The notes below the pieces were generated by a model. It did not search any database. It was not told the origin of the DNA and saw nothing but the letters and a program-made list of their open reading frames with translations. From Bugula neritina (taxonomy: Eukaryota > Animalia > Bryozoa), in NCBI GenBank assembly GCA_964035545.1, contig OZ037772.1, forward strand, positions 3,191,538 to 3,255,537: a stretch of DNA of 64,000 bases, written 5' to 3'. The position numbers and the translations under genes were made by a program. Positions 1 to 64,000 of the stretch are shown piece after piece; position 1 is the first letter of the stretch, and every line of letters starts with the position of its first letter.

Positions 1-134
1 TGTCTCACCTGCCTGCCACAGATGTGCCTCACCTGCCCGCCACAGACCTGCCTCACCTGCCTGCCACAGACCTGCCTCACCTGCCCGCCACAGATGTGCC
101 TCACCTGCCCGCCACAGACGTGTGTCACTTGCAG
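1..134. repeat. 24-bp tandem repeat (5 full copies plus a partial), cut by the window edge
   Basis: Unit tgcctcacctgcc(c/t)gccacaga(cc/tg) starts at 1, 25, 49, 73, 97 and 121. Confidence 0.9.
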
Positions 135-229
135 TAAATGGTAAATAGTATTATAATGAGTGTTAATGAGAGATGAGCTCCATTACATATAAATGTTATT
201 AATTACATTTAATTAGGTTCTCACAGGGG

Positions 230-593
230 ATAAATAGAAGTTATAAAATCTTACTCCTGGGGTCCAACTATGTGAGGCAATTTTAACAGTAGCTAATCTT
301 CTTTGTTCTCAGCAGTGATTACTAGTGGATACAAGACTGCATTGAATTATTCTGAACTTGTTTAAATAAATACTTGGTATAGTAGAAAAATTATAAATTT
401 TGTTTTAAGATTTAAACTTTGAAATATAATAGATATGCAATTACGAAGTAATTTTAAAACCTAATTACATTTCTAGATGTGTAATATATGTTCTACAATT
501 ACAGTTTTATACATCAATAACAAATTACATTAATTTACTTGAAAAAAAATAATTAATCACAGCTAATTACAAATTACATTCTCTCAAACTCTG
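230..593 (-). mobile_element. Diverged copy of the hAT-like MITE at 49753-50097
   Basis: Reverse-complement similarity: cttactcctggggtccaacta here vs tagttggaccctagaagtg at ~50048, and ctttgttctc here vs gagaacaaag, plus the shared aattac-rich arm. Ends are approximate. Confidence 0.45.
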
Positions 594-765
594 GTGGTAA
601 TGGTTAATAACTGGCAGACTCAAGTATCTGTGTGCAGAAGTTTTTAGGGCTACTGATGATATTTAAAAACATTTTCTATTTGGTTTTTCACACTTCTAAC
701 TTTTGTCCACCATATTTAAGGGATAAGAGTATGAAAGCTGGTGTGTACTAAATGAAGTAAACTGA

Positions 766-768
<3 letters not shown>

Positions 769-815
<47 letters not shown>

Positions 816-1018
816 CATATATATAGATATATATACATTATATATATATAATATATATATAATAAATTATTATAATAATTATTATATATATATATATATA
901 CATACATATATATAGATATATATACATTATATATATATAATATATATATAATAAATTATTATAATAATTATTATATATATATATATATATATACATACAT
1001 ATATATATATATATATAC

Positions 1019-1116
<98 letters not shown>

Positions 1117-1212
1117 CATATATATAGATATATATATACATTATATATAATATATATATATATATATATACATACATATATATATATGTATATATATATA
1201 CATTATATATAC
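769..1212. repeat. (TA)n microsatellite, compound
   Basis: Direct reading. The overlapping YIYI ORFs are artefacts. Confidence 0.97.
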
Positions 1213-3127
1213 ATAATATAGCTATAAACATGCACGTATATAAAGAAAATAACATTCATGCAACTGGTAGTAAATACTGTTTAGTATGAGCTTCTACTAA
1301 TTTTGCTACGGCATGTAGCTGCATTATAATAAATAGCGATTTTAGGAGATCCTAAAGCACTTTATAGTCGTTTATGCAGAATTTTTCTTTCAGTCCAATA
1401 TATGAAACTTATAAAAATAATTTTAGAGAGAACATGCACTAGCCGAAAATCAATTTGTTTTCAATAAAGTATATCATAGACCTGCATACTTTGTGCAGGA
1501 AAGAAGAGAGAGCCACAAAGGAAGAGCCACGCCTACCATGTCCAATGAAAACGGACCTGTCATACTAAGTAGCTACAGACCTGCTATACGAGATAGAAAC
1601 AAACCTGCCATATTGCACAAAACTGAACCTGCAGTACTGAGCAAAGAGCAACCAATCAAATATTCCAAGCAAAGAGAAAACAATTCAGCATTGTGGAAAA
1701 ACCTCCCCAGGGGGATCAGCAAACTCCGACAGCTGGTCAAAGTTTTAGCTACAGAAAAGGAAGAATTGCCGAGTATAGTGATGATTCAGTGAGGAAAACC
1801 GCATGCTAACCTTGTTCTGGTAACCACTACACAACTGTGAAGAGAAAGAGCTGTAAAGCTACACAACTTTGAGAGATTTCTCATACAGACAGCTGTTCTA
1901 TAGGAAGTGTTACATAAGAGTTGTGACTATTGACTATTATATACAGGGCTGTAAGGATGTGGACACAATTTTAAGATTCCTTATTTTAGGAATCCAATAC
2001 TTTAGATTTGTTATGATAGCATTAACTTAGCAGAAGCATTGGTGGAATTTGATATAATGCTTAATTACTACTCAAAGCAGAATAGCTTAGTATTTTTTGT
2101 AAAAAGAACATAATATTATATTTGTATTTTCTTATAAATAAATGTTTATTATACACACCAATCATGAAAGTCAATTCATTATACGGTATACAAAATTATA
2201 TCTGTAAATAAACATGTGCATGCTTCAGCTGAAGAATTACAAATAAAATGAAAAGGAAACAAAACATATTCAACTAAATGGGTTATCAGATGACATTGCT
2301 GTATAAAATGACGAATCAGGAAAAAGAAAGCCTGTCGAAACAAAGCAACACTGAACTACAATGTGGCTAACAAATACTAGGTCAACAGAAATAATATCAA
2401 AACCAATGAATAAAATACCAAGAGGTGTAAAATGTCAATATAAGTACACATAGAAGAAATAGGTGATATACAGAATAAAAAGCAACAGTAATATTGTTAA
2501 AGCTTTTCAATTTCACACAAATATAAAATCTTTACAAGGCATTATTGTATATATAACTATTTGTATTAGAAGAGAGAAACAATATAATTTAGTATGCTCA
2601 CATGGAACTATAGAAGGAAATGTCAGCTAAAAGAGGAAGGAAATGGAGGTCAAGGCCAGCAAAACAATGTCAAGGTCAACTGGAAAAAAAGTAGTTTTAG
2701 GTCACGACTTGTCATTCTCAAACATGGCGGCTAGTTTGAGCACACTTTTGGACTAAAAGAGGAAGGAGGCGAGGAGACCATAGAGCTCTCTGGGGAGGGA
2801 GGTAAAACACACTTTAGCTACAAAGCAAGAGTTGAAAAGAGAACTAATTGGAAAAAGTTGAAATTTTACTCAATTTGATCAAAAATGAACAGATATTAAT
2901 AAAAAAATTCTACAGATTCTAACGCTGATAAGCCAGAAAAACTATAGCATATTATAATTATATTATCACCTCCATTATATAATGATTATATTACATAATA
3001 TATTATACTGTTTATATGCCATATTACCATTATATTATATTAAATCATGCTATATTATAAATATGGTATATTATTATAGTATACTATCAATGTACATGAC
3101 TTGCACCAAGTAGATGCCAATTGTTAC

Positions 3128-4024
3128 CTTTTCTGTGTTGGCAACTTGGGGCAGAACTCTTTTGGGTCGAATGTCTGAAATAGATGGGGAAGAGATGATT
3201 CACCGCCCCTAGCAGAGGCGTGATGTCAGGAGAAAAATCCGAGGCTAAGTTACGACAACTTCTTCTCATGGTGTTGGCGGCTTTGAGAAAGATAGCTCTG
3301 CCGTACTCCTTGCCTGAAGACAGGAAACGGTCATTGTACTTCCATAAAGGAAACGTACATGAACTGTATCAGAAGCTCAAACTAACGTCTGTTAATAGTA
3401 ATGGAAGATATAACAATCCTAATGAGAATTAAAGGCTCTAATAATAGTAATCATTAGATATCTGAATTTGAATTGTGGGAGGCTAACGCACTCACCCTGA
3501 GTAAACATCAGTTTGAACAGAGCACTGAGGTTATCTCCAATACTGTTGAGACTAGCTATAGCCTGGGAGCACATATCATATTGCAGGCATGGGACTATGT
3601 CGGTAGGTTTCATACCTTGCAACTGTAAAAAGACGACAGAGCGAATAAAAATGAATAACTAAACAGAGAATACATTCAATAACAGGTGGTTGTCAGGTGG
3701 GTGATATTCCTTACTGCTTCCCTCTGATCGCGTGATGTAACAGTCAAATATGACATCACATGTCAACTCACTATGCACTGCGGGTGGCTGTGACAAGCAG
3801 TGCTCCATACTCAGACCACCCACAGTCCAAGCACCTGGAGCACTGCCCACATATGGACAAGTGACAAGACAAAGTGCTGGGGATAACTAGCAATACAAAG
3901 ATAATTAACAGTCAGAGTATGAAGCTGGTACTCACCAGTTTGAAGGTGTTCCCAATATGAACTTTCTAACTGGTTAGAAAGTTCATATTGATGCACTGCC
4001 TTGTCTATGTTACTCAGCAGTGCC
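3128..4024 (-). other. Cluster of exon-like segments of an unidentified gene (possibly decayed)
   Basis: GC-richer blocks with AG/GT boundaries on the minus strand, e.g. ttcgcag|ALLSNIDKAVHQYELSNQLESSYWEHLQT|gtgagt at ~3937-4024 and ...SLNSIGDNLSALFKLMFTQ|gtgagt at ~3496-3622. Product not recognised. Confidence 0.35.
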
Positions 4025-6237
4025 TGCGAACAAATATGGAGATATTACTCAGGAAATGAGCAGAATTCTTTTTATTTCAGATATTTTTACATATATTCTT
4101 ACATTAACAAAGGCATAAATTTTGAACATCTACATAAAATATTGGAGATATCTTAAATTTTTCTGCAAAATTTGTAAGTTGAACACTAAAAAAAAAGTTT
4201 CGGCCCAACATAAAATGTCAACCATTGGAGAATCTTCTGGCTCTATAAGTTTGTATCATGAGGATATATTTAATGTGATGTTACGTGATTATATGGAGTT
4301 GTCACCACAATACAAAATAGTGATAGTTTTGAGCAACAAATCTTTTATTATTATATGAACTTATTGAGAAACAGCATCTTGGGAACATAGGCTTTACATT
4401 ACTACATTACAATACATACACATGTATAACAGAAGTTGAACAAAATATCTTTATATTCCTATCCTAAAAATTTCAATATTTTTGAAGTCAGTTGGGTTCT
4501 ACCTTTTATATGTACACTGTTCAATGGAATGCTTTTTTTAAACAAAGAAAGTGTTATTTACATTCATTAATTTTAGTTGCTAAGAGAGCTAAAGTTGCAA
4601 ATAGTTTCTTTCCTTTCAGATAAAACGTGTTACATATGCACATGAATATGTTCAACTGATGATAGCAATTAAAATACAAATACCTTGCAACATAAAATAA
4701 CAAAACACCTGGAAAATACTGCTTACAATCGAATTTGCAGCTCTAACTGTAATATTGAGTCTACCCTTACAGGTTATTCTAATACTTAAACACCACCAGG
4801 TTCATATACACAACTAATATACATAGCACTTAGATGTGTTTTATTACTTTGAATTACAACAACAGTTGTGCTCAGACTAGACTGCAGATGTGTAAGATCA
4901 GTGGGCAGACAGAGCACCACACTATACATGCCTACTGTCACTGCCTTGACAAAACCTGACGTTACCCTGTATGCTAATCATATTGATAAAAGTTATTTTT
5001 AGTTAAATTAATTTTCCGGCTTATAGTATGAATCTGCACTTACGCCACATATTGGTTACTAGAGGGCGCTCCAGGTAGGCCAGTCTCATGCGCAGCAACA
5101 GAACCATATTGATAACTTGACTGTGTGATAAGACTTTTATTACTGCAGCACGGTTAGGAAATTATGTCTGTTAAAGTAAATTCCGAAAATTTACAAAGAA
5201 ACACAGTGATTGACTAGTTAGATATACATTAAATAAACATAATAAAATACAGATAATAAATTATATACATGTTATTAAATTAAATTTTGTGACTAAAACA
5301 AAATCTTTGTAGCTATCCATGCTGATCTTTTGACAGCGGTATAAAAACAAGCACCTGTCACACATCCGGATTGGGCATTGTCTCCCCCGCCATGACTGAC
5401 TCGCTTCTTAGACTGATCTGAAAATGCATCAATTGAGTAAAAAATAGGTTTGCATATTGCATAATAATATAAATATTGACAAAAAGACATAAATTGAAAG
5501 TTAAAAGTTAAACTAATAATTGATAAGAAAGACTGAGTTCTTACAGCACCTACTTGAAAGGCATACTATTATATATAACTATATTTTTGTTGTACAGATC
5601 AACATCTGCAGTTTTTCAGAGAAACTAAACTGAATTATGTTGTAAGGCTATTCATGCTATAGTTAACTACTACTATCAATCAATAAAAACAGAAATTGAA
5701 AATATCTCTAGTTACTGTGACATTGCAAAAATGTTGTAAGAAAAATTATTCCAACTGGTAGAAATTGAAAAATTATATTTATAAAAATATTGCAACCTGT
5801 AGAAAATTTCAAAAATGTTTTTAAACAAATCTAGATTTACAACTTTAAAGGGAGAGATCTCAAATAATAATAACAGATTGTAATAATCTGATTCAAGTAC
5901 ATACCATTTCGGTTTAAGAAGAATCCTTCAAATGTGACATAGTTATTGACTTGAGGGATCGTAACTCTCAACTTGTAAAGTTTTGTAAGGAACGCCAAGA
6001 ATTTGTCTGACAGTCTGTCTACAGCCAGATGTGATGGTGTGACTCTCTCGTTCTGTAACGTCACAAATAATTAATAAATCGACAGTGAAACAATAAACAG
6101 TGTCTGTGATAGAGGTAGATCTACAAAAAGGACCATGCATAGTGTAATAGTGTGAGTGTTTTAGAACCAAACACCATTGGTGATGTTTGAAGAGCCCCAG
6201 TCATAATTTTGTCCATAATGGAGATAGACCTATAAAA

Positions 6238-6352
6238 GGGACAGCTGTGGTGTACTGAGTAGAGTGCTGGCCTAGTAAACATAAGGTCAGTGGTTGGAGT
6301 TCAAACACAGACAGTGATGTGAGAAAGAGCATCCAGTAACAATTGCTCCTGC
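6238..6352 (+). mobile_element. Degenerate tRNA-derived SINE head
   Basis: Similar to the copy at 6395 (cagctgtgg...ctagtaaaca...gagcatccagt). Confidence 0.5.
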
Positions 6353-6394
6353 TTCACAAGGTCAATATAAATAAAAAATAACAAACAAAAAGAT

Positions 6395-6600
6395 GGAGCA
6401 GCTGTGGGCTAGTGGTTAGAGAGCTGGTTTAGTAAACACAAAGTCACAGGTTCGAACCCCAGTAAAGGCTATTGGTGATGTTAGGAAGAGCATCCAGTCA
6501 TAATTGCCCTAGTGTCCCACCTGAACATGTCCTTAGTCTGGTTTAGAAAGACTCTTTCCATCAGGGGTTTCTCACAGGGATAGTGACTATACACTCACAA
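6395..6600 (+). mobile_element. tRNA-derived SINE
   Basis: A-box-like gggctagtggtt and B-box ggttcgaaccc (6449-6459), followed by a non-tRNA body (ggctattggtgatgttaggaagagcatccagtc) that recurs at ~6320 and ~38490. Confidence 0.65.
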
Positions 6601-8134
6601 AAGTTTTACAATTATTAAAGCAGCAGAATTAGCAGAACATCAGTGAATGTAAAATCAGGTGAATTTTTTAAAATTTGTAACATTAAACTAGGACACAGAC
6701 CTCTAACATAAACTCAAAGAGCCTCTTGCCAAAACCCTGCCGTTGCTTCCTCTCATGGACATGGAAGTCAAGGATACACAGTGGCTCCATCTCTCTCTGA
6801 TTACCTTGATGGTCGTAGAGAAACAACTTCTTGATAAAACCAACAGCTGTGCCTTTTTATTACTGCAACAGTATGAAATTATCAGCAACTTGCAGACAGA
6901 GAAAGCTTAATCAAAAACGAAATTCAGTTTTCCAAATAAATGTAAGCTTTCAAAGAGAAAAATAAAAATTGGCAGCCAATTACAGAGCAAAACGTCAACT
7001 TACAATTTTTATACTTTCAGCTTAACGTGAACATCAAATATGCAAAATAGAAAACTCTATAGTCTGAGAATTTATAACTTTAGCCCAGTAAAATAGTGTG
7101 TATTTCGAGTGCTGCCTAACTGCCCTGCATCCAGTAAAAGTATTAGAATAGATGATGACTCACCTATTTGACTGACATTCAGTATAGATATAAACTCTTT
7201 GGTGAGTATAGGAAAGTTTGCTGCTGGTAGTTGTCACAGTTGAGAGGCCCTGGGCTCTCTCGGGTGCCTCACCCAGTCTGTCAATGACGTGGCACAGGTG
7301 CTTCAGAGTGCTTGGGACACTAAAAGGAAATGTCATGACATCATTTCCTTTCATATTATAACAGTAAGTAGATATATGATCAATACCAAAACTATGCCAA
7401 CCCAATTTCCAAACTACCGTTCAGATTTGGCATGTAAGCCAATAAATTAATATGAATAGACTCATTTCAAACCATCACAAAAGTTTGCTATTTTATGATG
7501 CTGTAAGTAAACTGTGGTATGAAAATTAATGTAAAACACGCTTTTTAGTGACTGTAGTACACGTAGAACTAGTAATAGTCTAACTTGAATCTCAAAATTT
7601 TATAATGCAAAAAACTCTAAAATTTTATGCTGATTCATTAACTTATATTTTAATGTAGAATACCTCTATCCTCTTTTCTAACTTTAGATCACTCACTATC
7701 TATGTTTGTATACATAACATTTGTTAAAAAACTCTCAATTTATCAGATTATTTAAAACTACATTTTTTCTTTATTTCACTTAAATTTCAACATAAAAATT
7801 CAATTGAGTATGAAATAACGTTAAAATTAACTTCAAGAATCTTGTTATGTTTTTAAAAATATAAAACCCTAATTCAAACTTTGATAATTTAAAAAAAAAT
7901 TAGTTTAAAATCATTTGTATATAATTGCAGCAACAATTACTATTAGCTAATTGAAAAAGGTTTTGATTTAGCTGACCTATGGCTAATAATAAATTGTTCA
8001 AATTTTTGTACATGTGTCACCAACTTTAAATTACTTAGTTTACAAATACTTTTGCTGGTCTTAAGAGTCTATCGATGATAAAAAATAGTCTTTCCTTCCA
8101 CAAGTGAGCTAACATCGAAATCAAAATTTATTTG

Positions 8135-11100
8135 TGTTATATTTTGGCTCCGCCCATTTATTCAATATTGTATATCCGGTTTTTGTTAGTTGTAACGCTG
8201 CGCATACCAGCGTGGTTTTATTCAATTGGAAATATACCTCAGCAAATATAACAAGCTGGCGACGATTGATGGTCTTTATTTTTATTATTTTGAACTCAAT
8301 ATTTTTCTCTAACTATGCCCGTGGGCAACATAAGTGAATTCAAGCACGACACAGAAGATTGGTCTACTTATAAGACCAGATTTACGTCATGGCTAATAGT
8401 GAATGATATTAATGAAAATGAAAAGCGAAAAGCAGCTTTTATTGCTATGCTTGGGAGTGAAGCTTTGAGCCTATTAGTGAGCTTATCAGCCCCTACATCA
8501 ATCAACGAAATGGATTATACTGGCTTGCTGGAGCTGTTTGACAATCATTTTGGAGCTAAGAATGAGGTAGCAGAGGCGTATGTATTTGATACCAGAACGC
8601 AATCACCTACTGAGTCAGTGTCTGACTTTATTCTGGCTCTCAAAGCACTGTCTACACACTGCAATTTCGGACCCACTGAACAGTTAAAACAAAAGCTACG
8701 GAACAGGCTTGTGGCTGGTGTCAGGTCTGACACAATCAGACAAGCATTGATAAGAGAAGGCACAACTCTGACATGGGATAATGCTGTGACTTTAGCGAAG
8801 CAAATGGACGATTACCAGTCAAGTGCTATGGCTAAACAAGCACTGCCATCAGAACCTGTGAATGCAGTCTATTCGGAAAAACAACCCACCAACAGAGGTC
8901 CTCATGCTTCAAGGTCCCAGGCCTCCACCAGTCACACAGCCCCACGCCTGGGACCGCCATTACCCGCAGCTAAGTATTCTAACAGTAATTATAACACAAA
9001 ACGTTGGAGATGTGGTAGAGGTCATCATCCAGCTAGATGCAGGTTTAAAGATGCTAATTGCCACTCTTGTGGGAAAAGAGGACACATTAAACCCATGTGT
9101 AATGGGGAAAGAGTTCAAACAAATATTGCTCAACAATATCATCCTGTACATTCATATGAAAGTGATTTATCATCAGACATGGTTAATATTGGAATAGCTA
9201 GCACTCTTTTGTCAGAAAAATCTAATTTATCTAATCCATATTCTGTTACTTTGCAAATTAATGATGCTAATGTCAATATGGAAATCGACACTGGTGCTTC
9301 AGTCTCATTAATTCCCTATTCTCTGTATCAGAAACATTTTAGCAATGTAAAACTTTCACCTTCTAATGTAAAATTTTGTAGCTTCACTGGAGATGTGGTG
9401 AATTGCGAAGGTAAAATGGAAGTGAATGTCAAACATTTTGGCCAGACTAAACGGATGTGGCTTCATGTGCTTGGTGCATCAAAGTTTGCCCTGTTGGGGA
9501 GAGACTGGCTGGGAGAGTTGCAAATTAATTGGCAAGCCATAAAGAGTGTGGTAAGTTCATCGGTAAATGGCATTGAACGATTGCTGGCTGCGTACCCTGA
9601 TATTTTTAAAGGTCAAGGCTTGCTAAAAGGTTCACCAGTTAAGCTTGAGTTGGTTGATGGCGCTACCCCCAAATGCTCTAAACCTTACAGAGTGCCTATT
9701 GCACTTCAGTCTGTAGTAGATAAGGAGCTTGATAGGCTAATTAATGAAGGAATTTTGACACCTGTTGAACACAGTAGCTGGTCCACTAGCTTACTCTTTA
9801 TCCCCAAACCTGACGGCTCGGTCAGACCTTGCGGTGATTTTAAGTCGACAGTCAACCCTCTTCTTAAGGAAGTAGCACCACCTCAAATAAACATGGAAAA
9901 TATTCTGTGTGATTTAGCAGGAAACAAATATTTCTCAAACTTAGATTTTGCCCAAGCATATAATCAGATGGTCATACATGAGTCATCCAAAGAGTTGCTA
10001 ACACTGGTCACCCATAGAGGCTTGTATCAGTATAACAGACTGCCGTATGGTATCAAGACTGCTCCGTCCTTGTGGCAAAATGCCATAGAACATGTGCTTA
10101 ATGGTATAGAGGGTGTTCATATATATTATGATGACATATTGGTTGCAGGGCGAACTGTAGAGGAACATAACCATAGGCTAGAGTTGGTTTTCAAACGTAT
10201 AAAGGAACATGGTTTGAAATTAAAGCACTCAAAATGTTCTTTTCTGAAGCCAGAAGTGAAATATCTTGGTCACATAATTAATGGTGAGGGCATTAGGCCA
10301 ATTCCTGCCAAGTTAGATAGCATCCTTGAAACTGAGGCACCTAAGGATAAATCGAAAGTGCGATCTTATGTGGGTCTATTGAATTTTTACAGGCGTTACT
10401 TGCCCAACCTTGCTGCGACTGTTGCCCCTTTGAATGCTTTGCTTAAGGCCAATGCTAAATTTGTTTGGGATAAGACGGCCCAGAATGCTTTTGAAAAATC
10501 TAAAAACTTATTGAGAGAAAGTAAGCTGCTAGTTCACTTTAACCCAAACTTGCCTGTGAAACTAACGTGTGATGCCTCAAGAGTAGGCATAGCAGCAGTT
10601 CTTTCACACGTTATTGATGATGTAGAACGCCCCATACAATTTGCATCTCGAAAATTAACATCTGCGCAGATTTTGTATCCACAAATAGAGCGAGAAGGTT
10701 TGGCTGTTGTTTTTGGGTAAGAAAAATTCAGGCATTTCTTATATGGGCGGAAGTTTACTCTAGTGACGGACAATCAGGCTCTAAGTAGAATATTTGCCCC
10801 AGAGAAGGGGCTTCCGGTTATGACAGCAGAGCGTATTCAAAGGTGGGCTTTAAAGCTTTCAGGATATGATTACACCATTGAGTGGCGCAGAAGCAAAGAT
10901 AATAGGGCAGATTTTCTTTCCCGGTATCCTGATTCAGTAGCTGCTAGTGAATTGAATGAAAAACCCCATGCATTTATTTTTAAAGTTGACAATCTTGGAC
11001 TTCCTATCACTTCCTTACAGGTGGCTAAGCTCACTGCTAAAGACCCAACACTATGTAGGGTATTCAGGCTAGTGAGAGAGGGCTGGCCTCAAAAATTGTG

Positions 11101-12608
11101 TGAGGCCGACTGGGATCTGAACCCTTTCTTTGCTAGAAGAAATGAGCTATCTATCATGTCAGGAGTAGTTATGTGGGGAAATCGAGTAGTTATCCCACGT
11201 TCTCTTCAAAACCCTCTGTTAAAGGAATTGCATGATGAGCATTTAGGTATATGTAAAATGAAATCTGTAGCAAGGTCATTTATGTGGTGGCCAGGCTTGG
11301 ACAAAGATATTGAAGCAACTAGCAGGTCTTGCGATTCATGCATGTCTATGAGTAATGACCCTAAAGCAGTTAATACACACCCATGGCTACCCACAACTCG
11401 ACCATATCAGCGCATTCACATTGACTATGCTGGTCCTGTAGAAGGTCATATGTTACTAGTAGTGGTGGATTCGTATTCTAAGTGGCCTGAAGTGTGTGTT
11501 ACAAAATCTACCACCTCCCAAAATACTTTAAACATGCTTAGGCCAATCTTTGCTAGATGGGGTGTGCCTATGGAGCTGGTCAGTGACAATGGACCACAAT
11601 TTTGTAGCGAAAAGTTTGAAGCCTTTTTGGCACATTTGAGCATCAAACATAAGAAAAGTGCACCCTATCATCCAGCCACTAATGGTTTAGCAGAGCGGTT
11701 TGTACAAACAGTCAAAAGTGCTCTAAGGGCCTCTCAAGGTTTAGATTTACAGTATCGGTTAGACAGGTTTTTGTTGGCTTATCGTAATGCTCCTCACTCA
11801 ACTACTGGTGAGAGCCCTGCAACTTTAATGCTTGGTCGAACATTGAGAACAAGGCTTGATTGCTTAAAGCCTGACATAACATCAAAACTACATGATGCAG
11901 GTCCTATAGCTATACACCGTGAATTTGACATAGGCTCAGATGTTTGGGTGAGGTGTTACTTTGGAGCTGTTAAATGGAAAAAGGGGGTAATAATTGACCA
12001 GGTTGGCCCGTTGTGTTATTTCGTACAGGTAGGAGAAAAGAAATGGAAACGCCATGTAGACCAACTCAAGCACCGAGAAGCGAAAATAGCTAATGACCAA
12101 AATGAAACCACTCCTTTAGATATCAGTGTTCAGCCATTTACCGGTGTGCCATGTGATTTAATTTCTAGGAACACACCTTCTTCATTAAGCCACTTGCCAC
12201 CAGTCTCTGCACCTCAAACAGGTCCAACCTCTGAGCACATGGAGCCTCGTCCTGATAGTCTTCAAACTCCTGCAACTGTGAGTACACCTTCAGCACCTGT
12301 CACCACACCTTCAGAGCCAAGGCGTTCAAGTAGGATACGTAAGCCAAGAGTGCTGTTAGACTTATAATACTTTCAATTTTATTATTTTACAGTTACATTG
12401 TTCTTTCATTTCTTTCTGTCTTACTTTGAATTTATTACTTGTTTTGTTTCTTGAATGTTTTGTAAGTCAAGCTTTGTAAAGGGAGAATCTGTTATATTTT
12501 GGCTCCGCCCATTTATTCAATATTGTATATCCGGTTTTTGTTAGTTGTAACGCTGCGCATACCAGCGTGGTTTTATTCAATTGGAAATATACCTCAGTAA
12601 ATATAACA
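8135..12608 (+). mobile_element. Full-length Ty3/Gypsy (Mag-like) LTR retrotransposon
   Basis: 119-bp LTRs at 8135-8253 and 12490-12608 (TG..CA, one mismatch), 5-bp TSD ATTTG on both sides, PBS TGGCGACGA (tRNA-Ser type) after the 5' LTR, PPT aaagggagaa before the 3' LTR. Confidence 0.96.
8315..12367 (+). pseudogene. Single-frame gag-pol polyprotein with one premature TAA (10718-10720)
   Basis: Gag with two CCHC knuckles (first Cys mutated), protease EIDTGAS, RT YYDD, RNase H CDAS, integrase HHCC and IHIDYAGP...SDNG...AERFVQ. ORFs 8315 and 10763 share a frame: FG*EKFRHFLYGRKF. Confidence 0.93.
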
Positions 12609-13478
12609 ATTTGATCTTGTCTTCAGCTTCTGCCCAGATATGGCAATTTCAACTTGCTAAACCAAAATTGAAAAGTTCATTTCTATCATTATTGCATATG
12701 AAATGAGCATTTCGCAGTTGAACTCATCAGAAATGACATAATTAATATGAAAAAGAATGAAATACAGTTTAAATTAGATCAAATTTGTTTGCAGTTTTAC
12801 TGCATTGTCATGGCCGATGAGCATAATATCAGCATGTATACAGCTAATAGCATGATTGTTTTACTACTACTATTATAAGTTTTTACTTTCATCATAATTG
12901 ACTATTACACTTACTATAGCAATAGGCATGGTCAATGATCATAAATTGAGTGTTAGCATGGCTATCAGTAGTAAGTACAGCATAATAGATTATTATTATA
13001 AATGTATTTATACAAATAGTAACAGTAATACTAAAAGTAATATTTTTAGCTATAATTGGTATCCACAAGTTTGCACTACAATTTTAAATTACATACAACT
13101 TCAACTTAAAAGTAAGAGTGAAACGCTTAATAGTTATTACTCTAACTATGACTATTAGGATTAGTATAATATTGTGGTGGCTCGTGGAGCTACCAGCAAC
13201 ACAATACGCAAGGTTGCGTATTGACCCGGAACAATGTATTAGCCAATTAGCTAGGTTGTTTTATGAGTAATAGTAGCAGCTTCGCGCTACTAGCTCAGTT
13301 GAGGATAGTGCTGTAAATTAAATAGACGTGCGTATCATTACTGTTGTACATTAGATTTTATTATGTATTCTTGTATTAAAATATAACGATATCTACTCGA
13401 CTTAACTCGGTGAAGTTTCTCTAGTGATAAATAGACTCTCTTGGTGGCACATCAACCCTAAATCTGAAAATCAATACA

Positions 13479-14416
13479 GTGGTGGCAGCAGTGGGATATT
13501 TGTGTACAATGCTGTGGGATATGAAAAACCGATGCTGTTTCCAAGGATAGGAGATTACAGGCAGGACTGTTACAATGACATTAGATATCGAATGCACCAG
13601 CGATCTTTTAACAGGTATTTCTCTAACGCGTTTAGTGCCCAAGACCGGGAGGGTCTGGCGTCTTACCAGTGCGAATGCAATGCACAAGTAAACAATTCAC
13701 ACCGCTCATTCAGCAGACCTTTGGTGAAGGAAGTACAGGTGGCGTGGAGGAGCACTGTCTATACACATTCCCTGGCTACGCTACGCTGTAGGGAAGCACT
13801 TCAGTAAGAGTTGTACGAGCAGGTGTCGAGCTTACGCTGGAAGTGGCGGCAAACGTCTCAAGAACCTCGGCCTACTACTGAACGGCAGACGGCGTCGTGA
13901 TGGAGAGTACCCATCCTCTTTGTGGCGCTAAGGAGCAGCTGGAAAGACAGGCGCATATAGCCAGAGCAGGGCAACGACTTGCCAACTTTCGCTCTAATGA
14001 TGGACACGCCCTTCATGTCAACCCCCTCCTTGATAGGTGTTCAAGCTCAGAGGAGCCCGAGGAAAATCTCACGGCCTCAGCCTCTGCATGTAGTAATGTC
14101 CAAGGCAGAGAATATCCCCGACCCCGGTAAACCCGACCAGCCATATCAGCAGCGACACCTTCGTAACCTAACACAGAAGTCTGATCCTAAGGTATTAGCC
14201 AGCTTATTGTACTTGTAGACTGTGCTCCTGTAGTTTCCCTTATTTGTAAGTAGTGTATACCGAATGTCTGTTATATTGTTGCAGTTTCTGTGTGAATATT
14301 TTTTTTTTTGGTGGCGTTCTTATATTGTATTCTAATTGTGTTTTCTTTTTTTTGTCTGTTTGTTTTCTTGTACTCCTTTCTTATCGGAAAGGTGTACTTT
14401 CCGATGGTGGGGGGAG
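13479..14416 (+). mobile_element. Internal region of a putative non-autonomous LTR element B (no gag/pol)
   Basis: Starts with PBS TGGTGGCAGCAGTGGGAT. Contains only short interrupted ORFs (~13532-13807 and 13897-14130), then a T-rich tract, the hairpin atcggaaag/ctttccgat and the PPT ggtggggggag. Confidence 0.75.
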
Positions 14417-14524
14417 TGTAGTGAGTTTTGGTTATCTATATTATTATTCACCTGTCGTAGTATAATCACACATTGTCAATGTGTGATGTAATAACCCGCT
14501 ATGGTTAGTAGTTAGCGGTTAGTA

Positions 14525-14660
14525 GTCACGTAGGTAGTTACTAATGTCACGTAGGTAGTTTACTAATGTCACGTAGGTAGTTTACTAATGTCACGTAGGT
14601 AGTTTACTAATGTCACGTAGGTAGTTTACTAATGTCACGTAGGTAGTTTACTAATGTCAC
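14525..14660. repeat. 21/22-bp tandem array within LTR-B (6 units)
   Basis: gtcacgtaggtagt(t)tactaat x6. The solo LTR has 4 units. Confidence 0.95.
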
Positions 14661-15094
14661 ACCATCGGCAATGGAACACCGCCGGCAGCTATAACCATGG
14701 ACTGCAGTGTAATAGATGTAACGTAATGCGTACGCATGGTCATCATAACAGGCTGCCAGTACTAGTAGTTAATGCCTAGCTTGACGGCATCACCATTACT
14801 AGAGAGACCGTATGCTGTTCCGCACCAGCAACGCTATGGCCATTCACTTAGCTGGACTCACTCATCAATACATCAGTTGACTACATGTTAACATTCCTTC
14901 GTGCCGTACGGCACATGTGAAATGCGGGGACTCCCCGCGGTCCACCGGAACCCATGGACCAATCACCATCCAGCCAGCTGTGGCTGCGATGAATCATGCT
15001 TACAGTCGTCTGAGCAAGTGTGGGTATTTTCCATCATCAACAAAGTGACAGCTATGCATCAGCTTGCCCGGATGAACCTTGAAGTAATGGCCAG

Positions 15095-15146
15095 GATGAC
15101 GTGATATTAATACCAACCAATCAGAGGCGAGCTCTCGTATATATAC
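15095..15146 (+). promoter_or_regulatory. Putative LTR-B core promoter (CRE-like TGACGT, CCAAT, TATA)
   Basis: gatgacgtg ... aaccaatcag ... gtatatatac occur in canonical order, and the same motifs are at ~54956-55007. AATAAA lies near the LTR end. Confidence 0.5.
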
Positions 15147-15389
15147 AGCACCTTCAGCCGCCCACAGGCAGATTGGAACTGGCAGGCTAACTCATGTAGT
15201 TACTACGACTTATGTATATTCTTTCTCGGCTGATGTATGTTATTTTTACTCGTATGTTGTTTACTTAAATATAATTCTCGCATTCCTAATCCACTTGGTT
15301 CGGTTCCTTCTGTAACCTCACAGCATGATGCAGTAATTAGTAGTACACAATAAAAACCCACAAACTAGTAATTCCACGAATTACTACAG

Positions 15390-15407
15390 TGGTGGCAGCG
15401 GTGGGAT
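15390..15407 (+). promoter_or_regulatory. Primer-binding site complementary to tRNA-Leu 3' end
   Basis: TGGTGGCAGCGGTGGGAT. The same site or a one-mismatch variant follows LTRs at 13480, 28556, 39902 and 60086. Confidence 0.85.
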
Positions 15408-15421
15408 AGTGTACATCAAAG

Positions 15422-18400
15422 ATGGAGACTGAAAATGCTAGAATGCAACCACCCCCAGTAGAAGGTGAGCGTAGAAATGCTGTTAATCCTGTGAATCGTG
15501 AGGGAGAAGAAGCTTATAGACATTGCTTGAAAGCTCCCACTTTTACTGGGTCGGAAGATGTCGAACAATTTATACAAGAATTTAGAGAGGTAATGGAGGT
15601 TGCTCAATGGCCGCATAGAGTGGCCCTTATCCAATTGCGGAGAGCGGTGACGGAGCAAGCCAAGCCGTACGGAGTGGGAACGGACGTAGACGGGATACTG
15701 GCTGCGCTGCGGGCCCGTTTTGGCATCTCCGCAATAGACCCTAGGACCAAGCTAGAGAGATTGTGCCGCACCCCGCGGACCTCGCTACAAGAACATGCCG
15801 CGACGGTGAAGAAGCTGACGCAGATTGCATATAGCGATCTGCCAGCACAACACCAAGAGCGTTACACCTATGACGCCTTTGTCCAGTCACTAAACGACCT
15901 GGGCCTACACCATCAACTACGAGCTGAAGGGATAACCAGAATAGAAGATGCCCTGAAGGCTGGAGAAGCTTACCTGTTGGCTACCCAAATGCATCAAGCA
16001 CGACGGAACCCACCAGTAGTTGGAGTCAGCGCTGCCAGGGCTACGACAGGTCCCGAAGCCCTCCCGCTGGAAGCCGAAGTGGACCGTATGGTAGAGATGC
16101 TGGGACAACTGGTAACCATTCTGGCCGGTGCTGGCCCCGGTCAGGCCCTGCGGGTGCCCCCAACACCTGTGGGGCAGGGCTGGAGTAGCGCTGATCAGAA
16201 CCAGGGACAGAAAGGACGACCCCAATACCAGGGGGCGTTAAACTGTCACGGCCTGCGGACACTCTCCCTCCCCGCGGACACTCTCCCTCCCCGCGGGCCG
16301 CAACTGAAGGAGTATGGCGGGACACGCCGTCTTCTGTCCGTACGGACACGACGGAACACTCCACCCGAGTGGCAGGTACCACGCAGGACTAGTAGGCCCG
16401 CACAACGGCCGAGTACCTTCTCCCTGCCACTCGCCAACCGGTTCCACCGGTTACCTCGGGAAGAGGAGCCCGCCACTGAAAGGGAGCCAGAAGGCCCAGT
16501 GGAGAGCCCCAAACCCCGCCGGCATCAACCTCGCCGCCGGAAGCCCCGTAAACCACGGGTGAAACCTCCGCCGTCCTGTCAATCCAAGACAGCACATGCG
16601 GGGGGGGGGGGGGTGAAAGTACAAATACATGGAGAGAGCTATTTCCTACCCGGAAAGGTGGCCGGCAACGCTGTCATTTTCCTGCTCGACTCCGGTTGTA
16701 CTACTAACCTTCTCAGCCGTAGAGTCTTTGAGGCACTGCCCCGCCGGGACAGGGATAGAGTACGACCGTATACAGGGGAACATGGCACCCTAGCAGACGG
16801 GTCATGTATTCCTTTCTACGGTATTATCGAGCTCCCTGGGCGTGTCCGAGACCAGGCTGTACAGGAGACCTTTGTCATAGGCCAACTGGAGGAAGATGCT
16901 ATCCTCGGAATGCCCTTCTTGAAGCAACACCAATGCCGAATAGACTTCAGTAAGTCGGTGGTGCTGATGGGCGGGCGAGAACTCGCCTGTGTGGATAAGT
17001 TTGGGCGTACTCTGGTGGGTGGTGTTCAGGTAGTTTGAAACTGCACCGTGCCCGGACGCTCCAGAGCTACTATCCACTGCCGAGTGAACAGCAACCGGAT
17101 AGCCAAGCTCGGGGTAGTTGAAGGCGCGCACGAAAGGATCCAAGTCGCCAGTAGTTTAAACCGACTAACTGAGCGAGGGGAGGTCTTAGTGCAGTGAGTC
17201 AACCCTTTTACCGAGCCCATTGAGCTCCCAGCTGGGTCAATGCTGGGCCGGTTCCACTCCGTCCAGGAAAAGGACGTGGGCCCGTCGCTGGGTGACGCGA
17301 CGGAGGCACCCCCTCGACACCCTATTCAGGGACGAGGGGCAGTCCCAACACATCTCCGGGAGTTATACGAAACAGCCAATGGCGGCTGCGCGAGTAACAG
17401 AGAACGCCAAGCTATGGCTAAGTTACTACGCGACTACGGTGATGTGTTCAGCAGCGTAGAGCATGACGTGGGACTGACTGGAATTGTCAGACACGAAACA
17501 CCGCTGACTGCAGGGACAGTCCCTGTCCGGCAGCCCACACGCAGGCTGGGGCCGGAGAAAAAGAAGGAGGTTAGCCGACAAGTACGGGATCTTCTGGACC
17601 GGGGACTGATAGAGCCCGCCCATAGTGCGTGGAGCTCGCCAGTCGTACTGGTCCGGAAGAAAGACGGCAGTTGGCAGTTCTGTGTGGACTACCGCAAACT
17701 CAATAGCGTAACCATACAGGACGCCTACCCTCTACCTCGTATTGACGAGTCATTGGACGCCCTAGCCAGCAGCAAGTACTTCAGTACGTTAGACTTGCTA
17801 AGCGGCTATTGGCAGGTTCCTCTGAGTCCCGACGCCCAAGAGAAAGCGGCGTTTATCACACGGGACGGTTTGTGGAAGTGGAAGGTGCTGCCCTTTGGGT
17901 TAACCTCCGCCCCAGCCACCTTCCAGAGGCTGATGGAACAAGTCCTTAGCGGACTCCATTGGAAGACACTGCTGGTCTACCTCGATGATGTCATCGTAAT
18001 CTCTCCAGACTTCGAGACACATGTCAGTCGTCTGCAGGAGGTTTTCGAGAGACTCCGAGGTGCCGGTCTCAAGCTCAAACCTTCCAAGTGCGCTCTATTG
18101 CAGCCGGAGGTCAAGTACCTGGGGCACGTTGTCGGTCGAAACGGCGTGGCAACGGATCCCGAAAAGGTACGGGCGGTAGAAGACTGAGTCACCCCCCAAG
18201 ACTTGACCGGACTCCGGGCTTTCTTGGGGCTGGTAGGGTATTACAGGCAATACATACCAGACTTTGCGGGCATAGCCCAGCCGTTAAACCGGCTCACCGC
18301 AAAGGGAGTGACGTGGCAGTGGACCCCAGTCGAACAGGAAGCGTTCGACCGCCTCAAGGGCTGCCTACTAACGGCGCCCATCTTGGCCTACCCAGACCCC

Positions 18401-20890
18401 ACTCTGGAGTACATCCTCGACACGGACGCCAGTGACCAAAATGTTGGCGCTGTGCTGGCACAAGTGCAGGTAGGCCGAGAGGTAGTAGTAGCCTACTACA
18501 GCAAGTCTCTCTCACCCGCTGAACGAAATTACTGCACTACCCGCAAGGAGCTGCTGGCAGTAATCAAGTCAGTGAAGCACTTCAGACCATACCTATATGG
18601 CAGGAAGTTCCGGCTGCGTACGGATCATGCCTCGCTGATCTGGTTGTGCAAGAGAGCAGAGCCCTCTAGTCAGGTCGCCCGGTGGCTCGAAATCTTAGCT
18701 GAATTCCCATACCGGATCGAACATCGACCGGGCAAGAGACACAGCAATGCGGATGGGTTGAGTCGCCGACCTGACGGAGGTTGTAAACAGTGTCTCAACA
18801 TCGAGAGGAGGGATGGAGGTCCCCCGCGATGCGAGTTGGAGACGCTGGCTCATCACGGAGCACCGTTTGACTGGGACCAAGGTCAACTCAGGCAAAGAGT
18901 TGATGAGTCCCCGGAGGATGTACAAAACCTCCGCGCCAACCCTGTACTGGCCGGTAATGTTCGAGAGCTGAAGAAGCTTCAAGAAGAGCTGCCTGGAGTC
19001 GTGGCAGACATATACCGGGCCAAAAGAGAAGGGCGACGACCCAGCGAGGAACGCATACGACAGGGACGCGCCGAGTTCCGGCTATACTGTCAGCGTTGGG
19101 ACTCGCTGCGGATCGGGCAGGATGGGTTACTCACCATTTCCCTAGCTGCCAGCGGCAGACACCCGGAAAGGAAGAGGGTAGTCTGCCCCACGGCCATCCG
19201 CCGTGAGTTGATTTGGGATACTCACAAACAGGCCCACGCAGGGGTCAAGAGAGTGATATCCAAATTACGACTCCGGTGGTATTGGCCACAAATGGAGCGT
19301 GACGTCCGGCTCAGAGTCAAACAGTGTGAGATCTGCCAGGCCAGTAAGCATAGCCGCCCCCCTGGTGAAGCAGGACGGCGGAGGCTATATGCTGGTAGGC
19401 CCTGGCAAGTAGTCGCTGTAGACCTGGTCGGACCCATGCCCCTGACCCCCAGAGGCAATAATTGGATCCTAGTACTAACCGACCACTTTACTAGGTGGGC
19501 GGATGCTCTGGCTATCCCAGATGCATCAGCCCCAACAGTGGCCAGGGCACTAGACCAACATGTATTCTGTTATTTTGGACTTCCCGAACAGATACACTCT
19601 GATCAAGGCGCTCAATTCCAGTCTCAACTGATGAGCGACCTTTGCCACCTCTGGGGAGTAAATCAGAGCAGGACCACCCCCTACCACCCTCAAGGTAACG
19701 GGGTGGTGGAGCGCAACAACCGGATGCTAGGTGATGCACTCCGGAGTCCCCTCCTTGGACGAGGTCAAGAGGAATGGGATACGGTGTTGCCGCAGGTCAT
19801 GCGTGCATACCGTAGCACCCCACACACCAGTACTGGTGAGACCCCAAACCTCTTGATGCTCGGGAGAGAGACTCGTGTCCCTGACCATCTCACCTATCAC
19901 GTTCCAGAGCAAGACAACTCGGTTCACGAGTATGCCAGTGAACTAGTGGAACGGATGAAGGCCGCACACGATATACTGCGCCAACAGCAGTGGAAGGTGC
20001 GGCACGAAGATTCCGATGAACCACCTCTCTATCAAACGGGAGATAAGGTGTGGATGGTCAATTACCGTAGGCGTCGCGGACAGGCTGATAAACTGAAGCC
20101 TAAGTTCGTAGGGCCCTACGTGGTCGTCGAGGCTATGCCCAATCATACGTACAAGATCGAGCGCTCAGGACAGGTGTCTATCCAGAATGAGTCTCGCTTG
20201 AAACCGTATTGGGCTAGCCCCGACGGAGTGGGAGAAGCCCCCCGTTGTTAGAGCCCAGGAGGCAGACAACGACGCGCGGGCGACGGCGGCATGGACCTGA
20301 ATACGAAGTGGTCATACCGCGGGAAGAAAACTTGGTGAGAGAGGAGCGGCAGCTTTTGTCAACAGAAGCATGTCCGCCACCGCCAAGTCTAATTCCATCA
20401 CTTCCAGAAACCGAGCCGGTTCCGGAAGTGCAAACCCCCACGGAGGGAGGGGCTCCATCCGGAGAACAAGAAGAAGTGACCGCTAACGGTGAAGTAGAGA
20501 CGCCATTAGAGGCCCCTACTAACGAACCGGTAAGCGTGTCACCCCCCCCCTAGAAAGGGGACAGCGTACGAGGAAACCCCCACCATATTTAAAAGACTTC
20601 GTATGTGACTGCATTAGAAGCGGCGCACATGAAAGTCTAGGGGAAAACCGTACGATAAAATGTTGGAGTTGTGAGCCCCACGCAAAAATCAACTTTTGCG
20701 AGGGCGGAATAGTGGGAGGAATTAATGCGCGTAAAGCAAATAGTTCCGACCTCGTGCCTCAGAAACGATGCTCAGCCTTTTCTTATGCTGACATCGCCAA
20801 AGGCAGACGTATCTCACAACCAGCTCCAATCTTACCAAGAACGTTGAGTATGGACATTAATACCGAGTTCCCAGGTAAGCCAGTATAAGT
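15422..20890 (+). pseudogene. gag-pro-pol of family A copy 1 (defective)
   Basis: Gag, protease LLDSGCT, RT YLDD, RNase H DTDAS, integrase HHCC/DDE. In-frame stops at 17036, ~17196 and 18185, and frameshifts in the integrase tail. Confidence 0.93.
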
Positions 20891-21979
20891 CTTGTATTCC
20901 TATTCATGGAAACGGGCTCGATGCCAGTAAATTCTGAACTAATTCAGCAGATTGAATCAGAATTACTGGGAACCACGTTTCATGTGAATGACGATGAAGA
21001 CACTGTAATGGCCGACGGTCTGTTAGACCTGGAGCTAGACACTGTTCTTGGTCAGTCCACACATGATTCATCGGTTCCTCGAGTGCATTCCAAAAGCTGT
21101 GACTCTCAGGCTAGCAACGGTCAACAGTCACTAGAATTATGTTGTAAAGATCCACCGCGATCTAACAATAATTCTACTTTTGTAGACACACTCGCGCCCG
21201 TCTCTCCGGGCATGCCTTCTCTAGAGATGGCGTGGGACCCAGAGCCGGCCCCAACAACTTCTACAACCAGGCAACTGCCACCCCAGTTGGAAGCAACCTC
21301 CAACTGGATTACCCCTGCCACAGAGAGAGAGATTAGGACCCATCAAGGAGGTGAGAGTAATCGTGAATGCAACCTCTGCCAGCAGCGATTCACAACCCAC
21401 CGCAGACTGAAAATACACTTGCCGCAACACTACATCATCACTTTCCGCCCTTGCGGAGAATATAGCTACAATCGTGATTACCTACTGCGGCACCAACGTA
21501 CTATGCAGTGTTATCAAGGGCACGTCTATGAAGTAGACGAATCATCCTATCCTGCCTTTCTCAACGCCATCAAACCACTCATCACTGACTCAGCTCGGCT
21601 ATCTCGCCTGGAGCAAGGCTTCCCTTCCCCGCGACCCATCATCTCCGGAGCCGCAGATAAACCTACACAGTCTACTAACTCTCCACCTCACAGTCCTCTA
21701 CGCATACCGCATACCTTTCCTCGTGTCGTACTACAGAGGGTAGACACAAATGCGTATACACTCCCTCCTCCCCTTCCATCCTCAGAGCGGAAAAGACATA
21801 GACAGCCGACTTCCTCTCGCTCGTCCCCCTGGGCCCGCAACCTACGTGAAGTAGAAGCTAGGGCACACGACTTGGAGCAAGAAGTGTACAGACTGGCCCC
21901 ACGGGTGCAGGCTGCATCCAGTGAACTCAAATATTTACAGGAGTCTATCAAACGCATGAAGCGTGCGGCCCGCAGTTAA
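20850..21979 (+). CDS. Accessory ORF3: zinc finger plus coiled-coil protein; predicted exons 20850-20874 and 21186-21979 (272 aa); unspliced ORF 20906-21979 (357 aa)
   Basis: C-x2-C-x12-H-x3-H motif and a C-terminal heptad segment. Donor CAG|GTAAGC, branch-like CTAAC at 21162-21166, acceptor TTTTGTAG|. Homologues at 34085 and 45007. Confidence 0.8.
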
Positions 21980-23759
21980 CTTGAGTCTATCTCCAACTCC
22001 ATACTACTCTTCCCCTACCTCTCTGTGGCATTCCCTACCGTTATGGTGGCACGTACTCTACATGTAGATAGGACCTTCTCTTACTTATTACGTATTGTGC
22101 ACGTTATATATACCCGTATATTTTATCAGTTGTTGTTTTTTTTTGTATATACTTTTATACTGTTCTCTTACCCCCCCCCCAACGAAGTATACATTTTTTT
22201 TATGTGAAATTTATTTTTATCAGAAAGAGGGCTTTCTGCTGGAGGGGGCAGTGTGGTGGCTCGTGGAGCTACCAGCAACACAATACGCAAGGTTGCGTAT
22301 TGACCCGGAACAATGTATTAGCCAATTAGCTAGGTTGTTTTATGAGTAATAGTAGCAGCTTCGCGCTACTAGCTCAGTTGAAGATAGTGCTGTAAATTAA
22401 ATAGACGTGCGTATCATTACTGTTGTACATTAGATTTTATTATGTATTCTTGTATTAAAATATAACGATATCTACTCGACTTAACTCGGTGAAGTTTCTC
22501 TAGTGATAAATAGACTCTCTTGGTGGCACATCAACCCTAAATCTGAAAATCATAACAATATGGTAAAATGCAAAACTGAGTACCAGTATAAAACTGATAT
22601 TTAACCTATTTGTAGATTCTAAACTTTTAAATTAGAAAATATATTAGAAAATATAGTAATAGTAGTAGCAGCAACCTTGCGGTAACTCCTACAGTTAATC
22701 CTAGTTCTATCATCTATCAGTATTACTATGATTATCATTATGATTATGATTATTACCATCAGTATCAGTATCACCATCACCATGACTTCAAATCTAAAAC
22801 TATGAGTATCAGTATGACTGACTGTGAGAGTATCACCACCACTATGAGTGGTGGTGATAGTGAGTATCACTATCACTACAATACTTAATTAGTTACTTAT
22901 AGGTATACTCATACTGTGAGTTATACTACTATCACTATTAGTATCACTACGACTATAACTATCACTATCACTATCAGTATAATTATGACTATCAGTATCA
23001 GTATCCGTCTTCTTGGGTTAGGCAAATTTTCAACTTACGCGCTGGGATGAAAATTCAACTAATTTTATTTTCAAAGCTCACGTTTAAGGAACTACAGTGC
23101 AAGCAAAAATTATCGAATATCGATGCTTAAAAACAAAAAGAAAATTTATCCATTTCAATTCAACTAATGCCTTGGGCTTGTAGCTTACTCAATGTTGCCT
23201 AACAATTCACAACATCCGCTGCGTCTTTCTTGTTAGCTAGGGAACCAAAAATCCGAACGGCCTACATAACGTTTTTCAGACTAGGGGGCTTGTTTTTTGT
23301 GTTATGTATTATAATCTTTTCCACCGATCTTGCAATTTGTTTTTATGACCATGGGCAAGGCCAAGGTTTCTCCCGCGGATCTGCAGCAAAAATGAAGAGG
23401 ATTGTTGTGAAACAGAAGTTGCATTTGTGTAGTTTATCATTAATATTATTATTAATGATATTAATTATCGATAATATTAATTATTATTATTAATCTCTTG
23501 AATTTTATACTCATAATGATATGATTATATCTATTTATTATTATATCTATATAATTACCATAATATTAATTATAATGATAATCATAATATTAATCATGAT
23601 AATGATAGTTACCTCCAGTTACCTCCAGATTACGATCATGCTAGACCACTAGGTAGCAGAAGCGGCATGCCTCATATGTTTACGGTTGGTCAGAAAGTAA
23701 AATGCATACAATAGACCATAAATTGGTTGCAGTGTGTGTTGCAATATTGTTTATTAGTA

Positions 23760-24042
23760 CGGGTAAGTTAACCTGTCAATGTTTAGATTATTCTGTGTGT
23801 AAATTAGTCTTGCAAGGATTGTTCCCTTTAAAGTTACGGATTGTCCGTGGCAAGAAGCTGTTATAATAGCAGTTATTATTAGTGCTGACTGATCTTGGCT
23901 GTCCTAGTGTTTGGGCCCTAGTTTGGATAAAACTTTCCGGGGTATTTATTAGTTCGTCATACGCTGCAGAGAGTGCTGGGTGATATTCTTCCTTTTGGAG
24001 TATCCTCATAAGGAGTCTTAGTCGTTGAGTTCTTCTTCTTTC
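23760..24042 (-). mobile_element. 3' fragment of a non-LTR (LINE) ORF2
   Basis: Translation ...RRRTQRLRLLMRIL...YYNSFLPRTIRNF resembles the SFFPRTIRxWN C-terminal motif of CR1/L2-group RTs. Confidence 0.6.
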
Positions 24043-24516
24043 ACCAATGATAATCATAATCATAATGATTATTATTTATATTTATAAATTATTATTAATA
24101 TTGATATTATAATTTTATGTTTATATTTTTGAGTTATACTTTAATAACAATATAACTATAATGATTGTCATATATCATTGAATTTGACATTTGATTTGTC
24201 ATTTGATCAATTTTGACATCGATAAGTTGATAATAAATATGATTAACATAATGATAATGTTGTTGTTAGTGTAATTTAAATAATAAAATCTCAATAGTAA
24301 TAGTTGTAGCATAAGTATAAGTTTAAGTTAACGTCTAGGCACGTCTTGAGTTTGTGATGTAACTAAATCAATATCAAGTTCAAGTTGTGATACCCTCATT
24401 ATCAGGGATGTAGTGGTACCCATACGGTCCCATACGCCGTATGGCCTAGAAGAAAATAGACTGTTCTAGGCCATACGCCCGTATGGGCATAATTATTTTT
24501 GAAAGATGATTAGTGC

Positions 24517-25156
24517 CACAGGATAGTTAGGGCATCCTCACTGAGAATATCATAAATTTCGCTCACAATCTAATTTAAGTTCTTGCTATGTTAATGCTCT
24601 GTGGGTGGCATGCGTGTTGCCTACTTGTGATTGTTTAGCCTGAGATTACACTATGAATAATATGCAGCTATCAACATTCCATCTTCTCATCTCTACGTGT
24701 TCATTGAAGCGCGAAGTGCTGTGCATTGGTGATTACTATAAGGAAACATAATCTCATTTTCAGTGTATAAATCACTAACTTGAAGAAAATCTATGAAGGC
24801 TATTGAAAAGATAAAAAAATTTGCCATGCATAAATTTCTCAGGTTTCCGACAGTGTTTGTTCTATTCGAATACCATGCTTTCCTGCTGAGATATTTGGCA
24901 TGGATTGAAAAATAAATTTTTTCAGGTAAAATTGGCCAAAAATGGGTAGATTTTTGTCTAACTTTGCAAAAAATACTGAAAACTTAAAAAAGCAGGTGCT
25001 TTGAGGAACAGGAAGATCTAAAACATGGTTTTTAAATTTTAATTTTAGCACAATTAAGTGAGGTTTTATTTTGCAGGACTGAATTCTTATAATATACCAA
25101 TAATGTGGCCTCAGCAAGGCTGTGACAGCTAGAAGGTTGCCCTTATCTATCATGTG
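24517..25156. mobile_element. Non-autonomous TIR element with CACAGGATAGTTA(A)GGGCA ends
   Basis: Left end cacaggatagttagggca, right end tgcccttatctatcatgtg. A homologous copy lies in opposite orientation at 60966-61721. No clear TSD. Confidence 0.75.
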
Positions 25157-25254
25157 TAGACTTGCATTTTGTCAATAAGCAATGGAATTTGGAAAAAGCC
25201 AACATGAAATCCAGAAATAAAATCAAAATGTCTTCAAGAAACAGTACCAGCTGC

Positions 25255-25344
25255 ACCTGTAGACCTCAGTGATAAATTTTCATTAGCCTCTCCTACACAT
25301 GTGTAGGAGAGGCTAATGAACATTTATCACTGAGGTCTACAGGT
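25255..25344. repeat. 90-bp palindrome with no spacer
   Basis: 45-bp arms with 44/45 complementarity, centre acatgt. Confidence 0.95.
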
Positions 25345-26183
25345 ACTATATCCACCTTTTGGTCAAAAACCTAGCGTTATTGCATGTTAATTATTAATGC
25401 AATAAGGTTTTGCAAACTGTACACCACCATAAGTAACCTTTTATGTTTGATTGTACTAATGTCTGGCTTTACATTTAATCATCTTCTAGGTTAACACATA
25501 TTAAACCTGTCAAATTTGTTCTCTTGGGGATATTTCCTTGATGTATCTAGTGGAAGCTCAGGGGTTTTATTTTAAAACCAAGTTAACATACTCTTCTTGG
25601 GTGTACTTTATTGTGTGTAAGGAGGTGTGTAAGGTATTACTTACTCTTATTCTAAAACAAATGTTCATTTTCATACTTGTGTTGTTATTAAACTATATCA
25701 ATAGCTAAAGGCCTGATTCTAGTTTTGAATGTTTAAAACGTACTTAACATACTGCACTTGCAGCTCTCTTTTTCAAAATTCATCCTTTAGTTGATAATGC
25801 TATATTAATAGTAACTTCTGCTACTTAGTAAGAATTTGCATACCATGCACTAAATCAACTTCATTGCAACTTTGAGCAAAGTAAAGCTACATCTGTTATA
25901 CTGATACCTTGGTGATGTTTTCTGGCATATCACTTTTTTTGCTAAGAAAGTTTCTACGGTCACTTAATTCTCAGCTTGTAGAAGGCATACAGTACTGACT
26001 TTTCTCTCTCGTCTATTACAGGAATATATGACATTACCTTCCTATTGCTCTTCAATTTTTTGTATTCATATTTTTTTAGATTTGTAATTACGACTGCACT
26101 ACTTTTGATAGGTTTGGATTTTCTCCCACATTTACAATGACAAAAATGGATTTGATTTTCACACGAAGTTTTATATGCTGTTT

Positions 26184-27194
26184 AGCTGTGAAGGAACTGT
26201 TAGCTGTGGCACGAAACCACTTGAGGAAATTCTCCTGGCAGATGCACACTCAAGGCAGATAGAAAATCGTCTCGAATCAAACAAGTCGTTGTAAAACGAC
26301 TTGAATTTATCAAACAAGTGTGGTAACCAAACCTTGCACCTACTCAATGAAGTGTCCAATAGATCCATGTGGGCCTTCAAAGTGAGTTGGCTAATTTATT
26401 TGATATTTATTTTTATTCATTTGATATCTAGTGAAGCTATTTGCAGTATGATTTGGTCGCCATGTTGCAACTTAGAGTAACTATAATAACTTTGAGATTG
26501 TAAGCTAAAATTTACACAATATGTTCATTAAAACTGTTCTCTGCTTGTCACCAATTTCAATATTAACTTTCTCTATAACCCTGGATTATATTAGCTCAGT
26601 ATAAATTTTTAGGCTCAGTTCCTTAGAATATAGTGTTTTATGGTTAATTCAACTTAGCATGTTATGCACCATCTGCTAATTTTTAGATACGTGAGACATT
26701 TTTAGAGGTGTGAGCTATGATCAAACAGTCAATCTTTTTTTTACTTTGCTCTCTGCTATTCTTTCACCATATTCTACACTATTTTACCTTATTCTTGCAC
26801 ACCATTTTTTACATTCTTATTTTTTACCTACTCTTACACCACATTCTACCTTATTTCACCTTATTCTTGCACCATATTCTACATTATTCTACCTTATTCT
26901 TGCATCATATTCTACATTATTTCACCTTATTCTTCCACTATATTTTATATTATTTTACCTCATTCTTACACCATATTCTACATTATTTTTACACCATATT
27001 CTATTGAAGTGTTGGATGCTTGGGAAAATGCACCGACCGGATTTTTCACTGGAATACTCAACTGGGCTGGTGACTACCAGGAGTGTGTTGCCATCAGATC
27101 TACCTACGGAGAGAATGATGACCCGGGTATGTTGCTCTATCAGGGGATGTACTGCTCCAAGATACACCCTAGCATGGCGGCCAATGACGGACAG
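26184..27194 (+). pseudogene. NRF-6/O-acyltransferase-like N-terminal (NRF domain) exons, ~26184-26381 and 27010-27194
   Basis: LSNKCGNQTLHLLNEVSNRSMWAFK and LDAWENAPTGFFTGILNWAGDYQECV...YQGMYC match the NRF-domain pattern (WAxxMxDAWG.P.G...W.G.Y.EC...G.YC). In-frame TAA at 26292 and a phase mismatch between the exons. Confidence 0.75.
26757..27004. repeat. ~33-bp degenerate tandem repeat in intron
   Basis: attcttgcaccatattctacattattttacctt-like units. Confidence 0.85.
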
Positions 27195-28585
27195 GTACTA
27201 AGTCTATTTCAAGGTCACATCAGGTTTCTAAATCCAATTGCAGCTGCAAATTCCTTTTCAACTTTCAGTGTTTACAGGATAATGTGAGTTTTGGCAGCTT
27301 TCGCTGTCACTATTTTGACCTTGATAAAAATTAGGTGGAGGAAAAATGAATAGCTCCAATATATGAGATGTCTTGTAGCTTCAATATATGAGATTTTTGT
27401 GTGTCATAAATATGAAAGGTTAAATCTTACATCAGTAGACTGGATAGTTGATGCTGTCAGATTTTGAAACATAAATAAATAAGCCATGACTGTATAAAGC
27501 TTATACTATACTAAAATTTATGTTAGATTTCTTCCAGGCTACGTTACATCCAGAGCCTTTGCAGACACGCTGCCTACAGCTCAGACACTTGCAGACACTT
27601 GGCAATAGCTGCCAGTGAATTAATTTACTAGTGAAATAATATTGATAGTGTCATCCATGTGTCATGTTAGATTATTGGTATAATGAGGTTACATCAGTGA
27701 TGATTAAAATTACTAGTCAGCCTAGTTCACAATAATGCCTTTGCTGTCTATTTCTCTACATTCTTTACATTGCACAACATTGCTTGGCTATTTCTTTAAA
27801 CCTCTACATCATAGCCTACGGCATTCATAGTCTGTTGCATTAGTTATGAAGTCATAGAATATAAAAGAACCACATTTATGTGAGTCTCACACAACCTCTG
27901 ATTGGTTCTTGTGAATCTTACACAACCACTGATTGGTCTCGCTACCTGTCTAATTACAAATATTGACAGAAGAAGACTTTAACTAACTGAAACTCTATCT
28001 CTATATTGATACTCTGCTTTAGTAAAAAGTGAGTAACTGGGGTGGAGAGAGCCAGTTCTCAAGAAGCTGATTATAGAGAGGGCTGAGGGAGCTGATTTTG
28101 TGCCAGTCTTGGAGACAGAGCAGGTTTTGGCCGGGACGGCTTTGAGAGTAACGATCAATGTGACAGCGGAGTTATAAAGTCATCAACTTGAAGTGAGTGT
28201 AGATGCTTACCCACATCTGCTGATTGTAAACGAGTGTAGAGTTTTATTGTGGTGGTTCATGGAACTACCAGCAGCACAACATGTAGGGTCGCGTAATTGA
28301 CCCGGAACAATGGATAGCCAATTAGCGTAGTTGATAGTTAGCAGCAATTGTAGTTTCCCGCTGCTAACTCAGTCGAAGCTAGAGTGTGAAATAGATTAGA
28401 TGTATAACTTGTTTGGAAATAATGTATCGTGTTTTTATAATGTATAGTTGTGTATAAAATATACTCGTTCTCTCGACTTATCCTGGTGCAGTTCTATAGT
28501 AGATAAATAGACTCTCTGGATAGCACATCAACCCTAAATCTGAAAATTATAACAGTGGTGGCAGCGGTGGGATAGTGCATCCAAG

Positions 28586-29539
28586 ATGGAGACTGAAAAT
28601 GCTGGAACTCAACCACCGACAATCGAAGGTGAGCGTAGAGACAATGCTGTAGAGACAATGCCTGTTAACCATGTAGTAGAAGAGCGAAGGGTTCCGCGAG
28701 AACTAGCTGAGGACCGCTACAGGTTAAAGGCGCCCACCTTCACGGGTGAAGAGGAGGTGGAACAATTTATCCAAGAGTTTAGCGACGTAATGGACGTCGC
28801 TCAGTGGCCCCCTAGGGTGGCCTTGCTGAAGCTTAGAATGGCATTGATGGACAAAGCCAAGCCCTATGGGCTGGGCGTAGACATTGATAATATCTTTGCT
28901 TCTCTGCGGGCCCGCTTTGGCCTCTCTCCTACAGATGCCAGGGCCCGATTGCAGAGGTTGCGGCGTGATCCCCGCACCCCGCTGCGGGAGCATGCCGCCG
29001 CGGTCATGAAGCTGGCACAGATCGCGTACAGCGACTTGCCCCCAGTCAACCGCGAGAGGTACACCCTCGACGCTTTCATAGCATCTGTCGACGATCTGGG
29101 TCTCCACCACCAGTTTCTAGCTAGGGGAGTCACCACCGTTGAAGATGCTCTGACTGAGGGGGAAGCTTACCTCCTAGCTAATCAAATGCATAAAAGTCGC
29201 GGAAGCTCCCGCCAAGTGGAGATAGACCGCGCAGACACGGCCGCGGGACAAGGGGAGGAAACCCCCGCCGCGGCTGCCGTGTCCCAGTTGGCGACGGCAT
29301 CAAAAGTCACTCAACTGACGGACATGCTAGCCAAGCTGATAGCAACACTGACACCACAAAACCCAGTGAGTACCGCCCCTGGGCCCATGCGGCCATCGGC
29401 GCCGCCACAGGGAGAAACAGTCAGTTTTTGCTGGGAGTGCGGAAATCAAGGACATTTCCGCCGATATTGTCCCTTCCTAAATCAGGGGTTAAACTACTGC
29501 GGCCCGCAGATGTTCCCACCTTCCGCGGGCCGACGATGA
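28586..29539 (+). CDS. Gag (317 aa) with CCHC knuckle
   Basis: The ATG follows the PBS. Contains CWECGNQGHFRRYC and is homologous to family A gag. Confidence 0.88.
   Translation: METENAGTQPPTIEGERRDNAVETMPVNHVVEERRVPRELAEDRYRLKAPTFTGEEEVEQFIQEFSDVMDVAQWPPRVALLKLRMALMDKAKPYGLGVDIDNIFASLRARFGLSPTDARARLQRLRRDPRTPLREHAAAVMKLAQIAYSDLPPVNRERYTLDAFIASVDDLGLHHQFLARGVTTVEDALTEGEAYLLANQMHKSRGSSRQVEIDRADTAAGQGEETPAAAAVSQLATASKVTQLTDMLAKLIATLTPQNPVSTAPGPMRPSAPPQGETVSFCWECGNQGHFRRYCPFLNQGLNYCGPQMFPPSAGRR
29488..29532 (+). promoter_or_regulatory. Putative -1 ribosomal frameshift signal (G TTA AAC plus stem-loop)
   Basis: GTTAAAC at 29488-29494, then cggcccgc (29500-29507) pairing with gcgggccg (29525-29532). 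The pro frame is -1 relative to gag. The same motif occurs at 16237 and 60722. Confidence 0.7.
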
Positions 29540-32500
29540 AACCTCTAGGGAAGAAGAAACGCAGGTCACCCAGACGGGTACCGCGTACTGGCAACCAACA
29601 GTGGCAACAGCCACGACGGACCAGCAAGGGGCTTCGCCCCGCGGCTGCCTTTTCTATGCCCCTTCACAACAGACTCACAGGGCTACAAGTCCAAGAGTCT
29701 GGATGGGAGCACACAAAGGTAGCTGAGAATCTAGCCTCGGCACCCCCGAGACCTACCTATCACCGCCCCAAGAGACCTCCTTCGCGACCCAAAGCGAGGG
29801 AGGTACTCCCTGCGAGAGTAAGGCCCGAAGGGAGAGTTCAGGTGCAGCCCCATGGGAACAGCTATTTCTTGCCCGGTGAACTGGAAGGCAAAGCTGTTAC
29901 TTTTCTCATTGATTCGGGCTGTACCACAAACCTCTTAAGCCGCCAAATCTTCGACACCCTCAGCGCTAGGGTCAGGGGCGAGATGGAAGCATACGAAGGG
30001 GAATACGGCACCCTAGCTGACGGGTCGTGCCTTCCCTTCTATGGTATAATTGATCTGACGGGACGAGTCCGCGATCAAACGATCCAAGAGACGTTCATCG
30101 TCAGTCAGCTCAAGGAGGATGCTATCCTCGGGATGCCGTTCCTTAAACGGCACAGATGTCACATAGATTTTAGCAGATCTGCAATGATGATGTCCGGGCG
30201 GGAACTCGCCTGCGTCGACAAGTTCGGCCGCCCTTTAGTGGGAGGTGTGCAAGTGGTACGCAACCGTACCATACCAGGCCGCTCCCGGGCTACCATTCAC
30301 TGCAGGGTGAATAGTAGCCGGATCTCTGGACTCGGGGTGGTTGAAGGCGCGCACGAAAAGATCCGACTTGCCAGCAGTCTGAATCAGCTGACTGAGCAAG
30401 GGGAGATCTTAGTGCAGTGCGTCAACCCCTTTACCGAGCCTATCAAGCTCCCGGCGGGGTCAATGCTGGGCCGTTTTCACTCTGTTCAGGAGGGAGACGT
30501 AGGCCCGTCGCTGGGTGATGCGACAGAGGCACTCCCTCGACACCCTATTCAGGGATGAGGGGCAGTCCCAACACATCTCCGGGAGTTATATGAGACAGCC
30601 AGTGGCGGCTGCGCGAGTAACCGGGAACGCCAAGCTATGGCTAAGTTACTACGCGACTACGGTGATGTGTTCAGCAGCGGGGAGCATGACGTGGGACTGA
30701 CTGGAATTGTCAGACACGAAATACCGCTGACTGCAGGGACAGTCCCTGTCCGGCAGCCCTAGCGCAGGCTGGGGCCGGAGAAAGAGAAGGAGGTTAGCCG
30801 ACAAGTACGGGATCTTCTGGACCGGGGACTGATAGAGCCCGCCCATAGTGCGTGGAGCTCGCCAGTCGTACTGGTCCGGAAGAAAGACGGCAGTTGGCGG
30901 TTCTGTGTGGACTACCGCAAACTCAATAGCGTAACCATACAGGACGCCTACCCTCTACCTCGTATTGACGAGTCATTGGACGCCCTAGCCGGCAGCAAGT
31001 ACTTCAGTACGTTAGACTTGCTAAGCGGCTATTGGCAGGTTCCTCTGAGTCCCGACGCCCAAGAGAAAGCGGCGTTTATCACACGGGACGGTTTGTGGAA
31101 GTGGAAGGTGCTGCCCTTCGGGGGAACCTCCGCCCCATCCACCTTCCAGAGGCTGATGGAACAAGTCCTTAGCGGACTATATTGGAAGACACTGCTGGTC
31201 TACCTCGATGATGTCATCGTAATCTCTCCAGACTTCGAGACACATGTCAGTCGTCCGCAGGAGGTTTTCGAGAGACTCCGAGGTGCCGGTCTTAAGCTCA
31301 AACCTTCCAAGTGCGCTCTATTGCAGCCGGAGGTCAAGTACCTGGGGCACGTTGTCGGTCGAAACGGCGTGGCAACGGATCCCGAAAAGGTACGGGCAGT
31401 AGAAGACTGGGTCACCCCCCAAGACTTGACCAGACTCCGGGCTTTCTTGGGGCTGGTAGGGTATTACAGGCAATACATACCAGACTTTGCGGGCATAGCC
31501 CAGCAGTTAACCCGGCTCACCGCAAAGGGAGTGACGTGGCAGTGGACTCCAGTCGAACAAGAAGCGTTTGACCGCCTCAAGGGCTGCCTACTAACGGCGC
31601 CCATCTTGGCCTACCCAGACCCCACTCTGGAGTACAACCTTGACACGGACGCCAGTGACCAGAATGTTGGCGCTGTGCTGTCACAAGTGCAGGAAGGCTG
31701 AGAGGTAGTAGTAGCCTACTACAGCAAGTCTCTCTCACCCGCTGAACGAAATTACTGCACTACCCGCAAGGAGCTGCTGGCAGTAATCAAGTCAGTGAAG
31801 CACTTCAGACCATACCTATACGGCAGGAAGTTCCGGCTGCGTACGGATCATGCCTCGCTGATCTGGTTGTGCAGGAGAGCAGAGCCCTCTAGTCAGGTCG
31901 CCCGGTGGCTCGAAATCCTAGCTGAATTCTCGTACCGGATCGAACACCGACCGGGCAAGAGACACAGCAATGCGGATGGGTTGAGTCGCCAACCTGACGG
32001 AGGTTGCAAACAGTGTCTCAACATCGAGAGGAGGGATGGAGGTCCCCCACGATGCGAGTTGGAGACGCTGGCTCATCACGGAGCACCGTTTGATTGGGAT
32101 CAAGGTCAACTCAGGCAAAGAGTTGATGAGTCCCCGGAGGATGTACAAAACCTCCGCGCCAACCCTGTACTGGCCGGTAATGTTCGAGAGCTGAAGAAGC
32201 TCCAAGAAGAGCTGCCTGGAGTCGTGACAGACATATACCGGGCCAAAAGGGAAGGGCGACGACCCAGCGAGGAACGCATACGACAGGGATGCGCCGAGTT
32301 CCGGCTATACTGTCAGCGTTGGGACTCGCTGCGGATCGGGCAGGATGGGTTGCTAACCATCTCTCTAGCTGCCAGCGGCAGACACCCGGAAAGGAAGAGG
32401 GTAGTCTGCCCCACAGCCATCCGCCGTGAGTTGATTTGGGATACTCACAAGCAGGCCCACGCAGGGGTCAACCGAGTGATGTCCAAATTACGACTTCGGT

Positions 32501-34060
32501 GGTATTGGCCACAAATGGAGCGTGATGTCCGGCTCAGAGTCAAACAGTGTGAGATCTGCCAGGCCAGTAAGCATAGCCGCCCCCCTGGTGAAGCAGGACG
32601 GCGGAGGCTATACGCTGGTAGGCCCTGGCAAGTAGTCGCTGTAGACCTGGTCGGACCCATGCCCCTGACCCCCAGAGGCAATAATTGGATCCTAGTACTA
32701 ACCGACCACTTTACTAGGTGGGCAAATGCTCTGGCTATCCCAGATGCATCAGCCCCAACAGTGGCCAGGGCGCTAGACCAACATGTATTCTGTTATTTTG
32801 GGCTCCCCGAACAGATACACTCTGATCAAGGCGCTCAGTTCCAGTCTCAACTGATGAGCGACCTTTGCCGCCTCTGGGGAGTAAATCAGAGCAGGACCAC
32901 CCCCTACCACCCTCAAAGTAACGGGGTGGTGGAGCGCAACAACCGGATGCTAGGTGATGCACTCCAGAGTCTCCTCCTTGGACGAGGTCAAGAGGAATGG
33001 GATACGGTGTTGCCGCAAGTCATGCGTGCATACCGTAGCACCCCACACACCAGTACTGGTGAGACCCCAAACCTCTTGATGCTCGGGAGAGAGACTCGTG
33101 TCCCCGACCATCTCACCTATCACGTTCCAGAGCAAGATAACTCAGTCCACGAGTATGCCAGTGAACTAGTGGAACGGATGAAGGCCGCACACGATATACT
33201 GCGCCAACAGCAGTGGAAGGTGCGGCACGAAGATTCCGATGAACCACCCCTCTATCAGAGGGGAGATAAGGTGTGGATGGTCAATTACCGTAGGCGTTGC
33301 GGACAGGCTGATAAGCTGAAGCCTAAGTTCGTGGGCCCCTACGTGGTTGTCGAGGCTATGCCCAATCATACGTACAAGATTGAGCGCTCAGGACAGGTAT
33401 CTATCCAGAATGAGTCTCGCTTGAAACCGTATTGGGCTAGCCCCGGCGGAGTGGGAGAAGCCCCTCCCGTTGTTAGAGCCCAGGAGGCAGACAACAACGC
33501 GCGGGCGACGGCGGCATGGACCTGAGTACGAAGTGGTCATACCGCGGGAGGAAAACTTGGTGAGAGAGGAGCGGCAGCTTTTGTCAACAGAAGCGTGTCC
33601 GCCACCGCCAAGTCTAATGCCATCACTTCCAGAAACCGAGCCGGTTCCGGAAGTGCAAACCCCCACGGAGGGAGGGGCTCCATCCGGAGAACAAGAAGAG
33701 GTGACTGCTGACGGTGAAGTAGAGACGCCATTAGAGGTCCCTACTAACGAACCGGCAAGCGTGTCACCCCCCCTAGAAAGGGGACAGCGTACGAGGCAAC
33801 CCCCCGCATACTTGAAGGACTTCGTATGTGACTGCGTTAAAAGCGGCGCGCATGAAAGTCTAGGGGAAAACCGTACGAGAAAAGAATCGAGCAAATGTGG
33901 GAGTTGTCAACACCACGGAAATATCAACTTTTGCATCGGCGGAAATAGAAATAAAATTCATCCGCCGGGTGCACAAAGTCTTAATCACGCACCCCAACCA
34001 CGTTGCTCGATCTTTTCATACGCTGATGCAGTCAAGAGTAGACGTGTTTCTAAGCAGTAG
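29488..34060 (+). pseudogene. pro-pol of A2 (defective)
   Basis: LIDSGCT, YLDD, DTDAS and integrase motifs. Stops at 30556, ~30760 and 31699. The integrase tail is in a shifted frame (33470-34060). Confidence 0.92.
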
Positions 34061-34084
34061 TTCAAACCATTTCACACATTCAGT

Positions 34085-35162
34085 ATGTCTTACGACAACA
34101 GATCGTGGGGTGAGTTAACTATATCTTAATACGAAACTAGATTGCATCGCTCAGCTCTGACTCACTGAGTCAATCGAGCTGGAGATAGGTTAGTGAAATA
34201 CCGTAGTAAGAACTCAGTTTGACTTAGAGATTTTTATAATCTCATTGCAATACGTGTTCTATCTGACTATTCACTACCATAAATCTCTACGAGGTAACTG
34301 AATTAGGAGTTGCCAAGCTGTTCAAGCTGACAACACAGCAGTGTATTGTATTAACACTGTTGAAACTTTTTCAGATTACACTCGACCCACTACAACCAGG
34401 GTACGGGATAGAACACTTCCCGCTCCGTACCCAGAGGAGTATGCTAGTGGTGACCGGCCTGAGCCACTACGCCGCCGCTGGCGGTGGGTGTCTCCACAAA
34501 CAGAAGAAGAAATAGAAACAGCCTGGGGGTCCAGAGGACGGACGAGATGCCAGATCTGTGGTGAAGATTGCGGCTCTCACCGTTCCCTTAAACCACACGT
34601 CAATGCTCATCTCCAACTAACATTCTGCCCCTGCGGGTACAATGATGTGTATCCCTACCCTGTCACCAGACACAGAGCGGCGGGCTGTTTCCCTGGAGAA
34701 AACTATGTGGTCGACGCTAAGCTGTACCCGGAGTTCCTCACACTTATACGACCTCTGGTGAAGAAGGCCATGCTATTAGCCGTTCTGTCCTCGGGGTTCC
34801 AACGTGTGCTAGACAACGCCCGCCAACAATCCCCGTTGGTGTCTGACCGCCCTCAAATTACATAAACCCCCGAGGAAATTACATATCCAGAAGAAGGAGA
34901 GATCTCCCCTACACCGGCGAAGAGACGAACCAGGTCCCCCAGTCCACCCTTGCGCCGCAGACGGACACCGTCCCCAGACCCAGTACGCCTGGCTACAGTA
35001 GAAGAACGCCTCCTACGATTACAAGAAGAGTTCACCCAGCTGGCACCAGATCTACTTAACACTACCACAGGACTCTTCCAGCTAAAGGGATCCGTATGCC
35101 GTATGAAACGGAAACTGCGTACATGCCAAGGCAAGCACCGGCGTGCCCAACAAGGACTCTAG
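34085..35162 (+). pseudogene. ORF3 homologue of A2; predicted exons 34085-34109 and 34375-35162, one in-frame TAA at 34863
   Basis: CQIC-x12-HVNAH, TFCPCG, YVVD...YPEFL..IRPLV, Arg/Ser-Pro segment and coiled coil. Donor GG|GTGAGT and acceptor TTTTTCAG|. ORFs 34341 and 34950 share a frame. Confidence 0.8.
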
Positions 35163-36271
35163 TAGACTACTCGGAGTACTCCAACTCCGCCTCTTGGGAG
35201 AAGCCCAGATGTCATGTAAATGTTTGACTGCTTAACAGGTTATCCCCTGTCTAACACCACAGCTAGCTAGTATTCCTCGTCTATCTACAGCTGGCCAATT
35301 GTATGCAACGGATCGTTATAATGACTCTGTCTATTATTATGTCTCTTCCTGTATATTATGTATTATTTTGTCCACTGATGTATGCAATTACTATTGAATG
35401 TTTTTTTTATATATATATCAGAAAGATGGCTTTCTGCTGGTGGGGGCGGTGTGGTGGTTCGTGAAACTACCAGCAGCACAATATGTAGGGTCGCGTAATT
35501 GACCCGGAACAATGGATAGCCAATTAGCGTAGTTGATAGTTAGCAGCAATTGTAGTTTCCCGCTGCTAACTCAGTCGAAGCTAGAGTGTGAAATAGATTA
35601 GATGTATAACTTGTTTGGAACTAATGTATCGTGTTTTTATAATGTATAGTTGTGTATAATATATACTTGTTCTCTCGACTTATCCTGGTGCAGTTCTATA
35701 GTAGATAAATAGACTCTCTGGATAGCACATCAACCCTAAATCTGAAAATTATAACATTATTCACTGGGAGGTGGTTTGTTTTACCCTCTCATAAGTGCAG
35801 AGGGGTGACTTTTCAGTCTCATTGAAACAGTTGATTTAGTTTATACAAAGCACTCTCAATGCACTTTTCTAGAATATTATATGTGGGACAAATATTTCTT
35901 TTGGGAAAAGTTTCTTGCTAAGTAGAAATTTTCTAGTAAGAGACAAATACGCTACAAAGTTATATAAAACATGTGTTATTGGAGGTGAAAAAGGTTTTAT
36001 TTTCTTTTTTTATTTTTCTTTATTTACTGATTATAGATATTTATTTTGAAAAGTTTTTGTCAACCACTGGGATTTTCTGTCCAATGCCATGCTAACATGT
36101 TTATCTGATTGACAGGTGGGAGTGCCTTGGGTAGATGTGGGCGGAGTTGAACACAGGTTCCGGTGCGATATGGAAGGAAACAGATATGGTGTGAATGACG
36201 ACGAGTATTTAACTTTCAACCGGATGGAGTACTTGTATCAGGATAACCAATTAGTGTATGCTAACATCAGG

Positions 36272-37055
36272 TATGATACTACTAGTAATACACATGATAA
36301 TACTAGTAATACATATGATAATACTAGTAACACATATGATACTACTAGTAATACACATGATAATACTAGTAATACACATGATACTACTAGTAATACATAT
36401 AATAATACTAGTAACACACATGATAATACTAGTAATACACATGATAATACTAGTAATACACATGATAATACTAGTAACACACATGATAATACTAGTAATA
36501 CATATAATAATACTAGTAATACACATCATAATACTAGTAATACATATGATAATACTAGTAATACATATAATAATACTAGTAATACACATGATAATACTAG
36601 TAATACACATGATACTACTAGTAATACATATAATAATACTAGTAACACACATGATAATACTAGTAATACACATGATAATACTAGTAATACACATGATAAT
36701 ACTAGTAACACACATGATAATACTAGTAATACATATAATAATACTAGTAATACACATCATAATACTAGTAATACATATGATAATACTAGTAATACATATA
36801 ATAATACTAGTAATACACATGATAATACTAGTAATACACATGATACTACTAGTAATACATATAATAATACTAGTAATACACATGATACTACTAGTAACAC
36901 ATATGATACTACTAGTAATACACATGATACTACTAGTAACACACATGATAATACTAGTAATAGACATGATACTACTAGTAACACATATGATAATACTAGT
37001 AATATATATGATAATACTAGTGATACATATGATAATACTAGTAACACACATGATA
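36272..37055. repeat. 21-bp minisatellite (~37 copies)
   Basis: Unit (c/t)atgataatactagtaataca, starting immediately at a CAG|GTATGA donor. Confidence 0.97.
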
Positions 37056-37833
37056 GAGCTAATAATAAATATTATGTCCAAAGCTTGAGGAGAAATCTGT
37101 GAACAAGTCAACAGTAGACATTGTGACATCCTTGGCAATTAAAATAACAAACTTCTTTATACCAAACACTAGCTTGTCCTATTCTACTTTGAATACCCAT
37201 ATTATGAATATCTGACGCTTGTTTTATCAGGAAACAGAGGACTGTGTGGTGGTCTATGGAGTAGAATACGTCAGCCTGAGAGTCCCAAACACAGATGCGG
37301 GCGGTGACTTTAAGCAGTGTTACAAGTTCTGTACCTCTGAGGCTCAATGTCAAGAGATTCCAGGGTCCACCTGCCACCTTAGTGAGTTGTCTTCTCACAG
37401 CATACAGTTTATTAGTGTGTGTGTAGCAAAAGGAATATTCATTGAAGTATGGTGATCAACTACCTAGTATGCTGAAACAAATGTGGGTTTTTAGTGTATA
37501 AGTGCTTTCTGACTCTCATCAGTTTGTATAATACAAGAACCCAGGAGAATCACTGAATTGGTATAACATAGAGATATGTTCATCAGAAATGTACATGATG
37601 TAGCAGTGCAGCCCAATGAAGTCATTCGGAAAATTAAATGATGTTCTTTTAGACATTGCTCTGTAGAACTCAGAGTGAGCATGTGACATACAGGTTCCGA
37701 GTGTATTACTATCAGTGGTGGAGACGAAGGAGGTTAAGTTGGTGTACAGGGGGTACTCACTACTACAACCGAGCTTGTGTACCTGACATGACTAGTAAGT
37801 GTGTATCTACAGACAAGCAGAGTGACAGATGAA

Positions 37834-37927
37834 CTGACTGACTGACTGACTGACTGACTAACTGACTGACTGACTCACTGACTGACTGACTGACTGACTG
37901 ACTGACTGACTGACTGACTGACTGACA
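37834..37927. repeat. (ACTG)n microsatellite
   Basis: Direct reading. Confidence 0.95.
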
Positions 37928-38303
37928 GATAAACAGATAGGTAAATATTGATCACATATATAGTGAAGCTACCAACTGAGACCCAGACTGTGTTTTGATT
38001 TAGAATATACTGGTATATGATATCTTTCTACAATGTGTTTACAGTTTACTCTACAAAGTATAGTTCCATCAGATAGACTCACTCTACTCATGTGTAAGAC
38101 TCATCAAGAATGTCTACCCAATCAAATCTGTGTTAATGAGGTGTGCACACTGACGTGTAAAAGTGACTCTGAGTGTGCATTCAACCAGGTTAGATACTGC
38201 ATACATGTCTCTATCCTAGCAGCTAATTCTAGTAAAAATATGGTGGAGAATACATAAACAATGAACAATAAAAGTATGAGTTTCAGAAAAGTTTGTGAAA
38301 TAC

Positions 38304-38380
38304 CTGTAAACCAGGAGCTCCATTTTCTCCGTCTCGTCCACTGGGTCCCTGTGGTCCAATTAAACCAGGTTCTCCTACAA
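38304..38380 (-). pseudogene. Isolated collagen Gly-X-Y exon
   Basis: GEPGLIGPQGPSGRDGENGAPGLQ, bounded by ttgtag| and |gtattt on the minus strand. Confidence 0.6.
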
Positions 38381-38423
38381 ACCGGAACTTCACACTGACA
38401 CCCATATAAATAAATAACATGTA

Positions 38424-38530
38424 GCAGACATGGTCTAGGGGTTCGAGGGTTTGCCTAGTAAACACGAAATAATAGGTTCGAGCCACGAAAAAGGCTATGG
38501 GCGATGTTAGGAAAAACATTCAGTCAGTAA
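38424..38530 (+). mobile_element. tRNA-derived SINE head (same family as 6395)
   Basis: tggtctagggg A-box-like, ggttcgagcc B-box, then ggctatgggcgatgttaggaa. Confidence 0.55.
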
Positions 38531-39933
38531 ATGATATCTATACGTATACAGGCTACTGCAATGTACTTGATGTACAAAGGAAGATAATTTTTGTAACTTC
38601 TTTTTTAACTAACCATGTAAAACTCTTTCAGATTCTAGAAGCAAGCTAAATGCTAAAGCTAACTCAATATTTATCCATTTGCCTAGTTGAATTGAATGAT
38701 GTACACCTCACTCCAGTCAATATTGATATGGTTTACAGAAATAAATCCAAAAAGTCTATTATTGTCAAGTTTATTCAGACTCATATCTGTCAGGACTTCA
38801 TAAGATCATTCAAGGCTAAGAAAAACAAGTCACTTACTAGTAAAGAACTTGGTTATAAAACTGCATCTAAGATATATATCAATGAATACCTCTTATACCC
38901 AACTAGACAACTGTTCCACAAAGTCAGAGAATATAAGAAAGAGAATAACTTCAAATTTGCTTGGACAATAAACCAAAAAGTCTTCTTGAGAGAAACGGAA
39001 GGTTCCAAAGCCATTCACATTAAGTCCCTATCTGATCTCTAAGATGCTTAAGACGCCAGTATTTATATAATCGAAATTGTTTTTCATATTCTAACAAAAT
39101 GGAACTTTGTAATACCAGCAAACATTTCACTATAGATGACCTAAACAATATTTCTTGTAATGATTTTCGAGTGCTTCACTGCAATATACGCAGCCTTAGA
39201 AAAAACTTCAATAACCTTTTGGAATTACTCTCAATTGTAAATTGTTCTTTTCATGTTATTGCCATAAGTGAAACTTTTCTCTACTCCAACGAATGCAATT
39301 ACTTTCCGATTTCAAATTACTCTTATATAGGCTCATGCCGTGACTCCAGAGCAGGTGGATGTGGGATATATGTGCACAGTGGCCTGGCTGTAATTGAAAA
39401 ACTAGAGCCATTAATTGAGGGTTCAGAGGCAATCTCTTTGTTAGTGGCCGGCTTGGATGAAGTCCCATTACGTATTACTGCCATATATAGACAACCTTCG
39501 TCTGACACTGATAGGTTCACTGATGACCTGCACAATTTTTTACACTCTATTTCTCATGCTGATCACAATCACATTATCACTGGTGATATTAATAGTGTGG
39601 TGGCTCGTGGAGCTACCAGCAACACAATACGCGAGGTTGCGTATTGACCCGGAACAATGTATTAGCCAATTAACTAAGCTGTTTGATAAGTAATAGTAGC
39701 CGCTTCGCGCTACTAGCTCAGTTGAGGATAGTGCTGTAAACTAAATAGACGTGCGTATCATTACTGTTGTACATTGGATTTTTATTATGTATTCTTGTAT
39801 TAAATATAACGATATCTACTCGACTTAACTGGTGAAGTTTCTCTAGTGTTAAATAGACTCTCTTGGTGGCACATCAACCCTAAAACTGAAAACTATAACA
39901 GTGGTGGCAGCAGTGGGATAGTGTATATCAAAG

Positions 39934-42900
39934 ATGGAGACTGAAAATGCTAGAATGCAACCACCCCCAGTAGAAGGTGAGCGTAGAAATGCTGTTAATC
40001 CTGTGAATCATGAAGGAGAAGAAGCTTATAGACATTGCTTGAAAGCTCCCACCTTTACTGGGTCGGAAGATGTCGAACAATTTATACAAGAATTTAGAGA
40101 GGTAATGGAAGTTGCTCAATGGCCGCATAGAGTGGCCCTTATCCAATTGCGGAGGGCGGTGACGGAGCAAGCCAAGCCGTACGGAGTGGGAACGGACGTA
40201 GACGGCATACTGGCTGCGCTGCGGGCCCGTTTTCGCACCTCCGTCATAGACGCTAGGACCAAGCTGAAGAGATTGTGCCGCACCCCGCGGACCTCGCTGC
40301 AAGAACATGCCGCGACGGTGAAGAAGCTGGCGCAGATTGCATATAGCGATCTGCCAGCACAACACCAAGAGCGTTACACCTATGACGCCTTTGTCCAGTC
40401 CCTAAACGACCTGGGCCTAGACCATCACCTACGAGCTAAAGGGATAACCCGAATAGAGGATGCCCTGAAAGCTGGAGAAGCTTACCTGTTGGCTACCCAA
40501 ATGCATCGAGCACAAAGGAACCCCCCAGTAGTTGGAGTCAGCGCTGCCAGGGCTACGACAGGCTCCGAAGCCCTCCCGCTGGAAGCCGAAGTGGACCGCA
40601 TGGTAGAGATGCTGGGACAATTGGTAACCATTCTGGCCGGTGAAATGGAGCCAGAAGGCCCAGTGGAGAGGCCCAAACCCCGCCGGCACCAACCTCGCCG
40701 CCGGAAGGCCCGTAAACCACGGGTAAAACCCCCGCCGCCCTGTCAAACCAGGACAGCACATGCGAGGGGGTGAAAGTACAACCACATGGAGAGAGCTATT
40801 TCCTACCCGGAAAGGTGGCCGGCAACGCCGTCACTTTCCTGCTCGACTCCGGTTGTACTACCAACCTTCTCAGTCGGAGAGTCTTTGAGGCACTGCCCCG
40901 CCGGGACAGGGATAGAGTACGACCGTATACTGGAGAACATGGCACCCTGGCAGACGGGTCATGTATCCCCTTTTATGGTATTATCGAGCTCCCTGGGCGT
41001 GTCCGAGATCAGGCTGTACAGGAGACCTTTATCATAGGTCAACTGGAAGAAGATGCTATCCTCGGAATGCCCTTCTTGAAGCAACACCAGTGCCGAATAG
41101 ATTTCAGTAAGTCGGTGGTGCTGATGGGCGGGCGAGAACTCGCCTGTGTGGATAAGTTTGGGCGTCCCCTGGTGGGCGGTGTTCAGGTAGTTTGACACTG
41201 CACCGTACCCGGACGCTCCAGAGCTACTATCCACTGCCGAGTGAACAGCCACCGGATAGCCAGGCTCGGGGTCGTTGAAAGCGCGCACGAAAAGATCCAA
41301 CTCGCCAGTAGTTTAAACCGACTAACTGAGCGAGGGGAGGTCTTAGTGCAGTGCATCAACCCCTTTACCGAGCCCATTGAGCTCCCAGCTGGGTCAATGC
41401 TGGGCCGGTTCCACTCCGTCCAGGAAGAGGACGTGGGCCCGTCGCTGGGTGACGCGACGGAGGCACCCCCTCGACACCCTATTCAGGGACGAGGGACAGT
41501 CCCAACACATCTCCGGGAGTTATACGAAACAGCCAGTGGCGGCTGCGCGAGTAACAGAGAACGCCGAGCTATGGCCAAGTTACTACGCGACTACGGTGAT
41601 GTGTTCAGCAGCGGAGAGCATGACGTGGGACTGACTGGAATTGTCAGACACGAAATACCGCTGACTGCAGGGACAGCCCCTGTCCGGCAGCCCACGCGCA
41701 GGCTGGGGCCGGAGAAAGAGAAGGAGGTTAGCCGACAAGTACGGGATCTTCTGGACCGGGGACTGATAGAGCCCGCCCATAGTGCGTGGAGCTCGCCAGT
41801 CGTACTGGTCCGGAAGAAAGACGGCAGTTGGCGGTTCTGTGTGGACTACCGCAAACTCAATAGCGTAACCATACAGGACGCCTACCCTCTACCTCGTATT
41901 GACGAGTCATTGGACGCCCTAGCCGGCAGCAAGTACTTCAGTACGTTAGACTTGCTAAGCGGCTATTGGCAGGTTCCTCTGAGTCCCGACGCCCAAGAGA
42001 AAGCGGCGTTTATCACACGGGACGGTTTGTGGAAGTGGAAGGTGCTGCCTTTCGGGTTAACCTCCGCCCCAGCCACCTTCCAGAGGCTGATGGAACAAGT
42101 CCTTAGCGGACTCCATTGGAAGACACTGCTGGTCTACCTCGATGATGTCATCATAATCTCTCCAGACTTCGAGACACATGTCAGTCGTCTGCAGGAGGTT
42201 TTCGAGAGACTCCGAGGTGCCGGTCTTAAGCTCAAACCTTCCAAGTGCGCTCTGTTGCAGCCGGAGGTCAAGTACCTGGGGCACGTTGTCGGTCAAAACG
42301 GCGTGGCAACGGATCCCGAAAAGGTACGGGCAGTAGAAGACTGGGTCACCCCCCAAGACTTGACCGGACTCCGGGCTTTCTTGGGGCTGGTAGGGTATTA
42401 CAGGCAATACATACCAGACTTTGCGGGCATAGCCCAGCCGTTAAACCGGCTTTCCGCAAAGGGAGTGACGTGGCAGTGGACCCCAGTCAAACAAGAAGCG
42501 TTCGACCGCCTCAAGGGCTGCCTCCTAACGGCGCCCATCTTGGCCTACCCAGACCCCACTCTGGAGTACATCCTAGACACGGACGCCAGTGACCAGAATG
42601 TTGGCGCTGTGCTGTCACAAGTGCAGGAAGGCCGAGAAGTAGTAGTAGCCTACTACAGCAAGTCTCTCTCTCCCGCTGAACGAAATTACTGCACTACCCG
42701 CAAGGAGCTGCTGGCAGTAATCAAGTCAGTGAAGCACTTCAGACCATACCTATATGGCAGGAAGTTCCGGCTGCGTACGGATCATGCCTCGCTGATCTGG
42801 TTATGCAGGACAGCAGAGCCCTCTAGTCAGGTCGCCCGGTGGCTCGAAATCCTAGCTGAATTCTCATACCGGATCGAACATCGACCGGGCAAGAGACACA

Positions 42901-45045
42901 GCAATGCGGATGGGTTGAGTCGCCGACCTGACGGAGGTTGCAAACAGTGTCTCAACATCGAGAGGAAGGATGGAGGTCCCCCGCGATGCGAGTTGGAGAC
43001 GCTGGCTCATCACGGAGCACCGTTTGACTGGGATCAAGGTCAACTCAGGCAAAGAGTTGATGAGTCCCCGGAAGATGTACAAAACCTCCGCGCCAACCCT
43101 GTACTGGCCGGTAATGTTCGAGAGCTGAAGAAGCTCCAAGAAGAGCTGCCTGGAGTCGTGGCAGACATATACCGGGCCAAAAGGGAAGGGCGACGACCCA
43201 GCGAGGAACGCATACGACAGGGATGCGCCGAGTTCCGGCTATACTTTCAGCGTTGGGACTCGCTGCGGATCGGGCAGGATGGGTTGCTAACCATCTCTCT
43301 AGCTGCCAGCGGTAGACACCCAGAAAGGAAGAGGGTAGTCTGCCCCACAGCCATCCGCCGTGAGTTGATTTGGGATACTCACAAGCAGGCCCACGCAGGG
43401 GTCAAGCGAGTGATATCCAAATTACGACTCCGGTGGTATTGGCCGCAGATGGAGCGTGACGTCCGGCTCAGAGTCAAACAGTGTGAGATCTGCCAGGCCA
43501 GTAAGCATAGCCGCCCCCCTGGTGAAGCAGGACGGCGGAGGCTATATGCTGGTAGGCCCTGGCAAGTAGTCGCTGTAGACCTGGTCGGACCCATGCCCCT
43601 GACCCCCAGAGGCAATAATTGGATCCTAGTACTAACCGACCACTTTACTAGGTGGGCGGATGCTCTGGCCATCCCAGATGCATCAGCCCCAACAGTGGCC
43701 AGGGCGCTAGACCAACATGTATTCTGTTATTTTGGGCTTCCCGAACAGATACACTCTGATCAAGGCGCTCAATTCCAGTCTCAACTGATGAGCGACCTTT
43801 GCCACCTCTGGGGAGTAAATCAGAGCAGGACCACCCCCTACCACCCTCAAGGTAACGGGGTGGTGGAGCGCAACAACCGGATGCTAGGTGATGCGCTCCG
43901 GAGTCTCCCCCTTGGACGAGGTCAAGAGGAATGGGATACGGTGTTGCCGCAAGTCATGCGTGCATATCGTAGCACCCCACACACCAGTACTGGTGAGACC
44001 CCAAACCTCTTGATGCTCGGGAGAGAGACTCGTGTCCCTGACCATCTCACCTATCACGTTCCAGAGCAAGACAACTCGGTTCATGAGTATGCCAGTGAAC
44101 TAGTGGAACGGATGAAGGCCGCACACGATATACTGCGTCAACAGCAGTGGAAGGTGCGGCACGAAGATTCCGATGAACCCCCTCTCTATCAAAGGGGAGA
44201 TAAGGTGTGGATGGTCAAATACCGTAGGCGCCGCGGACAGGCTGAAAAGCTGAAGCCTAAGTTCGTAGGCCCCTACGTGGTCGTCGAGGCTATGCCCAAT
44301 CATACGTACAAGATTGAGCGCTCAGGACAGGTGTCTATCCAGAATGAGTCTCGCTTGAAACCGTATTGGGCTAGCCCTGACGGAGTGGGAGAAGCCCCTC
44401 CCGTTGTTAGAGCCCAGGAGGCAGACAACGACACGCGGGCAACGGCGGCATGGACCTGAATACGAAGTGGTCATACCGCGGGAGGAAAACTTGGTGAGAG
44501 AGGAGCGGCAGCTTTTGTCAACAGAAGCGTGTCCGCCACCGCCAAATCTAATTCCATCACTTCCAGAAACCGAGCCGGTTCCGGAAGTGCAAACCCCCAC
44601 GGAGGGAGGGGCTCCATCCGGAGAACAAGAAGAGGTGACCACTAACGGTGAAGTAGAGACGCCATTAGAGGCCCCTACTAACGAACCGGCAAGCGTGTCA
44701 CCCCCCTTAGAAAGGGGACAGCGTACGAGGAAACCCCCACCGTATTTGAAAGACTTCATATGTGACTGCATTAGAAGCGGCGCACATGAAAGTCTAGGGG
44801 AAAACCGTACGATAAAATGTTGGAGTTGTGAACCCCACGCAAATATCAACTTTTGCGAGGGCGGAATAGTGGGAGGAATTAATGCGCGTAAAGCAAATAG
44901 TTCCGACCTCGTGCCTCAGAAACGATGCTCAGCCTTTTTTTATGCTGACATCGCCAAAGGCAGACGTATCTCACAACCAGCTCCAACCTTACCAAGAACG
45001 TTGTGTATGGACATTAATACCGAGTTCCCAGGTAAGCCAGTATAA
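39934..45045 (+). pseudogene. gag-pro-pol of copy 2: gag end and frameshift signal deleted, stop at 41193, RT-RH-IN open (41241-44459), tail ORF 44404-45045
   Basis: Junction ctggccggtg|aaatggagcc at ~40642 compared with copies 1 and 4. Domain motifs as in copy 1. Confidence 0.92.
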
Positions 45046-46136
45046 GTCTTGTATTCCTATTCATGGAAACGGGCTCGATGCCAGTAAATTCTGAACTAAT
45101 TCAGCAGATTGAATCAGAATTACTGGGAACCACGTTTCATGTGAATGACGATGAAAACACTGTAATGGCCGACGGTCTGTTAGACCTGGAGCTAGACACT
45201 GTTCTTGGTCAGTCCACACATGATTCATCAGTTCCTCGAGTGCATTCCAAAAGCTGTGACTCTCAGGCTAGCAACGGTCGACAGTCACTAGAATTATGTT
45301 GTAAAGATCCATCGCGATCTAACAATAATTCTACTTTTGTAGACACACTCGCGCCCGTCTCTACGGGCATGCCTTCTCTAGAGATGGCGTGGGACCCAGA
45401 GCCGGCCCCAACAACTCCTACAACCAGGCAACTGCCACCCCAGTTGGAAGCAACCTCCAACTGGATTACCCCTGCCACAGAGAGAGGAATCAGGACCCAT
45501 CAAGGAGGTGAGAGTAATCGTGAATGCAACCTCTGCCAGCAGCGATTCACAACCCACCGCAGACTAAAAGTACACTTGCCGCAGCACTACATCACCACTT
45601 TCTGCCCTTGCGGAGAATATAGCTACAATCGTGATTACCTACTGCGGCACCAACGTACTATGCAGTGCTATCAAGGGCATGTCTATGAAGTAGACGAATC
45701 ATCATATCCTGCCTTTCTCAACGCCATCAAACCACTCATCACTGATTCAGCTCGGCTATCTCGCCTGGAGCAAGGCTTCCCTTCCCCGCGACCCATCATC
45801 TCTGGAGCCGCAGATAAACCTACACAGTCTACTAACTCTCCACCTCACAGTCCTATACGCATGCCGCATACCTTTCCTCGTGTCGTACTACAGAGAGTAG
45901 ACACAAATGCGTATACACTCCCTCCTCCCCTTCCATCCTCAGAGCGGAAAAGACACAGGCAGCCAACTTCCTCTCGCTCGTCCCCCTGGGCCCGTAACCT
46001 ACGTGAGGTAGAAGCTAGGGCGCATGACTTGGAGCAAGAAGTGTACAGGCTGGCCCCACGGGTACAGGCAGCATCCAGTGAACTCAAATATTTACAGGAG
46101 TCCATTAAACGCATGAAGCGTGCGGCCCGCAGTTAA
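45007..46136 (+). CDS. Accessory ORF3, intact; predicted exons 45007-45031 and 45343-46136; unspliced ORF 45063-46136
   Basis: Same splice signals as copy 1. CNLC-x12-HLPQH and FCPCG-x11-H-x5-C are intact. Confidence 0.82.
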
Positions 46137-49100
46137 CTCGAGTCTACCTACAACTCCCTACTACTCATTCCCCTACCTCTCTCTGGCATTCCCTACCGTA
46201 ATGGTGGCACGTACTCTATATGTAGATAGGACCTTCTCTTGCTTATTACTTAGTGCACGTTATATATACCTGTATATTTTTTACCAGTTGTTGTTTTTTT
46301 ATATACTTTTATACTGTTCTCTTACCCCCCCACAACGAAGTATACGTTTTTTATGTGAATCTTATTTTATCAGAAAGTGGGCTTTCTGCTGGAGGGGGCA
46401 GTGTGGTGGCTCGTGGAGCTACCAGCAACACAATACGCGAGGTTGCGTATTGACCCGGAACAATGTATTAGCCAATTAACTAAGCTGTTTGATAAGTAAT
46501 AGTAGCCGCTTCGCGCTACTAGCTCAGTTGAGGATAGTGCTGTAAACTAAATAGACGTGCGTATCATTACTGTTGTACATTGGATTTTTATTATGTATTC
46601 TTGTATTAAATATAACGATATCTACTCGACTTAACTGGTGAAGTTTCTCTAGTGTTAAATAGACTCTCTTGGTGGCACATCAACCCTAAAACTGAAAACT
46701 ATAACAATATTGATATACTTAAGCAAGAATCTGATAGCTACACTGACCTATTACATCAATACAGCTACACTCATTTAATAAAGCACCCAACTCGCACTAC
46801 CCAAACCTCCAGCTCTTGTATAGATCACATAGCCATAAATTTCTACAGTAGTAACGTCATTAGTGGTACACTTGATAAAGATATCTCAGATCACTTTCCG
46901 GTATTTGCCTTTTTTGAGAATCTTGTGCAACCTAAATCTCAAACCTTCAAAAGACGCAGTTATAGATCACTTTGTGATATACAGCTAAAACAAGAGTTTC
47001 AAAACTGTGACTGGAGCAATCTAGTATTTAAACATAATGATCCAATAGTAGCATACAGAAATTTCTTGAACGAAACATCTCATATATTTAACAAATTAGC
47101 ACCTTTTCAAGAAAGGACTTTCCATTTCAATAGAAAAAAGGTGAATAACTGGATCACGGATCGTTTAAAAAAAGAAATTCACAAAAAAGACAGGCTTTTT
47201 TCACAACACAAAGCTTTTCCATACAGCCCAAAACTTAAGCAAGCGTACATTAAGCAAAGAAACAAAGTATCAACCTTAATTAAACAAGCCAAGTATAACT
47301 ACTATGATAAGCTGATTTCTAACCAAGCAGACTCCAGAAAGCTTTGGAATACAATTAACAATGCTTGTGGAAGAAAATCAACCTCTCCAAGCTTCCCAGT
47401 AAAGCTAAAAGCTGACTCAGAAATCATTACCCACCATACAGAAATAGCAAACTATATAAACAATTAATTCACTAACATTGGAAAGAACTTAGCCGATAAA
47501 ATACCAAGTGTTCCTGAGATCCCAGTCAATGCTAAAGATTATCCTTCATTTTATTTCCAGCTGGTAGACAAAAACAGAGTTTTAACTGAACTAAAAAATT
47601 TGAATGAAAATAAATCAGAAGGCTTAGACTTGATCCCAGCGAGGCTAGTTAAACAAAGTGCAACTTACCTTTGTCAGCCTCTCACACATATTATAAACTT
47701 GATAATTAAATCAGGTGTCATTCCTAATGAACTGAAAGTAGCCAAGATTTTGCCATTTTACAAAAATAAAGGTGACAAACTTTTATGTAGTAATTATCGG
47801 CCTATCTCAATACTTCCAGTTTACTCTAAAATACTTGAAAAAATAATCTGCAAGCAATTAAATGAACATTTAAACCTACACAAAATTTTGTCGGTTTCTC
47901 AATTTGGCTTCCAACAGAAGAAGGGTGCACAAGACGCACTGATTAAGTTTTCAGACCAATCCTTCAAAGCACTTAATGACTCATCAGTAATATTGGGTAT
48001 TTTCATTAATTTCTCAAAAGCATTCGATACAATCAACCACAATATTTTGCTACAGAAACTACGAGATTACAATTTTGATTCTCACTCCATAAGTTTAATC
48101 CAAAACTACTTGACCAATCGAACACAGCATGTTATAATAGAGAACAGTATATCCAATTCCTTGCATATTACCTGTGGAGTTCCCCAGGGCTCTATCTTGG
48201 GCCCTGTGCTCTTTCTGCTGTACATAAATGATTTAGCTACCCATTGTCCTTTATTTGATACTATTCTGTTTGCAGACGACACAAATCTTTTTTGGAAGAG
48301 CAAAGATTTAAATGCTGATATTGGACATATAAACTCCTCACTAAATAAAGTTAATAACTGGTGCATTGCAAACAAACTAACTCTAAACTTAACGAAAACA
48401 AACTATATCATTGTTAAAAACTACCAAAAGAATTTTGCACTTAGCAGTCCCATCCATATTGACAATATACCTCTCTCGCCTAGCTCAGAAATAAAATTTT
48501 TAGGTGTAGTCATCGACATTAACTTAAACTGGTGTGCTCATATAAATTCTTTAAGGACTCAGCTCAACAAAGTAACTGGTATGATATACTTAGCTTTAAA
48601 GTTTTTACCATACAAAGCTTTGATTTTATTATATAACAGTCTGATAAACAGCAAACTTACATATTGCTTAGAAGCCTGGGGAAATGCCCCTAAAACCCAC
48701 CTGAACAAGTTGCTGTTAATTCAAAAACGCATTATTCGCATTATTTTCCACAAATCACCTACTGAAATTCTTCCTATTGATCTCTTGTATATCTACCGTC
48801 TATGTCTTCTTGGTCATTCAGCTTATTATACTCCATCTCACACCAAACAACCACCAACTTACCTCACCAGACATTCTGAACTTTCCTTACCCTTACCTCT
48901 CTCTACCTCCGCAGCAGGTCATCGTCAAGTGTCCTACCAGATGTCTAGCAATTGGAATAAACTACCTCCGACTTTAAGACATCATCAAAGCTTTGCCACA
49001 TTTAAAATATTGTTGAAAAAGCACCTACTAAAATTTTTTCAACTGCCACTTGGGCCCCGCTCCTTGAATAGCTATGCTACTGAGCACATGGGCCCCCATC

Positions 49101-49752
49101 TTGATATTATATATAAATTGAATTTAGCTCTTTTTGTGTTACTGTTGTATATTTGTATTTTTTGTCCTTTTGTTTTTTTGTTTTTTTTTGATGGAAATAA
49201 AGAAAACAAAACAACAAAACAGAAGTAAACTTTAATTCAGTAATAAGTTTAAAATAAATTGTTGTTTGGCATTGTACAGTCTATTATTGCCTGAATATTG
49301 TTATGAGAGTATTGCTTGACAATATCAGTGCAGCGACATGATTGGCTTGACAGTATCAGTGCAGCGACATGATTGGTTTAACAATAGCAGAGCAGGGATT
49401 TGATTGGCTTAACAATTTCAGTGCAGCGATGTGATTGGCTACTCTGTTCTGTTCTGCAGGGCTTCAGAGAAGACGAGGGGAAACGGGATTGCCCTGTGCT
49501 GTAGGAGATGCTGGAAAACCCGCACCTCAATGTCCAATGGGAGAGAGCCGGTCGACTGGGCTCAAGAGATTCCTCGGACCAGTCGGTGCTCCTGGTTATC
49601 CTGACCTGCAAGAACCGAGGTTGGTGAATAGTATCTTTGTGGGGCTCACTGCTTGTGTGGGAGTCATCTCCTCTGAAATATTTATAAGTGTAGCTTGAGT
49701 TCCTTGCCTTGTGTTATCAGTTAGCCACGCCTAGGTGTTTCACAGTTTATTA

Positions 49753-50097
49753 CAGGGTTGGGGTAATTGTAATTGGTCGTATCTAATTACATTGTTTCAG
49801 GTAATTGAATGTAATTTGTGATTGATGTATAAAAATGTAATTGTAATTGTAATTAATTACTTATCTAATGTAATTGATTTTAACAATTACTTTACAATTA
49901 CATCTCAATTACTTCAACTTTTTAAATCTTAAGAAATTCATTTTTTTAACATGCCTACTGTTAAATAACAAGTTTAGATTAAGTCAATGTAGTATAGTAT
50001 CAGTGTTGAGAACAAAGGAGGTTCACCCCTGGCGAAATTGCCCCTGCTAGTTGGACCCTAGAAGTGAAATTGCATGTAATTGACCCCAACAACCCTG
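49753..50097. mobile_element. hAT-like MITE
   Basis: Termini cagggttggggtaatt / aattgaccccaacaaccctg, with 8-bp flanks gtttatta / atttatta (7/8 match). Confidence 0.75.
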
Positions 50098-50710
50098 ATT
50101 TATTATGAAACTCATACTTTTATTGTTCAAGGTCTAGATGTATTCTCCACCATGTTTTTACTAAAAGTAAACTTTAATTCAGTAATAAGTTTACAATAAA
50201 TTGTTGTTTGGCATTGTAGAGTTTATTGTTGCCTGAATATTGTTATGAGCGACATGACTGGCTTGACAATACCAGTGCAGCGATGTGATTGGCTTGACAG
50301 TATCAGAGTAGTCATGTGATTGGCTACTCTGTTCTGTTCTGCAGGGCCATGCCTACTTGTATTATGTGTTAATCTTGTTTTGCAGTGAACAGAAAAGGAG
50401 AATGGGTCATAAAAGACACCCGAGATCTTACCGAACTGATGGAGAGGAAGGGTTCACCCGATGTTGATGGCCTGCCTGGTATATCCGGCAAGCCTGGAGA
50501 TGCAGGAGAAAGAAGACCACCTTGTTTCCCAGGAGATACCGAACTTTTTGGAGAACCAGGTGATGTTTACGCACAATTGAGTTCAATCTGTCAAGTTAAG
50601 TTGGGATCTTTTTCGTTTTCATTATTTTATGTTTGTTATGTGGAAAAGGGAAAACTCTATCTCGGAGCATTTTTGTATTTTCAGAGAGCTTTGGATTATT
50701 TGATTATGGT

Positions 50711-50841
50711 CTACACAGGGGTGTAGACAAACTAAACTACACAGGGGTGTAGACAGACTAAACTACATAGGGGTGTAGACAGACTAAACTACGCAGGGGT
50801 GTAAACAGACTAAACTACGCAGGGGTGTAAACAGACTAAAC
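50711..50841. repeat. 26-bp tandem repeat, 5 copies
   Basis: ctacacaggggtgtagacagactaaa units. Confidence 0.92.
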
Positions 50842-53019
50842 TTACTACGAACTTACAACTACCCTGCATCATGCTGTCATGCCGTCTCCATTCTCTCGTA
50901 TAATTTGACCTTTATTTAGGGAGTAGATTTCAAGTGGGGTATACTATAGTGACCAGTCACACTGTTTATTATAGCAACATAGAAATCAAGTTGAAAACTA
51001 GTTGCACTTGTGGTAATGATATCAATGGGGGCTTACAGGTAGAGACGGAGTACCTGGACCTGTTGAGATCGGATATCAGGGTAAACAAGGAGATCAAGGT
51101 CCTGCAGCTAAGAATGAGGAGTTACTCACCCTTGCTTGTGTATTTCTGTTCTTTTTAGGTATTCTATAATATGCTGGGGTTGTCAGATTGATCTAGTGGA
51201 GTTACCTCCTCTTAAGTGAAAGATACTTTAATATTATAATTTGCTCATCAATCTGACTGATTAAAGCTACTGCTGTCAAAAAACAAGATTGTTGCAGTCT
51301 AAAAATTAACGCCAGCTATAAACTATACGCAGCAAATCTTTTAGCTTGGAGTAAATTGACCAATTTATGATAATCAATTTTAATTTTTTAGCTTTTATAG
51401 TATGGATGTTGATAAGTGTTGTTATAGTAACATGTTGGTTTCCTGTATGGATGTTGATGAGTGTTGCTATAGTAACATGTTGGTTTCCTGTATGGATTGT
51501 AGTTTGAGTATGAGGCAGAGTCTTCCCAACTCAACTTCCTTCAAATTCACTCTGAGAGAGCAAACCCTGACTGACAGGTAATAGTCACTGCCAACAGTTT
51601 ATCAGATAGTCACTAGCTGCTAGTCACCAGATACTAGTCCTGTACTATGTTGCTAGTCACTTGATAATCTGAACAATCACTAGCTTCTTCTTAAGCTGAG
51701 TGAGTTGTTGGCATGACTATTCCTTTTGCTGATTGTAGATGTATAAACTCAGTGGCAGTACAAGATGCATGCGAAAGGAAGAATAAGTCAGTCATTTTAT
51801 ATACAGCTGGTGAAAAAGAATACACAGCAACAACAGATAGCAGGTCCCAATATCCAGTGCTGCAGGATTTATACAAGGTATGTAAATCTAACCTGTATAC
51901 TGTAAATCTGACCTATATACTGTAAATCTGACTTATATAGTGTAAAGCTGACCTATAAAGTGTAAATCTAACCTATATAGCATAAATTCGACCTGCACTT
52001 AAACATGATTGCGATAGTTGCATATTTTTTTGTATTGATATACAATATAGCTTGCCTTTGAGGCTTTTTAACGACTACTAATGAGTTCAACCCAAAAGCA
52101 CTTTGATTTCTGTGCAAGTTTAGAATTTTGAGTTTGCCATCTGTCATTTTGTAGTATTCCAAATACTATCAGAAGCTCTGACAGTGATTGAGATTTACAC
52201 CAAGACCCCCACCCACTTGCCTATTATTGACATTGCTCCTGGTGACATCAGGACCACCCACAAAAAGTTTGGGGTTCAGCTTGGAGAAGTCTGCTTTTCA
52301 TAGACTCATATCTAACAACAGTTTTATTTGTGTGATTTGTAAGACTGTCCCTGATTAGAGAATTAGTGGCCAATCAGAGAATGCAATCAACGTTGGTTGG
52401 CTGAGACCAGCAGTCTGATTTTTATATAACCTAATTTTTAACTAAAATATTTGATTACTCTAAATAAATTTATCCCAGACTTCTGAGGCAGTGATGGTGA
52501 TTTTTGTACATATAAATTTGAAGGAGTTTAGCTATAGGGTTTATGCTGTTTTTTTAATTATTCCACCATAACCTGAGATTGTGAGTAGTAGTTCTAGAAT
52601 GAGGTAGGGTGGGTGTAAAGCCCCTCCCTATGACTTTATATATTTAGAAACTGTTGTTAATTTAGTAATTCTGTTGGTGCTACATTTTTAAATTCATTTA
52701 ATCCAATCATTTCTCTGATATTGCAAAATATATTTTACCATAAGGTGCTACACAACTTATTTCTCAGCTTGTAAATTTCATCATCAAAATTATTATAGTA
52801 CTAAAGTTGGTCACAGATTTCTGATAAGCTGCAGTTTTCAGGTCTGATTATTTAACCTATTTATCCTGAAATGAGACATTGTTAGTTTAAAATGGAATTT
52901 AACATATATTTTAGTTACTTAGTTCCAACTGTGTTGACCATATCAACATTTTAAATTTTACTTTGGCTGCTATGAAGTATATAAGCAAATGGCATTAAGT
53001 TATTAATATATAATAAGGT

Positions 53020-53350
53020 TTGCAAAGACTTAATATACCAAGCAACTGTGACAAGACATGACAATAACTCCAGCCAATCATACATAGGACTTTGTTCAAC
53101 TACCTTCAAAGCCAGACTCAACAACCATAAAGCCTCTTTCCTACATGCAGATAAAGCCAACAACACACAACTCAGCAGACACATCCGGAATTTAGAACAA
53201 AAACAACACGCAATTCAGCCTAAAATGGATCATTTTAAAAATTTGTAAATCATACTCAAAACCTAATCAACAGATGTAACTTATGTAGCTATGAGAAATA
53301 TGTAATTTTGAAACAACCGGAGTTATCCACTCTCAACAAACGCAACGAGC
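53020..53350 (+). mobile_element. Penelope-like element fragment (GIY-YIG endonuclease)
   Basis: LIYQATV...SYIGLCSTTFKARLNNHKASF...TQLSRHI, then after frameshifts RCNLCSYEK...LNKRNE. Confidence 0.8.
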
Positions 53351-54338
53351 GAAGTGTGAGAATTCCATGCTAGTGACCTGCCACACACAGTGCGTGTGTT
53401 GCGAGTGCAAATTATTATTAGCAAATGATGTTAGCGTTAAACTTTACTGTTCGCCTACAGACGTTTGTTTTTAAACAGCGTCACCGGGCAAAGTAATTTG
53501 GATATTCTAAAAGCGGAAATGTAAAATATATAAAACTCTTTTAATTCAGCTCAGTATATTATGTCATACAGCATATTATGTTATACAGTATACTATGTTA
53601 TACAGTATATTATATTATACAGTATATTATGTTATACAGTATATTGTGGTGGCTCGTAGAGCTACCAGCAACACGATACGCAAGGTTGCGTATTGACCCG
53701 GAACGATATACTAGCCAATTAGCTAACACAGCTGTTACTTTAAGGTCATGCTTTTCAGTTTCTGGCTCTTTGCCAGGTGCTTTATGTTCTATATGAACAA
53801 TGTTCCACTGATAGCTCGAACAGGTTGAATGTCACAAGAACAAAAAATATATGAAAAGATAAAGAAACTTATGTTCTCCAATATGCTTTTTTATTTTTTT
53901 CAAAAGCCAATTCATGTTTAAGTTATAGCTTGTTGAAAAACATAGTCCCCCTTCCACATTCTTTGTAATTTATACGCTCCTGACTTGTTATTGTATATCT
54001 CAATATGCCTTGTATTTGAGTGCTCGTTAGTCTCGCTTCACTAACTCTGCCTATACTTCACAAGTGCTGGTGCTGCTGGCTCAAAAGCTAAATGTTATAA
54101 ACTGTCAGCTAAAACCCGATCTAGTATTCCTAGGTTGGTTGGCCTAAATAAAACAATATTCAAATCATGATTTCATGTTTTAAAAATTTACTCAATTCTA
54201 ACCTGCTGCCTAGCTAGTTTTTTTTTATGTATAATTACAGAATTTGTGATACATTTTTTGGAAACCATCCGAGATATAAAATACAGTAATAGTATTTATA
54301 ATATTATATTATTATCATTATAATATATTATGTAGTAT

Positions 54339-55248
54339 TGTAGTGAGTTTTGGTTATCTATAAATTATTATTCACCTGTCGTAGTATAATCACACATTGT
54401 CAATGTGTGATGTAATTAACCCGCTATGGTTAGTAGTTAGCGGTTACTAGTCACGTAGGTAGTTACTAATGTCATGTAGGTAGTTACTAATGTCACGTAG
54501 GTAGTTTACTAATGTCACGTAGGTAGTTTACTAATGTCACGCCATCGGCAATGGAACACCACCGGCAGCTATAACCATGGACTGCAGTGTAATGGATGTA
54601 ACGTAATGCGTACGCATAGTCATCATAACAGGCTGCCAGTACTAGTAGTTAATGCCTAGCTTGACGGCATCACCATTACTAGAGAGACCGTATGCTATGG
54701 CCATTCACTTAGCTGGACTCACTCATCAATACATCAGTTGACTACATGTTAACATTCCTTCGTGCCGTACGGCACATGTGAAATGCGGGGATTCCCCGCG
54801 GTCCACCGGAACCCATGGACCAATCATCATCCAGCCAGCTGTGGCTGCGATGAATCATGCTTACAGTCGTCTGAGCAAGTGTGGGTATTTTCCATCATCA
54901 ACAAAGTGACAGCTATGCATCAGCTTGCCCGGATGAACCTAGATGTAATGGCCAGGATGACGTGATATTAATGCCAACCAATCAGAGGCGAGCTCTCGTA
55001 TATATACAGCACCTTCAGCCGCCCACAGGCAGATTGGAACTGGCAGGCTAACTCATGTAGTTACTACGACTTTTGTATATTCTTTCTCGGCTGATGTATG
55101 TTATTTTTACTCGTATGTTGTTTACTTAAATATAATTCTCGCATTCTTAATCCACTTGTTCGGTTCCTTCTGTAACCTCACAGCATGATGCAGTAATTAG
55201 TAATACACAATAAAAACCCACAAATTAGTAATTCCACGAATTACTACA
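54339..55248 (+). mobile_element. Solo LTR-B (910 bp)
   Basis: TGTAGT..ACTACA, TSD GTAT on both sides, near-identical to 14417-15388. Confidence 0.95.
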
Positions 55249-56103
55249 GTATTAAGTGTGTTTTTATTATACTGCATAATATATATTTTATTATTGTTGT
55301 TGTGCAAACAAGTGCAACTAACCTAGTTTTCAAAATGTACCTCTAAATTATCAGAATATCAATTTAGATATTTTCATGCTTTGTTAGGTAAACCTAAAAA
55401 AGAGGCTGTATTCCCAAAGTAAAGGGTGTTGAACTATGAACTATATAATTAGATTAGCCACTCTGCTACCAAGTGCATCAGTATAATATTATTATATGAA
55501 TAGCTCTGATGCTTTGTCTCCGGTGGCTGGCTGCAATATGATAACTTGGCCAACTTCCAAAAGTTTAAAATTGGCGCAATTATTTAAGAGGTTACATACT
55601 GAAATGTAACGTCCGACTTACTTGACAGTCAGTTTAAGAGTGCCGGCTCCTCGTGGTTTACTTGTTTCCGTAGTCTAGTTTCCAAGCCAGCTGGTAGGCT
55701 GGTCGTTAACCCGATCGCTGGTAAGGCGAGTCAGTCCGGTTTCCAATGACGTCTAGTTAGCGTCTGCTAACCTGCTAATACTATCATCTACATTATATTC
55801 CATGCCCCCCTTTTGGGGAGAATATAATTAAGAACATCATGGAGGATATTAATAAGGGTAGACTGAAGTAGTAGCATTTCCTTTGTTAGGAAGGTTACTC
55901 AAGGTCATAAAGAGGAACTCATGAGATACCTACCTTTACCCAAACTTCTACCTCAAAGTTCACAATTAAGCTTTAAGCCACACCATGGAATGATATTAAC
56001 CTTATCCGTTAGTTCAGCAAGCGAGCTTGTTAGGTTTCATACCAACAGGGAAGTGAGGTTTTAGGGTTAGATATAGACTTACCTTGTTGGTATTAACTAA
56101 GCG

Positions 56104-57336
56104 TTACTGATTGCCAGGGTCAGACCAGTCCTTGGTCTTTCCTCCACCACCATAATCGATGGTCTCCTGGCCATCAACATCTGGCTCTTTCTCCTCCGTC
56201 GACACGACGTTACCAGTTGGTGAATGAACACCAACCTCTGGGCTACCTGGTTTCAGACTAGCGTCATCGACTGTATCGCCCTGTCCCTCAGTTGGTTCTC
56301 CACCTGAGTGGGTCCCCAAAATGCCACCAGAGTGGACTTTAACCTGACCACTAGAGTGGTCGTGAACCTGATCACTAAGGTGATCGTTGTTAGCACCACC
56401 AGGGTGGGCTAACGGCTTGCCACTGAGGTGGACTTCCCGCATAGCCGCTTTACCAGGTGTTTGACCTAGGTCGCCCACCGGTAATTTCTCCGCAGTCGCA
56501 CTAGGTACCTCTGTTGGTACCTCCTCTTCCTCACCATCGGTCTCCATATCCTCCTGCACATCCTTAAGCTGTGCCAGGATTGACTGCAGCTTGGATTGGT
56601 TTCGCAAGGTGCGTAATGCCTCTTTTTCCCTCTTTGCCAACTCAGCCATCTTAGCCTCATGGCGCCTCATCTCCATTTCTCGCTCCTTTTTCACAATCTC
56701 TATCTGGAGTTTGAGGTCCTCCTCCTTGAAGTTGCTGAAACTCTCTATAAAAGAGCCAATGTTAGCATGTGTACTGGTGACTGGCTTACCTTTAGTCGTC
56801 AGGTTACTGACTGCAGAAGCATAGCTTCGTGTGGTGCTCTGCAACCTTGCCACCTTAGCGGGTTCAGGACCCGTGGGTGTGGTTGTCGTCCTGATCTCCT
56901 CCGCCGACCTCTTGACTGAGGTGGTTGTGAATGTCCTACCACCTAGAGGGCATTCCTCCACCTGGTGTTCGGTGCTGTGGCACCACCTGCACTGGGTGTT
57001 ACGGGGGCAGTCCCTAGCCCAGTGGCCATGTTCGCGGCACTTGTGGCAGAAGTGTCCCGGACATTGGGCCGCTATGTGGTCCCTCTTGGCTCTGCAGAGC
57101 ATGCAGCTCAGTTTGCCTCTGTTGCCATACAGCACCCTTCTAGGCTGATCGTCCCTTGTGATGACTACTGCAGTGACAGTAGTCTCTTTCCTATCTTTCT
57201 TCACCAAGTATGACTTGGTGGTTCTTGTACCTTCCTTTGAGTCGGTAGACTCCCCTCTTGCCACAGGCTTCTCCCTCTTCCCTTTCTTCTTTTTCACCTT
57301 CCACTCCTGATCATCGTTACCTCGTTCTTCGCTCAT
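56104..57336 (-). CDS. 410-aa accessory ORF: three CCHC-type zinc knuckles, SYASAV motif, coiled coil, acidic tail
   Basis: CMLC-x5-H-x4-C, CHKC-x4-H-x4-C and CRWC-x4-H-x4-C. The ATG at 57336 is 4 nt after an acceptor-like tatgttttag. Confidence 0.8.
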   Translation of the reverse strand: MSEERGNDDQEWKVKKKKGKREKPVARGESTDSKEGTRTTKSYLVKKDRKETTVTAVVITRDDQPRRVLYGNRGKLSCMLCRAKRDHIAAQCPGHFCHKCREHGHWARDCPRNTQCRWCHSTEHQVEECPLGGRTFTTTSVKRSAEEIRTTTTPTGPEPAKVARLQSTTRSYASAVSNLTTKGKPVTSTHANIGSFIESFSNFKEEDLKLQIEIVKKEREMEMRRHEAKMAELAKREKEALRTLRNQSKLQSILAQLKDVQEDMETDGEEEEVPTEVPSATAEKLPVGDLGQTPGKAAMREVHLSGKPLAHPGGANNDHLSDQVHDHSSGQVKVHSGGILGTHSGGEPTEGQGDTVDDASLKPGSPEVGVHSPTGNVVSTEEKEPDVDGQETIDYGGGGKTKDWSDPGNQ

Positions 57337-57361
57337 GTTTCTAAAACATAGTGAAAAACTA

Positions 57362-59146
57362 TCAATAATACACATAATTATCAAACCTTTTATTCCTAAT
57401 CTGCCTTCCATTCCTGGTGACGACAGCAGCCTGCTCTTCGTCAGTTTCCTCCACTTCCTCTGGATCTGCAGTTCTAGCTCCGACCTCCTCAGAAAAAGAG
57501 GTGCCATCATCGAGCGTATGTGACACTTCGTCTAGGGAGGTTTCAACTGAGTCGGCTGGGCCACCCAGTTGGGGATCTGACCTGTCGTACTCAAACTCCT
57601 TGGATGCTGTAGGAGTATCGCTCTCTTTGGCCTCAGGAAGGTTAGTTGGTAACAACCTGAGATGCTTCCTGTTCCTCCTGATCTCACTTAAGCCTACTTT
57701 TACCCAGTAGCTATCTGGGGTATTGTGTTTCCCAAGAATAATCCTTTCAGCCCCGCTATCAGTAGGTGCCTTAACCCAAACTGTGTCTCCTGGCTCCAAC
57801 TCCTGGAGCTCTTTTGCTCTATGTTTCCTGTCGTGTTGGACCTTGGCCGTTTCCTTGAGTTCAAGGTCACGATGTTCGAAGTCATCGTAATCTACTCTAT
57901 TATTCCTAGGGGTGCCCAGTGGTGTCCTCACTGAACGACCGAACATAAGCTCACTAGGAGAATACCTCGAAGCTAGGGGGGTTGTTCGGTACGCCATAAG
58001 GGCTGAGTCCTTATCCGCGGACTTTTTCCAAAGTCTCTTGACGATCTTGACGGCCCCTTCAGCCATACCATTAGATTCCGGGTATTGGGGGCTGCTTGTC
58101 ACCAGCCTGAATCCAAAGTTCTTAGCGAACTTTAGGAACTCATCGCAATTATAGCAGGGGCCATTGTCTGACCTTACTACTTTTGGGATACCTAGCCTTG
58201 AGTAAATGTACTTCAAGGCCTGTATGACTGCCTGGGCGGTCTGCCTATGTATGTGTACCCTCTCTATCCACCTAGTGTAATAATCTATTACAACCAAGTA
58301 TAGCTCACCATCTAAAGTGAAGATATCCGAGCCAACCACCTCCCAGGGGCCACTAGGTAGCTCCATCTCATGTTGGGGTTGGTGTTTGACCTGACCATGG
58401 ATGATACAAGTGCTACACTTTTCCATATAATGTTGAATATCAAAGCTCAACCCTGGCCACCAAAACTGTCGTTGTGCCCGCCTACGACACTTAGTGATAC
58501 CTTGATGGCCTTCGTGACACAACTCTAAATAGTTGCCCCTGAGCATTTGAGGGATGTAAACCCTGGCATCATAGTAGAGCAAGCCGTCTATGACGGTCAG
58601 TCGATGCCGACACCCATATAGTCGTCTGAACTCGTTGGGTCCTTCTTCTGGGTAACTGGGAGGCCACCCATTAACTAGATACCCTGTAACTATATGATAA
58701 AACTCATCATCTGCAACCGCCTTTTGAATTTCCTCGAGGTGGCAATCGGAGTACAGAGAGCTATCTACGATAGCCCTAACATACTCTTCCACTGCTAAGG
58801 TTTCTGCTTTATCGTGATCCGTGGAACCATCAAACCCTGAGCAGGGCCTACTCAAGGCATCTGCCAAATACATCTTACTACCAGGGGTGTGAAATATTTC
58901 AAAATCATACCCCATAAGCCGTAGCTTAAACCTCTGCACCCTAATTGGTAAACTAGTTAGATCCTTCTCGCCTAATATAGGGACTAATGGCTTGTGGTCA
59001 GTCTCCACTTCAAACTTCCTACCTACCAAATAGTAATCAAACTTCTCGCAAGCCCATGTGGTTGCCAAGGCCTCTTTTTCTATCATAGCATACCTAGTCT
59101 CTGCCTCGGATAACTTCCTAGAGGCATACACTACAGGTTGCCAGTG
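57362..59146 (-). CDS. Pol fragment: RNase H C-terminus plus integrase
   Basis: YASRKL...IEKEALA...ETDHKPL, HEGHQG..C..C, VGSDIF, RSDNGP, AEGAVK. Confidence 0.9.
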   Translation of the reverse strand, partial: HWQPVVYASRKLSEAETRYAMIEKEALATTWACEKFDYYLVGRKFEVETDHKPLVPILGEKDLTSLPIRVQRFKLRLMGYDFEIFHTPGSKMYLADALSRPCSGFDGSTDHDKAETLAVEEYVRAIVDSSLYSDCHLEEIQKAVADDEFYHIVTGYLVNGWPPSYPEEGPNEFRRLYGCRHRLTVIDGLLYYDARVYIPQMLRGNYLELCHEGHQGITKCRRRAQRQFWWPGLSFDIQHYMEKCSTCIIHGQVKHQPQHEMELPSGPWEVVGSDIFTLDGELYLVVIDYYTRWIERVHIHRQTAQAVIQALKYIYSRLGIPKVVRSDNGPCYNCDEFLKFAKNFGFRLVTSSPQYPESNGMAEGAVKIVKRLWKKSADKDSALMAYRTTPLASRYSPSELMFGRSVRTPLGTPRNNRVDYDDFEHRDLELKETAKVQHDRKHRAKELQELEPGDTVWVKAPTDSGAERIILGKHNTPDSYWVKVGLSEIRRNRKHLRLLPTNLPEAKESDTPTASKEFEYDRSDPQLGGPADSVETSLDEVSHTLDDGTSFSEEVGARTADPEEVEETDEEQAAVVTRNGRQIRNKRFDNYVYY

Positions 59147-60965
59147 TATGAAAGTACACCTGCTGCACTATAGACAGACCTTTACTGACAAGACTGCAAA
59201 GTGAAGTGATTTAGCTGAAATTAACTCTGCCAAACAAACAAGGAATTATGTTGTGCTGAGGCATTTTCAATAGGTTGTGACATAGTGAGATGCTTCAGCT
59301 AAGTGCTAATGTAAAACAGGGAACATTATATTGGCAGAAATCCAATAGATTGCCAATTTGTGCGAGAGGGTACTATATGTTATTGTGATAGCGCGCAGAG
59401 TGGCAAACGTACTAGGATTGTTATAATTAGTCACAGGAGGGTAGCTAGAACCAATATATGAAGAATTTAGAAAAAAAAAAGTGAAACTTGCAAAATGGTG
59501 TATGTTTTTACCAAATTGTGAAGAGCATAAACAGAATTTCAAAAAACAAAGAAAGTATATTAGAGAAAACATATCAAGGAACGTCAAGTTTAACTTTTAG
59601 ACTTTATAAAATGAATCCCCTGTGCTACAGCAGTGGAACATGGAGAGTGTAAAATTTTACTTATCATGCAACAACTTTCTCAGAAATTTTTTTATTGAAA
59701 AATCAAAAAAGTATATGAAAGAAGAATGCAAGAGCTATCTTTTCATGTAAAATTTATTAGTGTGAGAAAAAAACTGTTCGAGCTATCCCCTGGAAACCGT
59801 TTATATATAACGTAAAGCAGTGCCTGAATCTGGAAAGTAATGACCTTAAACTAACTGTGAAGCTGCTTATGAGTAATAGTAGCAGCTTCGCGCTACTAGC
59901 CCAGTTGAGGATAGTGCTGTAAATTAAATAGACGTGTGTATTATTACTGTTGTATATTAGATTTTATTAGGTATTCTTGTATTAAAATATAACGATATCT
60001 ACTTGACTTATCTCGGTAAAGTTTCTCTAGTGATAAATAAACTCTCTTGGTTGCACATCGACCCTAAATCTGAAAATCATAACAGTGGTGGCAGCGGTGG
60101 GATAGTGTACATCAAAGATGGAGACTGAAAAGGCTAGAATGCAACCACCCCCTGTAGAAGAGGAACGGACGTAAACGGGATACTGGCTGCGCTGCGGGCC
60201 CGTTTTGGCATCTCCGCAATAGACGCTAGGACCAAGCTAGAGAGATTGTGCCGCACCCCGCGGACCTCGCTGCAAGAACATGCCGCGACGGTAAAGAAAC
60301 TGGCGCAGATTGCGTATAGCGATCTGCCAGCCCAACACCAAGAGCGTTACACCTATGACGCCTTTGTCCAGTCACTAAACGACCTGGGCCTACACCATCA
60401 ACTACGAGCTAAAGGGATAACCAGAATAGAGGATGCCCTGAAGGCTGGAGAAGCTTACCTGTTGGCTACCCAAATGCATCGAGCACAACGGAACCCACCA
60501 GTAGTTGGAGTCAGCGCTGCCAGGGCTACGACAGGTCCCGAAGCCCTCCCACTGGATGCCGAAGTGGACCGTATGGTAGAGATGCTGGGACAACTGGTAA
60601 CCATTCTGGCCGGTGCTGGCCCCGGTCAGGCCCTGCGGGTGCCCCCAACACCTGTGGGGCAGGGCTGGAGTAGTGTCGGTCAAGACCAGGGACAGAAAAG
60701 ACGACTCCAATACCAGGGGGCGTTAAACTGTCACGGCCCGCGGACGCTCTCCCTCCCCGCGTGCCGCAACTGAAGGAGTCTGGTGGGACACGCCGTCGTC
60801 CGTCCGTACGGACACGACGGAACACTCCCCCCGAGTGGCAGGTACCACGCAGGACTAGCAGGCCCGCACAACGGCCAAGTACCTTCTCCCTGCCACTCGC
60901 CAACCGGTTCCACCGGTTACCTCGGGAAGAGGAGCCCGCCACTGAAATGGAGCCGGAAGGCCCAG

Positions 60966-61721
60966 CACAGGATAGTTAAGGGCAACCTTTTAGCTGCAAC
61001 TGCCTTGCTGAGGTTTGCATTGTAATCATATAAGAATTCAGTACCAGTAAAATAAAATCTCACCTAATTGTGCTAGAGTCAAAATTATAAAACTATGCTG
61101 TAGATCTTCTTTTTCTCCAGGGTAACTTTTTTGGAAATTTCAATTTTAATTTTTTTTGCAAAGTTATAGACAAAAAACTGCCCAATTTTGGCCAGTTTCG
61201 CCTGAAAAGCTGACTTTTCAGTACCAGTAAAATATATCAGCAGCAAAGCATGATATCTGAATAAAAATTGCACTGCTGGAATCCTGAGATATTTCTCCAG
61301 GGTAAGATTTTTTTTTTTTCCAATAACTCTTTTAGATTGCCCACAAATTGGTGATTTATACACTGAAAATGCCATATTTTTTCATAGTAAATTAGCAGCG
61401 CGCAGTGATTCACGCTTCAATGAGCACGTAGGGATGAGAAGATATTGGCGCGTACATGCTAATTATAGGCTTGCTAGCTGGCAGGCTATAATGAATAGCT
61501 TGCTTGGTACTTTGTTTATGTAGCTCCTATAATGGAATGTTGATAGATAACGCAGCCCTAATGAAGGTTGCTGCTTATTGGTTGTAGTTTGATCTTAGGC
61601 TAAACAATTGCAAGTAGGCAACACGCATGCCATCCGCAGAGTAGTATTATTCAAGAACCTAAACTACATTTTGGGAGAAATTTATGATATTCTTAGTGAG
61701 GATGCCCTTAACTATCCTGTG
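60966..61721. mobile_element. Second copy of the CACAGGATAG TIR element
   Basis: Perfect 19-bp TIR cacaggatagttaagggca / tgcccttaactatcctgtg. The interior is homologous (inverted) to 24517-25156. Confidence 0.85.
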
Positions 61722-64000
61722 TCAAGAGCTCTAAGCTTATATTTTATGAGGACAGAATTGTCCAATCAGATGGTAGCATTGCAATACATTGTTTACTAAA
61801 CACATGCCTTTAGACATGCTTAGGAGTTGTCCTCTATTATACCTCATGGGATTTCTCCCAGGTGAATGGGGAACACTGCCACTCGCCAACCGGTCCCACC
61901 GGTTACCTCGGGAAGAGGAGCCCGCCACCGAAATGGAGCCAGAAGGCCCAGTGGAGAGCCCCAAACCCCGCCGGCACCAACCTCGCCGCCGGAAACCCCG
62001 TAAACCACGGGTGAAACCCCCGCCGTACAGGAGACCTTTGTCATAGGCCAACTGGAAGAAGATGCTATCCTCGGAATGCCCTTCTTGAAGCAACACCAGT
62101 GCCAAATAGACTTTAGTAAGTCGGTGGTGCTGATGGGCGGGCGAGAACTCGCCTGTATGGATAAGTTTGGGCGTCCTCTGGTGGGCGGTGTTCAGGTAGT
62201 TCGAAACTGCACCGTGCCTGGACGCTCCAGAGCTACTATCCACTGCCGAGTGAACAGCAACCGGATAGCCAGGCTCGGGGTCGTTGAAGGCGCGCACGAA
62301 AGGATCCAACTCGCCAGTAGTTTAAACTGACTAACTGAGCGAGGGGAGGTCTTAATGCAGTGTGTCAACCCCTTTACCGAGCCCATTGAGCTCCCAGCTG
62401 GGTCAATGCTGGGCCGGTTCCACTCCGTACAGGAAGAGGACGTGGGCCCGTCGCTGGGTGACGCGACGGAGACACCCCCTCGACACCCTACTCAGGGGCA
62501 AGGGGCAGTTCCAACACATCTCCGGGAGTTATATGAAACAGCCTGTGGCGGCTGCGCGAGCAACAAGGAACGCCAAGCGATGGCGAAGTTGCTACGCGAC
62601 TACGGTGATGTGTTCAGCAGCGGAGATCATGACGTGGGGCTGACTGGAATTGTCAGACACGAAATACCGCTGACTGCAGGGACAGTCCGTGTCCGGCAAC
62701 CCACACGCAGGCTGGGACCGGAAAAAGAGAAGGAGGTTAGCCGACAAGTACGGGATCTTCTAAACCGCGGCCTCATAGAGCCCTCCCATAGTGCGTGGAG
62801 CTCACCGGTCGTACTGGTCCGGAAGAAAGACGGCAGTTGGCGGTTCTGTGTGGATTACCGTAAACTCAATAACGTAACCATACAGGACGCCTACCCTCTA
62901 CCTCGTATTGACGAGTCCTTGGACGCCCTAGCCGGCAGCAAGTACTTCAGTACATTAGACTTGCTGAGTGGCTATTGGCAAGTCCCTCTGAGTCCCGACG
63001 CCCAGGAGAAAGCGGCGTTTATCACACGGGACGGGTTGTGGAAGTGGAAGGTGCTGCCCTTCGGGTTAACCTCCGCCCCAGCCACCTTCCAGAGGCTGAT
63101 GGAGCAAGTCCTTAGCGGGCTCCATTGGAAGACACTGCTGGTCTACCTCGATGATGTCATCGTAATCTCCCCAGACTTCGAGACACATGTCAGTCGTCTG
63201 CAGGAGGTTTTCGAGAGACTCCGAGGTGCCGGTCGTAAGCTCAAACCTTCCAAGTGTGCTCTATTGCAGCCGGAGGTCAAGTACCTGGGGCACGTTGTCG
63301 GTCGAAACGGCGTGGCAACGGATCCCGAAAAGGTACGGGCGATAGAAGACTGGGTCACCCCCCAAGACTTGACCGGGCTTTCTTGGGGCTGGTAGGGTAT
63401 TACAGGCAATACATACCAGACTTTGCGGGCATAGCACAGCCGGTAAACCGGCTCACCGCCAAGGGAGTGACGTGGCAGTGGACCCCAGTCGAACAAGGAG
63501 CGTTCGACCGCCTCAAGGGCTGCCTACTAACGGCCCCCATCTTGGCCTACCCAGACCCCACTCTGGAGTACATCCTCGACACAGACGCCAGTGACCAAAA
63601 TGTTGGCGCTGTGTTGTCCCAAGTGCAGGAAGGCCGAGAGGTAGTAGTAGCCTACTACAGCAAGTCTCTCTCACCCGCTGAACGAAATTACTGCACTACC
63701 CGCAAGGAGCTGTTGGCAGTAATCAAGTCAGTGAAGCACTTCAGACCATACTTATACGGCAGGAAGTTCCGGCTGCGTACGGATCATGCCTCGCTGATCT
63801 GGTTGTGTAAGAGAGCAGAGCCCTCCAGTCAATTTGCCCGGTGGCTCGAAATCTTAGCTGAATTCTCCTACCGCATCGAACATCGACCGGGCAAGAGGCA
63901 CAGCAATGCGGATGGGTTGAGCCGCCGACCTGACGAAGGTTGCAAACAGTGTCTCAACATCAAGAGGAGGGACGGAGGTCCCCGCGATGTGAGTTAGAGA

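What the first reader, a model, noticed from the sequence alone, without database searches (positions are those of the whole stretch)
13173..22557. Three-LTR heterodimer: an autonomous-type element and a partner element integrated as one unit
Seen: the order is LTR-A, PBS, 0.94-kb cargo, PPT, LTR-B, PBS, gag-pol-ORF3, PPT, LTR-A. There is one outer TSD (ATAT), no TSD around LTR-B, and only one LTR-B, so ordinary nested insertion does not explain it. Both junctions fall exactly at LTR/PBS boundaries. The 5' LTR-A ends ...caaTACA (like LTR-B ...acTACA) instead of ...cataACA. Inference: this is the expected product if A and B RNAs were co-packaged and their plus-strand strong-stop DNAs annealed reciprocally through the shared tRNA-Leu PBS. 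It would be a fossil of B replicating inside A particles, and it places gag-pol under a foreign LTR promoter.
Basis: partly seen in the sequence, partly recalled or inferred. Interest (0 to 1): 0.8.

Follow-up and report, generated by a model that had tools for sequence, protein, structure and literature searches.

The report
Two retrotransposons fused at primer site
A small mobile element with no intact gene sits inside a larger retrotransposon with unrelated end repeats, joined at the short primer site they share, likely because their DNA copies annealed there during reverse transcription; three-repeat fusions are known, but a foreign middle repeat is unusual.

Summary
The layout is as described: LTR-A, PBS, 0.94-kb cargo, PPT, LTR-B (972 bp), PBS, Gypsy gag-pol-ORF3, PPT, LTR-A, with ATAT on both outer sides. 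B is a separate element. A solo LTR-B with its own GTAT duplication lies at 54339-55248, and contigs join the LTR-B end to the cargo start in 4 of 7 runs laid. LTR-A and LTR-B do not align; around both junctions the two elements share only 23 nt (ACA, G, PBS, A). The A half is not autonomous now: three in-frame stops break gag-pol. The cargo holds a faint protease remnant. The best mechanism is annealing of A and B reverse-transcription intermediates through the PBS, then one integration (0.45). A published rival gives the same layout without co-packaging: integrase-independent, PBS-directed insertion of B cDNA into a resident A (0.30). So 'B replicated in A particles' is plausible, not shown. 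No independent contig bridging the composite's own A/B junctions was seen; I put artefact at about 0.1. Three-LTR complexes are known in plants and yeast; an unalignable middle LTR joined at the PBS is a new variant. One instance.

The parts
13169..13172 (+). left target-site duplication ATAT
13173..13478 (+). 5' LTR-A (306 bp); last 5 nt differ from the 3' LTR at two adjacent bases, one B-like and one matching neither parent
13480..13497 (+). PBS 1 (A variant at base 11), left A-to-B junction zone
13498..14416 (+). internal region of element B (cargo): no intact long ORF; faint aspartic-protease remnant 13533-13634 and post-protease linker remnant 13709-13795; 3' hairpin covering the PPT (14371-14418)
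14406..14416 (+). polypurine tract of B
   Evidence: sequence
14417..15388 (+). LTR-B (972 bp, TGT..ACA) with a 22-bp tandem array 14525-14660, TATA-like site 15138 and AATAAA 15349
15390..15407 (+). PBS 2 (G variant), right B-to-A junction zone
15422..20251 (+). gag-protease-RT-RNase H-integrase in one frame, broken by stops at 17036, 17195, 18185
20879..21979 (+). ORF3 (366 codons stop to stop), no Pfam match
22240..22251 (+). polypurine tract of A
   Evidence: sequence
22252..22557 (+). 3' LTR-A (306 bp)
22558..22561 (+). right target-site duplication ATAT
54339..55248 (+). solo LTR-B with its own GTAT duplication; shows B integrates independently

Best explanation
This is one unit of a small defective LTR element (B) sitting inside a Gypsy element (A) and joined at the primer-binding site they share, likely formed when A and B reverse-transcription intermediates annealed to each other through that site and then likely integrated once by A's ends. 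Shown: the layout, B's separate identity, junctions confined to 23 shared nt, near-identical outer LTRs. Inferred: A and B RNAs shared a particle built by an intact helper; each plus-strand strong-stop DNA annealed to the other molecule's minus-strand end, giving a nicked circular dimer; strand displacement finished across the short LTR-A (306 bp) but not across the long LTR-B (972 bp), leaving A-cargo-B-gag-pol-A; integrase used the two A ends and host repair sealed the nicks. The two odd bases at the end of the 5' LTR-A would be B's minus-strand overrun into U5 plus one untemplated base.
For: Cargo follows LTR-B in contigs of X2 and X3 (table 5c) and X4 and X6 (35 letters before 13475, 22 of the 30 shown matching window 15355-15376): 4 of 7 runs laid, 3 samples, 2 studies. 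Cargo runs on into LTR-B in X2 and X3 (records 13 and 21). Solo LTR-B has a 4-bp duplication ending in TAT like the A-family sites. LTR-A and LTR-B share no alignable sequence (best E 1.5), so R-to-R switching is excluded. Shared sequence at the joins is 23 nt. 6 of 7 A-type LTR ends in the window end TAACA; only the 5' LTR here ends TACA. The B-type base at -4 is present at both joins, which a single clean crossover with a one-LTR circle would not give (inference). A and B share the PBS and a pre-PPT hairpin motif (81% over 32 nt to copy C). Plus-strand transfer works by PBS pairing (PMC6088434, passages); Tf1 RT adds untemplated 3' bases (PMC11042837 section 8). Copy C is a mosaic (gag 67%, pol 92% to A), consistent with recombination between families here.
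Against: One instance only. The model needs two intermolecular plus-strand transfers and an unfinished displacement; none of the passages read describes this, and I recall plus-strand transfer being mostly intramolecular in HIV-1 (not checked in a call). The junction signature is a single diagnostic base plus a single orphan base. The two PBS variants cannot be assigned to parents, since copy D also carries the A variant. Rival 1 has direct experimental precedent and predicts the same layout. The protease remnant suggests B descends from its own Gypsy ancestor, so other helpers could have copied it.
Confidence: 0.45

Rival explanations
1. B cDNA, made by any helper, was inserted into an already integrated A copy without integrase: its single-stranded PBS end annealed to A's PBS and its internal ACA-G-PBS recombined with the end of the 5' LTR-A, dropping the left LTR-B. 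The ATAT duplication is A's original one.
For: Tf1 cDNA inserts at PBS homology by Rad52 annealing and forms tandems with one LTR upstream of a resident Tf2; Tf1-Tf2 hybrid tandems occur in wild isolates (PMC11042837). Predicts no new TSD, one LTR-B and joins at the PBS, all seen. A-family targets are plentiful: 4 related copies in 64 kb.
Against: Tf1 and Tf2 share long homology; here only 23 nt. The orphan base at -5 has no source in a finished B cDNA, where that position is continuous LTR-B (inference). The outer LTRs differ at 1 of 301 other sites, leaving little time for a second event (95% range 0.008-1.9%).
Confidence: 0.3
2. A's minus strand switched at the PBS onto a read-through RNA from a tandem B array (PBS-cargo-PPT-LTR-B-PBS), copied one B unit, and finished a normal plus-strand transfer to A. 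Still needs co-packaging but no sealed nicks.
For: Tandem arrays are common among non-autonomous LTR elements (97 tandem copies in 38 sugar-beet families, PMC13570524 passages). Explains the B-type base at both joins.
Against: No tandem B array was seen; an LTR-B-to-cargo joint in contigs does not distinguish single from tandem copies.
Confidence: 0.08
3. Assembly or amplification chimera joined through the shared 23 nt.
For: The joins sit on microhomology. The closest run (X1, 0.64 of words) differs from this cargo at 9 of 825 bases, so no run is shown to carry this copy.
Against: It needs two switches that leave and return to the same locus. The left join has two bases found in neither normal A nor, together, in B. 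The window has no N and resolves 5 copies at 92-97% identity and a 37-copy array, which suggests long reads (inference).
Confidence: 0.1
4. B inserted by integrase right after the 5' LTR-A (duplicating GTGG), and its left LTR was later deleted through ACAGTGG microhomology.
For: The right join is formally compatible with a GTGG duplication (sequence). Nested insertions are frequent in this window.
Against: Needs a hit on one exact base and an exact deletion. All target 4-mers seen start A, T or G then T-A-(T/G) and are AT-rich, unlike GTGG.
Confidence: 0.05

Closest known systems
Template-switch three-LTR complexes (Sabot and Schulman 2007, PMC1950507; whole text read)
   Same: Three LTRs, two internal regions, one TSD pair, near-identical outer LTRs, co-packaged RNAs proposed.
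   Different: Their cases are single-family (Angela, Squiq, Opie) and the model pairs R regions. Here the middle LTR cannot be aligned to the outer ones and the joins are at the PBS.
Integrase-independent Tf1/Tf2 tandems (Li et al. 2022, PMC11042837; abstract, passages, section 8)
   Same: Incoming unit lies directly upstream of the resident PBS, one intervening LTR, no new TSD.
   Different: Tf1 and Tf2 are near-identical in RT, IN and parts of the LTR; A and B share 23 nt. Yeast, not animal.
Tandem LTR retrotransposons in plants and Cassandra 3-LTR copies (PMC11899658, passages; PMC4079214, passages)
   Same: LTR-internal-LTR-internal-LTR with TSD, each inner LTR between PPT and PBS.
   Different: Repeats of one family; the pipeline described searches for similar LTRs or similar internal regions.
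Sugar-beet TRIM chimeras (PMC13570524, passages)
   Same: Two TRIM-08 elements carry additional LTRs donated by TRIM-01 or TRIM-05; the authors argue non-autonomous elements use any helper. This is the nearest precedent found.
   Different: Both partners are short non-autonomous elements; junction positions were not in the passages read and the supplements were not opened.
Autonomous/non-autonomous partnerships with LTR swapping (soybean SNRE, rice Dasheng; seen only as citations, details recalled)
   Same: Chimeras read as evidence of shared particles.
   Different: As recalled, those partners have related LTRs and yield two-LTR elements.

Membership tests
Ty3/Gypsy LTR retrotransposon (A half) | protease-RT-RNase H-integrase order | tested here: met
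   Pfam RVT_1, RT_RNaseH, rve, Integrase_H2C2; protease below cut-off at E 4e-4
Ty3/Gypsy LTR retrotransposon (A half) | TG..CA LTRs, PBS, PPT, short TSD | tested here: met
Autonomous element (A half) | unbroken gag-pol | tested here: not met
   stops at 17036, 17195, 18185
Non-autonomous LTR element (B) | internal region with PBS and PPT between two LTRs of its own | tested here: met
   LTR-B-to-cargo and cargo-to-LTR-B joins in other runs, on separate contigs; no single contig spans a whole B element
Non-autonomous LTR element (B) | integrates on its own with a TSD | tested here: met
   solo LTR-B with GTAT on both sides
TRIM | whole element under 1 kb, LTRs 100-250 bp (PMC6934838) | tested here: not met
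   LTR-B alone is 972 bp; a two-LTR B would be about 2.9 kb
Helenus/Ajax | tRNA- or 5S-derived sequence in the LTR (PMC10886601) | tested here: not met
   no Rfam match to E 1 in 13100-15500; no tRNA in the window
Template-switch three-LTR complex (Sabot and Schulman) | inner LTR, two cores, one TSD pair, similar outer LTRs | tested here: met
Template-switch three-LTR complex (Sabot and Schulman) | partners similar enough to pair at R | tested here: not met
   LTR-A versus LTR-B best E 1.5
Integrase-independent PBS-directed tandem | donor unit upstream of resident PBS, one LTR, no new TSD | tested here: met
Integrase-independent PBS-directed tandem | resident element predates the donor; Rad52-dependent | not testable with these tools
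   needs population alleles or genetics; no whole genome is held
tRNA-Leu-primed elements | PBS complementary to host tRNA-Leu 3' end | tested here: inconclusive
   one viral-contig match lies at the 3' end of a weak tRNA-clan hit, E 0.028; the Leu label is recalled

The most novel reading that the evidence does not exclude
The shared tRNA primer site works as a universal adaptor: any two co-packaged LTR elements that use the same primer, however unrelated their LTRs, can fuse at plus-strand transfer and integrate as one unit. That would give a general route for LTR replacement between families and make such composites a fossil record of which helper packaged which parasite, with the short-LTR partner always outside.
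Probability: 0.25. Interest if true: 0.7.

Novelty: new variant of a known kind. Interest (0 to 1): 0.47.

Why it matters
How non-autonomous LTR elements find a helper when they share no LTR sequence with it is open (PMC13570524 and PMC10886601 say so in the passages read). A composite joined at the PBS between elements with unalignable LTRs shows that 23 nt can be enough to fuse two families, and shows a way for gag-pol to gain a new LTR. If in-particle origin is confirmed it would be genomic evidence for intermolecular plus-strand transfer. As a single, broken copy with two competing known-type mechanisms its weight is moderate; its value is the clear genome-wide test it suggests.

Tried and rejected
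Whole-genome census: no genome is held. Junction support in runs: on 13425-13560, none of the 8 X1 pieces shown (of 141 laid) has 31 letters on both sides of the LTR-A/cargo join, and X8 laid nothing; contigs drop rare variants, so this is no evidence either way. The right join was not examined at that resolution. X2 and X3 show no depth on 13288-13384 of LTR-A while holding B, and X4 and X6 none on 13425-13464: a hint that B persists without this A subfamily, but uncovered parts prove nothing. X1 depth is far higher on LTR-A than on cargo; not a copy number. One X1 contig covers 12940-13172 and goes on for 7 letters that do not fit LTR-A: possibly the empty site, but the letters were not shown and the flank may be a repeat. 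X5 held cargo pieces but the B-to-cargo joint was not among the rows shown. DNA pattern scans found no B loci: metagenome contigs 0 and 0, viral contigs 0. The cargo frame read through its three stops had no homolog among 221 candidates of 125-399 aa, no Pfam match for its first ORF and no similarity to ORF3. blastx of the cargo against 120 related polyproteins was not significant (best E 0.15; 1 of 20 controls better); only the profile test showed the remnant. Helenus/Ajax rejected. Paper searches gave nothing useful. Earlier findings: none. Considered and rejected: ordinary nesting (no TSD at LTR-B, one LTR); recombination between two neighbouring insertions (outer LTRs 300 of 301 alike); a clean single crossover with a one-LTR circle (B-type base at both joins).
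Full report
Observation. The stretch 13173-22557 reads LTR-A (306 bp), G, PBS, cargo, PPT, LTR-B (14417-15388, 972 bp), G, PBS, gag-pol, ORF3, PPT, LTR-A, with ATAT on both outer sides. The outer LTRs differ at positions 131, 302 and 303 only. The PBS pattern has 5 matches in the window and none in 100 shuffles; the other three follow the 5' LTRs of related copies C (28248-35756), D (39596-46706) and E (from 53645, cut by the window end). The A half is a Ty3/Gypsy element by domain order. Its RT has relatives at 85-89% identity among unnamed metagenome proteins and about 50% among named animal proteins (120 of 7955 hits listed); the host is likely an invertebrate animal, which I did not determine.

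The A half is not autonomous as it stands. The gag-pol frame has stops at 17036, 17195 and 18185; the first is shared with copy D. With LTRs only 1 in 301 apart, at least part of this damage likely predates integration, so an intact helper elsewhere is implied (inference). ORF3 has no Pfam match.

B is a separate element. A solo LTR-B lies at 54339-55248 with GTAT on both sides and 15 mismatches in 907 aligned bases. Of 13 runs listed I laid 7. In X2 and X3 a contig runs from the LTR-B end (15376) to the cargo start (13475). In X4 and X6 a 520-nt contig has 35 letters before 13475, and 22 of the 30 shown match 15355-15376. X3 and X4 are one sample, so this is 3 samples in 2 studies. In X1 the cargo contig starts with 6 letters that do not fit LTR-A. 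Cargo also runs on into LTR-B in X2 and X3. No single contig spans a whole B element. The cargo has no intact long ORF. A profile of the protease-to-RT region from 78 relatives finds two collinear pieces at 13533-13634 and 13709-13795 summing to 5.6 bits; 0 of 300 shuffles reach that (best -6.4). With a full-length profile from 45 relatives the pair scores -2.2 against a best null of -2.4. In single-frame shuffles 2 of 1000 reached the best single score, and plain blastx was not significant. The region was chosen after a tblastx hint, so I read this as moderate evidence that B is an old deletion derivative of a related Gypsy element. B is too large for a TRIM (PMC6934838, passages) and lacks the small-RNA insert of Helenus or Ajax (PMC10886601, passages).

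The junctions. LTR-A and LTR-B do not align (best E 1.5). Around the PBS the elements share 23 nt: the last 3 LTR bases and 20 bases after, with one variable site. The right join lies within that stretch. The left join lies just outside it: 6 of 7 A-type LTR ends in the window end TAACA, while this 5' LTR has a B-type T at -4 and a base at -5 that matches neither parent, with no change in length. Two adjacent chance changes among the last 6 bases at a background of 1 in 301 would have odds near 1 in 20,000 (hand arithmetic), so they likely arose with the join. Because the B-type base is present at both joins, the donor carried slightly more than one circular unit (inference). A and B also share a hairpin motif before the PPT; in B it extends over the PPT (-27.8 kcal/mol, z -6.1, 0 of 200 shuffles), in A it is not significant (z -0.3).

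One integration of the A ends. ATAT alone is weak: it faces 3 of 5 independent insertions examined, though it is only 1.7% of background 4-mers. The near-identity of the outer LTRs, against about 95% to copy D and about 75% to copy C, shows they come from one reverse transcription.

Mechanism. Plus-strand transfer works by pairing of complementary PBS ends (PMC6088434, passages). If A and B intermediates share a particle, each can pair with the other, giving a nicked circular dimer. Displacement across both LTRs would give two hybrids; displacement across the short LTR-A alone gives exactly A-cargo-B-gag-pol-A with two A ends for integrase. The overrun base and orphan base fit a run-off 3' end; Tf1 RT adds untemplated bases (PMC11042837 section 8). 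All of these steps are inferred; I give 0.45. Against it are the short homology, the orphan base and the young age of the A copy. A switch onto read-through RNA of a tandem B (0.08), exact nesting plus deletion (0.05) and an artefact (0.10) remain. No independent contig was seen to bridge the composite's own A/B joins, which leaves the artefact question open.

Known systems. Three-LTR complexes with one TSD were described and ascribed to co-packaged RNAs by Sabot and Schulman (PMC1950507, whole text), but within one family and through R. Single-family tandems are common in plants (PMC11899658, passages; PMC4079214, passages). Sugar-beet TRIM-08 chimeras carry extra LTRs from other families (PMC13570524, passages); its supplements, which I did not open, may hold a closer precedent. 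Cross-packaging between families is reviewed in PMC6894440 (passages). Searches brought up no paper that, in what I read, describes an unalignable middle LTR joined at the PBS; the library lacks most subscription journals, so this is weak. Earlier findings of this scan gave nothing.

Consequences. LTR-B, with a TATA-like site and an AATAAA, now stands before gag-pol, but this gag-pol is broken. An RNA from the 5' LTR-A that read through LTR-B would carry A's R at both ends and could copy the whole composite in trans (inference, untested).

Verdict. A real-looking, well-defined composite; B's independence is shown, fusion at the shared PBS is shown at the sequence level, co-packaging is likely but unproven. 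New variant of a known kind; interest 0.47.

Noticed in passing
window 28248-35756: Copy C is a mosaic relative to A: LTRs about 75%, gag start 67%, but protease-to-integrase 92% identical, and a different ORF3 region; TTAT duplication. Suggests module exchange between families.
   Followed up: partly
window 39596-46706: Copy D has identical LTRs (0 of 305 differ) yet mismatched flanks (ATAG and ATAT), a deletion of about 350 bp in gag and the same stop as A at the position matching 17036.
   Followed up: partly
window 53727-59859: A 6.1-kb insertion with CAC..GTG inverted ends splits the 5' LTR of copy E; it contains the solo LTR-B and a minus-strand Gypsy-like fragment. Looks like a DNA transposon (recalled resemblance).
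   Followed up: no
window 13514-13521: A second half-copy of the PBS 3' end follows the cargo leader; contigs in X1, X2, X4 and X6 share the leader to about 13512 and then go on with other sequence, pointing to a sibling element with the same leader.
   Followed up: no
window 14371-14418: Strong hairpin that pairs the B PPT with upstream sequence (z -6.1); could affect plus-strand priming.
   Followed up: partly
window 8135-12609: A different LTR element with 120-bp LTRs (99%) and an RNase H-integrase ORF lies 560 bp upstream; other PBS.
   Followed up: no
window 24514-25156 and 60966-61724: Two inverted copies (75-83%) of a repeat, one interrupting gag of copy E.
   Followed up: no
window 36273-37055: 21-bp tandem array of 37 copies.
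   Followed up: no
window 13466-13500, runs X4 and X6: Several unrelated LTR ends and internal starts meet at this same PBS in the contigs, so many families appear to share the primer site.
   Followed up: no

Follow-up and report, generated by a model that had tools for sequence, protein, structure and literature searches.

The window analysed here, a stretch of 64,000 nucleotides of the Bugula neritina genome (contig OZ037772.1), contains four copies of one Gypsy group, namely A1, A2, A3 and a partial one (Table 1). The PR-RT-RH-IN order of the window copies is that of Gypsy, and a PBS, LTRs, a purine tract and a target duplication are also present, placing them among the Ty3/Gypsy LTR retrotransposons. 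Gypsy family A is young; the LTR pairs of the window copies are 98-100% identical, and 4-bp target duplications flank A1 and A2. In A1, gag-pol is disrupted by lesions private to that copy, and the pol frame terminates within the proposed intron discussed below.

Table 1. Features of the Gypsy copies, in coordinates of the window
Feature	Position	Strand	Remarks
Copy A1	13173-22557	+	type A ORF3
5' LTR, copy A1	13173..13478	+	99.7% identity to 3' LTR over 301 nt
gag-pol, copy A1	15422..20888	+	PR, RT, RNase H, IN, SH3-like, long tail
gag start (ATG, 14 codons + 1 nt)	15422..15464	+	likely first coding exon of ORF3 message
gag-leader donor GTGAGC	15465..15470	+	phase 1; donor rank second in A1 and A3, first in A2
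'Exon 1' of the initial annotation	20850..20874	+	final codons of pol frame
Pol-end donor GTAAGC	20875..20880	+	phase 1 in pol frame; strongest donor in element (A1)
Intron-like segment	20875..21185	+	311 nt; conserved at nucleotide level
Branch-like CTAAC, pyrimidine tract and AG acceptor	21162..21185	+	
ORF3 main exon (A1)	21186..21979	+	purifying selection
Core domain, ~120 aa	21272..21640	+	helix, two fingers, strand, two helices
Finger 1, C2H2	21368-21430	+	
Finger 2, C-x-C-x12-H-x5-C	21446-21511	+	
C-terminal heptad helix, predicted coiled coil	21827..21973	+	basic cluster N-terminal to helix
3' LTR, copy A1	22252..22557	+	purine tract just before
Copy A2	28248..35756	+	type B ORF3
Copy A2 sites	gag donor 28629; pol-end donor 34110; exon 34375-35162	+	closed 265-nt intron; internal stop in exon
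Copy A3	39596..46706	+	type A ORF3; LTRs identical
Copy A3 sites	gag donor 39977; pol-end donor 45032; acceptor 45342; ORF3 end 46136	+	
Partial fourth Gypsy copy	from ~59860		

A third gene after pol and its predicted protein

Downstream of pol, each of the copies A1, A2 and A3 carries a further reading frame, ORF3, which the initial annotation had taken for an accessory gene with dN/dS across copies as one check. Between A1 and A3 the main exon shows 22 synonymous and 8 nonsynonymous differences (dS 0.114, dN 0.013, Fisher P 1e-8); selection on ORF3 is purifying, not neutral, and ORF3 is a real, selected gene. Products of 272 and 270 codons had been predicted after a phase-1 join. The 272 codons are found in both type A copies, but A2 has an in-frame stop at codon 172, a position at which the 96% identical database protein P0057 is open.

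Searches returned 53 type A and 57 type B relatives, and a 50%-identity protein library gave 209 ORF3 matches, 150 of them listed. The two types can be aligned from the acceptor through the C-terminus (probability 99.7). The three window copies show linkage to pol directly and five database proteins suggest it, and the homologues that bear a species name all belong to two bryozoans, Watersipora subatra and Bugula neritina. DNA relatives of ORF3 were found neither in viral contigs (56 pattern matches) nor in metagenome contigs (109). A scan of the viral contigs yielded no related pol, and none of the 23 distant loci from a metagenome pol scan matched the ORF3 core profile.

The core of the ORF3 protein is modelled confidently (pLDDT 95, pTM 0.86), as is the C-terminal helix in the full-length model, the remainder of which is disordered. 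Both finger motifs, the W/T motif, the VD motif and the heptad singled out by the initial annotation proved to be conserved. Finger 1 is a classical C2H2 finger, with C-x2-C-x12-H-x3-H spacing and a finger fold in the model and structural alignment, and its Pfam match (E 0.024) lies under the cut-off. Finger 2 departs from the classical pattern in its C-x-C spacing and in its last ligand, a Cys in 52 of 81 core segments. Across these segments the seven preceding ligand positions are kept in 79-81, and A1 has a different residue where finger 2 has its first ligand. Downstream of the core, 21 of 31 lower-scoring homologues reach a crude heptad score that 10% of shuffles reach. A homodimer prediction for the ORF3 protein scored 0.23, against a mark of 0.32.

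No named family in Pfam, PDB or BFVD matches this protein, in keeping with the first reading, which had not recognised the family. The Pfam matches of the window proteins are to C2H2 only, all sub-threshold, and of 81 among 142 new library matches five have a Pfam family, zinc fingers in every case, three of these being generic multi-finger proteins outside the ORF3 family. Foldseek returned nothing for ORF3 at E<=0.001 in PDB or BFVD, and a wide structural search with the core returned nothing at Z>=5; the nearest folds to the two fingers are tandem C2H2 DNA-binding pairs, weakly matched at Z 3.4 or less. An Atlas feature search with the core of a homologue gave clusters without names and generic C2H2 sets. 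Our literature search found no description of ORF3; Repbase, GyDB, subscription journals and supplements, which may annotate it, lay outside its scope, and the word 'zinc' is absent from the accessible parts of PMC13524379 and PMC8556966. We also considered that ORF3 might be env, which its position after pol would fit, and rejected this: there is no signal peptide or TM anchor, as initially noted, and the maximal 19-residue hydropathy is 0.58-1.51 in the window proteins and exceeds 1.6 in 7 of 111 homologues.

Predicted splice signals and the probable first exon of ORF3

The description that the initial annotation gave of the junction between pol and ORF3 is accurate in its particulars. An ATG opens a 25-nt stretch ending at the donors GTAAGC (20875 and 45032) and GTGAGT (34110); the introns, of 311, 311 and 265 nt, end in a branch-like CTAAC or TTAAC and pyrimidine-AG and permit a phase-1 join, and those of A and A2 have no clear shared sequence.

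Several features suggest that the acceptor at 21185 is probably used. By a crude consensus score, the corresponding acceptor is the best of 547 AG dinucleotides in A3 and the tenth of 589 in A2, and homology between types A and B begins at the acceptor. The residue preceding the junction Asp is L, S, V or I in 56/56 type A/C matches and S or L in 21/22 type B rows, counts that come from related, non-independent sequences; because these residues vary in a YAG-compatible manner, conservation of YAG fits better than conservation of an amino acid. Only 3 of 41 type B ORFs extend more than 50 codons upstream, and between acceptor and fingers A2 lacks a Met, so A2 needs an upstream exon.

In family A the intron-like segment is free of stops in the ORF3 frame (ORF 20879-21979), with 9-10 stops in the other frames of both A copies and an in-frame ATG at 20906 in A1. 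Five of 5000 dinucleotide shuffles are also open. The segment is open from the same Met in 27/44 relatives, as often as an equal length of main exon (25/46), and is closed in A2-type elements. Its GC content of 0.42 (A3) and 0.37 is non-coding-like, against 0.54-0.57, and its protein identity is 0.61 with a neutral-like substitution spectrum, in contrast to the core and the coiled coil. Among the X2 variants there is no excess of synonymous changes (7/16, P 0.21; from 40 of 46 differences listed), and between A1 and A3 synonymous change affects 1/65 sites here and 22/194 in the main exon (P 0.012). Because identity is high, the spectrum neutral-like, the X2 synonymous excess lacking and A1-A3 synonymous change low, we read this as constraint at the nucleotide level with tolerated read-through; family A may yield a longer product from the open segment. 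The low synonymous divergence could also reflect a recombination patch, and the pol stretch 41550-42450 is about as quiet. The RNA fold of the intron (z -3 to -4.6) is the lowest of 23 windows in A3 and the fourth lowest of 28 in A2, but we do not count it as strong evidence, since many pol windows reach z -2 to -4.7.

Which exon precedes this acceptor? The 25-nt stretch is probably not the first exon of a gene of its own: its ATG lies in the pol frame, which stops 4 codons into the intron, and in type A the integrase tail runs through to that ATG. What stands of the two-exon accessory gene first proposed is a selected, non-env ORF3, likely entered through the acceptor at 21185; the independent gene with its 25-nt exon is not supported. 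A first exon at the gag leader is probable on the combined signals. The gag ATG is followed by a donor at the same spacing of 43 nt in all three copies (A1 15422-15464, A3 39934-39976, A2 28586-28628), in the phase that the ORF3 acceptor requires. One database protein, P0083 (the 22nd type B row), begins with Met and 13 further residues ending in Glu, followed by the Asp of the exon; in its relatives, residues of the intron end occupy the place of this leader. When Met-started exons of 43 nt that end at GT are compared (2, 3 and 5 per copy), the gag leader is in each copy the best match to P0083, scoring 13, 9 and 13, against -16 to -22 for the pol-end 14-mers. Splicing from gag to ORF3 is thus likely, as inferred from one database protein record and sequence signals; that record is one protein of 57 type B matches, identical at 4/14 positions, with no type A examples.

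RNA evidence on the ORF3 junctions is absent, not negative. RNA run X1 contained 0.11 of the words and 21 contigs, showed no joint and left the donors and intron without cover. The 311-nt skip is absent among the 3 joints in X2 over 44640-45420, and neither a gag-leader nor a pol-end junction is spanned by a read or contig among the joints listed in X1 or X2 (15/92 listed for the whole element).

The initial annotation had pointed out that a sense-strand intron is normally lost on retrotransposition unless unspliced RNA is preferentially packaged. Any paradox in its retention is weak because Gypsy env and other ORF3s routinely come from spliced subgenomic RNA (PMC12992720, PMC5408684); in family A, moreover, the intron is a maintained open frame.

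Candidate roles of the ORF3 product

Complex retroviruses are well known to carry regulatory accessory genes. An element with strong donors and an acceptor must still supply unspliced RNA for Gag-Pol and for packaging, and control of the Rev type combines a spliced nuclear protein with a conserved segment confined to unspliced RNA. We hypothesize, with a probability of roughly 40%, that ORF3 is a gene spliced from the gag leader that encodes a nuclear, Rev/CERV-like factor for the unspliced RNA of the element, because its fingers, basic cluster and coiled coil, together with a segment kept only in unspliced RNA, match the Rev/CERV layout. In an env-style subgenomic mRNA, the 14 codons that open gag would be spliced onto the acceptor at 21185. 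The double-zinc-finger/coiled-coil product would be nuclear, self-associating and directed at RNA, and would allow unspliced genomic RNA to accumulate or to leave the nucleus. Its candidate target is the conserved, AU-richer segment from the pol-end donor to the acceptor, which unspliced or partly spliced RNA alone would retain. Neither CERV nor Rev appeared among the Pfam, Foldseek and structural matches. The five readings weighed in this section overlap in part and are not fully exclusive.

The nearest folds to the fingers are DNA-binding pairs, which favours a DNA target and counts against the RNA reading. The same spliced gene could therefore encode a DNA-binding transactivator or anti-silencing factor acting at the LTR, a possibility that we hold more tentatively; in that case, the acidic N-terminal extension that type A derives from its open 'intron' would serve as an optional activation region. 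The best neighbours, including ZBTB/Kaiso, SALL and CTCF, share two consecutive finger folds with ORF3 at an rmsd of 2.5-3.0 A over ~50 residues. The ORF3 fingers differ from those of ZBTB/Kaiso, SALL and CTCF in the C-x-C spacing and variable last ligand of finger 2 and in lying within a larger compact domain with an invariant W and VD, and every fold match is below significance. The basic cluster ahead of the coiled coil would suit an LTR factor, as would the extension, which is rich in Ser, Asp and Glu, has one predicted helix and is open in relatives at the frequency given above. Yet substitutions in the extension are no more conservative than neutral, its X2 variants lack a synonymous excess, and type B has no extension at all.

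The pol-end donor calls for separate consideration. On the crude consensus score it ranks first of 399 GT dinucleotides in A3 and third of 435 in A2, and it may serve a second isoform, as a middle exon or in a Pol fusion; phase-1 acceptors for a putative gag-to-pol-tail junction lie near 44566 and 44710 in A3. The proposal of a programme like that of complex retroviruses in an invertebrate Gypsy lineage, in which one acceptor serves two phase-matched donors, giving both a gag-leader nuclear regulator that binds a response element in the retained intron and a pol-end isoform (a Pol-zinc-finger fusion or one with a middle exon), with zinc-finger ORF3s widespread and undescribed in the Gypsy clade, is speculative and rather improbable as a whole.

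A pol-end splice would remove the pol stop and could fuse the finger/coiled-coil protein to integrase as a chromodomain-like targeting or tethering module. The core is out of frame with integrase in the unspliced window copies and would be in frame if the pol-end donor were used. In type A the pol frame is stop-free into the donor, and in A2 the phase is kept, ungapped over 65 codons; the pol stop falls 4-6 codons into the intron. The pol tail is coding-like (11/20 variants synonymous, 6.4 expected, P 0.027), the integrase-tail motif and the core share one frame in P0153 (blastp E 1e-5), P0209 and P0234 (by eye), and pol of the distant Gypsy element L010 ends in a PHD finger. We nevertheless consider such a fusion unlikely. 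The pol tail of A2 has a stop 9 codons ahead of the ATG, the tail pattern was matched in just 1/111 upstream regions, P0165 points to shifts of frame within the pol tail, and deletion may have produced the in-frame cases; weaker evidence is that no fused protein of 672-2000 aa occurs among 7990 candidates.

About as unlikely is the model of the initial annotation, in which ORF3 is a separate two-exon gene that begins with the ATG lying 25 nt ahead of the donor; its transcript would come from an internal promoter or carry an upstream non-coding exon. The ATG has the same distance and phase in the diverged A and A2, the donor is the strongest in type A, P0121 and P0165 retain a homologous peptide starting with Met, and P0075 starts at the position equivalent to the donor. 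In deltaretroviruses, a small exon at the 3' end of pol gives the ATG to the 3' regulatory exon of the tax/rex mRNA, a likeness to the pol-end donor by analogy only. Against the model, the ATG is within the pol frame, neither a strong in-phase acceptor nor evidence of a promoter is present immediately upstream, and the sole junction-like protein matches the gag leader rather than the 25-nt exon. Furthermore, the pol-end peptide continues directly into the intron frame in P0121, P0165 and P0187, so in the first two of these, which carry the Met-started peptide, no splice is needed.

Finally, it is very improbable that there is no splicing and that type A simply has a 357-codon ORF beginning at the internal ATG, with splice-like signals by chance: both A copies and many relatives do have an open frame from one shared Met and no junction was observed, but type B, closed upstream and in A2 without a Met before the fingers, would be left unexplained, as would the YAG-compatible residues, the intron-like GC and P0083.

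Relation to known accessory genes

Extra ORFs after pol are already known in kind (PMC7264820, PMC5408684). Plant LTR elements have additional ORFs (PMC7264820), and bdelloid LTR retrotransposons have non-env ORF3s of the GDSL, DEDDy, CC and TM kinds, in a paper that describes ORF3s as expressed typically from spliced messages (PMC5408684). Like them, ORF3 is an additional ORF particular to its family and placed between pol and the 3' LTR, but it is a different protein from those of bdelloids, and 'zinc' is absent from the accessible text of PMC5408684. The env-F of Errantivirus (gypsy, ZAM, idefix) likewise follows pol as a third ORF and has a spliced subgenomic RNA as its message, with an upstream exon that comes from inside gag in the idefix subclade (PMC12992720). 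ORF3 shares the position and, putatively, the spliced subgenomic RNA, and differs from env-F in lacking a signal peptide, a TM segment and fusion-protein homology.

The closest parallel to the proposed RNA regulator is CERV of the C. elegans element Cer1, a protein of 517 aa from 5 exons with H, M and G domains and a C4-type cluster, described as without homology outside nematodes (PMC10309623). CERV is a non-env accessory protein whose spliced mRNA has its 5' exons in common with gag (PMC10309623), as is predicted here for ORF3, and the zipper, candidate basic NLS and Cys-rich region of CERV have parallels in the ORF3 protein; unlike CERV, ORF3 has two His-containing fingers, a C-terminal coiled coil and a place in the env slot. 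CERV is the only experimentally shown regulator that we found in the literature for animal LTR retrotransposons, and the ORF3 family is a second candidate, unrelated to it. The candidate offers young copies, clear selection, a confidently folded domain without a catalogue entry and exactly predicted junctions. It is relevant to the means by which retrotransposons that have strong splice sites retain and export unspliced RNA, and to what fills the env slot in env-less lineages.

A further observation concerns more distant elements: in 5/7 distant Gypsy loci examined, other C2H2-like ORFs follow pol, so the env slot may often hold zinc-finger genes.

Apparent mosaic structure of the diverged copy

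The diverged Gypsy copy A2 (window 28248-35756) is 92% identical to family A in pol, versus about 75% in the LTR, about 68% in gag, and about 29% at the protein level in ORF3, the gene that follows pol. A2 thus looks like a mosaic copy. On these figures, ORF3 seems to travel with the LTR and gag, rather than with pol. Common to A and A2 is a small Cys/His cluster in the pol tail, for which a Pfam scan found no match.

Rearranged family-A copies and neighboring elements

In the fourth family-A copy, 211 nt of gag are deleted, with the 5' edge lying exactly at the gag-leader donor (the proposed donor of the ORF3 message, 14 codons + 1 nt into gag) and a 3' end that is not a canonical AG. The position of the 5' edge hints weakly that this donor may be in use. 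The same copy carries an insertion near 60965-61570. Two copies of the primer-binding site border the leader insert of copy A1, one on each side, and a portion of this insert is found again at window 54339-55250.

Features in the window and ORFs after pol in distant Gypsy loci
Feature	Location	Positions	Strand
Another Gypsy, with PNMA-like gag	window	8294-12367	
A1 leader insert (~1.9 kb)	window	13480-15400	
Exon with NRF domain	window	26721-27287	
Tandem array, 21-nt unit	window	36147-37100	
LINE pieces flanking A3 on both sides	window	39036-39647; 46616-49228	
Pol-tail cluster, C-x2-C-x2-H-x5-C	window	44815-44860	
Gypsy fragment	window	56104-59167	reverse
Fourth family-A copy	window	60084-64000	
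ORF	L002	5190-6128	
ORF	L004	6036-6653	
ORF	L005	5084-6157	
ORF	L010	6557-8623	
ORF	L011	3366-4322	
ORF	L023	1825-2742	

ORFs and proteins beyond the window

Seven of the 23 distant Gypsy loci were examined: in six of them pol is followed by a sense ORF, and five show a C2H2-like motif by eye, with weak Pfam support (L005, E 0.016). The ORF3-family core profile, which describes the two-finger domain, matched none of these loci. The best acceptor in L023 (rank 1 of 323) sits at the start of its after-pol ORF, and the pol of L010 (3467-6007) ends in a PHD finger (Pfam E 5e-8). The named homologues of the ORF3 protein (P0117/P0256, P0257, and P0265) are gene models, either of host genes or of elements, from two bryozoans: Watersipora subatra, with two core domains, and Bugula neritina.
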